Of a stretch of 62,953 nt of DNA, positions 1 to 62,953 are shown piece by piece; position 1 is the stretch's first letter, and each line of letters begins with the position of its first letter. The notes under the pieces were generated by a model that saw nothing but the letters and a program-made list of their open reading frames with translations, was not told the DNA's origin and did not search any database. The position numbers were made by a program, and so were the translations under genes. The stretch is from an uncultured Candidatus Saccharibacteria bacterium (lineage in GTDB: Bacteria > Patescibacteriota > Saccharimonadia > Saccharimonadales > JACDBH01): assembly GCA_964490245.1 (NCBI GenBank), contig CAZBAF010000007.1, forward strand, positions 1 to 62,953. Reading direction: 5' to 3'.

Positions 1-416
1 TGAAAGTTCTTTAAATAACCGTTGGCCGTCCCGCCTGCCACCCAGGCAAGAATCACGGTCGCGGCCCCCACGGCGACAGCGCTTAGTTGCTGTAGGTCCT
101 CGTTCTCTGCAGACTTTTGGGCGGTTCTTTGCTGAACCTGTTCTAATGAAGGTATCGTAAATGTATAAGCCGGTGTGCCGTCATCCTGGGCACTGGTATA
201 GATCGGTGTCGCGTCAAACAAGAGCGAACAGGCGTCAGGCACATGGTCCAGCACCTGACCCTCATTGCCAGCCGCTACCTGACGGCAGGCGGCGGCTTCT
301 TCTGATACTATTGCCGGATCCAACGGCTTAACAAACACTTCATTTGCTTCATGCGCAAACAAGCCGGCCGCGCCCAGTCCAGCTCCCAATGCAACTGTCC
401 GTCTCATCATCTGCAT
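1..416 (-). CDS. hypothetical exported/membrane protein (C-terminal part cut off by window start)
   Basis: Minus-strand frame is open from the ATG at 414-416 to position 1; it is absent from the ORF track because there is no stop inside the window. N-terminus MQMMRRTVALGAGLGAAGLFAHEA resembles a twin-arginine signal peptide. A second hydrophobic stretch AVAVGAATVILAWVAGG lies near the edge. Confidence 0.45.
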   Translation of the reverse strand, partial: MQMMRRTVALGAGLGAAGLFAHEANEVFVKPLDPAIVSEEAAACRQVAAGNEGQVLDHVPDACSLLFDATPIYTSAQDDGTPAYTFTIPSLEQVQQRTAQKSAENEDLQQLSAVAVGAATVILAWVAGGTANGYLKNF

Positions 417-475
417 TTTTCCCATTACACTTTTATACCATACTTTTGCATATTATTAAATTAGTTTATGACGCC

Positions 476-1165
476 TTAAATACCGAAATGCTGCCCTCTC
501 AGACTGCGCACCAACGGAGACAAGGCTTCAGCCAGCTGGCTGGCGCCTTGCACCTGTACGATCGCCGCCGGGCTGTTGTGTGCCAGGAGCTTCAGCAGCT
601 TGATATGGTTTTTATCAAAACCGCCGTTCTGATCCGGCACAAACAGTCCCGCCTCATAGTCAAAGGTAAACTTCTCTGACGGGTTAAGCGCATTACCCCT
701 GGCATCTTTAGAAAAATCCGGCACATGGCCCATGAGCTGCAACAGGCGCATCGAAAACGACACCTCCACCAGCCCGATTGATATCTGCGGATGGTGCAGC
801 GCCGCGAGTGATTCCTGCAACGCCGTAAAGTACTCCTGGCCCGCAGTGTCCTCTAAAACTTTGTCGCAGATTTTAAGCATCAGATAAGCTGCATTTGTAC
901 GCTCCAGGTCTTTTACGATATTCCCGTAATGACTAACCAGCCGCGCAGACACCAAAGTGCCGATATCACCCCTGCCCTTTATAAAATGCAGCTCGCTGAC
1001 GCTGAACAGCTCGATCCCGCCAGCCAGCTTGCTCTTGGCTTTGCGTACCCCTTTGGCTATGACATTGATCCTGCCATAATCTTCAGTTAAAAAGGTCATG
1101 ATCCGGTCAGCTTCGCCATAGTCAGTCCGGCGCAGAATAATACCCCGGGTTCTTAAATGTTTCAT
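476..1165 (-). CDS. recO: DNA repair protein RecO
   Basis: 229 aa. N-terminal OB-fold signature GIILRRTDYGEADRIMTFLTEDYGRINVIAKGVRKAKSKL is typical of RecO. Start overlaps the upstream gene stop (ATGA). Confidence 0.85.
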   Translation of the reverse strand: MKHLRTRGIILRRTDYGEADRIMTFLTEDYGRINVIAKGVRKAKSKLAGGIELFSVSELHFIKGRGDIGTLVSARLVSHYGNIVKDLERTNAAYLMLKICDKVLEDTAGQEYFTALQESLAALHHPQISIGLVEVSFSMRLLQLMGHVPDFSKDARGNALNPSEKFTFDYEAGLFVPDQNGGFDKNHIKLLKLLAHNSPAAIVQVQGASQLAEALSPLVRSLRGQHFGI

Positions 1166-1548
1166 TGCACCCTGGCAGGCACCAGACTGTCGATACGCTG
1201 CGCTAACTTTTTTAGAGTGGTTTTTGGCTTATACAGGTAAGCGGCCAGCCCCAGGCCGCGCATCATCTCGTCGCTTACCACTGCATGATCGCGCGGGATG
1301 CGCGTCAGCAAAACGGCCGGGATTGTCTGCCAGTCGCCATACGACCTGAACTCGTACAAAAATTCGATACCGCTGTGTGCGGGCAGCAAGAGCTCGGTCA
1401 GTACAATATCGGGCCTGTGTGTATCCGCCTGATTAATGGCACTTTGCGCATTGCGGCACCAGGCAATCCGGTGGCCGGCCCGCCCTAAAAAGGCGCAATA
1501 CTGCCTGGCCAGAATGGGATTTGGTTCAACCAGCAAAATATCTGCCAT
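1162..1548 (-). CDS. single-domain response-regulator receiver protein, atypical (acceptor Asp apparently replaced by Glu)
   Basis: 128 aa with CheY-like layout: ILLVEPN ... PDIVLTELLLP ... AVLLT ... YLYKP. The conserved T and K are present, but the acidic pocket reads EP rather than DD and the acceptor position reads E. Confidence 0.7.
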   Translation of the reverse strand: MADILLVEPNPILARQYCAFLGRAGHRIAWCRNAQSAINQADTHRPDIVLTELLLPAHSGIEFLYEFRSYGDWQTIPAVLLTRIPRDHAVVSDEMMRGLGLAAYLYKPKTTLKKLAQRIDSLVPARVQ

Positions 1549-1557
1549 GCCGGCGCC

Positions 1558-2274
1558 CTACACAATACTCAGCTGCCGACTTGGCGTTAAGGTTGCAGCC
1601 AGCCCGGATAAACCATGTAGCCGCGATGCATACATCGGCGCCTGCATACAAGCAAACAAGGCATCAGCAATAAGGACGGCCGCACCCGCCCCGCCGTCAA
1701 AGGCGGCAAAAGGCTGACGGCTCCGACCCTTCAGTGCCCGGGCTTGCCTGAGCGACGAAGCATCCAGACCGTTAATCGCACCATATGCCCCCGCACTGAT
1801 ACCCTTGCCCGTGCGGCGAAGCGCCAGCTTGACGAGCGGTTTTTTGACATCGGCCTGAACAGCGGCATCAATAAAGCCCTGACCCAGACTCCCAAGCGCC
1901 GTCTCAACGGCACGACGATGAGCCATAACCGGCCCGTACCTTCCGCTGATTTCAAGCTCGAGACGACAATCATGAACCCGGGCATACTCCCACAGCGATT
2001 GGGCGGCATCGTAAAGCACCGCGCTCAGGGACACCGGCTCCAGCTCCAGTTCCTGTTGCACGCCCAGTTCTGTACTGAGCAGATAGCCGTCAATTAACTG
2101 CAGGGCTGCCCGCGCCGTGACCTGTATATCCTGCTGCGCCTGTTGAGCCTGCGCCCGGTCATCGGCCGGATCGAGTAACTCGGCGGCATGCGCGATCTGC
2201 AAAAAAGGCAGCCTGACCTGCTCGGCCAAACCGGCAAACAGTTCAGAAGCTGTCGTGTCGCGTGTGTGCGTCAA
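1558..2274 (-). CDS. soluble histidine-kinase-like protein, degenerate (TTG start)
   Basis: 238 aa, no TM segment. DHp-like segment LAEQVRLPFLQIAHAAELL and HATPase-like layout (LELEPVSLSAVLYDA ... RRAVETALGSLGQGFIDA ... FDGGAGAAV ... GLSGLAATL). H-box His and N-box Asn are not evident by eye. Confidence 0.5.
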   Translation of the reverse strand: MTHTRDTTASELFAGLAEQVRLPFLQIAHAAELLDPADDRAQAQQAQQDIQVTARAALQLIDGYLLSTELGVQQELELEPVSLSAVLYDAAQSLWEYARVHDCRLELEISGRYGPVMAHRRAVETALGSLGQGFIDAAVQADVKKPLVKLALRRTGKGISAGAYGAINGLDASSLRQARALKGRSRQPFAAFDGGAGAAVLIADALFACMQAPMYASRLHGLSGLAATLTPSRQLSIV

Positions 2275-2320
2275 CCGTATGTTACCCCCGTAATCTTATA
2301 CTACATTGTAGCACGTGAGC

Positions 2321-2974
2321 TTATGGGGTAAACGAAAACTCTTCCAGTATTTTGGCAAAATCCGTCCGGTAGTCCTGCCCCTCGGTCCAGATCTTTATCG
2401 TCTTGTCGCGCAGCGGTAGTAGCACCATCACGCCCTGTTTGCGTGATTCTATCTCGCCCTCCAGGCGCATGCCCAGCACACTGTCAACTTTGGGGGCACG
2501 GTATGCCGATGCCCGCACGCTACCCGACCGTACACTGCTGTCAAACGACTTAACGGCGGCATCATAGGCCGTATTCTGTACCTCAAAGCGCAGTGCAAAG
2601 TTGTTTTCTCTGACCGAAGTCGAAGGCACAAAGTCAGGGTGTCCATAGCCGCTGACCGGCGTGTTACCCCTGCCCGACTCGTCTATGTAACTGCTCCAGT
2701 TTTTGGGATACGAGATATTGAGCGATCCATAGGTTGAAGGCCCCTGATACGTACGGTACGGCAGCTTTGAGGCTTCAGCAAATTCGGCATCTTTCCTCAG
2801 CGCAACGGTTTCTTCGGTTGCCGCCACCGCCTCGGCAATTTTGGCGTCAACATTGTTTTTATATTCCTGCCGCCCGGCAAAAGCCCAAGTACCAAAAATC
2901 AGCGAAAACAGTAAAAGCGCACTGACCACGGCTAATGGTACGAGCAATGAGCCCCGCTCATCAAGCTTATTCAT
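2321..2974 (-). CDS. membrane-anchored hypothetical protein
   Basis: 217 aa. N-terminal TM LLVPLAVVSALLLFSLIFGTWAF followed by an extracytoplasmic domain. No recognisable family. Confidence 0.55.
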   Translation of the reverse strand: MNKLDERGSLLVPLAVVSALLLFSLIFGTWAFAGRQEYKNNVDAKIAEAVAATEETVALRKDAEFAEASKLPYRTYQGPSTYGSLNISYPKNWSSYIDESGRGNTPVSGYGHPDFVPSTSVRENNFALRFEVQNTAYDAAVKSFDSSVRSGSVRASAYRAPKVDSVLGMRLEGEIESRKQGVMVLLPLRDKTIKIWTEGQDYRTDFAKILEEFSFTP

Positions 2975-3175
2975 AAGCGTAATGGTAGCACATTCAGGTC
3001 ATGAGCGTGAAGTGCAGAGTCGCCAGGATAAATAATATAGCAGACGTTGTTGTTTTTACCGCGGTGCCGGATCAAGACAAGGCGGCAGGCAGCGCTCTTT
3101 AGGCTAAGTGTTGCCGATAAAGCAACAAAACCGTTCACGAACCCCTGCCGCCCGGCCCGGCCGGATTTACCCGCT

Positions 3176-3757
3176 TTACTCTGCCCCGTCCGTACCCTTA
3201 TACAAATACAGATACATCCCGTTTATCTCGCGCACCGGCCTCTTGCCCGGTATCTTAAATGCAAAACTGACAACCCTGACCCCGTTAGCACCAGGACGTG
3301 CTGCAGTACCCTTGTGATGGCCGCTAGTGGCCTGCCTGGTGCTTATAGGATTGACAAAATTACCTATTTCTTGAGTAATTTTTTTATGCAATTTAGACAT
3401 ATACGGATCCAGCAAAAACACATAAATACCGTCGCATGGCGGCAGCACATGCCGCCAATAATTGCCCCACCTTACACTGACCAGGCCACGATACCTAAGC
3501 AAAGCCAGCTTACTGTAGAGCACCAGCAAAGGGTTAAGCTCATACCCGATCGCCCGTACGCCCTGCTGCGCGGCCGCCCTAAGCATACGACCGTCGCCAC
3601 TGCCCAGCTCAACCAGCGTCTGGCCGGGCTTAAGATCCAACAGCTTTAGCGCATCGGCCTTACGGCTGCTGAGTGTCGGCAAAAACGGCGCCCCGAACAA
3701 AATAACAAAACTAAAGATCATCACCAGCGCCGTCCCGGCCAGAATCAGCCACGTCAT
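3176..3757 (-). CDS. membrane-anchored class I SAM-dependent methyltransferase
   Basis: 193 aa. N-terminal TM, then SAM motif I LVELGSGDGRML and post-I YELNP. Confidence 0.7.
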   Translation of the reverse strand: MTWLILAGTALVMIFSFVILFGAPFLPTLSSRKADALKLLDLKPGQTLVELGSGDGRMLRAAAQQGVRAIGYELNPLLVLYSKLALLRYRGLVSVRWGNYWRHVLPPCDGIYVFLLDPYMSKLHKKITQEIGNFVNPISTRQATSGHHKGTAARPGANGVRVVSFAFKIPGKRPVREINGMYLYLYKGTDGAE

Positions 3758-3769
3758 ACGGTATGTCCG

Positions 3770-3970
3770 CTATGCATCAAAAGATTGTTTTAGCTTTTTA
3801 ATGGTGTTTTCGGTTTGTTGCAGGTTTGCTTTCAGTTCTTTGGCGATCTTTAATCCACGCTCATACTCGGCGCCGGCTTTATCTATGTCGACGTCGTCAG
3901 ACTCAAACCATTCAATAATTGCCTCCAGCTCCGCCTGAAGTTCTGCGACTGTTTTCTTTTGTGTACTCAT
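3770..3970 (-). CDS. xseB: exodeoxyribonuclease VII small subunit
   Basis: 66-aa helical protein (LEAIIEWFESDDVDIDKAGAEYERGLKIAKELKANL). It overlaps the xseA stop by 4 nt. Confidence 0.8.
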   Translation of the reverse strand: MSTQKKTVAELQAELEAIIEWFESDDVDIDKAGAEYERGLKIAKELKANLQQTENTIKKLKQSFDA

Positions 3971-5079
3971 TTGCCTGCCTTTTCTTCTGCGTTAATTATA
4001 CCGTCTGCAAGTTCTATGGTCAGCTTTGCACCGGCATCAACCTGTGCAGCAGACCGCACTACCCGGCCGCTCAGGCGGGTTATGCTGTAGCCGCGCTGCA
4101 AAATAGCCTGCGGACTCAGCGCCTCAAGCGTGCGCAGCAAACCGGCGCTTTTTTCGATACAGTGTCTCACCGATGACGCCACGCTTTGATGCAGCCGGTC
4201 AACCGCCCTACTCGCAGCCTCTAACGAATCCTGCACCGATGCCAGCGCGGCCCGGTGCAAATCCTGCTCCATGCCGGCAGCAGCGCGCAGCACTGCCGCA
4301 CGATCCGGCACCAGCAGCTCGGCGGCATTGCTGGGGGTACTGGCATGCCCGTCTGCCGCCAGCTCGGCCAGCGACACGTCAACTTCGTGCCCGATTGCGA
4401 CCATAGTCGGGACACGGCTGGCAGCCACGGCCCGCACCACCTGTTCGGTACTGAACGCCTGCAGATCATCGGCACTGCCGCCGCCGCGTATTATCACCAG
4501 TACATCGGCAATGTCCGCCTGTTTATTAAACCATTCTATTGCCCGCACAATCTGTCCCGGGGCTGCCTCGCCCTGCACCTGCACATCGGCCAGCTCTATG
4601 TCGATACCGCCCCAGCGCGCGCCCAATACTTTTACAAAATCCCTATACGCTGCCGATTCGCCGGACGTCACCAGCGCAATCCGCTGGGGCGGATACGGCA
4701 ACGGCCGCTTGCGCTCGGCCGCAAACAGACCCTCTTGCTCCAGCTTTTGCCGCAGCAGGTCCGATGCTTTCTTTATGCTGCCTTCACCGCTGAACTGCAG
4801 ACTCTGCAGATTAAGACTAAAGCCAAACTGCGGATGCAAGCGCGGCGCTGCCATAACACGCACCTTCATGCCGTCCTCGACCGGTGCCGGCAACATATAC
4901 ACCGTACCAAAACAGCGCAGCTTGGCGCTCTCGTCTGCTATATCAAAATACACCCAGCGGTTTTTACTGACCTTAAAGTTCAGTACCTCGCCCTCTATCT
5001 CGACCGCCGGATATGCAAACTCCAGCGTCTGATTAAGCAGCGCGACAAAATCGCTAGGTGTCAATACGGGGAGATTCAT
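3967..5079 (-). CDS. xseA: exodeoxyribonuclease VII large subunit
   Basis: 370 aa. N-terminal OB fold (VEIEGEVLNFKVSKNRWVYFDI) and central catalytic region (IALVTSGESAAYRDF ... IIRGGGSADDL). Confidence 0.9.
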   Translation of the reverse strand: MNLPVLTPSDFVALLNQTLEFAYPAVEIEGEVLNFKVSKNRWVYFDIADESAKLRCFGTVYMLPAPVEDGMKVRVMAAPRLHPQFGFSLNLQSLQFSGEGSIKKASDLLRQKLEQEGLFAAERKRPLPYPPQRIALVTSGESAAYRDFVKVLGARWGGIDIELADVQVQGEAAPGQIVRAIEWFNKQADIADVLVIIRGGGSADDLQAFSTEQVVRAVAASRVPTMVAIGHEVDVSLAELAADGHASTPSNAAELLVPDRAAVLRAAAGMEQDLHRAALASVQDSLEAASRAVDRLHQSVASSVRHCIEKSAGLLRTLEALSPQAILQRGYSITRLSGRVVRSAAQVDAGAKLTIELADGIINAEEKAGK

Positions 5080-6130
5080 TTTCTATGGTTTTTAAGTCCG
5101 GCCCGCCGCTTTTGAGTACCTTGCTATAAAAGTAATACCCGACCGGCAGGAACAAAAGCATGCTTAAGATGCGGTACAGCACCGTAGCCGACAGTGCCAG
5201 ACCGCGGGCCACCCCCACGCTCGCCAGCGTCGCCGTCATCAGCCCCTCATAGACACCCACACCGCCCGGCAGGATAGCGATCAACCCGGCAAAGTTGGCA
5301 ATCGCATAGGCCAGAATAAGCGCCCCCGGATTAATAAGGGTCCCAAACGCCACATACACTACATAAATCGTAATAATCTCGGCCACGTTAAACAGCAACA
5401 TCCACCAGAACAGCCGCCTGACAAGCGCAATGTTACGCGTCAGCGCCTTGTAGTCCTCATGCATATTCTCCAGTGTGCTCTCGACCCTCTGCATATTGAT
5501 AATTTCGTGCTTTTTGGTGATGCGAAACAGCCGAAACAGCGCATTCAGGCCCTTTGGCAGCCAGCTTACAAAAGCCTTGATACGCGTAGCCTTGCCGATA
5601 ATAAATATACCTACCCCCGTACCGAATAAAGTCGTAAAGATAATTGCCGAGCTAATAAAAATCACCAGTCCGTTTGTATCATGACTAAGAGCCAGCAGAA
5701 ACACACCCACCAGCAACAACAACAGAAACGACAGAAACGTCAGCGCAAAGCGTAATATTTGCGCCAGCGTACTCTTGGCGGTGCTTATCCCTGATCGTTT
5801 CAGACGCAGCGACAGATAACTGAACCCGCTTATTCCGCCGCTGGGGAATACGCTGTTCACAAAGTTCAGCTCCAGCGCGATCTTATAGGCTGTTTTGATG
5901 TCGATCCGGCTGTTATTGGCATCAAAAAAGTCCTTATACAGTCTGGCAATGGCATAAAAGCTCACCAGCTTAGCCGGTATCAACAAGGCCAAAACCCAAA
6001 TCTGCAAAGTAGCCAGCTGCTGCAGCGCCTCAACAATCTGCTCGCGCGAAATAACAATCAAGACCGCCAAAGCCACAAACGTCGCTATATTCAGCCAAAA
6101 CTTCACATCACGTATAAGGTGTCTATTCAT
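5054..6130 (-). CDS. polytopic membrane protein, UPF0104 / lysyl-PG-synthase-TM-like (flippase-like) family
   Basis: 358 aa with about 8 predicted TM helices. Size and topology fit the family; no catalytic motif was seen. Confidence 0.5.
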   Translation of the reverse strand: MNRHLIRDVKFWLNIATFVALAVLIVISREQIVEALQQLATLQIWVLALLIPAKLVSFYAIARLYKDFFDANNSRIDIKTAYKIALELNFVNSVFPSGGISGFSYLSLRLKRSGISTAKSTLAQILRFALTFLSFLLLLLVGVFLLALSHDTNGLVIFISSAIIFTTLFGTGVGIFIIGKATRIKAFVSWLPKGLNALFRLFRITKKHEIINMQRVESTLENMHEDYKALTRNIALVRRLFWWMLLFNVAEIITIYVVYVAFGTLINPGALILAYAIANFAGLIAILPGGVGVYEGLMTATLASVGVARGLALSATVLYRILSMLLFLPVGYYFYSKVLKSGGPDLKTIENESPRIDT

Positions 6131-6183
6131 AAATTAACTCAATTATACGGCATTACCGCCTAATAATTCAGGAATAGCTCTGA

Positions 6184-6203
6184 CGGCCGCTAAAGTTATT
6201 CCT
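6184..6203. repeat. 20-nt direct repeat, copy 1 (cggccgctaaagttattcct)
   Basis: Identical 20-mer recurs at 6800-6819. In both copies a gatatact box and then an ATG follow downstream. Confidence 0.9.
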
Positions 6204-6211
6204 GATATACT
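6204..6211 (+). promoter_or_regulatory. extended -10-like box TGATATACT, 7 nt before the ATG
   Basis: tGaTATACT at 6203-6211; start codon at 6219. Confidence 0.45.
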
Positions 6212-6218
6212 CAAACAT

Positions 6219-6809
6219 ATGGGACGTAATAATGAGACGAGCGCCCTTGTCGACGGGCTGCTCAAGGCACTTGCGGGCGGCATCATACTTAGTGCGGCCA
6301 TCACAGCACCCAATTCAATTCAGGTGCTCGACAAGCCTTTGCAGCATTTTTTAGAAAGGCTCGATAAGCGCGAGCGCGAAAGAGAGCTTAAGCGACTTGC
6401 TGCCTACATGCGCAAACGCGGCCTCATACGCGGCACCTACGAACACGGCCTGATCATAACGAAAGCTGGCCGGCAACGCGCCAAAAAGGATGCTGCGGAC
6501 AAACTTACAATCGCCCAGCCAAAGGAGTGGGATAAGAGCTGGCGTCTCGTGCTCTTTGACATCCCCGAAACCAAACGCGATGCCCGCGCTGCACTCACAA
6601 ACATGCTGCGATCACTGGGTTTCCAGCTGCTTCAGCAAAGCGTCTGGATACACCCCTTCCCCTGCCGCGAACAAGTCGAAACATTATGCGTTCGTTATGG
6701 CGTTGCGCAATGGGTAAGCTATATCGAAACTTCCCACATAGATCACGACCATATCCTACAAAAACGCTTTGCAGCAGTTTTCCGTGGGAATAACTTTGGC
6801 GGCCGCTAA
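6219..6809 (+). CDS. PaaX-like / Cas2-fold small regulator-like protein
   Basis: 196 aa. Core WRLVLFDIPETKRDARAALTNMLRSLGFQLLQQSVWIHP matches the ferredoxin-like motif shared by the PaaX family and Cas2 (YDI...R..v.k.L...G....Q.SVf). N-terminal hydrophobic segment. Confidence 0.5.
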   Translation: MGRNNETSALVDGLLKALAGGIILSAAITAPNSIQVLDKPLQHFLERLDKRERERELKRLAAYMRKRGLIRGTYEHGLIITKAGRQRAKKDAADKLTIAQPKEWDKSWRLVLFDIPETKRDARAALTNMLRSLGFQLLQQSVWIHPFPCREQVETLCVRYGVAQWVSYIETSHIDHDHILQKRFAAVFRGNNFGGR

Positions 6810-6818
6810 AGTTATTCC
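6787..6818. repeat. 32-nt near-perfect palindrome spanning the stop codon (ggaataactttg gcggccgc taaagttattcc)
   Basis: 11-bp arms 6787-6797 / 6808-6818 around a NotI-type palindrome. Its right half is copy 2 of the 20-nt direct repeat. Followed by tattt, so terminator-like. Confidence 0.8.
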
Positions 6819-6844
6819 TATTTGGGACTGGTATACTTGGGGCT

Positions 6845-6852
6845 GATATACT
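6845..6852 (+). promoter_or_regulatory. extended -10-like box TGATATACT, 8 nt before the ATG
   Basis: cTGaTATACT at 6844-6852; start codon at 6861. Duplicate of the box at 6204-6211. Confidence 0.45.
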
Positions 6853-6860
6853 AATTACTA

Positions 6861-8081
6861 ATGAAGTCACTTCTTATACTTGGGCGGCAGCCGGCACTGG
6901 GCCTGGCCGAACTGGAAAGCCTGTTTGGGGCCGCTAACCTCCGCCCGGTCGGATCAGAAGCCGCGCTGCTGGCCATTGATGCCGCCGAGGTACCCTTTGC
7001 CCGCCTGGGCGGCAGCGTAAAGCTGGCAAAAGTCCTGACCACCCTGGACACCACCAACTGGAAAGACATTGCCGCCTACCTGGCCAAAACCATTCCCGAT
7101 CACCTGCAACATGTGCCCGAGGGCAAACTGCGTCTGGGCCTAAGCACCTACGGCCTGCGCGTCCGTCCGCAAGAGATAAACGCCACCGGCCTAAGTCTCA
7201 AGAAAATCATCAAAGCCGAGGGCAGAAGCGTACGCGTCATCCCCAATAAAACCACTGCCCTCAACAGCGCCCAGGTTCTGCATAACCAACTGACCGGCCC
7301 GACCGGCTGGGAGCTGGTGCTGGTACGCCACGGCAACAAAACTATTCTTGCACAAACAGTTGCCGAACAGGATATAGAAGCCTACGCCAAACGAGACCAA
7401 AACCGTCCGGCACGCGATGCAAAAGTCGGCATGCTGCCGCCCAAGCTCGCCCAAGTGCTGGTCAATTTGGCCGTAGGCAAAATTGAGGAGAGAGAAGTTA
7501 GGAGTGAGGAGAGAGCTATTCTGGACCCCTTTTGCGGTACCGGAGTTTTGTTACAGGAAGCGATGCTTATAGGCTATCAGGCATACGGAACCGATATCGA
7601 ACCCCGTATGATTGATTACTCACGAAAGAACCTTGCATGGCTCAGTGATCAGTACCCCAAACGCCGCCACCCAAGTCCAGAACTTGAAGTCGGCGACGCC
7701 ACCACCCACACCTGGTCCTCTCTATTTACCAGCTACCACCTACCAACTACTGTATCTGTTGCCTGCGAGACTTATCTTGGAAAGCCCCTCACCTCCCTGC
7801 CGCCGCGCCATGTGCTTGATCCGATCATGGCCGAATGCGATGATATCCACGAAAAATTCCTGCGCAATATCGGTGATCAGATAAAACCCGGCACCCGCCT
7901 CTGCCTGGCTGTACCGGCTTGGCGGACAAAAAGTGGCTTCTTACACCTTAAAACGCTTGCAAAACTGGATGAATTAGGCTATACTCGTCAGAAGTTTGTT
8001 CACGCACGTAATGAGGAGCTGGTCTATCATCGCCCCGACCAGACCGTCGCCCGTGAACTGGTAGTTTTAGAAAAGCAATAA
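6861..8081 (+). CDS. putative SAM-dependent RNA (N2-guanine/N6-adenine type) methyltransferase with N-terminal RNA-binding-like domain
   Basis: 406 aa. Motif I ILDPFCGTGVLLQEA and GTDIEPRMI resemble the Trm11/RlmL/UPF0020 group. The motif IV region is not a clean (D/N)PPY. Confidence 0.6.
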   Translation: MKSLLILGRQPALGLAELESLFGAANLRPVGSEAALLAIDAAEVPFARLGGSVKLAKVLTTLDTTNWKDIAAYLAKTIPDHLQHVPEGKLRLGLSTYGLRVRPQEINATGLSLKKIIKAEGRSVRVIPNKTTALNSAQVLHNQLTGPTGWELVLVRHGNKTILAQTVAEQDIEAYAKRDQNRPARDAKVGMLPPKLAQVLVNLAVGKIEEREVRSEERAILDPFCGTGVLLQEAMLIGYQAYGTDIEPRMIDYSRKNLAWLSDQYPKRRHPSPELEVGDATTHTWSSLFTSYHLPTTVSVACETYLGKPLTSLPPRHVLDPIMAECDDIHEKFLRNIGDQIKPGTRLCLAVPAWRTKSGFLHLKTLAKLDELGYTRQKFVHARNEELVYHRPDQTVARELVVLEKQ

Positions 8082-8084
8082 CGT

Positions 8085-8219
8085 AAAATAACCACTGTTA
8101 AGCGGTTATTTTGAGACAAGGGTAATTTGCCCTTAGGTGAGGCTTCCATTTCGGAAACGTATTTTACGTACGATGGAGAAATGTCCTCGACTAAGGGGAA
8201 ATTACCACTCTCAAAATAA
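8085..8219 (+). promoter_or_regulatory. structured leader/element upstream of rpmA (about 115-nt imperfect hairpin plus a competing 5' hairpin)
   Basis: Helices paired by hand: 8106-8116/8209-8219 (11 bp), 8121-8128/8199-8206 (8 bp), 8130-8136/8191-8197 (7 bp), 8138-8142/8185-8189, 8144-8149/8173-8178, 8158-8161/8169-8172. The alternative hairpin 8085-8093/8104-8112 shares bases with the first helix. Confidence 0.4.
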
Positions 8220-8242
8220 GTGCGCGCATAAAGGAACTATAG

Positions 8243-8515
8243 ATGGCACATGTCAAAGCTGGCGGTACCGCCAAAAACATCCACAACAACCCCGGTCAAC
8301 GCCTGGGCGTTAAAGTATTTGGTGGCGAAAAGGTCACAACCGGCCAGGTTATCGTCCGCCAGGTTGGCCTGACCAAGCGCGCCGGCGTCGGCACCAAGCT
8401 CAGCCGCAACTTCACCATCCATGCTGACCGCGACGGCACCGTCGTTTACAACAAGCGCAAGGTCAAGACTTTCACCGGCCGCACCGTCTGGCGCACCGAA
8501 GTCACTGTTCAGTAA
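8243..8515 (+). CDS. rpmA: 50S ribosomal protein L27
   Basis: 90 aa. MAHVKAGGTAKN ... RLGVKVFGGEKV ... IVRQ is the L27 signature. Confidence 0.95.
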   Translation: MAHVKAGGTAKNIHNNPGQRLGVKVFGGEKVTTGQVIVRQVGLTKRAGVGTKLSRNFTIHADRDGTVVYNKRKVKTFTGRTVWRTEVTVQ

Positions 8516-8530
8516 TTCCCTACGACTTAC

Positions 8531-17595: not shown

Positions 17596-18275
17596 ATCTT
17601 GTATTCCCCGCGGGCGTTATCGCTGGCTATCTTACCGTCCGCTATGGCGATAACCCGGCGCCTGAGTTTGTTGACGATTTCCTGGTTATGCGTAGTCAGC
17701 AGCACTGTGGTGCCGTATTTGTTGATTTTTTCGAGCACCTTGATCACGTCCCAGGCGTGCTTGGGGTCCAGGTTGCCGGTGGGCTCGTCAGCGATCAGGA
17801 TTTTGGGCTGGCGCACAATCGCACGGGCAATGGCCACGCGCTGGCGTTCGCCGCCGGACAACTCCATAGGCATGCTGTCTTCCTTGCCCTTCAGCCCGAC
17901 AATATCCAGTACTTTGGGCACTGTGTTGCGGATTTCGCGCGTACTGATGCCGATGATTTCAAGCGCAAAGGCCACGTTCTCAAACACCGTCTTGTTCGGC
18001 AACAGCTTGAAGTCCTGGAACACCACGCCTATACGCCGGCGCAACTTTGGCACATCACGGTCATGCAGCGTCTCGTAGTCAATGCCGCCGACAATAATCT
18101 TGCCCACACTGGGCTTTTCCTCACGCGTTAATAGCTTTAAAAGCGTCGACTTGCCGGCACCCGAGGCGCCGACAATGATGACGAATTCTTTTGGTTCTAT
18201 ATGGAGACTTATCCGTTCGAGGGCAGCACTGGACTTACGCGGATACGTCTTACTCACACGGTCTAACAGAATCAC
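17592..18275 (-). CDS. ftsE: cell-division ABC transporter ATPase FtsE
   Basis: Walker A GASGAGKST, signature LSGGERQRVAIARA, Walker B ILIADEPT. GTG start. Confidence 0.9.
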   Translation of the reverse strand: MILLDRVSKTYPRKSSAALERISLHIEPKEFVIIVGASGAGKSTLLKLLTREEKPSVGKIIVGGIDYETLHDRDVPKLRRRIGVVFQDFKLLPNKTVFENVAFALEIIGISTREIRNTVPKVLDIVGLKGKEDSMPMELSGGERQRVAIARAIVRQPKILIADEPTGNLDPKHAWDVIKVLEKINKYGTTVLLTTHNQEIVNKLRRRVIAIADGKIASDNARGEYKI

Positions 18276-18281
18276 GTAAGC

Positions 18282-18287
18282 ATTATA
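18282..18287 (-). promoter_or_regulatory. -10 box TATAAT (extended TGg) 6 nt before the ftsE GTG
   Basis: Minus strand reads ttcTGgTATAATgcttacGTG. Confidence 0.45.
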
Positions 18288-18318
18288 CCAGAATCAGGCA
18301 TAAGCACTAGACCTGCGG

Positions 18319-19197
18319 TTAAAAACCATGAAACTTGCGCTGGCGGCGGCGGACATGCAGCGCCCTGATTGCCGAGAGGAGCGAAGCCAAAGCAAGCAGT
18401 GCGGCCACGATTCCTAAGGCGGTTATCACGGAGCGCTGGTTCAGACGCAGCCAGCGTACGGTCGGCGATAAGGGGTTTTGCGGGTTTTTAATCTCTACCA
18501 CCGCCGCTTCGCGGGTGATAACACCGCCGCGTGAAGTGGTGGTTATGTTGACGGTATATTTGCCGTTTTCGGCCAGCGTGGTGTCAAAAGGCACCGGCTT
18601 GTCAGAGGTTTGCAGCACGCGGCCGTGGATGGCATAGCTGACAGACTTAAGGTCGGCGCCAAGACGCGACGGCGTATTGGTCAGCAGAATTTTACCGCTT
18701 ACCGGCTTGTCTGACGGCGGTGAGAGCAGCTCAACATGCTCATCCTGACCACCAGTCAGCTGAATCGGACTGGCACAGTTTTCGCCAAAATCCTGCGGCA
18801 CACAATCAGGCCGCGTTACCAGCAGCCGGTCCACCCTGACACCGGCCTGCACGCCAACAATACGCATACCGTTCCCGACGCGGTTGGGCAGTTGGATGTG
18901 CTCCGGCTGGCCATCGCGCATGGCCGTCTGCCACACCCACTGATTGGGCGCCAGCTCGCCGCCCAGTTCCAGACACTCGCTGCCGTTCACCTCAACCAGC
19001 ACGCGCGCTGACGAGTCGGCCGACTGCATTCTGATCCAAACCGCATAGGTATCTGACGGCGGCAAAGTCGGCACTACAAGGTTGACTGCACCAAAGCTGG
19101 AGATGTTGGCACAGGCCTCGGCAGCCGCCTTTTGAACAGGGGTAGCCAGGAAGGAAAATATGGTCAGAACAGCTAAAATCCCACCTGATTTTTTCAT
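18319..19197 (-). CDS. exported protein with C-terminal membrane anchor
   Basis: 292 aa. Signal peptide MKKSGGILAVLTIFSFLATPVQKAAA, beta-rich domains, C-terminal TM plus basic tail HVRRRQRKFHGF. No LPXTG. Confidence 0.6.
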   Translation of the reverse strand: MKKSGGILAVLTIFSFLATPVQKAAAEACANISSFGAVNLVVPTLPPSDTYAVWIRMQSADSSARVLVEVNGSECLELGGELAPNQWVWQTAMRDGQPEHIQLPNRVGNGMRIVGVQAGVRVDRLLVTRPDCVPQDFGENCASPIQLTGGQDEHVELLSPPSDKPVSGKILLTNTPSRLGADLKSVSYAIHGRVLQTSDKPVPFDTTLAENGKYTVNITTTSRGGVITREAAVVEIKNPQNPLSPTVRWLRLNQRSVITALGIVAALLALASLLSAIRALHVRRRQRKFHGF

Positions 19198-19207
19198 ATT
19201 ACTTATG

Positions 19208-19213
19208 ATTATA
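19208..19213 (-). promoter_or_regulatory. -10 box TATAAT (extended TGa) 10 nt before the ATG
   Basis: Minus strand reads cTGaTATAATcataagtaatATG. Confidence 0.45.
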
Positions 19214-19239
19214 TCAGAATCATAACGAGGTACCAGAAA

Positions 19240-20304
19240 TTAAAAACTCTCTATAAACAGATTTATATCACCGTCCAGCACCGCCTCGGTGTCTGATGTC
19301 TCGGCATTGCTCCGCAGGTCTTTGACCATTTTGTACGGATGCAGCACGTAGTTACGTATCTGATTACCCCAGGCGGCCTGCTCGTTCGGACCTTTAAGTT
19401 CTGAGATTTTTTCGGCGTGCTGCTCCATTTGCAGCTGAATAAGCTTGGAACGCAGAATGGTCATGGCCGTCTCTCTGTTTTGCAGCTGCGAACGCTCGTT
19501 CTGGATAGCCACTGTTATGCCGGTCGGGATATGAGTGATGCGCACGGCCGAGTCGGTGGTGTTGACCGATTGTCCGCCGTGGCCGCCGCTGCGATAAACA
19601 TCCACCCGCAGATCTTTCTCGTCAATCGCCACATCATCCGGACGGTCGATTTTTGGCAGTACCTCGACTTTGGCAAAACTAGTCTGACGCAGAGAATCGG
19701 CATTGAACGGGCTGAGCCGCACCAGCCGGTGAACACCGTGCTCGTTCTTGAGCTTGCCGTATGACAGCGGACCGCTGAGGGCAATCGTCGCCATCTTAAG
19801 CCCGGCCTCTTCACCCGGCGATTCGGCAATGGTCGCAACCTTAAAACCGTTGGTTTCCGCCCAGCGGACATACATGCGCAGCAGCATGGCCGCCCAGTCC
19901 TGCGCATCCGTCCCGCCTGCCCCGGCATAAATAGTCAGAATCGCATCATGACGGTCGTAAGGACCGCTGTAGCGGAGCTCTTTTTGCAGCCGGGCCAGTA
20001 CCGCCTCAAGCTCAGCGAGCTGGCGCTCTATATCAGCCTGCAGACTGTCATCCCTAAGGCTAATCAGCTCGAGGATATCGTCACTGTCCCGCTTGAGATC
20101 GGACCAGGGCTGCAGCTGCGTCTCCAGCGCAGCGTGCTGCTTTGAAATATCAGCAGCCTTTTTTGGTTCCTGCCAGAAATCTTCTGCCGCCATAGCCTGC
20201 GTCAGCTGCTTGTGTTCCTGCTGCAGGCGGCTGTAACCGAGCTTTTCCAGAGATTCAGCCACTGCCTGCTGCAAGTGTTCAGCTCGTTTCTGCAGGGCAT
20301 CCAT
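19240..20304 (-). CDS. prfB: peptide chain release factor 2 (uninterrupted frame)
   Basis: SPF tripeptide (RLSPFNA) and GGQ ([11 protein letters not shown]). Start taken at MDALQKRAEHL, 4 nt after the upstream stop. The longer ORF-track N-terminus overlaps the upstream gene. Confidence 0.9.
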   Translation of the reverse strand: MDALQKRAEHLQQAVAESLEKLGYSRLQQEHKQLTQAMAAEDFWQEPKKAADISKQHAALETQLQPWSDLKRDSDDILELISLRDDSLQADIERQLAELEAVLARLQKELRYSGPYDRHDAILTIYAGAGGTDAQDWAAMLLRMYVRWAETNGFKVATIAESPGEEAGLKMATIALSGPLSYGKLKNEHGVHRLVRLSPFNADSLRQTSFAKVEVLPKIDRPDDVAIDEKDLRVDVYRSGGHGGQSVNTTDSAVRITHIPTGITVAIQNERSQLQNRETAMTILRSKLIQLQMEQHAEKISELKGPNEQAAWGNQIRNYVLHPYKMVKDLRSNAETSDTEAVLDGDINLFIESF

Positions 20305-20308
20305 CAGT

Positions 20309-21598
20309 CTAGCCCTCGGGCCACAGTACGGATAACTGATCATACAGCTTGTCGACAAACGGCCGGCCGGCCGAACCCAATACACCCATATCCCAGATTC
20401 CGTCCGTGAACATCTTTTCGGTGGTATTGATAATGCGCGTCTTGGTAACGGCCTTTATACGTTCCGGCAAGGCATAATAATCATCAACAATGTCTTCAAA
20501 GAAATAGCGGTTGGTATATCCTGCCGCCGTACCGGCCACAGTCTGCCCTGCCCGCTGATAACGGCCCAGGGCGTATTGCTTGGCCGCCTCTATATCTGCC
20601 TCGTCGACATCGCCGGCCCGTACGCTTTGAAGTTCGGTGACCATGATATCAAACAGCGCCTCGGCATTGGACGGCATGACCTGCGCCCCAAACCACCAGG
20701 ATACGTTGCGAGCCAGCTGGTTAAAGCCGGAACTCATGTGATAGACCAAACCGCGTTCGCGGGCAGCGCCCAAAATACGCGAATACAGCGTTTCGGTCAG
20801 CATGGTGTTGATTAACTGGCCGGCATCCCACTCCTGCTCGTCAAGGCGCTCCAGATGAAAGGTGTCAACAATAAAATACACGTTCTTGACACTGGGGTTG
20901 CGCAGGTACAGCCCCTTATCCTGCTTGATCGGGTTTTCGACCGGCAGCGGTATGCGGCCGTTGCCTTCGGGCATGTCGATTTCTTCGAGCATACGGATAA
21001 GCGTGGCGCGGCGCCCCTTTATGCCCCCGGCAATCACAAAGCGCATGTTGGTGGTGGTGTGCGTGCTGTGATAGTGCTTTTCGATATCCTGCAGCCGGTT
21101 GTTGGCAAGCAATTTGATACGCTCGCGATCGGTCATAGCCTGGTAGCCGCAGTATTTGCGCATTGCCAGACTAAGATGACGGAAGTGATTGTTGGCGCGG
21201 CCGTTCAGCTCCTCGCGCACGTTGCCTACCTCGGCATCAAATTCTTCCTGTAAAAACTTTGGCTTGCTAATCGCCAGTAGCATAAGGTCTAAAATCCGGT
21301 CCCATTCAAAATCTGCGCACTCGGCCTCATAGCTGATATCGTACACGCCCGTGCTGGCGTTGTTGTAGGCACCGTTCTTTTCAAACTCGGCCTGAAAAAC
21401 CCGCGCCTTTGGGTAGCGCTCGTTAGCGCCTAAAAGTACGTGCTCCATGATGTGGGGGGTTTCCCACTTGGCGGGTTCCACCAAATACTCCCCCGCCCGG
21501 AAGTTAAACTCAAACGTCATGACGCTGGCATCCGGAATGTCAATCAACAACCCCTCTGCGCCGTTTGCCAAGACAACTTTCTCTACTGTGTGCTTCAT
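20309..21598 (-). CDS. M16 (pitrilysin/insulinase) family zinc peptidase
   Basis: Inverted zinc motif HIMEH (HxxEH) near the N-terminus, about 430 aa. Start set at MKHTVEKVVL. Confidence 0.8.
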   Translation of the reverse strand: MKHTVEKVVLANGAEGLLIDIPDASVMTFEFNFRAGEYLVEPAKWETPHIMEHVLLGANERYPKARVFQAEFEKNGAYNNASTGVYDISYEAECADFEWDRILDLMLLAISKPKFLQEEFDAEVGNVREELNGRANNHFRHLSLAMRKYCGYQAMTDRERIKLLANNRLQDIEKHYHSTHTTTNMRFVIAGGIKGRRATLIRMLEEIDMPEGNGRIPLPVENPIKQDKGLYLRNPSVKNVYFIVDTFHLERLDEQEWDAGQLINTMLTETLYSRILGAARERGLVYHMSSGFNQLARNVSWWFGAQVMPSNAEALFDIMVTELQSVRAGDVDEADIEAAKQYALGRYQRAGQTVAGTAAGYTNRYFFEDIVDDYYALPERIKAVTKTRIINTTEKMFTDGIWDMGVLGSAGRPFVDKLYDQLSVLWPEG

Positions 21599-21665
21599 GT
21601 TTTGTATACCGTATTCTGTAGCCGGTATTACGTATACGAATACGAAATACACTTACGCTATTGCG

Positions 21666-24278
21666 TTATTTACGTTTTTTGCCCTTCTTTTTACGCTGGC
21701 GCTCGGCCTTACGTTTCCTTTGTTTCTGTGCCTTGGATGTGTGTGGCTTGGTACCGCTTTGCGGCAGACCAGCCGGGATAAAATCTTCCTCGTCGAAACT
21801 GTCAGCTTCGAGAATTTTATCAGCATTATCAACCGATGAACGCGCAGCGCGGGTCAGCTCGGTCTCGACCGGACGGTCAAGGTCGCCCTCGTTTACAGGA
21901 CGCGCGTGGAACACGCTGCGCAGGACATCATGACGCAACTGGGACTGCATTTCGGCAAACAGTACCTGTGCCTGACGGCGGTACTCTACCAGCGGATCTT
22001 TCTGACCAACACTTAACCAGTGAATGCCCTCGCGCAGATGATCCATGTTTTCGAGATGCTGCATCCAGAGATTGTCCAGAACCTGCAGATAAATATCACG
22101 CTCAACCTTGCGCAGGACATCCGCGCCAAAGGCTGTCTCGCGCGCGGCATACAGCTCTTCGGCCTGTGTCTTTAAGACTTCGGCAAACTTGTCCGCCTCG
22201 GTATCAAACAGCCGATCCAGCGTCGGCTCGTCAAACGGAAACACCTCAGTCAGGATTGACTCAAACTTATCCGTTAGTGATTCCGGCGAAGCCACCATCA
22301 GATCCAGTTCCTCACGCATAAACACCTTGATACGCTTGCTGATATCCGCCTGGTGCAGTATCTCGCGCCGCATGGAATAGACGGCCTTGCGGTGGCGGTT
22401 CATGACATCGTCGTACTTCACAACGTTCTTGCGGGTGTCAAAGTTAAAGCCTTCAACTTTCTTCTGCGCGGACTCCAGGCTCTTGCTGATAAGCCGGTTC
22501 TCGATAGGGGTCTCGTCGTCAACCTTGAGCCGGTCCATAAGCTTGCCGATACGGTCGCCGCCAAAGACGCGCATCAGCTCGTCCTCGGTACTGACAAAGA
22601 ACTGGGTCGCGCCGGGATCGCCCTGACGTCCGGAGCGGCCGCGCAGCTGATTGTCGATACGGCGCGACTCGTGCCGCTCGCTGCCCAGTACGAACAGGCC
22701 GCCCAGTTTTTTGGTCTCTTCGGTCAGAACAATGTCGGTACCGCGGCCGGCAATGTTGGTGGCCAGCGTAATCGCACCCTTCTGCCCTGCCTCGGCAACA
22801 ATTGCGGCTTCTTTCTCGTTATTTTTGGCGTTCAGCACCTGGTGCGGCAGGCCGGCTTTTGTGAGTGCCCGCGACAATGCCTCGTTTTTCTCAATTGAAA
22901 CCGTACCGATCAAGACGGGCTGGCCCTTTTTATTAAGCTCGCCCACCTCTTTTATAATGGCCCTGAATTTGCCGGCCTCGGACTTGTAGATCCGGTCCGG
23001 GCGGTCATCGCGGATAACTTTGCGGTTAGGCGGTACTTCAACCACATCCAGCTTATACACCTGATGGAACTCTTCGCTCTCGGTTGAGGCCGTACCGGTC
23101 ATACCGGCCAGCTTTTCGTACAGACGGAACAGGTTCTGGAAGCTGATGGTCGCCAGCGTCATGGACTCTTCCTGCACCTCAACGCCTTCTTTAGCCTCGA
23201 TTGCCTGGTGCAGACCCTCGTTATAGCGCCGGCCCTTTAGCAGGCGGCCGGTAAACTGGTCGACAATCACAATCTCGCCCTCGGCGGTGACCACGTAATC
23301 CTTATCGCGCTTGAAAAGCAGCTGTGCTTTGAGCGCCTGGTCAAGATGATAAATATTACGGATGTGCTCGGTTGAATACAGGTCGGATATGCCCAAGATC
23401 TTCTCTACCTTTTCGACACCGCTGTCGGTCAGAATAACGCTGCGGCGTTTTTCGTCTATCTCATAATGTTCGGGCTTGAGGTTGCGAACGACCTTGGAAA
23501 ACTGCGTGTAGCTGGCGCCGCTGGCCACGGCCGGTGCCGAAATAATCAGCGGCGTGCGGGCCTCGTCAATCAGAATAGAGTCAACTTCGTCCACGATGGC
23601 ATAGTGCAGCTCGCGCTGGCGCAGCTGATCAACCTCGCGCACCATGTTGTCGCGCAAATAGTCAAAGCCAAACTCGTTATTGGTGCCGTACGTAATATCA
23701 GCCTGATATGATTCCTGACGCGTGCTGGGCTTAAGATGACGCATGCGCTCGTCATCGTGATCTTCATTGGTATAAGCCGGATCATATACAAAAGATGCGT
23801 CCGGCATAATCACGCCCACACTCAGCCCCAAAAAGCTATACACCTGCGCCATCCAGCCGGCATCACGCCGCGCCAGATAGTCGTTGACCGTCACCACATG
23901 CACCCCTTTGCCCGTCAGCGCATTGAGATACACCGGCAGTGTCGCCACAAGGGTCTTGCCTTCACCGGTTTTCATCTCGGCCACCTTGCCCTCGTGCAGT
24001 ACCATGCCGCCGATCAGCTGTACATCAAAATGGCGCTGTCCCAGCGTGCGCCGCGCCGTTTCGCGCACCACCGCAAAGGCATCGGGCAGGATGGCGTCAA
24101 GCGATTCTTTCTTGAGCCGGTCCTTTAAAACCTCTGTCTGCTTTTTAAGCTGCGAGTCAGACATCTTTTTATATTTGGACTCAAGATCGTTAATAACCGT
24201 GACGCGCTTTTTCATGCGGCGAAGAGTTTTTGCCTGCGGGTCACCCAAAATACGTTTAAAAAGTTTGCTGTTCATCAA
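21666..24278 (-). CDS. secA: preprotein translocase ATPase SecA
   Basis: 870 aa. MKTGEGKTLVATLP Walker A, DEVDSILIDEARTPLIIS, TNIAGRGTDI. C-terminus is a Lys/Arg-rich tail rather than a Cys-rich zinc motif. Confidence 0.95.
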   Translation of the reverse strand: MMNSKLFKRILGDPQAKTLRRMKKRVTVINDLESKYKKMSDSQLKKQTEVLKDRLKKESLDAILPDAFAVVRETARRTLGQRHFDVQLIGGMVLHEGKVAEMKTGEGKTLVATLPVYLNALTGKGVHVVTVNDYLARRDAGWMAQVYSFLGLSVGVIMPDASFVYDPAYTNEDHDDERMRHLKPSTRQESYQADITYGTNNEFGFDYLRDNMVREVDQLRQRELHYAIVDEVDSILIDEARTPLIISAPAVASGASYTQFSKVVRNLKPEHYEIDEKRRSVILTDSGVEKVEKILGISDLYSTEHIRNIYHLDQALKAQLLFKRDKDYVVTAEGEIVIVDQFTGRLLKGRRYNEGLHQAIEAKEGVEVQEESMTLATISFQNLFRLYEKLAGMTGTASTESEEFHQVYKLDVVEVPPNRKVIRDDRPDRIYKSEAGKFRAIIKEVGELNKKGQPVLIGTVSIEKNEALSRALTKAGLPHQVLNAKNNEKEAAIVAEAGQKGAITLATNIAGRGTDIVLTEETKKLGGLFVLGSERHESRRIDNQLRGRSGRQGDPGATQFFVSTEDELMRVFGGDRIGKLMDRLKVDDETPIENRLISKSLESAQKKVEGFNFDTRKNVVKYDDVMNRHRKAVYSMRREILHQADISKRIKVFMREELDLMVASPESLTDKFESILTEVFPFDEPTLDRLFDTEADKFAEVLKTQAEELYAARETAFGADVLRKVERDIYLQVLDNLWMQHLENMDHLREGIHWLSVGQKDPLVEYRRQAQVLFAEMQSQLRHDVLRSVFHARPVNEGDLDRPVETELTRAARSSVDNADKILEADSFDEEDFIPAGLPQSGTKPHTSKAQKQRKRKAERQRKKKGKKRK

Positions 24279-24408
24279 GAAAAAGTCCCTCTGAATTAAT
24301 CCAGTCTATTGTACCACCGGTGACATGAATTTTCATTTACTATTTCACATTTCACAATATTTTCTGCTAAAAATCGCAGACAGCCGGCTGGCCACACAAC
24401 ATCCTGCA

Positions 24409-24783
24409 TCAGCCAAGCACATTCGGCTGGCGGCGGCGCAGTCTGCTGGTAAGCCGGCGATAAAACCGCGGGTCGGCGTGGATCTGCTTATACCTTTTCA
24501 GCTGGCTGCGCAACTTTGCTTCGACGATATCAACAGCGGCAAACAAATTGACGGTGGATTCTTTGGCGGTCAGGGTTTCCTGCGGCAGATACATGATAAC
24601 CTCGGCGGTGCACTGCTGGTTCCTTTGGCTTTTGCTTTCGCGCAGCTTGACATCAACATGTACGCTCCGCCGGGCATGCCGCGGTATGTAGCGTTCGAGC
24701 TTGTTGACCCGTTTGGTAACGTACTTTTTGAGCTTGTCGTCTGCGTTGACATTAAGCCCGGTAATTTCAAGGTTTCTAATCAT
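24409..24783 (-). CDS. hpf: ribosome hibernation promoting factor / RaiA family
   Basis: 124 aa S30AE-type: ITGLNVNADDKLKKYVTKRVNKLERY ... DIVEAKLRSQLKRYK. AAGGAGG SD upstream. Confidence 0.8.
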   Translation of the reverse strand: MIRNLEITGLNVNADDKLKKYVTKRVNKLERYIPRHARRSVHVDVKLRESKSQRNQQCTAEVIMYLPQETLTAKESTVNLFAAVDIVEAKLRSQLKRYKQIHADPRFYRRLTSRLRRRQPNVLG

Positions 24784-24808
24784 GGTGCCTCCTTTTGATT
24801 AGATACGT

Positions 24809-26059
24809 CTACAGTGTGGCACGATTGCCTAAGAAAGGCCTGAGGACTTCGGGTACATGCAGATTACCGTCCTCGGTTTGATAGTGTTCGATCAGCACAA
24901 TCAGTGCCCTGGCAAACGAAACAGCCGTGCCGTTTAGCGTATGCACATGCTCAATTCGTCCGTCCGAGCGGCGCACCCGGATATTAAGATTGCGCGCCTG
25001 AAAGTCAGTGCAATTGCTGCAGCTGGTGAGCTCGCGGTAAGCTCCGTCCGCCTTTGACCAATATTCGAGATCGTACTTTTTGGCAGCCGGCGCTCCCAAA
25101 TCACCCGACGCGATATTAATAACGCGGTACGGGATAGCCAGCGATTGCCACAGTTCTTCTTCAATGCCCCGCAGTTTTTCGTGGATATCACGGCTTTGCT
25201 CGGGCAAGGTGAAGGCGTACAGCTCCAGCTTGTTGAACTGGTGCACCCGGAACAGGCCGCGGGTGTGCTTGCCGGCGGCGCCGGCCTCGCGCCGGTAGCA
25301 TGGGCTGTAGCCGGCATAGAACAGCGGCAGTTGGTCTTCTTCTAAAATCTCGTCGGCGTGATAGCCGGTCAGCGGAATTTCGGCCGTGGCTATAAGTGAC
25401 AGGTCCTCGCCCTCCAGATAATATTCGTCGCCCTGGTCACTGGTGCGCGGCGCAAAACCGGTACCGGTTGCCGTGCGGCTGTTGACCAGGTGCGGCACTG
25501 TCATGAAGGTAAAGCCTCTCTCACTCACAAATTGCAGCGCATACTGCAAAAGCGCGTTTTCAAGCAGTGCCAGATCGCCTTTCAGATAATAGAACTTCTG
25601 ACCGGCCACTTTAGCACCGCGCTCAAAATCGACCCAATCCTTGCGCAGGGCAAAATCCAAATGATCCTCCGCACCGGTCTTTTGCTCACCATGCACACTC
25701 ACCTCGACACTGGCCGACTCGTCACCCACCGGCACATCGTCGTCCGCCAGGTTTGGAATATTTTGCAGCAGATCGCGCCATTCGGTCTCTGTCTTCGTCA
25801 GGTACTGCTCGCGTTCGGCCAGCTCGATCTTGATCTGCTTGCCTTCGTCAATCAAAGACTGGTCGGGCTTGCCGCCAGTGGACTTCATTTTATCGGCGTT
25901 TTCGTTGCGCCGCTGGCGCAGGGCCTCTACCTGCTGCAGCAGCTCTTTACGTTCAAGGTCAAGCTCCAGCAGCCGGTCAATATTAACCTGGTAGCCTTTT
26001 TGTGCAGTTTTGGTTTTAACCATGTCGGTGTTATCGCGGACAATCTGGATGTCAATCAT
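24809..26059 (-). CDS. serS: seryl-tRNA synthetase
   Basis: 416 aa. N-terminal coiled-coil arm, class II motifs (FRVHQFNKLE, GTAVSFARALIVLIE). Confidence 0.95.
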   Translation of the reverse strand: MIDIQIVRDNTDMVKTKTAQKGYQVNIDRLLELDLERKELLQQVEALRQRRNENADKMKSTGGKPDQSLIDEGKQIKIELAEREQYLTKTETEWRDLLQNIPNLADDDVPVGDESASVEVSVHGEQKTGAEDHLDFALRKDWVDFERGAKVAGQKFYYLKGDLALLENALLQYALQFVSERGFTFMTVPHLVNSRTATGTGFAPRTSDQGDEYYLEGEDLSLIATAEIPLTGYHADEILEEDQLPLFYAGYSPCYRREAGAAGKHTRGLFRVHQFNKLELYAFTLPEQSRDIHEKLRGIEEELWQSLAIPYRVINIASGDLGAPAAKKYDLEYWSKADGAYRELTSCSNCTDFQARNLNIRVRRSDGRIEHVHTLNGTAVSFARALIVLIEHYQTEDGNLHVPEVLRPFLGNRATL

Positions 26060-26065
26060 GGCATC

Positions 26066-26071
26066 ATTATA
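26066..26071 (-). promoter_or_regulatory. -10 box TATAAT 6 nt before the serS ATG
   Basis: Minus strand reads cggTATAATgatgccATG. Confidence 0.45.
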
Positions 26072-26186
26072 CCGTCTGCTGGTAACTGTTTACAATCTGG
26101 GAATCGCTGCAGGTTCTCTACGGACATTTACAATCCGTCGGGCCGACCATTATGCTTAAGATAAAGTAAGGAGCCTCAGGAACCAT

Positions 26187-26774
26187 ATGCCGCCAAATCA
26201 ACCCCAGCATAACCAAACCAATCTGCCAACCCAGCCCCAGCCAGGTACACAATTCCCTGGGCCGTCCGGCTCACCGCAGCCGGCTGCCCCGCTGCCGCCT
26301 GTTGCCCCGGCCCGCGCCGGCAGTAAGCTGCCGCTGATACTTTTTGCGGCTCTTTTTGTGCTGATAATTGCCGGTGCGGTAGCTGTTGCGCTTAACCACC
26401 GCAATGATCAGACCGCAAACACCCCTGACCATCATAGCGCGCAGAACTCAGCACAAAACTCAGATAATTCGGCTATGGCCCAGCTCACCCAGGCGCAAAT
26501 GCGCGGGCGCGACACCGACCGCAAGAATGCGCTTAAAAACCTCCAACAAAGACTTGAGTCGTACTACAACGACAATGCCGTCTACCCCGCGACGCTTCAG
26601 GATCTGGGTTATACCCTATCAAAAGATCAGGTCACTGACCCCCTCGGCAGGCCATATTCGTACCTAGCCGGCGCTGATCTGCAGACCTACACGCTGGCTG
26701 CCGAGCTTGAGAACAAGGACGACCGGGATGCCGAGCAGGATGGCAGGTATGTCCTCCACAGTGTGAACTATTAA
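26187..26774 (+). CDS. pilin/pseudopilin-like globular domain on a bitopic anchor, no prepilin cleavage motif
   Basis: 195 aa. Pro/Gln-rich N-terminus, TM LPLILFAALFVLIIAGAVAVAL, then RDTDRKNALKNLQQRLESYYNDNAVYPATL ... DPLGRPYSY ... LAAELEN, typical of GspG/type IV pilin heads. AAGGAG SD. Confidence 0.55.
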   Translation: MPPNQPQHNQTNLPTQPQPGTQFPGPSGSPQPAAPLPPVAPARAGSKLPLILFAALFVLIIAGAVAVALNHRNDQTANTPDHHSAQNSAQNSDNSAMAQLTQAQMRGRDTDRKNALKNLQQRLESYYNDNAVYPATLQDLGYTLSKDQVTDPLGRPYSYLAGADLQTYTLAAELENKDDRDAEQDGRYVLHSVNY

Positions 26775-26814
26775 ATAGTGCCGTGCGGCTAAGCAGTCCC
26801 GTGAGCGGCGGGAA

Positions 26815-27618
26815 CTATCCTGAAGAGGCCTTTGACTTTTTCCTGGTCTGCATAGCCTCAAGCGTCAGCTTGGTGCGGGCTTTGGCGTATTCGCAGAATT
26901 CACAGGGGCCGCCCATAGCGCTCTTACCCACTGCCGGCATATCGCCGTCCATGCATTTTTTCATTTTTTCAAGTGCTGGCTCGACCCAGTCAGTGCTGCC
27001 GGAATACGGAATCAGCTTGGTGCGGAACTCAACCCGGTCATTAAAGCCGTCCAGATCCATACGGCCATTGGTATACACAAAATAGCCAGTGTCGCTGACC
27101 GCAAAACCGTTTTGCCGCAGCAGCCACTGGTACACCTCCAGCTGGCGCTTGTAGGCAATCTGCCAATCAGAATCAATTGAAACCTCGCGGTCTTTAGCCG
27201 TTGCCTTGTAATCTACTACGATCAGCTCGCCGGCCTCGTTTGACCAGACATCATCAATGCCCCCGAACACATGCAGATTGGTCGGCTCGTGCACCGTCGT
27301 TACCCCTACAAAGGTATCGCGCCACTGATCCAGCTGCTCGTGGTCAAACGGCGTGGCCGCCACATTAAACTCGAGCATCAGCGGATGGGGTTTTTTCTCA
27401 AGCCGGTATTTGTCGAACTCTTTTTTAAACAGCTCATCAATAGCTTTGTTTATATTGAACGGCGGGCTGTTGGGGCGTGTGATCTTAAGCCGCACATCCA
27501 GCCAGAAACAGCGCGGGCACTGCATAAACAGCTCAATTTTGCTGCGCGACACCTTAAACGGCGCCGACTGCCCCGGTTTGTATGGTTGTGACCGCTCCCG
27601 CCAGTAATTATTTGCCAT
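26815..27618 (-). CDS. PD-(D/E)XK nuclease, RecB/Cas4-like with Cys cluster
   Basis: GGIDDVW ... LIVVDYKAT ... RQLEVYQWLL (D, DxK, QxxxY motifs). Cys residues CPRC at the N-terminus and C...CEFC at the C-terminus. Confidence 0.7.
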   Translation of the reverse strand: MANNYWRERSQPYKPGQSAPFKVSRSKIELFMQCPRCFWLDVRLKITRPNSPPFNINKAIDELFKKEFDKYRLEKKPHPLMLEFNVAATPFDHEQLDQWRDTFVGVTTVHEPTNLHVFGGIDDVWSNEAGELIVVDYKATAKDREVSIDSDWQIAYKRQLEVYQWLLRQNGFAVSDTGYFVYTNGRMDLDGFNDRVEFRTKLIPYSGSTDWVEPALEKMKKCMDGDMPAVGKSAMGGPCEFCEYAKARTKLTLEAMQTRKKSKASSG

Positions 27619-27626
27619 AAGCTACT

Positions 27627-27632
27627 AGTATA
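27627..27632 (-). promoter_or_regulatory. -10 box TATACT 8 nt before the ATG
   Basis: Minus strand reads ctcTTATACTagtagcttATG. Confidence 0.4.
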
Positions 27633-27791
27633 AGAGATTTTTTGCCCCAATGCGAGCAAAGGAATATGTCAATTATACCCTAAAGTGCTTATGTTTGTCA
27701 ATATTTCTTTATGCCTCACCGAACTATGAGCTGGCAGGGCACTGCATAAAAGACCCTCGACCCGCCAATAAGCACGTACCACACCAACTAT

Positions 27792-28145
27792 TTAGACCGA
27801 AGCCAGGCGGCCAGGCTCGGCTGACGGCTGTACGTATACCGTATGGCCCTTTTTGAACAGCACACCTGCGAGCCGGCCTGCAAGCACGGCAATATCCTCA
27901 TCAGCCGCCCGCTCGGTGTAATAACCGCTTTCTTTGATAATAATCCTGGTGTGCGGCGCGGCGCCGTCAGGATGTAGTGTCTGCATGCCGGCAAAGAGCG
28001 CTTCAGAATCTTTGCCGTAATACTGATGAATCACCTCAGTCACACAAGCCGCCGCCTGACCCTCAAGCGGTGGCTCAACTGCAATATGCCTATGCCCCGC
28101 CGCGGGTTCTTCTGACGCACCAATACCAATAAAAAACTCTGCCAT
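27792..28145 (-). CDS. hypothetical protein
   Basis: 117-aa ORF that fills the gap between rsmE and the nuclease gene on the same strand. No motif recognised. Confidence 0.4.
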   Translation of the reverse strand: MAEFFIGIGASEEPAAGHRHIAVEPPLEGQAAACVTEVIHQYYGKDSEALFAGMQTLHPDGAAPHTRIIIKESGYYTERAADEDIAVLAGRLAGVLFKKGHTVYVQPSAEPGRLASV

Positions 28146-28212
28146 AACTGCTCCTTTTTCTTGCTGCTATTATAACATCTCTTTAGGAGTGCACGCCTTA
28201 ACCCTCTGCACC

Positions 28213-28923
28213 CTAAAATGCCAGGCGAGCACAGGCGGCGATGGCGGCGGTTTCGGCGCGCAGCGTCAGATTGCCTAAGCTCAAATGGTTTACCCCAGCT
28301 TGCGTAAACAGCTCGAGTTCTTCGCTTGTCCAGCCGCCTTCGGGGCCTATAAAAACACCGACAGCGCCTTCTGCAGCTGATAGTTGATCCTTGTTCTTTG
28401 ACAGTGTTTCGTCTGCCACCGCCAATGCAGCTTTGTCTTTGTAATCGGTCAGAGCGGTCTCTAAGCTGAGCGGGTCGCGAATATGCGGGATATCCGAACG
28501 GCCGCACTGTTCGGCCGCCTCGGTTACGATTTTTTCCCACCGCTCGGCGTTGTTTTGCGAGAGGACTGTCCGCTCACATCTTTCGGCCAGAATAGGGACA
28601 AAGGTGCGCACACCCAGCTCGGTGCATTTTTGCAGCAGCCATTCGTTTTTATCCTTTTTGAGCAGGCTGAAAAACAGATATATCTGGCGCGCCGGCAGCT
28701 TGCGCTCGAACTCGGTCACCAGCTCCAGCTTAATAGCATCAGGCTTGATGCGCACAAGTCTGTACAGGCGTTCGTGCTGTACGCCGTCAAACAGCACCAC
28801 CTGATCGCCCTGGCGCAGCCGCAACACCTTTTGCCACTGATGACGCAGGTGCTCGTCCTTAAACCAAAAGGCGTGCTCGAGCTCGGTCTGTTCGGGGTTG
28901 ATGTAAAAACGGTGTAGTCTCAT
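28213..28923 (-). CDS. rsmE: 16S rRNA (uracil1498-N3)-methyltransferase
   Basis: MRLHRFYI N-terminus, PUA-like domain, C-terminal FIGPEGGWTSEEL SPOUT knot motif. Confidence 0.85.
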   Translation of the reverse strand: MRLHRFYINPEQTELEHAFWFKDEHLRHQWQKVLRLRQGDQVVLFDGVQHERLYRLVRIKPDAIKLELVTEFERKLPARQIYLFFSLLKKDKNEWLLQKCTELGVRTFVPILAERCERTVLSQNNAERWEKIVTEAAEQCGRSDIPHIRDPLSLETALTDYKDKAALAVADETLSKNKDQLSAAEGAVGVFIGPEGGWTSEELELFTQAGVNHLSLGNLTLRAETAAIAACARLAF

Positions 28924-28965
28924 GCTGTTTTTAGGAAAACCTGTCCGGACTTTAAGTGTGCCCGA

Positions 28966-29556
28966 TTACAGGTTGCTTTGCAAGGACTGACAATATGCCT
29001 CGTAGCCTTCGGGGATGGTAGGCGTGCAGTACTGGTTGTAGCTCTCCTGGTACAGGTCGCTGAAGTCGGTTTCGAAATCATTGCTGAAGTTGAATGAGTT
29101 TGAGGACCGGAGATACGGCTTAACGGTCTGGCAGTTTTCGCCTTTGCGGTAGTAATAGCTCAAATAGAGACTGCTTGGCTCGTACGACGACTCGCCGTAG
29201 GAGTCGTAATCGAATTGTCCGCCGTACAGTGTACCGAACAGCGTATCAGTCACAACCGAGCCCGCGCCTGTACTGTAGCCCCTGTCTGTCTTGAACGTAG
29301 CGCAAAATTTGTACCGCGTACTGGAAAGCTTTTCGTACTTTATGGTGCCGGGTACATCAGTAATGCCGGCTTTGGCCAGACTGTCAGGGATTTGCTGTTT
29401 ATCATTTATATAGCTGTTGAGTTTGTCGGCTGCTTTGGATGCGGCCTCGTATGTCTTTTTATCATCTCTGCCCTGCACGCCCAGACCAACGATATAAATC
29501 AGCAGCCCGCCCGCCAGCAGTGCAAGCACGATAAGTCCGATGTAGTATTTTTTCAT
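28966..29556 (-). CDS. membrane-anchored hypothetical protein
   Basis: 196 aa. N-terminal TM, Tyr/Ser-rich ectodomain with 4 Cys. Confidence 0.55.
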   Translation of the reverse strand: MKKYYIGLIVLALLAGGLLIYIVGLGVQGRDDKKTYEAASKAADKLNSYINDKQQIPDSLAKAGITDVPGTIKYEKLSSTRYKFCATFKTDRGYSTGAGSVVTDTLFGTLYGGQFDYDSYGESSYEPSSLYLSYYYRKGENCQTVKPYLRSSNSFNFSNDFETDFSDLYQESYNQYCTPTIPEGYEAYCQSLQSNL

Positions 29557-29561
29557 GATCT

Positions 29562-30380
29562 TTACCGCACCAGTTTATGCTCGTCCTGCCAGTAGTAAAA
29601 CAGGATGCCGCCGGCAATAAGCAGGATGACCACTGCCGAACCAAGAATCTTACCGACGCTGTCTCCGTCCTCACCGCCGACCAGCGCCAGCAAAGAGAAA
29701 ACAACGGTCACAATATTAAAGAAGCAGGTCAAAAAGGCCAGGATTTGCGTAATTTGCGAGTAGCGGCGCTTTGACGGCTCAAGCCGCAGGCTGGGGTTGT
29801 CCAGCTCGGCCTTGCGCAGCCGCAAAAAGAAGAAGGCAAAACCCGGCAGACAGACAATCAGCAGAGACAGCGGGAACGCCAGCCCATCAAACGAGCTGTT
29901 GCCGTTAATGAGCGAAACCAGCAGGTATATTAACGAACCGGCGCCAAACCACAGCAAAATTGACATCATGGCGTACTCGACGCCGCGCACGCTCAGTACC
30001 TTGACCACAGGCACCGGCCGGTCATCTGCCGGAGCTGTCAAGGATGTCGGCGAAGGCGTCGGTGCCGGCGGCTCGGGGTGATGCATGACGGCAGCGGCCG
30101 GGGTACCCCAGGACGGAGCCGGTCCGGCCGGTGGCTCGTCAAAAGACGGATATGCCGCACTGACGAGATTGGCGCGCTCACTAACCGGTTCGGCGTCGGA
30201 CGGCGCGTTGTCGGCTGGTGCACTATTGGCTGGTGCGCTGTCGTCTGCCGACATAGAAAAACCAGACGAACGCTGGTGAAAATCGCCGGCAGATGGCGGT
30301 GCTGCCTCTTGTGCCTGATCAGGTGACGGGCCCGCGGATCCGCCGTTTTGGTCTGAATCGTTATGTCTATAATCTTCCAT
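29562..30380 (-). CDS. integral membrane protein with Pro/Ala-rich N-terminal region
   Basis: Start set at MEDYRHN, which has GGGAGGG 4 nt upstream; the ORF-track extension overlaps the HAD gene. 4 TM in the C-terminal half. Confidence 0.55.
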   Translation of the reverse strand: MEDYRHNDSDQNGGSAGPSPDQAQEAAPPSAGDFHQRSSGFSMSADDSAPANSAPADNAPSDAEPVSERANLVSAAYPSFDEPPAGPAPSWGTPAAAVMHHPEPPAPTPSPTSLTAPADDRPVPVVKVLSVRGVEYAMMSILLWFGAGSLIYLLVSLINGNSSFDGLAFPLSLLIVCLPGFAFFFLRLRKAELDNPSLRLEPSKRRYSQITQILAFLTCFFNIVTVVFSLLALVGGEDGDSVGKILGSAVVILLIAGGILFYYWQDEHKLVR

Positions 30381-30429
30381 ACGCCCTCCCTGATGCGCGC
30401 TTTGTTCGCTTTTATCTGCAGTATAGCGC

Positions 30430-31065
30430 TTATGGTTTGATTTTGCTATTTTTTTGCAGGTCAAGCAGCTCCTTAGGCTGGCGTATTAAATAAGTGGGGC
30501 GCTGGCGGCGAAGGATTTTTTCGGTATTAAACCCCCATGTGACCGAAGCGATACGTATCAAAGCCAGACGCGCCGCCTGCACGTCACGCGTTTCGTCGCC
30601 TATATAGATGGTTTCTTTGCGCTTTAACCCGTGTTGCTTCATAAGGTAGCGGATATGCCGCGCCTTGTTAAACAGACTGGCGCCGGTGGAAATATCTTCA
30701 AAGTAACCCTCTAGGTTATGTCTGGTAAGAAACACTTCAACGCTCTCGCGCGTGTTGCTGGTAACGATGAAGAGCCTGTGGCCACGAGCGTGCAGCGTCT
30801 GCACAACCTCCGGGATATCTTTAAATGGTTCGACGGTGGGAATAAGGGCATGGAAATCAGGAATCCCCTGCACCAGCAGCTTGGGGATCTGCCACCAGCG
30901 TACACCGGCTCTGGCCAGGGCTTTGCGGGTCGGCAGGCCGCGGAGCGTCTGGATCTCTGCCGGACTCATGGGGTCCTCATTGTTGCGTACTGTCTTGTTA
31001 AAAACGGCGATAAATGCCGGCATAGTATCGGCGAGCGTTCCGTCGAAGTCAAAGATGAAGTTCAT
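30430..31065 (-). CDS. HAD-superfamily phosphatase (phosphoglycolate-phosphatase-like)
   Basis: Motif I FDFDGTLADT, motif II IVTSN, motif IV YIGDETRD. Confidence 0.8.
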   Translation of the reverse strand: MNFIFDFDGTLADTMPAFIAVFNKTVRNNEDPMSPAEIQTLRGLPTRKALARAGVRWWQIPKLLVQGIPDFHALIPTVEPFKDIPEVVQTLHARGHRLFIVTSNTRESVEVFLTRHNLEGYFEDISTGASLFNKARHIRYLMKQHGLKRKETIYIGDETRDVQAARLALIRIASVTWGFNTEKILRRQRPTYLIRQPKELLDLQKNSKIKP

Positions 31066-31072
31066 TCCAATC

Positions 31073-31078
31073 AGTATA
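31073..31078 (-). promoter_or_regulatory. -10 box TATACT 7 nt before the ATG
   Basis: Minus strand reads tcaagTATACTgattggaATG. Confidence 0.4.
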
Positions 31079-31161
31079 CTTGAGACTGTTTAGACTTGCG
31101 ACCTTAGACTGGCTGGTTGGTTTTTTATGAGACACCCCTTCGGGGTTTCTATAGCTTCACG

Positions 31162-31202
31162 CAGAGAAGTCCTCTTGCTCTCAAGAGGAACTGACTTCTC
31201 TG
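31162..31202. other. very stable 16-bp nested hairpin in a long intergenic region
   Basis: cagagaagt/acttctctg (9 bp) enclosing cctcttg/caagagg (7 bp) with loop ctct. Confidence 0.7.
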
Positions 31203-31294
31203 GTTCGGCATATAATCTCGCTTATCGCTTGATTATCATCGCGCCATGCGCCGGCAAAATGAAGTACATTTTGTCGGGCTGCTCTTCCCGATGA

Positions 31295-31353
31295 CTAGAC
31301 TGGTTGGTAGGCGACGTGGCACATTCCCTGGCCGGTGCGTTCGGTGAACTTTT
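31295..31353 (-). pseudogene. remnant duplicate of the msrA 3' end (last 18 codons plus stop)
   Basis: 31316-31353 matches 31450-31487 at 36/38 nt. The remnant reads KFTERTGQGMCHVAYQPV* against the functional KFTERTGQGMCHVKYAPVK*. An in-frame TAA lies immediately upstream. Confidence 0.7.
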
Positions 31354-31425
31354 ATCTATGAGAGGGGAATATCCCCTCTCATCGCGCGGTGCGCGGGCAT
31401 AGCCCGTCGCTCCGGCTGCTCTCCC

Positions 31426-31920
31426 CTACTTCACCGGTGCGTACTTGACATGGCACATACCCTGGCCGGTGCGTTCGGTGAACTTTTGGTGGTAGGTTTC
31501 GGCGGGCCAGAATCTGGTAGCTTTTTCGAGCTTGGTTTTGATCTGGCCGCGATTGTTTAGTCTGTCGATAGTTTCTTGCGCCAGCTGTTTTTGCTTTTCA
31601 CTGGTATAAAAGATTGCCGACCGGTACTGCGTACCAATATCCGGCCCCTGGCGGTTCAGTTGAGTCGGGTCGTGCATACGAAAGAAGTGCTTAAGCAGCT
31701 TTTCGTAGCTGACTTTTTGTGGATTATAAACAATTTTCACTGCCTCGGCGTGCCCCGTCTCTTTATAGCAGACGTCCTCGTATGTGGGGTTATCGAGCCT
31801 GCCGCCAATATAGCCCACCTCGCTTGCAAGCACGCCCGGCACCTGATCAAAATAATACTGCACTCCCCAAAAGCAACCGGCGGCAAAGATGGCAGTTTGG
31901 GGCTTATAGACTTCGTTCAT
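31426..31920 (-). CDS. msrA: peptide methionine (S)-sulfoxide reductase
   Basis: 164 aa. Active-site GCFWGVQYYF; GYIGG; HDPT. Confidence 0.92.
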   Translation of the reverse strand: MNEVYKPQTAIFAAGCFWGVQYYFDQVPGVLASEVGYIGGRLDNPTYEDVCYKETGHAEAVKIVYNPQKVSYEKLLKHFFRMHDPTQLNRQGPDIGTQYRSAIFYTSEKQKQLAQETIDRLNNRGQIKTKLEKATRFWPAETYHQKFTERTGQGMCHVKYAPVK

Positions 31921-31943
31921 AGTACCCTTATTGTACGCCAGAA

Positions 31944-32714
31944 TCAGGTTGCAAGGGCAATCGCGCGGTCCAATGCAGTCTGCATCTGCGGATGCAGCCA
32001 GTCCGAGACCTCTCTTGGCTTGGTAAAACGTTCATCACTTGGCTGTTCAATCCATACGATAGGCTTTTGCATTCCTTCTTCTGTGTACCAGATTGCCCAC
32101 GGCAATACCGCAGGCTGCTCGACTTTACTTACCCGGCACACCATTGAACCAATGCCGGAAAATAAGGGTTGGACTTTTTCAGGATCGGCCTCGTTGCGCT
32201 CGCCCTCAGGAAAAATCGCCATATTCATGCCTTGATTAAGACGGCCTACCGACACATCCATAAATGGCCTGAGCGTTTTGCGCACCATCTTTAGCGCAGC
32301 CTCATCGTTCATAAAATCTTTCTCCCGATACACCGGGATCGCACCCAACCCGTCAACGGCATATTTCTCGAAACGTTGTTTTACGCTTGGATCAGGAGAA
32401 TAAAAAATGGGTGACTTGGAGGGTATGAACGTATTCCCAACCAGACGGCGCAGCACAGACTCGCGCGCAGCCGCTGCTGCAATAATACGGGGGTCAGTAT
32501 CAAGCAGATGATTAGAGGCAATAACCAAAGGCCTGCCGCTTTTAATAATTTCGTCCACCCGCTCTTCCGCACCGGGCGCAAAATGTACGCTTGGTCTGAA
32601 CTTGAGACCCAGTCCCCCGCTTAATATCCAGGCCGTCAGTTTTGTGGGCCGGTAGTCTTTATAAAACCTATAGACTTCTTCGTAATTTTCGAGCGTTACC
32701 TGGGGTCGGCCCAT
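31944..32714 (-). CDS. lysophospholipid (1-acyl-glycerol-3-phosphate-type) acyltransferase
   Basis: HX4D motif NHLLDTD and FPEGERN motif. Confidence 0.75.
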   Translation of the reverse strand: MGRPQVTLENYEEVYRFYKDYRPTKLTAWILSGGLGLKFRPSVHFAPGAEERVDEIIKSGRPLVIASNHLLDTDPRIIAAAAARESVLRRLVGNTFIPSKSPIFYSPDPSVKQRFEKYAVDGLGAIPVYREKDFMNDEAALKMVRKTLRPFMDVSVGRLNQGMNMAIFPEGERNEADPEKVQPLFSGIGSMVCRVSKVEQPAVLPWAIWYTEEGMQKPIVWIEQPSDERFTKPREVSDWLHPQMQTALDRAIALAT

Positions 32715-32716
32715 GC

Positions 32717-33019
32717 TTACTCCGTAACGGTTACGTCGCGCCAGAAGGCAACGTAATTGGAAAAATCTTTTTTAACAATGTCGATTGCGCTCGGTATCGG
32801 ATCGGGATATGACCAGGCGCTATCCTGGCTCCAGCTGTCGCCCTGCCCTACATGATAATACCGGCACTCGCCCTTCCAGGGACATGTGTAAGGCGTCGGA
32901 CTCTCGAGCAGATATTGTTTTTTAACAGATTCAACAGGAAAGTACCAATTGCCTTCAATGTAGACCAGATCCTCTTTGGGCGCTTCTGCAATCACCTGAT
33001 CTCTCCAAACTGCTTTCAT
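32717..33019 (-). CDS. DUF427-family protein
   Basis: 100 aa. NWYFPVESV ... CPWKGECRYYHV pattern. Overlaps the lysS stop by 4 nt. Confidence 0.7.
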   Translation of the reverse strand: MKAVWRDQVIAEAPKEDLVYIEGNWYFPVESVKKQYLLESPTPYTCPWKGECRYYHVGQGDSWSQDSAWSYPDPIPSAIDIVKKDFSNYVAFWRDVTVTE

Positions 33020-34545
33020 AACTTCACTTCCGGATATATGGACTTGGTCACTTCGTCTATTTCGTGGCGCAACTGCGGGAAAGGCACGCCTTCGCGGGCG
33101 GTGACACCCTCAAGCATCCAGAAAAGCCGTTCGCTATTTCCGTAACCGCAAGCCGGCGGCATGCCGTACTCAAGCGCCTCAACATAATCGATGTCCATCA
33201 TCATAGCCTCGTCATCGCCTTCGTCGCGCAGTGCCTGCTGCTGCTTGAAATTTTCGAGCTGCTGCAACGGATCATTTAGTTCAGAGTACGCCTTACTGGC
33301 CTCGGTACCGCCCAGCAGCAGGTTGAACTGCTCACTCAAGCGGCCGTCGTCTTTATTGACTTTTGCCAGCGGCTGCAAAAAGTCAGGGATATCCACCAGG
33401 AACGCAGGGCCGGTGATTTCTGCGCGGATTTTCTTCCATAGCTTATCTATGCCGCGCGAGCGGTTTTCTGTCTTCTCTACCTCAAGGTTGTGCTGTTTGA
33501 GCTGTTCTTTTACCTCATCAAGCGTACAAGTAAAAACATCCAGGCCGTATTTTTCCTTGATAACACCAGTAAAACTGACGCGCGGCCAATCCTGCCCGTC
33601 CGGCCCCAAATCAACCTGCATGCCGTTTGCCAGCGTAAATTGGCGCGTACCCCAGGTACGGTCAGCGATATGGCGCACCATCTCCTGGGTGAACTTCATG
33701 CCCATTTCCCAATCGGCGTACGCCCAGTACCACTCCATAGCGACGTGTTCCGGCAGGTGCTCGTCGCTGTAATTCTCGTTACGGAAGCGCGGGCCGATAT
33801 CATATACCCTTTCAAAACCAGCAACAAGCAGTCGCTTCAGCGGCAGCTCGTGGCTTATGCGCAGGTAAAAATCCTGGTCAAGCGCATCCATGTGGGTGAC
33901 AAATGGATTTGCATCAGCGCCACCCGTTGTATGCTCAAGTACAGGAATATTGATCTCTACGAAACCGTGTTCGTTCAGAAAATCACGCGTCGCCTGCCAG
34001 AACCGGCTGCGGCGGACAAAACGCTGGCGCACCTCTGGGTTTACATTCATATCAACATAGCGGCGGCGCATGCGCTCTTCTTTATTAGTAAAGCCCTCCT
34101 GCCTGCTTGGCATGGGCCGGAGCGCTTTAGTGAGGATTCGCAGACTCTTTACGTCAACCGAGATTTCGCCGGTCTGTGTCTTAATAACCGGGCCGGTCGC
34201 TTCGACAAAGTCACCGGTGTCCAGAAGCGGCAGCTCGGCCGGCACCCGTAGCTCGCTCTTGCTGCGGTCCGGCTCGCCACTGTTGTCATCATGACGGATA
34301 AACAGCTGCAAAACAGCTTCGCCCTCGCCCTGGATGACCACAAAAGCAATTTTGCCGAACTTGCGAATGGATACGATGCGACCGGCCACCGTAACGGAGG
34401 TGTTTTCAAGTTCGTCAAACCGACCATGGATGACCTCTATGTCATGGGTACGGTTAGCCTTGGCAGGATATGGATTAATACCGAGCTCTTTGAGCTCGGC
34501 TAATTTTCGCAGCCGCTCATCGCGGAAATCTTTGAGTGTTGCCAT
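33016..34545 (-). CDS. lysS: lysyl-tRNA synthetase, class II
   Basis: 509 aa. OB anticodon-binding domain (VTVAGRIVSIRKFGKIAFVVIQ), class II motifs (YDIGPRFRNE, GYGNSERL). Confidence 0.95.
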   Translation of the reverse strand: MATLKDFRDERLRKLAELKELGINPYPAKANRTHDIEVIHGRFDELENTSVTVAGRIVSIRKFGKIAFVVIQGEGEAVLQLFIRHDDNSGEPDRSKSELRVPAELPLLDTGDFVEATGPVIKTQTGEISVDVKSLRILTKALRPMPSRQEGFTNKEERMRRRYVDMNVNPEVRQRFVRRSRFWQATRDFLNEHGFVEINIPVLEHTTGGADANPFVTHMDALDQDFYLRISHELPLKRLLVAGFERVYDIGPRFRNENYSDEHLPEHVAMEWYWAYADWEMGMKFTQEMVRHIADRTWGTRQFTLANGMQVDLGPDGQDWPRVSFTGVIKEKYGLDVFTCTLDEVKEQLKQHNLEVEKTENRSRGIDKLWKKIRAEITGPAFLVDIPDFLQPLAKVNKDDGRLSEQFNLLLGGTEASKAYSELNDPLQQLENFKQQQALRDEGDDEAMMMDIDYVEALEYGMPPACGYGNSERLFWMLEGVTAREGVPFPQLRHEIDEVTKSIYPEVKL

Positions 34546-34644
34546 ATTTTAGGAGTTAGGAGTTAGAAATTTGAAACTAGTAGTAGTATAGCTTAAAACC
34601 GGGCGCCTCCCTAGCTCCTATCTGCTAGTTTCTAAATTCTGTTT

Positions 34645-35103
34645 TTAGGAGATGTCGGCGATAGTGTAAGTTGCGGTTTCGGCGGGAGTAACGATCTCTA
34701 CCTCTTCGCCTTCTTTTTTGCCCATTAAGGCTTTGCCGATTGGCGATTCGTCGCTGATTTTGCCGTTGAGCGGGTCGGCCTCTACGGTGCCAACTACCTG
34801 AAACTCTTTAGTCTTTCCGTTGCTGGCAAGCTTGACCATCGAGCCCAGCCGGACTTTTTTGTCGTCTTTGGGTGCAGTGATGATCTCGACGTTGCTTAAG
34901 ATATGCTCGATCTCTTCGATGCGGGTTTCGTTACGGCCCTGCTCTTCCTTAGCGGCGTGATATTCGGCGTTTTCGGCCAGATCGCCCTGTGACCGGGCGG
35001 CAGCGATTGCCTCAGCAATTTCGGTACGCTTGGCGACCAGCTGCTCGAGCTCTGCTTGTAGTTCTGCCTGCCCTTCGCGCGTAAGGTGGTATTGCTTCTT
35101 CAT
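34645..35103 (-). CDS. greA: transcription elongation factor GreA
   Basis: Start at MKKQYHLTREG (AAGGAAAC SD). Coiled-coil plus C-terminal domain VVGTVEADPLNGKISDESPIGKAL. Confidence 0.9.
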   Translation of the reverse strand: MKKQYHLTREGQAELQAELEQLVAKRTEIAEAIAAARSQGDLAENAEYHAAKEEQGRNETRIEEIEHILSNVEIITAPKDDKKVRLGSMVKLASNGKTKEFQVVGTVEADPLNGKISDESPIGKALMGKKEGEEVEIVTPAETATYTIADIS

Positions 35104-35294
35104 TATGTTTCCTTTCTTATCGTCAAATAAACTGTTTCGAAATTCCGTGCTATGGGGTAAAAAAACTGGCGCTCTCATGATGGCCAGCTTTACCCTAAGT
35201 ATAGCCTTTACGATTATGAAATCAACCCTTTAAAAAACTTTCACTCCATGGCAGGCACGGCTAAGCTGCGCCTGGGGGGTGGTCAAACCTGCTC

Positions 35295-36542
35295 TCAGGG
35301 CGCCAGGCGGCTGTTAAGTTCTTCGGCAGACAAAAGCTCTGCCTCTTCAGAGGTGCGGGCCTTGTATTCAACCCTTTGCTGCTCAAGCGTGCGGGCGCTG
35401 ATAACCACACGGTGCGGTATACCAAGCAGATCGGCGTCGGCAAACTTTTCGCCCGGGCGGGCATCGCGGTCATCGTACAACACCTCAACGCCTGACTTAT
35501 ATAAGGAATTATATAAGTCTTCTGCCGCCTGCGTGACGGCTGCGTCGGTGCCGATGGTTGCCAGATAGACGCGGAACGGCGCAATATTCTCGGGCCAGAC
35601 CAGGCCGCGCCCGTCACTCATCTTTTCGGCAATGACACCGATCAGACGCGTCACGCCTATGCCGTAACTGCCGATGTGCAGCGACTGCTGCGTGCCGTTC
35701 TCGTCGGTGTAGTACAGGCCCATGTCATCGGTCTTTTGGGTACCAAAGTTAAAGATATTCCCCACCTCTGCCGTTTTTACTTTTTCGAGTTCGTCGCGGT
35801 TGATGTTTAGCTCTTTGACGGCATCGTCAATCACCTCTTCGTTGACGGCAATATTCTTCTCTCTGTGCAGATAAATAACATCCTCGCCCGCATCACAGAT
35901 AGTCTGGAACTCATGGCTAAACTGGGTGAATGCTCCGCCGGAGGCAAAGGTCACATAGGTATCCGTTCCGATACCGAGCCGATCAAAGACGCGCTTGTAG
36001 GCCTCGATCACCTCGTTATAGTACCGATCCATATCCTCGGCAGTAGCATGAAAAGAGTACATATCCTTCATGACAAACTCGCGCCCGCGCATAACGCCGC
36101 TTTTGGCGCGCAGCTCATTGCGCATCTTGGTCTGGAACTGGTAAAGACTAACCGGCAGATCTTTGTAGCTGGCAATGTAGCCCTTCATCATCTCGACAAT
36201 AGGCTCCTCGTGGCTCCAGCCCAAGCCCAGCTCGGTGCCGTCCTGCAGCGCCGTCTTAAACCAGATATCTACCGTGTCTTCACTCCACCGGCCGGTTTTC
36301 TCCCAGACCTCTTTACGCTGCAAACCGGTCATGATCAGCTCGTTCGAGCGAACACTGTCCATTTCTTCGCGAACAATCTGCTTAATATTCTCGAGCACAC
36401 GCAGGCCGAGCGGCAGATAGGCATACACGCCCGCCATTTCTTTATAGACATACCCTGCCCGAATGAGCAGTTGCGCGTTTTTGGCCTGCTCATCAGCCGG
36501 CGCCTGTTTTTTCGTTTTGGTAAATAAGTGTGATACTTTCAT
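35295..36542 (-). CDS. proS: prolyl-tRNA synthetase, bacterial type, lacking the INS editing domain
   Basis: 415 aa. N-terminus and motifs 1-3 align with bacterial ProRS (FRNELRAKSGVMRGREFVMKDMYSF; GSYGIGVTRL), but only about 135 aa separate motifs 2 and 3. Confidence 0.9.
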   Translation of the reverse strand: MKVSHLFTKTKKQAPADEQAKNAQLLIRAGYVYKEMAGVYAYLPLGLRVLENIKQIVREEMDSVRSNELIMTGLQRKEVWEKTGRWSEDTVDIWFKTALQDGTELGLGWSHEEPIVEMMKGYIASYKDLPVSLYQFQTKMRNELRAKSGVMRGREFVMKDMYSFHATAEDMDRYYNEVIEAYKRVFDRLGIGTDTYVTFASGGAFTQFSHEFQTICDAGEDVIYLHREKNIAVNEEVIDDAVKELNINRDELEKVKTAEVGNIFNFGTQKTDDMGLYYTDENGTQQSLHIGSYGIGVTRLIGVIAEKMSDGRGLVWPENIAPFRVYLATIGTDAAVTQAAEDLYNSLYKSGVEVLYDDRDARPGEKFADADLLGIPHRVVISARTLEQQRVEYKARTSEEAELLSAEELNSRLAP

Positions 36543-36678
36543 GTGTTCTTTGCTTGTTTAGCGTTTATTAAAATACTTTAGGAAAATTAAAAAGCTATAC
36601 ACCCCGACGGGGCGGCAGAGTGTTCACGCGCGGCAAACTGTGCACATTCATCTGGTGCGTATTGTAGCAGACAAGCTG

Positions 36679-37464
36679 CTATGCCAGCCAGAACCGCGAC
36701 CCGAACAGCACTATGAAAGCAATGAGGTTTTTGACTGCATGCAAAAATATCGCCGGCCACAGACTGCCCAGCTTTTCGCGCACATAGCACATGACACATG
36801 ACAGCACAAAGGTATCAATCGCCGCCACCCACAACAGCGGAGTGTCGGCACCAAACTGCAGATGCGCCGCACCAAACAGCACACTGGTGATAATTGTCGC
36901 GTGTACCAGGTTAAACCTGGCTCTGAGGCTGGTAAACAAAAACCCGCGAAACAGTATTTCTTCGGCCAGCGGCGGCAGAATGACCAGTGACATAAATGCC
37001 ATAAGCAGTGCACCCCCGCTGTAAGCCGCTTCAAAACCTATCTGCTGCTCCTGATCTATATCAAGACCCGGGACAAACGTCCGGACAGCACTCAGCACCG
37101 CTATGTAGATTAGAAAATACAGCCCGTATGCCATCAGCCCATAGCCGACATCACGCACCTTAGGCGCTACCAATCCGATACGCGCAGGCGTCACATTGGC
37201 TTTCCTGATAAGCCGCAGTACCATGCCGATCAGAATGCTATATGCTGTCAGATTAAAAACAAACTGCCCCGATACCGAGTTGCGTAGCCAGGCGGTTGCC
37301 TCGGCCTCGGTCCAGTCACGCATGGCCGGATAGAAGCTTATAACGATGGCCGCCAGCAGCTGGCTCAGCAAAAATGCCGCAAATGCAAGGGCAATTGTAG
37401 CGGCCGGATCAAAACGAAAGAACGGTTTGCCTGTGGGCCCGGCAGCGTTTTTTTTGGCGTCCAT
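36679..37464 (-). CDS. CPBP (CAAX) family intramembrane glutamic endopeptidase
   Basis: EEILFRGFLF, FGAAH and HAVKN motifs; multi-TM. Confidence 0.8.
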   Translation of the reverse strand: MDAKKNAAGPTGKPFFRFDPAATIALAFAAFLLSQLLAAIVISFYPAMRDWTEAEATAWLRNSVSGQFVFNLTAYSILIGMVLRLIRKANVTPARIGLVAPKVRDVGYGLMAYGLYFLIYIAVLSAVRTFVPGLDIDQEQQIGFEAAYSGGALLMAFMSLVILPPLAEEILFRGFLFTSLRARFNLVHATIITSVLFGAAHLQFGADTPLLWVAAIDTFVLSCVMCYVREKLGSLWPAIFLHAVKNLIAFIVLFGSRFWLA

Positions 37465-37466
37465 GC

Positions 37467-38609
37467 TTAAAACCGGCGAATATCCACAATGGTTATCAGC
37501 ACAAACAGCGCCATCAGTACCGCAAAACCGGTGCCGTGAATACGCTCTTCAAGCTCTGGCCTTAAGGGCTTTTTAAGCGCACGGAACAACAGGGTAACAA
37601 ACAGCCGTCCGCCGTCCAGCGCCGGTATAGGCAGTGCATTCATAATGGCAAGCGTGAGGGATATCAGACCGACAATAAATAGCACCAGCCCAAAGCCCTG
37701 CTTCGAAATCTCAAACAATACAGCAAAGATACCGACCGGTCCGGCAACCTGACTGGAGGCCTCGTTCTGGCCGGCCTGACGCGCCTCTTTATTACCGGTC
37801 ACGAACCCGGCGATAGTCGAGCCGAGTCCCTTGAGCGCCGTTCCGATCCCTTTGAATGTGGCGACGGTAAAATCCCTGGCCACTCCCACCGCAACAATCG
37901 GTGCCGACCAGGTAGAGCGCCGGATCTCCAGACCCTCCTGTGCAGAATATGAACTGACTCCCACATGCGGCGCCGTGTCATTGAGCGCCACCTGGCGGCG
38001 AATCTCCTGATTGTCACGGCTGAGCACAACTTCGACCGTACGTCCGGCATGCGCTGCCGCCACCTGCCCCACCTTCTCGGCGGAGTCTATTGTTTCGCCG
38101 GCGATGCGGACAATCTGATCCTCGTCCTGCAGGCCGGCCTTTTCTGCCGGCGAACCTTCCAGCACTTGGTTGATCTTGATAACACCCTCATTGCGCGGGC
38201 GCTGCACGATATGCGTGTCGCTCGCCACAGTCGTCTGATTGTCGACCAGCTTTGGCATGCCCATCAGCGCCACAACCGTAAAGATAACCAGTGCGGCCAG
38301 CAGATTCATTACCACGCCTGCCAGCATAATCTTGATCTTTGCCGGCGTACTGGCCGCCCCGAACGTACCCGGCTCGGTGTCAATATCGTGCTCGCCTTTC
38401 AGCTTGACAAAGCCGCCAAGCGGCAGCCAGTTCAGGCTATAGATGGTGCCTTTGTGTTTTTTAAGTATTTTGGCGCGCGGCGGGAACCCCAGGCCAAACT
38501 CCTCAACCTCTACACCGTTACGGCGGGCCATAATGTAATGCCCCCATTCGTGCAGCAGGATGAGCACGATAAACAGAAGCAGCCCAAAAATAAAGAAAAC
38601 AATTCCCAT
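37467..38609 (-). CDS. rseP: site-2 protease RseP/RasP (M50) with PDZ
   Basis: HEWGHY zinc motif, PDZ (GSPAEKAGLQDEDQIVRIAG), NALPIPALDGG. Confidence 0.85.
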   Translation of the reverse strand: MGIVFFIFGLLLFIVLILLHEWGHYIMARRNGVEVEEFGLGFPPRAKILKKHKGTIYSLNWLPLGGFVKLKGEHDIDTEPGTFGAASTPAKIKIMLAGVVMNLLAALVIFTVVALMGMPKLVDNQTTVASDTHIVQRPRNEGVIKINQVLEGSPAEKAGLQDEDQIVRIAGETIDSAEKVGQVAAAHAGRTVEVVLSRDNQEIRRQVALNDTAPHVGVSSYSAQEGLEIRRSTWSAPIVAVGVARDFTVATFKGIGTALKGLGSTIAGFVTGNKEARQAGQNEASSQVAGPVGIFAVLFEISKQGFGLVLFIVGLISLTLAIMNALPIPALDGGRLFVTLLFRALKKPLRPELEERIHGTGFAVLMALFVLITIVDIRRF

Positions 38610-38619
38610 GACTTGATTT

Positions 38620-38625
38620 AGTATA
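38620..38625 (-). promoter_or_regulatory. -10 box TATACT 10 nt before the rseP ATG
   Basis: Minus strand reads ttcctaTATACTaaatcaagtcATG. Confidence 0.4.
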
Positions 38626-38828
38626 TAGGAACTAGGAATCAGGAACTAGTGCTTTGACATAACTGCTTGTTCGGTAGCTGGTAATTTTAATTTACCGATT
38701 TACCAATTAGCCAATTAGTCTAAATTATTTACCAGTTATCATTTGTCATTACATTTCATTCCCGCCTGGTCTGAAAAATGGCCAATGTAAAATTATTGGG
38801 AAATGGTAAATGGGAAATGGTAAATCGG
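38626..38828. repeat. repeat-dense AT-rich spacer (several short tandem repeats plus an 11-bp inverted repeat)
   Basis: taggaac/taggaat/caggaac heptads 38626-38646; ccaattag x2 38703-38718; gggaaatggtaaat x2 38798-38825; ccgatttacca at 38695-38705 inverted at 38818-38828. Confidence 0.85.
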
Positions 38829-38847
38829 CAAATTGATAAATAGTTTT

Positions 38848-39576
38848 TTACGTGCCAAAGCGGCGCTGGCGTCGGGCGTAATATAAAAGCGCCATCTTCA
38901 GATCCTGCTTACTGAAATCGGGCCAATACTTATCAATAAAAACATACTCGGCGTAGGCAGCGCGCCAAAGCATAAAGCCGCTGGTGCGGTATTCGCCCGA
39001 CGTCCTGATTACCAGATCAAGCGGCGGCACATCCGGTTCGTATAGATACCGTTCAAACTCGCGCACGCTCAAACTGCGCGGGTTTACATTGTGCCGCAGC
39101 AGTTTCTTGGCAGCATCAACAATCTCCTGCTGGCCGCCATAGTTAATACAAAGGGCCAGCGTGCCTTTTTTGCCTGCAGCTGTCCGTTTGGCCGCCTTAT
39201 CAAGTGCGTTTAATACGTCTTTGGGCAGGCCGTCGCGGGCGCCGATATGAACCAGCCTGATGTCCTTTTCGGCAAATTCATCAAGGTACTGCTGAGCAAA
39301 TCTTATGATGAGCTTCATAAGATAAGTCACCTCACTCTTGGATCGGGTCCAGTTTTCGGTCGAGAAAGCAAAGACTGACACAAACGGAATGCCGCTATGT
39401 ATGGCTGTCACTGCGATATCTTTCAGAACTTCGGCGCCCTGATAGTGCCCTTTCAGCGTCGGGAGATTCTGCTCTTTAGCCCAGCGGCGGTTGCCGTCCA
39501 TAATAAGCCCCAGATGGGTCGGCAAAACCAGTTTACCGGATTGGGAATTGGAGACTGGTGATTGGGGGGCTGCCAT
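38848..39576 (-). CDS. uppS: undecaprenyl-diphosphate synthase
   Basis: GLIMDGNRRWA, FAFSTENW, and the RTSGEYRTSGFMLW pattern. Confidence 0.92.
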   Translation of the reverse strand: MAAPQSPVSNSQSGKLVLPTHLGLIMDGNRRWAKEQNLPTLKGHYQGAEVLKDIAVTAIHSGIPFVSVFAFSTENWTRSKSEVTYLMKLIIRFAQQYLDEFAEKDIRLVHIGARDGLPKDVLNALDKAAKRTAAGKKGTLALCINYGGQQEIVDAAKKLLRHNVNPRSLSVREFERYLYEPDVPPLDLVIRTSGEYRTSGFMLWRAAYAEYVFIDKYWPDFSKQDLKMALLYYARRQRRFGT

Positions 39577-39776
39577 GAGCTACGCTCTATTCCTCAGTGA
39601 TTTCACGAGTGCATGCTCCGCCAAAGAACCGAGTGCTCACTCGGCGGCAACTGCTTGCATAGTGCATAGACGCCCAAGACAAGCTCTATGGATCGTTGCC
39701 AGACTTCCAGTTTTTGATAATCAAGCGCGGACAATTCTTCGATCTCCAATCCTCAATCTTCAATCAATCATGACCG

Positions 39777-40340
39777 TTACACCGTCATGATTTCGGTTTC
39801 TTTGGCTTTGGCGGCACTGTCAACGGCCGCCTTTTGCTGATTCATCATGTCCTCTATCTGCTGCGTAATCCGCTTGGCTTCGTCCTCGCTGATGTCTTTG
39901 TCTTTCTTTGCCTGCCCAATGGCGTCCATAGCATCACGGCGCACTCCGCGCAGGGCAATCATGCAGTCCTCTACTTTGCCGCTGAGCACTTTGGTAATGT
40001 CGCGGCGGCGCTCTTCGGTCAAAGCCGGGATTGGCACGCGCACCACCCGCCCGTCATCGCTCGGGTTAAGACCTAAGGAAGGATTGTTGCGGATAGCTGC
40101 ACTGATCGCCTGCAGATTGTTCGGATCAAATGGTGTTATCTGCAGCAGTGTGGCCTCGGGCGCCGTAATCGTGCCTACCTGGTTCAGCGGCATCTGCACG
40201 CCGTATGCCTCTACCATGACGCCGTCCAGCATGCCAGGATGCGCCCGGCCGGTGCGAATCTTTTTGATCTCTTCTTCAAAATGCGTGAGTGCTTTTTTGA
40301 ACTTAGCTTCGGCATCGTTGACAACTTGCGACGGGGTCAT
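39777..40340 (-). CDS. frr: ribosome recycling factor
   Basis: 187 aa. RTGRAHPGMLDGVMVEAYG ... LNPSDDGRVVRVPIPALTEERR. Confidence 0.95.
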   Translation of the reverse strand: MTPSQVVNDAEAKFKKALTHFEEEIKKIRTGRAHPGMLDGVMVEAYGVQMPLNQVGTITAPEATLLQITPFDPNNLQAISAAIRNNPSLGLNPSDDGRVVRVPIPALTEERRRDITKVLSGKVEDCMIALRGVRRDAMDAIGQAKKDKDISEDEAKRITQQIEDMMNQQKAAVDSAAKAKETEIMTV

Positions 40341-40372
40341 AGGGTCTCCTTTTATTTCTATTCTATCATTTT

Positions 40373-40405
40373 ATAAAAAGATCTCCTTATTGTAAGGAGA
40401 TCTTT
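40373..40405 (-). terminator. strong rho-independent terminator between tsf and frr
   Basis: Perfect 13-bp inverted repeat aaagatctcctta-ttg-taaggagatcttt (40377-40405). A T-run follows on the minus strand (ttttta). Confidence 0.75.
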
Positions 40406-40427
40406 AGGCTGCCGCGCGGATTCGGCG

Positions 40428-41024
40428 TTAGGCGACTTCGCCCAGGGCGATGCGGCTGAAACGACGCACGACAATGTTTTCGCCTAAGCGGGCGTTGTGA
40501 TCGCGAACCAGATCGCCAACACTCTGGTCAGGGTTTTTGATGAACGGCTGATCCATCAGGCATTTTTCGGCAAAGTGCTTTTTGAGCATGCCTTCAACAA
40601 TATTCTCAAGCATGTTTTCGGGCTTGCCATCAGCGCGTGCTTTTTCGGTGAACTCTGCTTTGGCTGCGTCACGAACATCGGCCGGAATGTCGTCAACCGA
40701 TACGAACTCCGGATTGCTGGCGGCGATATGCATAGCCAGGTCCTTGACCAGCTCGGTAAAGATTTCGTTGCGGGCAACAAAGTCTGTCTCGCAGTTTACC
40801 TCTATAATTACACCGATACGGCCATCATGGTTGTAGGTACCCACCACACCGGCGCGCGCCTCGCGCTCGCCGCGCTTTTCGGCCTTGGTCAGACCTTTTT
40901 TGCGCATGGCTTCCAGTGCCTTATCAAAATCACCATTGGCTTCGGTAAGAGCCGCTTTGGCGTCGGTCAGACCAACACCGGTCAGGTTTTTTAATCGCTT
41001 GATGTCGTCAATCGAAATTGCCAT
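40428..41024 (-). CDS. tsf: elongation factor Ts (short form)
   Basis: 198 aa. UBA-like N-terminus LKNLTGVGLTDAKAALTEANGDFDKALEAMRKKG. Confidence 0.92.
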   Translation of the reverse strand: MAISIDDIKRLKNLTGVGLTDAKAALTEANGDFDKALEAMRKKGLTKAEKRGEREARAGVVGTYNHDGRIGVIIEVNCETDFVARNEIFTELVKDLAMHIAASNPEFVSVDDIPADVRDAAKAEFTEKARADGKPENMLENIVEGMLKKHFAEKCLMDQPFIKNPDQSVGDLVRDHNARLGENIVVRRFSRIALGEVA

Positions 41025-41027
41025 AGT

Positions 41028-41765
41028 TTATTCCCCACTCTTTTCTTCTTTATCTGCAGCGTCTGACTGCTTTGCTGATCCCTTGCCGGTTTCGATTGCA
41101 GTTTTGACGTAGCCCGAGATTAGTTCCAGCGCCTTGATCGCGTCGTCGTTTGACGGGATAGGGTGCGTCACGCGGGTCGGATCAGCGTTTGTGTCGCAGA
41201 TAGCAATAATCGGCAGATTAAGCTTGCGGGCTTCGGCCACAGCGTTTTTGTCATGAGTCGGGTCAAACACGAACACCGCGCCGGGGCGGGCATGCATGTC
41301 TTTGATGCCGCCGTACAGTATGTTCATGTGATCGATTTCTTCCTGAAAACGCTGCACTTCGAGCTTGTTGTATTTGTTGGCCAGCTCGCCGCTCTCCATC
41401 TTTGCCTCAAGATCCTTCAGATGCTTGATGCGGCCGCCGATAGTACCCTGGTTGGTCAGCATACCGCCGGCCCAACGCTCGGTTACATACGGCATACCGG
41501 TGGCGTCAGCCAGCGCGCGTGCGATCGGCTGTGCCTGGCGCTTGGTAGCGACAATCAAAACCTGCTTGCCGCTGGCAGCGGTTTTGGTCAAAAAGGCCAA
41601 CGCCTCATCCAGCTTTTCGACAGTTTTGGTGAGGTCAATAATATGGCTGCCTGCCCGCTTGCTATGAATGTACGGCGCCATCGCCGGATGCCAGCGGCTG
41701 GTCTTGTGACCAAAATGCGCGCCGGCCTGCAATAACTCTTTAATATCGACAGTTGTTCCTGCCAT
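41028..41765 (-). CDS. rpsB: 30S ribosomal protein S2
   Basis: 245 aa. LLQAGAHFGHKTSRWHP ... FVFDPTHDKNAVAEARKLNLPIIAICDTN. Confidence 0.95.
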   Translation of the reverse strand: MAGTTVDIKELLQAGAHFGHKTSRWHPAMAPYIHSKRAGSHIIDLTKTVEKLDEALAFLTKTAASGKQVLIVATKRQAQPIARALADATGMPYVTERWAGGMLTNQGTIGGRIKHLKDLEAKMESGELANKYNKLEVQRFQEEIDHMNILYGGIKDMHARPGAVFVFDPTHDKNAVAEARKLNLPIIAICDTNADPTRVTHPIPSNDDAIKALELISGYVKTAIETGKGSAKQSDAADKEEKSGE

Positions 41766-41896
41766 AATTGTTTGGTAAATCCTTTCTCTTCGGTACGGTG
41801 CTAGCCCGACTGGTCCTACATGGTGCCAATCAGGAGGATTTTGCTCCGCCCTGCTTAATTTAATACAGGATTAAGTATACTGTATTTCTTTACTTA

Positions 41897-41942
41897 TTGC
41901 AATCGCTCATCGACGTGGGTTGCAATCACTCATCGGTATGGG
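41897..41942. repeat. tandem 23-nt direct repeat, 2 copies (19/23 identical)
   Basis: ttgcaatcgctcatcgacgtggg / ttgcaatcactcatcggtatggg, lying between the beta-helix gene stop and the rpsB promoter region. Confidence 0.85.
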
Positions 41943-41986
41943 CAAGCGCTGCGGCGCCAACCAAACAAATCAGCTGCTGCTAAGAC

Positions 41987-43708
41987 CTACTGGAATATAG
42001 AATCTTTGTCTTGGTTCCAGGTGTTCTGCCAGGCGCTTGTGCTGACCACCGACGAGCTGGGGATGGTGAAGTTCCGCCTGCCCTTGTAGGTATTGTTGTT
42101 AAACAGATTGTTCTGGTTCCTGCTGATGTTGTCCTGAATGGACGCGACAGTAAAGGCGCGGCCGCCCATGCCGTAGCCTGACCAAATGGCAGCTCTGGCG
42201 CAGTTGGTAGCGCTTTGCGAACACCAGCTGCTTCCGGCGCTTGTTATTTCGAAGATATTATCCACCACCCTGACGTTCCGCGTTCGCCAACGGCAAAGGT
42301 GCGCGTTGCTGACGACATTGGCGCTGGAACATTTGGAGATATTAGCATTGCGCTCAGAGTCGTTTTTGCCCTGAATAAGCGGCGGGCACCAGCTCGTATC
42401 GTTGCTTGTACAGTACCTGCCGGCGTCCTCCCAGAGGCTGATGTGGTTCCAGTTATCGACAACATAGTTGTTTGTCACCAGTAGCTCAGCCGGGAATGTA
42501 CCGCCAAGATAATTCTTTACCGCTTCGTCGCCGCCGGATTCGGATATATAGATGCCGGTGTTGTTATTGCCGCCTTTGTCCTGGACATAATTGCCGGTAA
42601 TGTAGTTGTCGCGGATGATACCGCTGTAGCTGATTTCGTAGAATATACCCCGCTTCCGGTTGTCTTTGCTGACATTGGCCTCTATTAATATGTCGATATT
42701 GTTATTGTCTATCCAGATACCGTTACCGTTGTTGCTGTGAACATTATTGTTGCGGATAGTGACGTTCTTGGCATTCCAGACCTTTAGCCCGCCGGAGCAG
42801 CCGGTGCAAACACCCAGTGTTTCAATCGCGTTACTGCGGTTGTTGTACCTGATCTCATTGCCCTCTACGAGCACGTTGACCCGCTGCTCATAGTTGCCGC
42901 CCCTGGAGGGCACCGAAAAGCCCAGCTGCTCATTGTATTCTATGCAGTTATTCAGCAGCTTGGAGTCATCAACCAGCCAGATGCCGGAGCCGCCATTATG
43001 CGAAATTGTGTTATTGGATACCGTCCAGCCCGGTGACTGACCCCAGTTGATTGCCGTCTGGTTGACCATAGAGGTTGTTTTGCCGTCTGACTGGCCGAAA
43101 TTCTTGATAGTCAGGTGCTTAATCGTCACATTGCTGTAATGGGCTGCGCCCTTGAAGGCCATGCTCATTGTCCGGCTGCCGCTGGTGTAGTTAGTCGTAA
43201 ACTGGCCGTCCAGGACCGCCCCGGGCGCACCAATATACTGATTGCCTGTCTTAGGATCAATCGGCCCGTTCGGCAGAGTATGCGTGCCTGCTGTCAGATA
43301 AAAAGTCGTGCCCGCCGGCCTGGATGAGGTTAGAGCCCTCAGATCAGTACCGGGGTTAACCACGACCGCACCGGCTGGCGGACTGGTCGGCCCATTCAGT
43401 ACAGAGGCATTGCCGCACACCTTAAAGTCATCCTGGCCCGGCCAAGCCGACTCGCTTATATTGCCGAACTGCACATAGCTGCCGCCCGACGCCTGCGTAT
43501 CACTGCCGGTGGTAACACCGCTTAAAATACCGCTCTCGGGCTCAAAGCTCAGCACCCCAGTGGCCGCCCGCGTGGCAACAAGCAGCGCCGTGGCTGCAAC
43601 CGCAAACAGCAGAACTGCGGGCAACAACGGGACCCTCCGCCCGTGCGAAGGTTTAAACTTCTTGGCTCTCCGCAATTTTCGCAAATACTTATTCATGCTT
43701 TCATGCAC
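41987..43708 (-). CDS. membrane-anchored right-handed parallel beta-helix protein (pectate-lyase/tailspike-like)
   Basis: 573 aa. N-terminal anchor VPLLPAVLLFAVAATALLVA. Multiple PbH1-type repeats (NNTISHNGGSGIWL, IRNNNVHSNNGNGIWID, IRDNYITGN, VTNNYVVDN). Confidence 0.7.
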   Translation of the reverse strand: MHESMNKYLRKLRRAKKFKPSHGRRVPLLPAVLLFAVAATALLVATRAATGVLSFEPESGILSGVTTGSDTQASGGSYVQFGNISESAWPGQDDFKVCGNASVLNGPTSPPAGAVVVNPGTDLRALTSSRPAGTTFYLTAGTHTLPNGPIDPKTGNQYIGAPGAVLDGQFTTNYTSGSRTMSMAFKGAAHYSNVTIKHLTIKNFGQSDGKTTSMVNQTAINWGQSPGWTVSNNTISHNGGSGIWLVDDSKLLNNCIEYNEQLGFSVPSRGGNYEQRVNVLVEGNEIRYNNRSNAIETLGVCTGCSGGLKVWNAKNVTIRNNNVHSNNGNGIWIDNNNIDILIEANVSKDNRKRGIFYEISYSGIIRDNYITGNYVQDKGGNNNTGIYISESGGDEAVKNYLGGTFPAELLVTNNYVVDNWNHISLWEDAGRYCTSNDTSWCPPLIQGKNDSERNANISKCSSANVVSNAHLCRWRTRNVRVVDNIFEITSAGSSWCSQSATNCARAAIWSGYGMGGRAFTVASIQDNISRNQNNLFNNNTYKGRRNFTIPSSSVVSTSAWQNTWNQDKDSIFQ

Positions 43709-43826
43709 ATTATCTTTACCCTTAAGGTTATCGCGTGCACCCGCTCAAGTCAAATTATGAAAAGTTTTATAGAGAGCACGCCTGCCCCTGTTACCGCGCC
43801 CTGCCGGACAGTGCCCAATCAATTTA

Positions 43827-43855
43827 TTGACGAAAGCATAACAGATAGGTATAAT
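43827..43855 (+). promoter_or_regulatory. sigma70-type promoter TTGACG-17 nt-TATAAT, 7 nt before the rpmE ATG
   Basis: TTGACG 43827-43832, 17-nt spacer, TATAAT 43850-43855, ATG at 43863. Predicts a leaderless or near-leaderless transcript. Confidence 0.6.
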
Positions 43856-43862
43856 AGTGCGG

Positions 43863-44192
43863 ATGAAGAAAGATCTACACCATAAAGATTATCGGCATGT
43901 CGTGTTTGAGGACCTCAATAACGGCGTCCGTTTTTTGACACGCTCCACCGTTGCAGCCGAAGAAACCATTAAGTGGGAAGACGGCAACGAATACCCGCTG
44001 GTCAAAGTACACATCAGCAGCGCCAGCCACCCGTTCTTTACCGGCGAAGAGCGCATCGTCGACATCGAAGGACGCGTTGATAAGTTTAAGGCCCGTGCCG
44101 AAGCCGCTGCCAAAGCCCGCGAAGCCCGCAAGCCTAAAAAAGAACGCAAGACCGAAACCAAGACCGAGACACAAAAGCTCGGCGCCCGCTAG
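43863..44192 (+). CDS. rpmE: 50S ribosomal protein L31, type B (no CxxC) with Lys-rich C-terminal tail
   Basis: [17 protein letters not shown] ... HPFFTG. Start moved to the ATG because the ORF-track GTG at 43857 lies 1 nt after the -10 box. Confidence 0.88.
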
Positions 44193-44207
44193 CTACGTAT
44201 AAAATAT

Positions 44208-44237
44208 AAACCGCCGTTCTCGTAAACGGCGGTTTTC
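44208..44237 (+). terminator. rho-independent terminator/attenuator after rpmE
   Basis: aaaccgccgtt-ctcgta-aacggcggtttt: 11-bp perfect stem plus T-run. Confidence 0.8.
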
Positions 44238-44257
44238 GTTTAAAATAAAGAAACGTC

Positions 44258-45313
44258 ATGGAAGAAAAAGTACAATCTTACCGGGCCGAGCTGTCCGAGA
44301 TCGAATCCAAACTGCAGGATCCGGGTATCTTCAGCACGCCGGATTATCCCCGCCTGGCCAAGCGCCTCAGCGAACTGCAGGAGCTGATCGGCCTCTTTGA
44401 TGAGCTGGAAAAATTAACCGCCCAGGAAAAAGAATCCAAAGAACTGGCAGCCGGTACAGACGAACTGGCCGAGCTGGCCCGCGCCGAGCTGGAAGACCTG
44501 GGGGTAAAAATTGAAAACTGCAGATCGAAAATTGCTGAGTTTTTGACTCCGCGGGATCCCAACGACGAACGCAACGCCATTATAGAAATCCGGGCCGCCG
44601 CCGGCGGTGACGAGTCCAGCCTGTTTGCCGCCGAGCTCTACCGCATGTATGCCCGTTTTTGCGAGACACACCGCCTCAAGGTAGAACTGCTCAGCGAAAG
44701 CCCCTCTGAAGCCGGCGGTTTTAAAGAGATCAGCTTTAAGGTATCCGGCAGCGGCGCTTATGGCTTGCTCAAGTTTGAGGCCGGCGTTCACCGCGTGCAG
44801 CGCGTGCCCGTAACCGAAAGCCAGGGCCGCATCCACACCAGCGCAGCGACCGTGGCAGTCCTGCCAGAAGCAGAAGAATCCGATATCGAGATAAAGGACA
44901 GTGACCTGCGCGTTGATGTATTCCGCAGCGGCGGGCATGGCGGCCAATCAGTCAACACCACTGACTCGGCTGTACGTATTACCCACCTGCCCACCGGCAT
45001 CGTGGTGACCAACCAGGACGAAAAGTCCCAGATAAAGAACAAACTCAAGGCCATGAGCGTGCTGCGCAGCCGCCTGCTGCAGATTAAAATCGACGAAGAA
45101 AATGCCAAACTATCTGCCCAGCGCCAAAAACTTATCGGCAGCGGCGACCGCTCCGAAAAAATCCGCACCTACAACTTCCCTCAGGACCGCATCACCGATC
45201 ACCGCATCGGCTATTCACGCAGCAACATTCCCGCTGCCCTGACCGGCGATATCGACGATTTGATAGAAGAACTCCACAAAGCCGAACATGAACTCTTAGA
45301 CCAAGAGGTCTGA
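44258..45313 (+). CDS. prfA: peptide chain release factor 1
   Basis: PVT tripeptide ([10 protein letters not shown]) and GGQ ([11 protein letters not shown]). TGA stop. Confidence 0.95.
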
Positions 45314-45669
45314 TGAGCTTCCCGCCCCTTCATATCATTGCAGGCCAGGTGGAGTTCCCGCTGTGGTTTTTGATTATGATGGGGCTTTTCATGATCGTCT
45401 TTGTAGGGGTAAGCGGTACTCTTTTGTTTGCACCGCCCATCATCCTTGCATTGCGCCTCAGAGCCATCAAGCCACAGAGCTCCCGCGGCATCTTATGGTT
45501 TCTTGGTGCTGTCAATTGCGTACTCGCGATCATTTTGGTCTACGGGGCTATAATCAACTTACAGCGCAGCGTTGCATTCCTGACAGGTTTTGATTTTACG
45601 ATGCAGCTTGCGGTTATTATCGATATCATAGCGTTGTTTTATTTTTTGGCAGCGAGAACAAAGAGTTGA
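45313..45669 (+). CDS. small integral membrane protein (hypothetical)
   Basis: 118 aa, 4 hydrophobic helices. Start overlaps the prfA stop (TGATG). Lies between prfA and prmC. Confidence 0.5.
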   Translation: MSFPPLHIIAGQVEFPLWFLIMMGLFMIVFVGVSGTLLFAPPIILALRLRAIKPQSSRGILWFLGAVNCVLAIILVYGAIINLQRSVAFLTGFDFTMQLAVIIDIIALFYFLAARTKS

Positions 45670-45670
45670 T

Positions 45671-46543
45671 ATGCAGATCGCTGAATGGATAAAGGCAAAG
45701 ATTGCAGCGTTAGAAGCAGCCGACATTGCAACCGCGCGGCTGGATGCTTTGGTTTTGCTTGAGGATGCTACGGGCCAGGACCGCGCCTGGATACTGGCGC
45801 ATCCTGATTTTGAGCTTGAACCCGAGACCCTTAAGCAGCTTGACACGCAGATTGAGCGGCGGGCCGGACACGAGCCGCTAGCCTACATCCGCGGCAAAAG
45901 CGAGTTTTACGGCCGTGAATTTATAGTCACCCCCGCCACCCTGCAGCCCCGCCCCGAGACAGAGACGATGCTGGCTTTGCTGAAGCAAATCCTGGAGAGA
46001 GAACAAAGGCAAGAGGAAGAAACATTACTTGTAGATGTAGGCACCGGTTCCGGATGTGTGGCCGTTACAGCTAAGCTGGAATGGCCGAATGCGGCAGTAC
46101 ACGCGACAGAAATTAACGAAAACGCGTTGGAAATTGCCCGACAAAACGCTCATAAGCTCGGCGCCGCAGTCGAGTTCCATCAGGGCAACTTACTGGAGCC
46201 CCTCCTCACTCCCCACTCCCCTCTCCTCTCTCCTTCCCTTGTAATCCTTGCCAACCTGCCCTATGTACCCGACAGCCACACCATCAACCCGGCCGCCATG
46301 CAGGAGCCGCGGCTGGCAATCTTCGGCGGCGAGGACGGGCTGGATCTCTACCGCGAGCTGTTTAAGCAGCTGCAGGCCTGGGAGCAAAAGACAAAGCCGA
46401 CAGAGAACAGCCGACCGCAGTACATACTGACCGAAAGTCTGCCCTTTCAACATCAGACGCTAAGCGCTATTGCCCGGCAGGCCGGCTACAAACTGCAGCA
46501 GACTGACGATCTTATCCAGGTTTTTGCCCGTGAGCCCCGCTAA
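45671..46543 (+). CDS. prmC: release-factor glutamine N5-methyltransferase
   Basis: Follows prfA. Motif I VDVGTGSGCVA, catalytic NLPYVP (NPPY variant). Confidence 0.85.
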   Translation: MQIAEWIKAKIAALEAADIATARLDALVLLEDATGQDRAWILAHPDFELEPETLKQLDTQIERRAGHEPLAYIRGKSEFYGREFIVTPATLQPRPETETMLALLKQILEREQRQEEETLLVDVGTGSGCVAVTAKLEWPNAAVHATEINENALEIARQNAHKLGAAVEFHQGNLLEPLLTPHSPLLSPSLVILANLPYVPDSHTINPAAMQEPRLAIFGGEDGLDLYRELFKQLQAWEQKTKPTENSRPQYILTESLPFQHQTLSAIARQAGYKLQQTDDLIQVFAREPR

Positions 46544-46625
46544 GTCTACCCCTGTTAGCACATCAACATATTGTCATGGTTTGTTGTAAGCAGACTACTT
46601 CAAAAAAACGCTCCGCCAGCCTGCC

Positions 46626-47843
46626 TTAGCTTTCCGGCGCTGCCTCCAGACGGACCTTGAGCTTGATCTCGTCACCGCCGCGGATGACCGTCAACTCTAC
46701 CTCGTCACCGACCCCAAACCGGCCGAGCACCGATACCAGACTGTTCTTCTCATCGATCTTTACCCCGTTGATGGCGGTAATAATATCTTTTTCGCGCAAT
46801 CCGGCCCGGTCGGCAGGACTGCCGCTGATAATAGACGGCTGGCCGTTCTGATTGGGTGCGATGTAGGCCCCACGCTTGGTATCAAGATTGTAAAAATAGG
46901 CCGCATCATCCGTCAGCGATATGTAGCGGACGCCAAGATAAGGACGCTCAAGCCTGCCGTTCTTGCGCACGCTGGCAATCAGACCCTTGACATCGTTGAT
47001 AGGAATGGCAAAACCGATATTCTGAGCGTCCGCAACAGCAACATTGACACCAATGACCTCACCGCTGAGGTTCATAAGCGGCCCGCCGGAATTGCCCGGA
47101 TTGATTGCCGCATCGGTCTGGAACAGATTAGTCAGACTTTCTATACTCGAGCCCGAGCGCGCCCGTACGTCACGGCCATAACCGGACAGGATACCGCTGG
47201 TTACCGTATTGTCGAATTGTCCCAGGGCATTACCGATTGCGATCACCCGGTCCCCCACCTCCAGTTCAGACGAATCGCCTATCTGGGCTACTGTTAATTT
47301 TTGGCCTTTGGTGTCCTTGATCCTTAAGAATGCGATATCGAGCGGGTCACTGTCAGCAGTTCGGCCAATCACCTCTACGTCGTCGAGCTGTGTGCCGTCA
47401 TAGAGCGTAATGCTGACTTTTGAAGTGCCGCGCGGCACCACATGACGGTTCGTAATCACCACGCCGTCATCACTGATAATAAAGCCGGTGCCGGCCCCCT
47501 CGCTCTCGAACTGCTGCAGCCCAAAAAAACCCTGACCGACTGTTTGCGAAGTAACGCTGATAGATACGACACTGGGGCCAACCTGCTTGGTAATCTCGCT
47601 GATGAGCTCGCTTTCGCTGCTGACGATACGCTGACGGGCTTCGCTGGTTGTCATACTGCCGGCGGTTTCTCCGCCTGCCTGCTGGCCAAGATAACCGCCG
47701 CCAAACCCGGCTGTTGCCGCCACCAGAACAAGCAACCCGGTCCGCGCCAGCCCGGCGCGCTGCTCATGTCTGCCGGCGGGCTTCACGGATTTTATGGCGC
47801 CTGGTTTATAAACTTCTGCAGTCCTGTCTGCTTGTTCGGTCAT
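46626..47843 (-). CDS. htrA: HtrA/DegP-family serine protease with PDZ
   Basis: TM anchor, GTGFIISDDGVVITNRHV, DIAFLRI, GNSGGPLMN, C-terminal PDZ. Confidence 0.9.
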   Translation of the reverse strand: MTEQADRTAEVYKPGAIKSVKPAGRHEQRAGLARTGLLVLVAATAGFGGGYLGQQAGGETAGSMTTSEARQRIVSSESELISEITKQVGPSVVSISVTSQTVGQGFFGLQQFESEGAGTGFIISDDGVVITNRHVVPRGTSKVSITLYDGTQLDDVEVIGRTADSDPLDIAFLRIKDTKGQKLTVAQIGDSSELEVGDRVIAIGNALGQFDNTVTSGILSGYGRDVRARSGSSIESLTNLFQTDAAINPGNSGGPLMNLSGEVIGVNVAVADAQNIGFAIPINDVKGLIASVRKNGRLERPYLGVRYISLTDDAAYFYNLDTKRGAYIAPNQNGQPSIISGSPADRAGLREKDIITAINGVKIDEKNSLVSVLGRFGVGDEVELTVIRGGDEIKLKVRLEAAPES

Positions 47844-47915
47844 GGCTCTACCCTCAATAATCAGTTACTAATTGTCTTCCTGCGCCACTATACAGGTGCG
47901 TTGCTGAGAACAGCC

Positions 47916-48665
47916 TTAAACGGCCTTATCCCCCCAGTCTGAGAAAAGAATAATAACCAGTATAACAGCACTCATGATCAGCAGCACCTCCCGCCGCACC
48001 AGTGACGAAAGCCGGTCGTTATTTTCCAGATAATACAGCGTCGCCGCACCATAGGCGATAATTGACGAAAACAGCACCGGCTGAGCCAAAAATCCGTAAT
48101 AAAGCAGCCAGTGGCCCAAAACCCATGCCAGCGCACCGCCAAAATAGCCCCACACGTGCGACAGCATCGGCGTAAGCGGCTCATCAAAACTACTGAAGAA
48201 GTGCCGGGCGGACAAATAGCAGATCGCCCACGATGCGATGACCAGAACGAGCAAAGATGAACGGCCCCAGATCATATAGAGAGCCGTCAAGCCCAGGAAC
48301 TGCCCCAGGCCCGCCTGCAGTGTGGTCCAGAACACTTTTGAGCGGGGCTTTATAGCCAGCAGCCAGACCTCGTAACACAGCGCCCAGACCAGCTGCCACG
48401 CCTGGGTTGGAGCCTGTGCCATAAAGACCACGAACGAAAGTCCGACAATAATATCGATAGCATTGGCCCGGATACTGGCGGGCCAGTGACGCGGACGCAC
48501 CGCCAGCATGCGCCATTTGCTAAGTAAAACTACCGCATAGGCCGCCTGCACCAAAGATGCCCGCACGAACACAAAAGCCAGCACCGGCACAACCGCTACT
48601 AAGGCCCGGTGGATAATTTGGCTAAACCCGCTGGCGGGCTTAATCCTGGCTACTGCTCGTCTCAT
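47916..48665 (-). CDS. polytopic membrane protein (hypothetical)
   Basis: 249 aa, about 7 TM. Overlaps the 3' end of the LCP gene by 26 nt. Confidence 0.5.
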   Translation of the reverse strand: MRRAVARIKPASGFSQIIHRALVAVVPVLAFVFVRASLVQAAYAVVLLSKWRMLAVRPRHWPASIRANAIDIIVGLSFVVFMAQAPTQAWQLVWALCYEVWLLAIKPRSKVFWTTLQAGLGQFLGLTALYMIWGRSSLLVLVIASWAICYLSARHFFSSFDEPLTPMLSHVWGYFGGALAWVLGHWLLYYGFLAQPVLFSSIIAYGAATLYYLENNDRLSSLVRREVLLIMSAVILVIILFSDWGDKAV

Positions 48666-50451
48666 TGCTGCCTAATATAATAACAAAATCGGCGTCAGAA
48701 GTATTGATTGAGCTGTCAGGCAGGGACCCGACCGCCTTAACACCCAGCCGTTTTTCGAGATAGTTCAGCGTGTATTTGTTCTTGCCGCCCCTTAGGTCAA
48801 CCAGTACCGTACTGGTGTAGGTTTTGGTCGGGGCATCGCCCACAGAAACAATGTTATAGCCAAATGACTTCAGCTCCGTACTCTTTCTGGTCGCCAGCCC
48901 GGCTGTCTCGGTACCGTTAAGCACTGCTATTTTGGCATCCTCCTGCTTTAGGAAGGCGTCTCTCATAATATTGCGCGTGTAGTTTTGAATCTCTGAAAAA
49001 TCATTCCAGCCCGCTTTTGGCACCTGGATGGAAAGTGCCCGGCCGGACACGGTTGTACTATCGCCCTTCACCAGATCGTCCAATCCTGCCGAAGCGACTT
49101 TATCGCCGGGTATTTCTTTGGCAAGATCGTACAGCCGGAGGATTTCGTTGATGCTGAAGTCTGTTGTGACGTGGTGACCAAAGTCACCAAGCAACTGATT
49201 AAGCTTGATTGGATTAGCGAGCGTACCCAGACTTAACACCTTTTCCTTCAGGGCAAGAATAACTTCGCGCTGACGCTCGGCGCGGCCAAAATCGGTACCG
49301 TTGGTGCCCATACGCGAGCGGGCGTACATCAACGCCCGGTGGCCGTCAAAGCTCTGCCACCCCTTGCCCGCAATGGTTGCCCTGCCGCCGTTCAGCCAAG
49401 CCATCGTGCCGTCTATAAGAGGTTCTTTGACGTCAATATCTATACCGCCCACCGTATCAATCGCCTTTCTGAAACCGGTGAAATCAATCATCGCATAATA
49501 GTGGATGGGCACGCCCAGTGAGGTAGTTAAAGTAGATTTAATGGCATCAATACCGGTTTTTTCGGCTTTTTGTGTGGCCTCGTTGCTTGTGCGCTGCTGG
49601 AACGGATAATCGTTTAGGGCTGCCGATTTGGCGTTGACGTACACTTCATTAATTTTTGACTGGTACCCGCTTGGCGACTTGACCCACAAATCACGCGGGA
49701 TGCTAAGCAATGCCGCCTCTTTTGCAATCGGATCAATACTTGCCACAATCAAGGTATCGGTCAGCTCTGGCCCGTCCCGCTGCTCTTCACCACCCTTACC
49801 GAGGATCAGCACATTGACGCGGCCGTCGCCTTCGCCTTTGAGCAGCGATGGATCGACATTCTGATTATTGAGGATAGCCGAACTGCCGCCGCCCTTGAAG
49901 ATACCCCGGCTGATCAGATATGCCCTCAGCGCCAATCCGCCCCCCAGCAGCAATATACAAACCCCGGCTATGGCGCTTATTCTGAGTTTCATGTTCGTCT
50001 TGGTGCGCTTTTTGGATTGTCCGGCCTTACGCTTTTTCAGTTTGAAAAGCCGGCGTTTCTTACCGGCACCAGCCGCACCGGCCTGCAGCCCGGGCCTTCT
50101 AAGGCCCGGCGACTCCAGCGCCGGCGCCGAAAAAGCCCTGGTCAGTTCCGAGCCGGGCGCCTGTTTAACATCACTAAAACCGATCTTTGTGGCAGTCACT
50201 TCCTTGAAGCCGTCTTTCATGCCCCGGCCAAAGGTATCGACTCTTCTTACCTCACCCGGCACACTGCCTGTTTTGGCCTGCTTGAACTCTTCGGTAAAAG
50301 GTTTACCACTTGGGCCATAGCCTGGGCGCGCCGGCCGGTAATACTGATCAAACGCCCGAAGATTGCCGGCCTTTGGAGCGGCAGGCTTTCTTCTGGTTAT
50401 AAAGCCGTCGATAGAACCGCCGGTATTTCTGGGTTTGCGAAAATTATCCAT
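48640..50451 (-). CDS. LytR-CpsA-Psr (LCP) family cell-wall glycopolymer transferase
   Basis: 603 aa. Basic disordered N-terminus, TM, LCP core (VNVLILGKGG ... TDTLIVASIDP ... LLSIPRDLWV), C-terminal LytR_C-like domain. Confidence 0.85.
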   Translation of the reverse strand: MDNFRKPRNTGGSIDGFITRRKPAAPKAGNLRAFDQYYRPARPGYGPSGKPFTEEFKQAKTGSVPGEVRRVDTFGRGMKDGFKEVTATKIGFSDVKQAPGSELTRAFSAPALESPGLRRPGLQAGAAGAGKKRRLFKLKKRKAGQSKKRTKTNMKLRISAIAGVCILLLGGGLALRAYLISRGIFKGGGSSAILNNQNVDPSLLKGEGDGRVNVLILGKGGEEQRDGPELTDTLIVASIDPIAKEAALLSIPRDLWVKSPSGYQSKINEVYVNAKSAALNDYPFQQRTSNEATQKAEKTGIDAIKSTLTTSLGVPIHYYAMIDFTGFRKAIDTVGGIDIDVKEPLIDGTMAWLNGGRATIAGKGWQSFDGHRALMYARSRMGTNGTDFGRAERQREVILALKEKVLSLGTLANPIKLNQLLGDFGHHVTTDFSINEILRLYDLAKEIPGDKVASAGLDDLVKGDSTTVSGRALSIQVPKAGWNDFSEIQNYTRNIMRDAFLKQEDAKIAVLNGTETAGLATRKSTELKSFGYNIVSVGDAPTKTYTSTVLVDLRGGKNKYTLNYLEKRLGVKAVGSLPDSSINTSDADFVIILGSNETSSSQD

Positions 50452-50543
50452 AATACGTAACCGACTTAGTATAGCTGCAATTGACCCGCCGGTAAACCGA
50501 CTTAAAGCGAAAAGTTTAGTTAGCGCTCATGGCTGCTTTACGC

Positions 50544-50549
50544 TATAGT
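50544..50549 (+). promoter_or_regulatory. -10 box TATAGT 10 nt before the lepB ATG
   Basis: cgcTATAGTttagtggcatATG. Confidence 0.4.
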
Positions 50550-50559
50550 TTAGTGGCAT

Positions 50560-51252
50560 ATGGAACATAATCCGCCAGGCCAGCCTGCGAGTCCTTCGCC
50601 TTATCCGCCGCGCCAGCCTTTTCAGCCGCATCTGCCGGACGATCCGCCTCCCAGCCCCTATAAGGAACGGTACCGGAGAGAAGGCATCAAAAGTATCCTC
50701 ACAACGATACTTATCCTTCTGATTGCGCCAATTCTGGCCCTGACCATCACGGCCTTTGTCTTTCAATCGTACGAGGTTGACGGCCCCAGCATGGAGCCCA
50801 CCCTCAAAACTCATGATCGTCTGATCATATGGAAGGCCGGTCGCAGCTGGTCGCGCCTCAGCCGCAGCGAATACATACCTGAGCGCGGCAGCATCGTGGT
50901 TTTTGTGAAGCATGACATGTACGACACGATATCCAGAAAAGATAAACAGCTAATCAAGCGCCTTATCGGCCTGCCCGGTGACCGGGTCGTGGTTAAGGAC
51001 GGCAAGATTACTGTTTATAACGACGAGAACCCGAATGGATTTGATCCGGATAGTACGCTTGGATACGGGCCGGTTAAAACACCAACCGAGGGCAATGTTG
51101 ATATAACGGTTGACCAGGGCGAGGTGTTTGTCGTGGGTGACAATCGGCCCAACTCGCTTGATTCGCGGAATTTTGGGACGGTACCGGTTAAAGATATTGT
51201 CGGCACACTGAGTGCGCGCATTCTGCCTTTGAGCCAGGCGCAGAAATTTTAG
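50560..51252 (+). CDS. lepB: signal peptidase I
   Basis: GPSMEPTL (Ser box), KRLIGLPGD (Lys box), GDNRPNSLDSR. Confidence 0.9.
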   Translation: MEHNPPGQPASPSPYPPRQPFQPHLPDDPPPSPYKERYRREGIKSILTTILILLIAPILALTITAFVFQSYEVDGPSMEPTLKTHDRLIIWKAGRSWSRLSRSEYIPERGSIVVFVKHDMYDTISRKDKQLIKRLIGLPGDRVVVKDGKITVYNDENPNGFDPDSTLGYGPVKTPTEGNVDITVDQGEVFVVGDNRPNSLDSRNFGTVPVKDIVGTLSARILPLSQAQKF

Positions 51253-51291
51253 ATACCCGTCCGGTCGTCTGCAGCCGGCTGGCCCGGAGGG

Positions 51292-52167
51292 TTAACTTTT
51301 GACAGAGCTCAAAAGATTGATCAGCTCATCAAGGTCGTCATCGGTCTTAAATCGGATAACCAACCGCCCGCCCTTTGCCATGTGATTAACGCTGACCGGC
51401 CGGCCCAGCAGTTTGGTAAGCTTTTTTGTCTCGGGCGTTGTGGAGGCCGTTCTCTTTTTGGCACCTTCACTGGTTTTGGCGCCCTGCTTAGCCGCCACTA
51501 CAAACTGCTCGGCCTGGCGCACCGACCAGCCGTTCTTCAGTATCAGCGACAAAAGCTCTTCCTGGCGCTTAGGGTACTCTTTTAGAGCCAGAATCGACCG
51601 CGCATGTCCCTCGGTTATCTGTCCGGCATGCAGCGCCTCGCGGGCACCGGACGGCAGCTGCAGCAGGCGCACCAGATTAACAATTGTCGACGGCGCTTTA
51701 TTAAGACGTTTGGCAATCTGCTCAAAACTGATTCCAAACAGCTCGTGCAGTCTGTTTATAGATGCCGCCTGTTCCAGCGGAGCTAGATCAACCCGCTGGA
51801 TATTCTCAACTAATGCCATCTCAAGATGTTCCAGCTCTTTCACGGTTCGCACCATAGCCGGAATACGCTCCTTGTTGGCGAGCTTGCTGGCACGCCAGCG
51901 CCTCTCGCCGGCAATAATGACAAATTTGTCATCCTTTCGGACCACAAGGATTGGCTGCAGCACACCGAACTGTTTTATTGAGTCCGCCATTTCCTGCAGC
52001 GCCTGTTCGTCGAATGTTCGCCTGGGCTGTTCGGGATTGGGTATAATTTCAGAAATGAGCAAATTTTGTACTCGGTCTTTGTTCTCGTTTAGTACAGCGA
52101 TCTCCAAGCCTTGCGGCATGAGAGCATCAAAGCCCTTGCCGAGCCCTCGTGATTGTTTAGCCGACAC
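51292..52167 (-). CDS. parB: chromosome partitioning protein ParB
   Basis: GLGKGFDAL, PNPEQPRR, GERRWRAS, HTH region. Confidence 0.9.
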   Translation of the reverse strand: MSAKQSRGLGKGFDALMPQGLEIAVLNENKDRVQNLLISEIIPNPEQPRRTFDEQALQEMADSIKQFGVLQPILVVRKDDKFVIIAGERRWRASKLANKERIPAMVRTVKELEHLEMALVENIQRVDLAPLEQAASINRLHELFGISFEQIAKRLNKAPSTIVNLVRLLQLPSGAREALHAGQITEGHARSILALKEYPKRQEELLSLILKNGWSVRQAEQFVVAAKQGAKTSEGAKKRTASTTPETKKLTKLLGRPVSVNHMAKGGRLVIRFKTDDDLDELINLLSSVKS

Positions 52168-52912
52168 GGGTAATTACCTCCTTTGCCAAACTTTTATATG
52201 CCCTGGCCCCCTTTGACCACTTATCGTGTTCGCCAATCGGCCGGCCATAGCTGGGCGCCTCAGCCAGGCGGACATTACGCGGGATAATGGTTGCAAACAG
52301 CTTGTCACCGAAATGCTTCTGCAGCTCTGCCTTTACCTGCTCTGATAAACTGTTTCGGGAATCATACATTGTAAGAACGACACCAAGTATCGTAAGATCT
52401 GGGTTAATTGCCTCCTGCACCCGTTGCACGACACTGAGTAACTGACTTAACCCTTCGAGTGCATAGTACTCATTTTGTACGGGTATAAGAACAAAATCCG
52501 AAGCAGCCAGTGCATTAATGGTCAGCAGCCCGAGCGAGGGCGGACAATCAATCAGAATAAAATCATGCGTAAACTGGTCCAATACCCGCTTGAGCTGCAA
52601 CTCACGCTGCAGCGTGCCAACCAGCTGAACCTCTGCCCCGGCAAGATTGGCATTTGCAGGCAATACCTGCAAATTTTTAAACTCGGTATCAACCACAATA
52701 TTTGGAGCCACTTCAGCAGAAAAAAGCGCATCATACATGGTCTCGCCTAAAGCGTTTTTATCAATGCCCAGTCCGCTCGTCGCATTCCCCTGTGGATCAA
52801 GGTCAGCTATAAGAACGGTCTTACCCGCTTTACCAAGATAACTACCCAGATTAACGGCAGTAGTTGTCTTGCCGACTCCGCCCTTCTGATTCAAAACCGC
52901 AATTTTGGCCAA
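52157..52912 (-). CDS. parA: chromosome partitioning ATPase ParA/Soj
   Basis: Deviant Walker A NQKGGVGKTT. TTG start with GAGAGGG upstream. Confidence 0.9.
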   Translation of the reverse strand: MAKIAVLNQKGGVGKTTTAVNLGSYLGKAGKTVLIADLDPQGNATSGLGIDKNALGETMYDALFSAEVAPNIVVDTEFKNLQVLPANANLAGAEVQLVGTLQRELQLKRVLDQFTHDFILIDCPPSLGLLTINALAASDFVLIPVQNEYYALEGLSQLLSVVQRVQEAINPDLTILGVVLTMYDSRNSLSEQVKAELQKHFGDKLFATIIPRNVRLAEAPSYGRPIGEHDKWSKGARAYKSLAKEVITRVG

Positions 52913-52982
52913 GTTATTTATCCCTCTCTTTCGCTATATAGAGATTACCACTGTTTATAACTGTGGTAAATGCCCGCCCCGA

Positions 52983-54539
52983 CTACAACCCCGGCAGCTG
53001 GTTGATACGCGGCAGCACACCCAGCACATTACCCACCTGCAGGCCGGTTGCGCCCTTGCTCAGTGCATTGGCTGCCTGCGTATTGTTATTTATGATGTGA
53101 CCAACCACTCGTTTACCAGTGGCAAGCAGCACGTCCCAGTGAGCCTGATCGGCATCGTGGTTGAGACCCAATATATCATAGAGAGCCACTTTAGCCGGTG
53201 TACTGCCGGGATTATCCGTGTCATAGAAATACCCCCATTGCATATAGCCGCGCATAGCCGGTTCTGCCGCATGACTTGTACCGCCGCCGCCATAACTCTT
53301 AATAATGAACCGCTGTACGGCCTCGGCCCGCGGAAAACGGCTTTCTATCAGATCAAGCAGGGCTGCCATATGGTTGTAGGTCTTGTCTTCAACAATGATA
53401 ACGTGCGTACGGGCATAGTCAGAAGCCAAAAAATCATCGAACCGTTCAATGGGGCCGGAGTAGCCGTTGCCTGACTGCGTCAGCCCCTGTAACGTCGCCC
53501 ACGGCGTTGAGGCAATGGTATGGTTAACACCTGTCATGCGGGTTGTCGTGGGGTCATGATGCATTACCCACACACCGTCAGATGTACGCTGCAGCGACAC
53601 CTCCAGACACTTGGCACCGTGCCATACCGCGTTGGTGTAGGCCCTCATCGTAAACTCTAAAAAGTTGGCAGACCCGCCGCGATGCGCCCAGTAAAAAGGA
53701 TTCTCCTCCAGCATGTCCGCGATCGTAAAACGTTCGCCCTGCGGAAGTGCCAGAATATCCTCAACCGGCTGCAGATCGCTGCCGTTATACCACCATGCTG
53801 CCGCATTCTGAAGATCTGCTCCGTCATAAATCTTTATGGTTTTAGTCGAAGGAGCAGCCGGCTGCCCGCCCCTGAGCACAAAGGCACGCACGGCGCGCTG
53901 CGGTGCTGCCACGCTCAGGCTGGCGGTTTTGGCCGGAATCACTTCAATATCAACATCTTCTGTAAAAACTCCGACAACCGTCTTGGCGCCATTGGATGCT
54001 CCGCTGTAATCATAAAACTGCTGCGTCATTCCGTCCGGTCCGGATGCTAGCGTGACGTTGTCTGCCGGAGACGGAAAATTGGCCATCATACTAAACACCA
54101 AAAGGCCGTCTTCTGCGGTCGAACTAATGGGCGAGGTTGATATATCCGTCCCGCTGATGCCAGTTCCCTCCGGCCCGAACGAAACTACCACCGGATCATC
54201 AATATTAAGATTCTGCACACGAACCATGACGCCAAGCAGACGGTTACCGCTGCCCGGAGCGGTAAACTGGTACGTGGCTGCCGGACTGCCGGTAAGCGGC
54301 AGAATAAAAAACGACTGCAGACGATGGTCGAGGCTATCGGTATGGTCAGGGCCAATGCGTGTCCAGCCCGGTGGCGGCGTCCAGTCGGATGCTGTCTGCC
54401 CCTGGCCGGTAAGCACTGCCAGCAGCACCTCGCCCGCCTGGGCATCGGCCGGCACTGCGATTGTCACCGAACCGCCCGTGCCGTTGGCATTGACGCCAGT
54501 CGCAGAGGTAGGCACTCCAACAAACGCAGGACGCGGCAC
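52983..54539 (-). CDS. phage minor-tail-like beta-rich domain fused to a glycerophosphodiester phosphodiesterase (GDPD) domain
   Basis: 518 aa. N-terminal about 270 aa with AGEVLLAVLTGQGQTASDWTPPPGWTRI. C-terminal GDPD signature WAHRGGSANFLEFT ... CLEVSLQRTSDGVWVMHHD. Confidence 0.6.
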   Translation of the reverse strand: MPRPAFVGVPTSATGVNANGTGGSVTIAVPADAQAGEVLLAVLTGQGQTASDWTPPPGWTRIGPDHTDSLDHRLQSFFILPLTGSPAATYQFTAPGSGNRLLGVMVRVQNLNIDDPVVVSFGPEGTGISGTDISTSPISSTAEDGLLVFSMMANFPSPADNVTLASGPDGMTQQFYDYSGASNGAKTVVGVFTEDVDIEVIPAKTASLSVAAPQRAVRAFVLRGGQPAAPSTKTIKIYDGADLQNAAAWWYNGSDLQPVEDILALPQGERFTIADMLEENPFYWAHRGGSANFLEFTMRAYTNAVWHGAKCLEVSLQRTSDGVWVMHHDPTTTRMTGVNHTIASTPWATLQGLTQSGNGYSGPIERFDDFLASDYARTHVIIVEDKTYNHMAALLDLIESRFPRAEAVQRFIIKSYGGGGTSHAAEPAMRGYMQWGYFYDTDNPGSTPAKVALYDILGLNHDADQAHWDVLLATGKRVVGHIINNNTQAANALSKGATGLQVGNVLGVLPRINQLPGL

Positions 54540-54545
54540 CTAAAC

Positions 54546-55103
54546 TTATCCTCCGACAACTATAATGATGGAGTTTGCCGGCGTGCCGGGCGGCACCGGA
54601 TCGCCATCGTTTATTTTAATAATCCCGATCGCCGCCTGACCTTCAGTAACCGTAGCCGCCCCTAAAGATGCAGCGCCCACCGCTCCTGCGTCAGTGATGT
54701 CCGCTGCGGTATGCGCGTGCGCCACATCTGCCTTGTCAGCAAGCCCGGGCACTGTCGGGCTGTCAGCTGTTCCGCCCAGATCGCCCGTTAGCCTCACTAC
54801 ACCCTTGACGCCTGACGTTGCATCGGGAGCCCCCGCTGCCGCCACCCCGTCAACATAGGCCTTGTTGGCGGCCTGTTGATTGCTGGTGGGTGTCGGCACC
54901 AGAGGCGAAGCAGTAAAAGTCTTTGCCCCGTTCACGGTTTGCGCACCGGACAACTTAACCACGTTGCTGTCCTGAGCGGCGCCCGCCTGGGCCATTGCGG
55001 CAGGCTTAATACTGCCGTCCGCATTATGCGACTGCGTCAGAAAATCGTTCAGGATGGCGCCCCATGATCCGTCGTCACCACCTGGTACAGGTAATCGTGC
55101 CAT
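54546..55103 (-). CDS. phage tail-fibre-like protein
   Basis: 185 aa. LPVPGGDDGSWGAILNDFL, TVNGAKTFTASPLVPTPTSNQQAANKAYVD, KGVVRLTGDLGGTADSPTVPGL, HAHTAADITD. From memory this is the motif set of actinophage tail-fibre/minor tail proteins. TATACT plus GGAGGGAG upstream. Confidence 0.6.
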   Translation of the reverse strand: MARLPVPGGDDGSWGAILNDFLTQSHNADGSIKPAAMAQAGAAQDSNVVKLSGAQTVNGAKTFTASPLVPTPTSNQQAANKAYVDGVAAAGAPDATSGVKGVVRLTGDLGGTADSPTVPGLADKADVAHAHTAADITDAGAVGAASLGAATVTEGQAAIGIIKINDGDPVPPGTPANSIIIVVGG

Positions 55104-55144
55104 AACTCCCTCCAGTATACTAAAGCATAACCTTTATGGGCAAT

Positions 55145-56155
55145 TTAAGCCGATTGCCCCTGCAAAACCGGATTGTAAAAATCCGATATAACCCCCGGCT
55201 GCGTCCTCTGTGCCGGTACCTCACGATGCGAAGGCCCGCGCTGGGCCGCTGCCGGCCGGGCGGACGACAGCGCGCCTGACGGTCTGGCGCGCACCGGGGC
55301 AACAAAGTCGCTTATCACCCGCGCCTGCTGTGCCATCGCCGGCCGGTGCTGCGCCTTGACGGGCGGAGCTTGTTTAACCTGAGCAGTCGGAACCGGCTGC
55401 CGTACAACCGGATCAGTAGCCGGCGCAACAACTACTGAGGGCCGCTTCAAACGCGACCCGACTGCAACCACCAGCACGGATAACAAATAAAGCACTACCA
55501 GCGGCATGGCCATCAAAAACTGGTTTAGCGGATCAGGCGTCGGCGTAATAATAGCCGCAGCCACAAAGCTGCCCAGAATAACGTACCGTGTTGCCCGCAG
55601 CATTTTTGAAGGCTTAAGAGGGGTAATACGATTTATAAACAAAACAACTATCGGCAGCTGAAAAATCAGTGCAAAACCAAGAATATAGGTAAGAACAAAA
55701 TTAAAGTATTCATTAGCAGTAATCAGTGATTGTATATTACTGTCCTGGCTAAACATTACGAGAAAGTGCAAGGCTGCCGGCAGGCTCAAAAAGTACGCAA
55801 ACAACACGCCGGCAACCGCCAGCAGAAACGAAACCAGAACATAGAGCACGAGCGCCCTTTTGGTGGCATTGCGTATAAGCGGTCCAAAAAAAGCAAAGAC
55901 CTGATAGATAGCAACCGGTAACGCGATCAAAAAGCCAAAAACCGTACAGATCTTTATGATAAAACTGAACGCACCGGTCGGCGCGGTATAGTAGAGCGTA
56001 TCATGAAGCGGCCTCTGCATAACCGCAATAAGGGTGTCATGGATAAAATAGCCCGCAGCAGCGCCCAGCACAACAAAAAGAACAGTCCACATCAACCGTT
56101 TTCGCAGCTCCTGAAGATGTTCTGCGAGTGTAGCCGATGTAGACTGTGCTTGCAT
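55145..56155 (-). CDS. tatC: twin-arginine translocase subunit TatC with about 100-aa C-terminal extension
   Basis: HLQELRKRLMW start motif, 6 TM. The tail carries the repeated motif VISDF(V/Y)xP. Confidence 0.85.
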   Translation of the reverse strand: MQAQSTSATLAEHLQELRKRLMWTVLFVVLGAAAGYFIHDTLIAVMQRPLHDTLYYTAPTGAFSFIIKICTVFGFLIALPVAIYQVFAFFGPLIRNATKRALVLYVLVSFLLAVAGVLFAYFLSLPAALHFLVMFSQDSNIQSLITANEYFNFVLTYILGFALIFQLPIVVLFINRITPLKPSKMLRATRYVILGSFVAAAIITPTPDPLNQFLMAMPLVVLYLLSVLVVAVGSRLKRPSVVVAPATDPVVRQPVPTAQVKQAPPVKAQHRPAMAQQARVISDFVAPVRARPSGALSSARPAAAQRGPSHREVPAQRTQPGVISDFYNPVLQGQSA

Positions 56156-56178
56156 GCTGTGCCCCGCCCCGGTAAGGA

Positions 56179-56370
56179 TTACTTATCTTCTTTGGATCCT
56201 GAAGAATCAGACTTTTTATCATCTGATTTTTTACCAGAATCAAAACCTTTTTGCAGCTCACCGGCAGATTCACCCAGACTCCGGGCAAGCTTAGGCAATT
56301 TAGTGCTGCCGAACAAAAGCAACAAGATAACTAATATAATAATCAGTTCCGGCAATCCCAGTCCGAACAT
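56179..56370 (-). CDS. tatA: twin-arginine translocase subunit TatA
   Basis: 63 aa. MFGLGLPELIIILVILLLLFGSTKLPKLARSLG. AAGGAGAGGG SD. Confidence 0.85.
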   Translation of the reverse strand: MFGLGLPELIIILVILLLLFGSTKLPKLARSLGESAGELQKGFDSGKKSDDKKSDSSGSKEDK

Positions 56371-56433
56371 ACCCTCTCCTTACGACTATTGTGTTAACTT
56401 AACATTATCATATCACAGGACTGCCGCCCTGCA

Positions 56434-56613
56434 CTATCGGCCGTATGTACTTGCACCGTACCCCATAGGACGTACCGACGAGGTACTGCGCCCCTGAAGA
56501 GACTTTAAAACAGCACTAACGCCTAGCACCACCAGCACCAGCGAACCCGCATACTGCAGAAATTCTTTTCGTGTCATTTTTTGTTGCAAGAGTGCAGCCA
56601 GCTGTAGTTTCAT
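56434..56613 (-). CDS. 59-aa mini-protein with Tat-signal-like motif (below the ORF-track cutoff)
   Basis: My own translation: MKLQLAALLQQKMTRKEFLQYAGSLVLVVLGVSAVLKSLQGRSTSSVRPMGYGASTYGR*. AAAGGAAAAATC precedes the ATG. TRKEFLQ followed by a hydrophobic helix resembles (S/T)RRxFLK. Confidence 0.4.
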   Translation of the reverse strand: MKLQLAALLQQKMTRKEFLQYAGSLVLVVLGVSAVLKSLQGRSTSSVRPMGYGASTYGR

Positions 56614-56721
56614 GATTTTTCCTTTGTTTGTATTGGTTTGTTGTTATACCAAAATTATATATACTAGCGTAAGCTTTTTCAATTGTATACTTGCGGCTTT
56701 TTCTTTAAACTAGAGACAAGA

Positions 56722-57027
56722 ATGTCCAAGCTAAAAGAAATTTCTCTACACGTATCTATTATTGCACTGTTTTTTACTTTTCTCTTTGCCGTCCCTGGCC
56801 TGGTCCGGACAACACACGCACAGACTTATAATTGCGGGGCCTACGGGGTCAGTGCTTACGGCAGTTCAGGGGCTGTAAATGCCGACTGCGAGCCGCTCGA
56901 AAATCTTGAAAACACTGGCAGCTCGCCTGTTCCCGGCATGGCGATTGGCGGCCTGATTGTACTGCTGGGAGTTATGGGAATAGTCTTCACCCGACATCGT
57001 CGGTCCAAACCGGCAAGCAGCAGATAA
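56722..57027 (+). CDS. small secreted protein with sortase-type C-terminal sorting-signal architecture
   Basis: Start at MSKLKEISL. Signal peptide ending THAQ, about 33-aa mature part with 2 Cys, then LENTG + hydrophobic helix + RHRRSK tail. TGTATACT box 30 nt upstream. Confidence 0.5.
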   Translation: MSKLKEISLHVSIIALFFTFLFAVPGLVRTTHAQTYNCGAYGVSAYGSSGAVNADCEPLENLENTGSSPVPGMAIGGLIVLLGVMGIVFTRHRRSKPASSR

Positions 57028-57081
57028 ACCCCGTTCTTCATAGGCTGCCGTTTACATAAGCAAAGCCTTCTCGTCAGGGGT

Positions 57082-60000
57082 TTACTGAGGAGCTGCGTCA
57101 AGGCCCCTGTCGACACCGCCGGTAAAGGTACGGCCTCCCCGCAGCCTGCTGCCGGGATTAGACGTGTAGTATAAATCAAAATCAGTTATCTGCGTCTGAG
57201 CAATGGACCTGTCAGGAAAGACACTGCTCCGCTCATCGTTAAAGAAGTATCTGACCCGCAGACAACGCGCCAGTGTTGCGCTGCCGGTTGTAATATCTAT
57301 CATATTTTCTGCGCCCACGTGCAAATCATTAACGGTCTGTCCGGTAATATACGGCGTATCGTTGCACGCTACGCTGTATTCAGAGCTAAAAGGCATTGAA
57401 GTGAAGGTCTGTCTGGTGCCGCGCGTAATCAGTTTATTCGGCCGAACCCCGACCTCAAAGTCATATACCTTCGAAAAACCGCCCGCTCGCGGAATGGATT
57501 GCAGCGTTGCATACCGCGTGGAGCTCAGAATTGTCGGACCGCCGCCGCTTTGTCCGCCAGTCATGTATACGACACCGCCCCAAACCGCAACCGCAAGATT
57601 GCCATGAGTCGACGAGCCCGAATATGACCCCGCCCCCTGCCAGACACCCAGCCGGCCGCCAGACAAAATCGCCGCATACTGCACCTGGTTATAAAAGCCG
57701 CTGCTATTCTCGCCGCCAACCGCATAAATATACCCATTGAGCGCAAAAGCGGCCGAGGTTGAGAAGCTGCTGACAGCATCGTTGAGCTGAGTGGTAGTGT
57801 TCCATGTACCCACCGATCCATCGCTACTAATGTTGAGCGGCGCAAACAGAACAGTTCGAAGACGCCCGGCAGCAGAATTTCCGCCCATCACATAAATATA
57901 GCCCTTATATATAGTAGAAAACATACTGTGACGGCCTTCAGGCAACGAGGTTGTGCTGGTCCAGCCCCCGATATCGCCTGTACTGGTATTGATCGACGCG
58001 AAGCTTACATCAGTCTCAGCTGATGCGCCGCCTATTACATACACCTTGTTACCAGCGTCTACCTCTGTAATTATTCCGGGGTTCGCCCCTGTTGTGGGCA
58101 GAGCCGTATCGTCAATCGTCCAGCCGCCCGTCAAATCACCATTAGATTGAGGTGAGATACGCTGGATATCAGTAAGCACCGTGCCGCTGGCATCGATACC
58201 GCCGGCAATGAATATATAACCGTACCTATAGAAGGCATAGTGGCTATGACGGGCGGTTGTATAGGCACTGGATGCAGTCGACCAGGAGCCGATAGAGCCT
58301 TTCGCATCAAGTGATGCGTATAATATATCGCTTGCAACACTGCTGCATGCCCCGTTGGTGCAGCCCCCCATTGCATAGATGTAGCCGTTCACCACAATTG
58401 ATGCATGGTTTTTGCGGGCAGTAGAAAGCGTAGAGCTGGTGCTCCAGCTGCCCGGCCCTCCTTGGCCGGCGTTATTAACCGCTTGGAATTGAACCTGGTT
58501 CGTATTAGGCGAAACACCTGACCGACCGCCAATAACATACAGCATGCCGTTGAAGACCGCTGCAGAGTTTTCGTACCGTTCTACATTCAGGTTTGTCGTA
58601 TATTCCCAGCTGCCGAGCGTGCCGTTATTGTTGATAGGTGCAAACTGGACGTCACTGAGCGGGGTCGACCCCGCCGTATCGGTACCGCCCAGCACATATA
58701 TGTAACCGTTATACAGAAGCGAGGTAGCATTTGTACGGCCGCCCGTGAAAGAGGTCGTATTATTCCAGCTGCCGAGCGTGCCGTCGGAATTTATATCAGC
58801 ATACTGAACGGTCGTCTGATAGAGGCTGTAGTTTCCGCTGCCAACACCTGGACAGCCGTTAAAACAACCCCCTACCAAATATATCCTGCCATTATAAACA
58901 TGACTGGCACCCCTTAAGTTACTGCGATGCGTCGGCAACGTACCTGTGCTAATCCAGGAACCAAGCGTGCCATCGCTATTTATAGATGCGCGGTAGGTCA
59001 CCATACTGGGTGTGGTTGGCACCCCGCCAATTACATACAAATAGTCATTGAAAGCCTGTAGAGCGTGCGCGCGGCGCACACCGGGAAGAGAAGTTGTAGG
59101 CGTCCAGCTGCCGATGCTGCCATCGCTGTTTACAGCGGCGTACTCTACGCCGTCCAGTTCGCCCCCACTATCCTGTCCGCCGCTCACATACATATACCCG
59201 TTGTAGATAACCACATCAAAGTCCTGCCGGGCATTGTTCATCACATTGGCTGATGTTGTCCACGAACCAAGTGTGCCGGAAGTATTAATCGGAGCATAAG
59301 CCACACTGTTAAGAATACTGCCGTTATTGCCGCCAACCACATACAGGTAGCCGTTGTAGGCAATGCTCTGGTGCATTCGGCGCACGGTAGGCAGGTTTGT
59401 TGCCGACGACCACGAGCCATCATGAAGAGAGCCGGCCGCATTGATTGTTGTGTGCTCGATACGACTGGTCATGTTACAGTCACCGGATATACAGCCGCCA
59501 AGCATGTACATATTACCGTTCCAGGTAACCACAGCCGAAGAGTGTGCGGCAGTGTTGATACTGCTGGTCGTCCTCCAGTCGCCAAGCGAGCCGTCAGCAT
59601 AAATAGGTGCGTACTCAGTCGAGCTTAAAAACGAGCTGCAACCGGATGAGTAGTTGGTGCAGCCGCCAACCACATACAAATAGCCGTTCCAGATGGTGGC
59701 ATGAGGATAGTGCCGAGCGGTATTCATTGAACTGGCAGAAGACCAGCTCCCCACCGATCCGTCGCTATTAACACGTGCATAATACACCGCATTCGAAGAG
59801 GTACCGGCGCCGCCGCGCCCGCCTATCACGTATATCCAGCCATTGTAAGCAAGAACAGAGGCATTCATGCGGTTGCCGGGCAGGTTGTTGCCGGAGCACC
59901 AGGAAGCACCACAACCAGAGTCGCTGGCAATGGAGCCGTCAGCATTCAGACGAGCGTATTCAAATCTGTTTAACGCACTTCCGGAGGTTAAGCCGCCAGC

Positions 60001-61488
60001 TATATACAGATACCCATTGTACGCCGTCATGTCCATCTCGCGCCGCATTGTCAAAAGGCTGGCTGTTGCTGTCCAGTCTCCAAGCGTACCGTCCGCATTG
60101 ATCTTGGCATACTGCACATCACTGAGATAGTTAGTGCCCTGATAGGCGCCGCCTGCCACGTAGATATAGCCGCCATAAACCGCAACAGAATGCTGTCGGC
60201 GCCCCGACCCGATCAGACTCGAGGTGGCCGACCAGCTGCCAAGGGTACCGTCGGTATTAATAGATGCATAATGTACTGAATTAATCCAACCGCCATCAGT
60301 ACTATAGCCGGCAACCAGATAAATATAGCCGTTATAGACTGCTGCCGCATGCGTAATTCTTTGATCGGGCAGGTTCATGGTGCTTGTCCATGATTTGAGC
60401 GTGCCGCCGGTTACGGCACCCCGACGGATCAGGTTGCCCGAGTAGTCAATCTCTACACCCGGTTCCAGATTAACGTTAGAAAAGTCAGCAGCGCTGGTGA
60501 CCTGGAACGTCGGGTCAATTGAGATTGGATACGGCAGGTCCTTTAACGACCTGCTGGCTATGGTCAGGTCGTACACATTATAGGTACTCATGGCCTCTGC
60601 GCGCTGTCGCACCTCCTCTGGGATATCTTTATTATTATCAGCCTGAGCGCGCCGCTCAATCCGTTCGCCCAGCCGGAATTCTGACCGGTCACTATACTCG
60701 CGCCCCGCCGCATCCTTAATAATAGGAGCGGGAATGGTCATGATCAGATTGTTTTTGACACCGTTCTGGCGAGCTTTTTCAACCCGAGCACGATCGTCAT
60801 CGGAACCAAAAGACATATTGCCAAACAGCGAACTGTCAGATGTGTAGATACCAATCCCGCCGTTTTCCAGACGCGCCTCTGTTCCGGCCGGCAGCACCAG
60901 CTCGAACGTATAATCCAACTTGTCGGCAATAAAGTCGGGGATGATGATGTCTTCTTTGAGGCCATTGTATTTGAGGCTATAGACAAGCTGGCTTCTGCCA
61001 AAAGGATAGACGATCTGGTTGCCTGCTGCGCGCCGGCCTTCCTTGACCGGAAACTTAGGCACCAGCCGCACCGCTACCTGCGTGTTTTTATCGGTCACGC
61101 TAATACCCTGCTTTGGGTCGGTACTAAAACTGGCCGAGTACGCGTCGGCTACTCTGCCCGTATGTTTGCTGGTTTCTGATGCAGGCTGTTCTGGCACGGC
61201 AAACTCATAGGCGGTCTGCTGGTCGTTGAGCTTAAGATACTCAACCGCATCATCGCGCACTTCGCCAACCAGACTAAGGGCATTAGGCGACAGCTCATAG
61301 CTTTGATGCTGCATAAACGGGCCAATGCTCTGAATCAAAACCGACAGGCCCATAATGGACGCCCCGGCCAGACCATAGCCTGTCCTGCGCCAGGCTGCAC
61401 GCCGCTGCCTCAAACCCCCGGCCGCAGCCTCTTGTGGCCTGTGACCGTGTTTTTTGTGTTTATTTGAGAATCCGAGCCATGGGTTCAT
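57082..61488 (-). CDS. giant membrane-anchored surface protein with 18 Kelch-type blades
   Basis: 1468 aa. N-terminal TM GLAGASIMGLSVLIQSI. 18 repeats of about 50 aa with the pattern Y(A/V)xIN(A/S)DG(T/S)LGSW ... R ... NGY(I/L)YV(I/V)GG, counted by eye. Distinct N-terminal (about 340 aa) and C-terminal (about 170 aa) domains. Confidence 0.8.
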   Translation of the reverse strand: MNPWLGFSNKHKKHGHRPQEAAAGGLRQRRAAWRRTGYGLAGASIMGLSVLIQSIGPFMQHQSYELSPNALSLVGEVRDDAVEYLKLNDQQTAYEFAVPEQPASETSKHTGRVADAYSASFSTDPKQGISVTDKNTQVAVRLVPKFPVKEGRRAAGNQIVYPFGRSQLVYSLKYNGLKEDIIIPDFIADKLDYTFELVLPAGTEARLENGGIGIYTSDSSLFGNMSFGSDDDRARVEKARQNGVKNNLIMTIPAPIIKDAAGREYSDRSEFRLGERIERRAQADNNKDIPEEVRQRAEAMSTYNVYDLTIASRSLKDLPYPISIDPTFQVTSAADFSNVNLEPGVEIDYSGNLIRRGAVTGGTLKSWTSTMNLPDQRITHAAAVYNGYIYLVAGYSTDGGWINSVHYASINTDGTLGSWSATSSLIGSGRRQHSVAVYGGYIYVAGGAYQGTNYLSDVQYAKINADGTLGDWTATASLLTMRREMDMTAYNGYLYIAGGLTSGSALNRFEYARLNADGSIASDSGCGASWCSGNNLPGNRMNASVLAYNGWIYVIGGRGGAGTSSNAVYYARVNSDGSVGSWSSASSMNTARHYPHATIWNGYLYVVGGCTNYSSGCSSFLSSTEYAPIYADGSLGDWRTTSSINTAAHSSAVVTWNGNMYMLGGCISGDCNMTSRIEHTTINAAGSLHDGSWSSATNLPTVRRMHQSIAYNGYLYVVGGNNGSILNSVAYAPINTSGTLGSWTTSANVMNNARQDFDVVIYNGYMYVSGGQDSGGELDGVEYAAVNSDGSIGSWTPTTSLPGVRRAHALQAFNDYLYVIGGVPTTPSMVTYRASINSDGTLGSWISTGTLPTHRSNLRGASHVYNGRIYLVGGCFNGCPGVGSGNYSLYQTTVQYADINSDGTLGSWNNTTSFTGGRTNATSLLYNGYIYVLGGTDTAGSTPLSDVQFAPINNNGTLGSWEYTTNLNVERYENSAAVFNGMLYVIGGRSGVSPNTNQVQFQAVNNAGQGGPGSWSTSSTLSTARKNHASIVVNGYIYAMGGCTNGACSSVASDILYASLDAKGSIGSWSTASSAYTTARHSHYAFYRYGYIFIAGGIDASGTVLTDIQRISPQSNGDLTGGWTIDDTALPTTGANPGIITEVDAGNKVYVIGGASAETDVSFASINTSTGDIGGWTSTTSLPEGRHSMFSTIYKGYIYVMGGNSAAGRLRTVLFAPLNISSDGSVGTWNTTTQLNDAVSSFSTSAAFALNGYIYAVGGENSSGFYNQVQYAAILSGGRLGVWQGAGSYSGSSTHGNLAVAVWGGVVYMTGGQSGGGPTILSSTRYATLQSIPRAGGFSKVYDFEVGVRPNKLITRGTRQTFTSMPFSSEYSVACNDTPYITGQTVNDLHVGAENMIDITTGSATLARCLRVRYFFNDERSSVFPDRSIAQTQITDFDLYYTSNPGSRLRGGRTFTGGVDRGLDAAPQ

Positions 61489-61575
61489 AGTTTGCTTACT
61501 CTTCTCTGCACTTCTTTGGGTAGTATAGCATAATCGGGATAATTCTCTTCCTCTATAAATAATGCATCGTGTTAT

Positions 61576-62953: not shown

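Follow-up and report, generated by a model that had tools for sequence, protein, structure and literature searches.

We examined a 62,953-nt stretch of DNA (hereafter the window) from an uncultured Candidatus Saccharibacteria bacterium (Saccharimonadales; contig CAZBAF010000007.1, assembly GCA_964490245.1), a tiny bacterium that probably lives on the surface of other bacteria. Two intact minus-strand genes lie 6 nt apart between tatA/tatC and parA/parB: a 185-aa fibre-like protein gene (54546..55103, ATG start) and a 518-aa two-domain putative phosphodiesterase gene (52983..54539, GTG start). The observation made in the first-pass annotation, an orphan phage-tail-fibre-like gene pair with one member carrying a GDPD domain, was confirmed, and the peptide motifs on which it relied are all present. 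The genes are far beyond chance, as their closest homologues score E = 2e-241 and 8e-75. Independent bioreactor assemblies span both junctions of the pair at even depth, so an assembly chimera is ruled out. Pfam confirms the neighbours as TatC (55145..56155, minus strand, 8e-56), which lies directly upstream and co-oriented with a 41-nt gap, TatA (56179..56370, minus strand, TatA_B_E, 3e-13), and ParA and ParB, which lie downstream and co-oriented (51292..52912, minus strand). Further upstream, 56434..56613 (minus strand) encodes a 59-aa protein with a Tat-signal-like start (TRKEFL followed by a hydrophobic stretch) and a GYGASTYG tail; it matches NCBIfam NF038009 (twin-arginine translocation system-associated protein) at E 4e-14, below the cut-off of that model.

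To find out whether the pair belongs to a prophage, 17 of the 18 other ORFs of 350 aa or more in the window were scanned. They are housekeeping genes, a beta-helix protein, or have no Pfam match (406, 447, and 448 aa), and none has a phage hallmark domain; the 1468-aa ORF is a Kelch-repeat protein. No integrase, terminase, portal, capsid, tape measure or lysis gene was found among the scanned ORFs. No tRNA or Rfam element is present, and a repeat scan found no attachment-site-like or invertible repeats around the pair and no flanking direct repeats beyond chance-level short matches. The first-pass annotation had also credited the pair with its own TATACT box. TATACT (55119-55114) and GGAGGGAG (55113-55106) lie directly before the ATG, but TATACT abuts the ribosome-binding site, so a transcript started there would begin inside it, and a promoter scan gives only 9/12 for TTGCCC-18-TATACT. 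The box is therefore poorly placed to act as a promoter, and the pair looks co-transcribed with the tat genes. The best promoter-like site of the region (TTGAAA-17-TATAAT, 11/12; 56654..56682, minus strand) lies upstream of the small gene, tatA, tatC, fibre, and GDPD genes, and no terminator-like site lies between tatC and the fibre gene. This is a pattern match only and not evidence of function; the number of promoter-like sites in the region is not above the shuffled expectation and the terminator scan is likewise not above chance. The 518-aa gene has its own ribosome-binding site GGAGGA (54554-54549, minus strand), 9 nt before the GTG and inside the last codons of the fibre gene, which is consistent with translational coupling (inferred).

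The 185-aa protein consists of three parts. PHROG minor tail/tail fibre families match it at 2e-9 to 2e-6 (phrog_8780 at 1.9e-9, phrog_16641 and phrog_26758 at 7e-7 and 2e-6), whereas Pfam DUF5907, BppL_N, and PTR match below their thresholds but are recorded for many homologues. A protein search found 234 homologues, with the named ones almost all from Saccharimonadales/Patescibacteria, and the family profile hits 12,221 cluster representatives. The N-terminal anchor module (residues 1-35, MARLPVPGGDDGSWGAILNDFL...DGSIK; 54999..55103, minus strand) is shared by thousands of proteins, and M1, R3, L4, P5, G8, D10, W14, G15, L18, N19, L22, G30, and K33 are invariant in 26 family members. It heads 94 ORFs of 111-1439 aa in the fetched loci, although a protein database search with the 41-aa N-module alone returned a single hit. 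The first-pass annotation took the motifs of this protein as hallmarks of actinobacteriophage tail fibres. The N-terminal motif LPVPGGDDGSWGAILNDFL, however, is not a hallmark of cultured actinophage fibres: a tblastn search of 50,697 phage records found only one short shaft match. The motif is the signature of a family whose named members are mostly Saccharimonadales, and it heads tailspike-like proteins (454-589 aa) in only five uncultured viral contigs. In one of these, L153, that protein lies right after the tape measure gene; the L153 capsid is only 26-28% identical to those of diverse phages, and no host could be assigned from it.

The shaft (residues ~47-125; 54729..54965, minus strand) carries a BppL_N-type neck motif VVKLSGAQTVNGAKTFT and a DUF5907-type repeat PDATSGVKGVVRLTGDLGGTADSPTVPGL, and these shaft repeats occur in 132 confirmed viral-contig relatives. 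The family profile matches the motif VVHKTGDETIAGKKTFTG of the receptor-binding protein of lactococcal phage TP901-1 (BppL) at E 0.015, and the neck motif V-V-h-x-x-G-x-x-x-I-x-G-x-K-T-F is shared almost exactly with the family consensus. This match is short and, for the 185-aa protein, below the Pfam threshold (21.0 bits against 25.8), and the BppL head domain and baseplate context are absent. The third part is a ~25-aa C-terminal peptide (residues ~159-185, ...IGIIKINDGDPVPPGTPANSIIIVVGG; 54549..54629, minus strand), here called the adaptor peptide. The C-terminus of the protein is 41% identical over 75 aa to that of the 164-aa protein preceding the GDPD gene in a Rhodococcus prophage (E 3e-7). 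Recognisable versions end the upstream gene in phage and prophage loci L177, L178, L179, L180, and L005, in phages Hendrix and OneinaGillian, and in the Saccharibacteria-context loci L001, L014, and L016; in L178 the upstream gene is only 42 aa, almost entirely this motif, while L076 and L081 end in only a similar hydrophobic strand. The strict pattern occurs in 13 of 16,243 ORFs, each time at the C-terminus of a gene that precedes a partner gene, and looser forms precede the other GDPD-family genes. Hendrix gp61 and the 185-aa protein show no BLAST similarity, and their shared C-terminal motif was seen only by eye and with a loose pattern.

The 518-aa protein matches PHROG 17803 (phosphodiesterase) at 3.9e-56 and Pfam GDPD (PF03009) at 61.5 bits against a cut-off of 23.6, although only positions 1-74 of 244 in the Pfam model align. 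Its AlphaFold model has a mean pLDDT of 87. The N-terminal all-beta domain (residues 1-250; 53790..54539, minus strand) is confidently modelled (pTM 0.83), but a Foldseek search with this domain alone gave no significant PDB match (best E 2.8e-3, TM 0.23 or lower). The minor-tail-like label given to it in the first-pass annotation rests only on weak PHROG hits and on unassigned hits in the viral structure library. The domain also occurs as a stand-alone 268-275-aa partner and as 2-3 tandem copies in other cassette partners. The GDPD domain (residues ~280-510; 53010..53702, minus strand) is predicted to form a TIM barrel (pLDDT above 90), and its Foldseek matches are the central spike of Staphylococcus phage 812 (6e-13), Bacillus subtilis GlpQ (5t91; target-normalised TM 0.77, rmsd 2.9 A over 251 columns), and the C-terminal domain of phage K gp155. 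In the viral library, Microbacterium and Clavibacter phage GDPDs match at 1e-29 to 1e-35, and a profile of the clade hits 29 PDB GDPD sequences, the best at 1.8e-17.

Next, we examined the predicted catalytic residues, since the first-pass annotation had named loss of these residues as grounds for refutation and had suspected that a metal-binding Asp in its LEVSL motif was already Ser. H286-R287 and H328-D329 are invariant in 21 relatives and align to the HR and HD of S. aureus GDPD 2oog, E313 is conserved, and the E384-D385-K386 motif is kept. The canonical metal-binding E-x-D is not present, as the HMM alignment places S315 on the metal-binding Asp (the D of IEID in 2oog). However, this Ser is invariant across the whole phage and actinobacterial clade; it is a clade trait and not decay of the active site, although any activity or metal dependence of the enzyme remains putative.

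The closest relatives of the 518-aa protein outside Saccharibacteria (34-43% identity) sit in structural modules of actinobacterial phages and prophages. It is 42% identical over its full length to a Rhodococcus erythropolis prophage protein (508 aa, in a pair with the 164-aa protein) that lies between the major tail protein and head-tail adaptor genes, 34-40% identical to proteins on phage-like or prophage contigs, and 25% identical over its full length to Microbacterium phage Hendrix gp62 and OneinaGillian gp29, which sit at the same place in their structural modules. In a rough NJ tree it groups with phage copies and not with other Saccharibacteria-context GDPD partners, to which it is only 27-29% identical. 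The phage pairs (Hendrix gp61/gp62, OneinaGillian gp28/gp29, and the Rhodococcus pair) share with the window pair the two-domain architecture, the E-x-S variant of the metal site, and the gene order with an upstream protein ending in the adaptor peptide. They differ in that the window pair lies in a bacterial chromosome between tatC and parA with no phage genes found among the scanned ORFs, and its upstream protein carries the Saccharimonadales-type N-terminal module and shaft instead of a phage-specific N-terminus. Incorporation of the actinophage homologues into virions is inferred from gene position.

We then examined how long the pair has resided in the chromosome. An exact look-up of the 518-aa protein in an assembly index returned nothing, and the context was taken from L001, a relative that keeps the pair at 70-72% identity in the same order, pair-parA-parB-S26-LytR. 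Both ORFs match their orthologues in length, dN is 0.22-0.26 against 0.15-0.38 for the housekeeping neighbours, and dS is saturated. GC3 is 0.59, like the neighbours, while the actinophage loci have 0.62-0.70 overall GC, so that composition has drifted to that of the host genome. We concluded that the pair is an old resident under purifying selection, and recent horizontal acquisition was rejected. Across GTDB species genomes, 462 confirmed relatives of the fibre family were found; the best 80 are nearly all from Saccharibacteria, often with 2-4 copies per genome, and family members were not identified in cultivated oral Saccharibacteria. Related cassettes with varied tips sit among housekeeping genes at fixed chromosomal sites in many species, with two conserved positions, the tat locus and truB...pnp, and most often in the order tatA-tatC-small Tat-associated gene-fibre. 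tatC is the most recurrent neighbour (14 of 80 loci), and homologues of the 59-aa protein directly adjoin a fibre-family gene in 12-13 species-level genomes. Among 52 partners, Pfam finds GDPD in 5, PhoD in 2, and lectin-like Laminin_G_3 in 3, and many partners also match phage tail-fibre PHROGs. Neither protein of the pair has a Sec or Tat signal (no RR/RK motif) or a hydrophobic membrane segment, and the same holds for 51 of the 52 partners. Export through the proteins' own signals was therefore rejected, which leaves unexplained how they would reach the surface.

The interpretation offered in the first-pass annotation, a domesticated phage receptor-binding/depolymerase module used by the cell itself, is partly supported. 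Its phage relatedness (at profile, structure, and gene-context level), the GDPD domain, the absence of a prophage among the ORFs scanned in the window, the long chromosomal residence, and the conserved sites of the family among core genes all hold, and phage origin and chromosomal retention are well supported; deployment by the cell on a host wall is not shown. We consider it somewhat more likely than not that this is a two-gene cassette of phage origin, kept by selection, that works as follows. Gene 1 would encode a short, presumably trimeric fibre with the family anchor module, a shaft of phage receptor-binding-type motifs, and the adaptor peptide; gene 2 would encode an enzyme with a novel all-beta domain, probably for docking or carbohydrate binding, and a GDPD barrel that retains the catalytic His/Arg/His set. 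In this view the adaptor peptide and the enzyme were taken as a unit from virion modules of phages infecting Actinobacteria and grafted onto the Saccharibacterial fibre scaffold. The fibre would carry the enzyme through the adaptor peptide, and the complex would bind and cut phosphodiester-linked (teichoic-acid-like) wall polymers of the presumed actinobacterial host, helping attachment, access or nutrient release. Our analysis demonstrates homology, predicted fold, residue conservation, gene linkage, synteny, and purifying selection, whereas trimerisation, fibre-enzyme complex formation, phosphodiesterase activity, export, expression (the locus was found only in DNA runs and in no RNA run), the substrate, and any role in an epibiotic lifestyle are inferred. 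A route for gene flow exists, since a prophage of an actinobacterial host that carries a baseplate GDPD infects the Saccharibacterium TM7x (PMC13578794).

GDPD domains occur in baseplate or tail-tip proteins of other phages of Gram-positive bacteria, such as the phage 812 petal domain (PDB 9EUL; PMC13433997), phage K gp155, and Lactobacillus phage Ld17 (cited in PMC13578794), with the same barrel fold, two conserved histidines, and a fibrous carrier. There the enzyme is fused to the spike or tail protein, whereas here it is a separate polypeptide linked, by inference, through the adaptor, and sequence identity is only 12-19%. The first-pass annotation cited teichoic acid cleavage by staphylococcal phage baseplate GDPDs as established, which is overstated: for phage 812 it is proposed, not shown (PMC13433997). 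B. subtilis GlpQ is the best cellular structural match, but GlpQ and PhoD, both secreted teichoic-acid phosphodiesterases, carry export signals and act alone, whereas the 518-aa protein has no signal, an extra N-domain, a fibre partner, and Ser at the metal-binding Asp position. Tailocins, gene transfer agents, and contractile injection systems are likewise phage structural genes kept by a cell under selection; in the cassette only the receptor-binding and enzyme end of a tail is present, and no tube, sheath, baseplate or capsid genes were found among the scanned ORFs of the window or near the family loci examined.

Other explanations appear less likely. The cassettes might be spare receptor-binding modules for a phage-like particle (resident prophage, tailocin or gene-transfer-agent-like element) encoded elsewhere and released by lysis, with the shared N-terminal module plugging each fibre into that particle. 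The near-absence of export signals, as in virion proteins, the several paralogues per genome sharing one anchor, and the viral tailspike-like proteins with this anchor, which in L153 belong to a genuine siphovirus-type module, would fit, and the Rhodobacter capsulatus gene transfer agent keeps fibre and spike genes away from its main cluster. We nevertheless regard this as unlikely, as phage structural domains are absent not only from the scanned large ORFs of the window but also within +/-10 kb in six independent family loci, clustering of the neighbours of 79 loci returned mainly housekeeping genes with no recurrent phage-like neighbour, and the genomes are about 1 Mb. It is similarly doubtful that the pair acts on the cell's own envelope, in turnover or remodelling of its own teichoic-acid-like polymers or in scavenging of phosphate or glycerol-phosphate, as GlpQ and PhoD do in B. 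subtilis. The GlpQ match, the PhoD-like partners, an LCP-family (LytR_cpsA_psr) gene 2.5 kb away, which suggests that the cell attaches wall polymers through phosphodiester links, and the adjacent tat genes (B. subtilis phoD sits beside tatAd-tatCd) favour it. However, a housekeeping enzyme would not be expected to need a phage-type fibre with variable tips or to be exchanged repeatedly with the actinophage gene pool, the signal peptide is lacking, and the nearest relatives are phage-borne.

An inert prophage remnant or selfish gene pair would be consistent with the phage origin, the lack of export signals, and the absence of the locus from RNA runs, but it is improbable given the intact ORFs across saturated synonymous divergence, the housekeeping-like dN, the host-like composition, the conserved position across species, the absence of attachment-site repeats, and the absence of integrase or other phage genes among the scanned ORFs. 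Least likely is a defence or decoy function that strips or masks the cell's own phage receptors: phages of the actinobacterial host can infect Saccharibacteria and carry GDPD baseplate enzymes (PMC13578794), and variable tips would fit an arms race, but there is no direct evidence, no known defence genes lie nearby among the proteins scanned (a scan that did not include the PADLOC library), and export is again unexplained. A more speculative and unlikely possibility, though not excluded, is that Saccharimonadales carry a lineage-wide system of swappable phage-derived fibre-plus-tip cassettes acting as the cell's own host-recognition and wall-opening organelles, with tips exchanged with the phages of their actinobacterial hosts and the folded, signal-less fibres exported by the adjacent Tat machinery, hitch-hiking on the small Tat-signal protein that lies between tatC and the fibre gene in most genomes.

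How ultrasmall epibiotic bacteria choose and breach their hosts is largely open. In the papers we read, type IV pili, a type IV secretion system, and adhesins are the envelope-associated functions reported as needed for epibiotic growth (PMC10633639, PMC11623550). We found no paper describing this large cassette family in the literature searched, which is not proof that none exists, and the family is apparently undescribed. The conserved adaptor peptide offers a simple, testable rule for how phages and these cells mount a phosphodiesterase on different carriers, and the recurrent linkage to the Tat locus gives a concrete hypothesis for the export of signal-less folded fibres. If these cassettes work as proposed, they are a second and diversifying class of host-interaction determinant, which would be borrowed from the phages that attack the same hosts, and each tip (GDPD, PhoD, lectin-like, and others) would predict which wall polymer a given Saccharibacterium targets.

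The two minus-strand ORFs that the first-pass annotation had described were found exactly where it had placed them, at 54546..55103 (185 aa, ATG start) and 52983..54539 (518 aa, GTG start), separated by 6 nt, and every peptide motif it had listed for them is present, so the observation itself is confirmed. The 41-nt spacer after tatC contains TTGCCC-18 nt-TATACT, immediately followed by GGAGGGAG-TT-ATG. Since this -10-like box abuts the ribosome-binding site, a transcript started there would begin inside that site; in a promoter scan it is rated only 9/12, and promoter-like sites in the region are no more frequent than in shuffled sequence. A much better site (TTGAAA-17-TATAAT, 11/12) lies upstream of a small gene, tatA and tatC, and no terminator-like site separates tatC from the pair. 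Co-transcription with the tat genes is therefore the simpler reading, although the TATACT box had been regarded as belonging to the pair itself. The 518-aa gene has a GGAGGA sequence 9 nt before its GTG, inside the end of the fibre gene, which is consistent with translational coupling. Contigs from two independent bioreactor runs span both junctions of the pair at even depth.

Next, we examined the surroundings of the pair by Pfam searches. TatA, TatC, ParA, ParB, signal peptidase S26, an LCP (LytR_cpsA_psr) protein and HtrA were found next to it, while SecA, RF1, RF2, PrmC, CTP synthase, three class II aminoacyl-tRNA synthetases, RseP, an S41 protease, FtsX with two CHAP proteins, and XseA lie further away. 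Of the 18 other ORFs of 350 aa or more, 17 were scanned, and none has a terminase, portal, capsid, tape-measure or integrase domain. No tRNA or Rfam match and no attachment-site-like repeat was detected. The two adjacent CHAP-domain proteins (420 and 389 aa; 14152-17595, minus strand) neighbour an FtsX-like permease, an arrangement that resembles FtsEX-controlled cell-wall hydrolases. The window also encodes a 573-aa right-handed beta-helix protein (41987-43708, minus strand; Pfam Beta_helix 8e-23, NosD), a fold common in polysaccharide-degrading enzymes and tailspikes, although this protein lacks the N-terminal module of the fibre family. A 1468-aa protein made almost entirely of Kelch/beta-propeller repeats (57082-61488, minus strand) lies next to the tat locus and may be a surface protein. 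A 114-aa ORF (56683-57027, plus strand), judged from its translation alone, has an N-terminal signal-like hydrophobic stretch and a C-terminus that reads LENTG, then a hydrophobic segment, then RHRRSK, which resembles a sortase cell-wall sorting signal. The named relatives of the fibre protein are Saccharimonadales/Patescibacteria MAGs, and the locus occurs in bioreactor, compost, sludge and manure metagenomes.

The 518-aa protein matches Pfam GDPD above threshold, although only the first third of the model aligns, and PHROG 17803 'phosphodiesterase' matches residues 251-508 at 3.9e-56. The AlphaFold model (pLDDT 87) shows an all-beta domain (residues 1-250) and a TIM barrel (residues 280-510). 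The predicted barrel matches the Staphylococcus phage 812 central-spike petal domain (6e-13), B. subtilis GlpQ (target-normalised TM 0.77) and the phage K gp155 C-terminal domain, and in the viral structure library GDPD proteins of Microbacterium and Clavibacter phages (1e-29 to 1e-35). The N-domain modelled alone (pTM 0.83) has no significant PDB match. In alignments of 20-21 relatives, H286, R287, D321, D329, K386 and K414 are invariant, while E313 and H328 are invariant in one alignment and nearly so in the other. Position 315, where canonical GDPDs have the metal-binding Asp, is Ser in at least 90% of the sequences. The first-pass annotation had pointed to this possible substitution as a sign that catalytic residues might be missing; the Ser is a clade trait, not decay of this copy.

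Only 48 homologues of the enzyme were found. One of them (protein P0002, on a 2.3-kb contig) is 70% identical, and the same-length orthologue in L001, a related locus from an unrelated run, is also 70% identical. The other relatives whose context could be read are phage-borne. The Rhodococcus erythropolis protein (42% identity) lies in a prophage between the major tail protein and head-tail adaptor genes, followed by the tail assembly chaperone, a 1560-aa tape measure and Dit. A homologue with 40% identity (P0004) is on a contig with SU10_adaptor and Collar proteins, and two more with 36% identity by BLAST (P0005 and P0007) are on contigs with a lysin and Rad52, or with a tail tube protein, tape measure, holin and integrase. 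A tblastn search of 50,697 phage records hits 68 of them (Microbacterium 53, Clavibacter 5, Streptomyces 4, Actinomyces 1, Listeria 2, Enterococcus 2 and one unassigned record), and full-length matches sit at the same place in the structural modules of Hendrix and OneinaGillian. In a rough NJ tree the window and L001 proteins group with P0004 and the Rhodococcus prophage protein, and not with the GDPD partners of other Saccharibacteria-context cassettes, to which they are 27-29% identical. This implies repeated exchange with the actinophage gene pool.

The 185-aa protein matches phage minor-tail and tail-fibre PHROGs (1.9e-9 and weaker) and, below threshold in each case, Pfam DUF5907, BppL_N and PTR. 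The family profile reproduces the neck motif of the TP901-1 receptor-binding protein. An alignment of 26 relatives shows an almost invariant N-terminal module (M-A-R-L-P-x-P-G-x-D-x-G-x-W-G-x-x-L-N-x-x-L...D-G-x-x-K), a shaft built of repeat motifs, and highly variable C-termini. The N-module is not in cultured phage records, but it does head tailspike-like proteins of 454-589 aa in five IMG/VR contigs; in one of these viral contigs (L153) that protein follows the scaffold, major head, major tail and tape measure genes. The family profile hits 12,221 cluster-50 representatives, and about 95 of the best 150 begin with the N-module at residue 1.

We then asked what links the two genes. The last 75 residues of the fibre are 41% identical to the C-terminus of the 164-aa protein that precedes the GDPD gene in the Rhodococcus prophage (E 3e-7). 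The genes directly upstream of GDPD-family genes otherwise encode unrelated proteins of 42 to 288 aa, including collagen-like ones. In ten such loci, however, the upstream gene ends in the same ~25-residue motif, a hydrophobic strand, P-x-G-T-P, then a hydrophobic strand. These loci come from phages (L005, L177, L178, L179, L180, Hendrix and OneinaGillian) and from Saccharibacteria contexts (window/L001, L014 and L016), while the upstream genes in L076 (288 aa) and L081 (526 aa) end in only a similar hydrophobic strand. A strict pattern for the motif matches 13 of 16,243 ORFs, and all 13 matches are at the C-terminus of a gene that precedes a partner gene. We infer that this peptide is the adaptor that mounts the enzyme on its carrier; in this view the window fibre is a chimera of a Saccharimonadales-type anchor and shaft with an actinophage adaptor. 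Two fibres, in loci L025 (6001-8961) and L056 (6001-7510), end in the strict GDPD-type adaptor motif (PIPGGTPTGTVILRR and PVPAGTPAGTVILRT), yet their partner genes (642 and 249 aa) match neither the GDPD family nor its N-domain. The adaptor may therefore serve other tips too.

To find out how long the pair has resided in the chromosome, we compared the window with L001, in which the same pair is followed by parA, parB, S26, LytR, an unknown gene and HtrA; the upstream side is not syntenic in L001. Amino-acid identity is 70-72% for the pair and 60-80% for the neighbours, dN is 0.22-0.26 for the pair and 0.15-0.38 for the neighbours, and dS is saturated for both (above 1.7, or not computable). 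GC3 is 0.59 for the pair and 0.49-0.66 for the neighbours, while the actinophage loci have 0.62-0.70 overall GC. The pair is therefore an old, ameliorated resident under purifying selection.

A scan of one genome per GTDB species found 462 confirmed relatives of the fibre, of which the best 80 are nearly all Saccharibacteria, often with 2-4 copies per genome. In six independent loci with +/-10 kb of annotation, the cassettes sit among housekeeping genes with no phage modules. Nearly every fibre gene is followed by a tightly coupled partner gene, and the C-terminus of the fibre co-varies with the partner type. Among 52 distinct partners, Pfam finds GDPD in 5, ConA-like Laminin_G_3 in 3, PhoD in 2, a metallo-beta-lactamase fold in 1 and an alpha/beta-hydrolase in 1, and many partners match phage tail-fibre or virion PHROGs. 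The N-domain of the enzyme recurs alone or in 2-3 tandem copies. For example, one genome (locus L014) carries two divergently oriented cassettes side by side (6630-9854, minus strand, and 10001-13719, plus strand), one being a 183-aa fibre (Phage_tail_C) with an 889-aa partner and the other a 258-aa fibre with a 980-aa GDPD partner that has three tandem copies of the N-domain; type IV secretion pilin genes lie nearby. In another assembly (locus L013) a 571-aa serine recombinase (Resolvase) gene (3193-4908, minus strand) lies about 190 nt downstream of the cassette partner, but it is not called at the matching place in the otherwise identical locus of a further assembly (L012), and it may be a mobile insertion beside a cassette.

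Clustering the neighbours of 79 loci shows two conserved chromosomal positions, one next to tatC and the other between a truB-like and a pnp-like gene (7-8 loci). tatC (55145-56155 in the window) is the most recurrent neighbour of fibre-family genes (14 of 80 loci, including the window). Fibre length (185-1439 aa), C-terminus and partner gene differ between species, so this looks like a hypervariable cassette at a fixed site. The 59-aa gene upstream of tatA in the window (56434..56613, minus strand) matches NCBIfam NF038009 'twin-arginine translocation system-associated protein', below the cut-off of that model, and has a Tat-signal-like TRKEFL followed by a hydrophobic stretch. It belongs to a family of 57-76-aa proteins, seen also in loci L021, L029, L047, L055, L058, L063, L066, L068, L074, L081, L083 and L091, with a Tat-signal-like start (x-R-K/R-E-F-L plus a hydrophobic stretch) and a conserved GYGxSxYG tail. 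Homologues of the 59-aa gene directly adjoin a fibre gene in 12-13 species, usually in the order tatA-tatC-small gene-fibre(-partner).

Neither protein of the pair has a Sec or Tat signal or a membrane segment, and the same holds for 51 of 52 partners, which leaves export unexplained. This keeps alive the rival explanation, in our view an unlikely one, that the cassettes serve a phage-like particle encoded elsewhere in the genome. It also motivates the hypothesis that the neighbouring Tat system exports the folded complex by hitch-hiking. The substrate and the phosphodiesterase activity are inferred from fold and relatives only, as is the mounting of the enzyme through the adaptor peptide from the shared C-terminal motif, whereas the phage origin of both genes and their stable, selected residence in a core chromosomal locus are well supported by the analysis. 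For Staphylococcus phage 812, teichoic-acid cleavage is itself a proposal (PMC13433997), and the Lactobacillus phage Ld17 baseplate GDPD is cited as a baseplate-associated enzyme (PMC13578794). The latter paper shows that a host prophage with a baseplate GDPD can infect the Saccharibacterium TM7x, which gives a plausible route for the gene transfer seen here.

The interpretation offered in the first-pass annotation, that of a domesticated phage module used by the cell itself and possibly directed at the cell wall of a host, is thus supported in part: phage origin and chromosomal retention hold, while the proposed use against a host cell wall is plausible but rests on inference. Our literature searches found no paper describing this cassette family. 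We concluded that the finding is more interesting than a single orphan pair, since it is one member of a large, modular and apparently undescribed family of chromosomal fibre-plus-tip cassettes in Saccharimonadales that is recurrently linked to the Tat locus.
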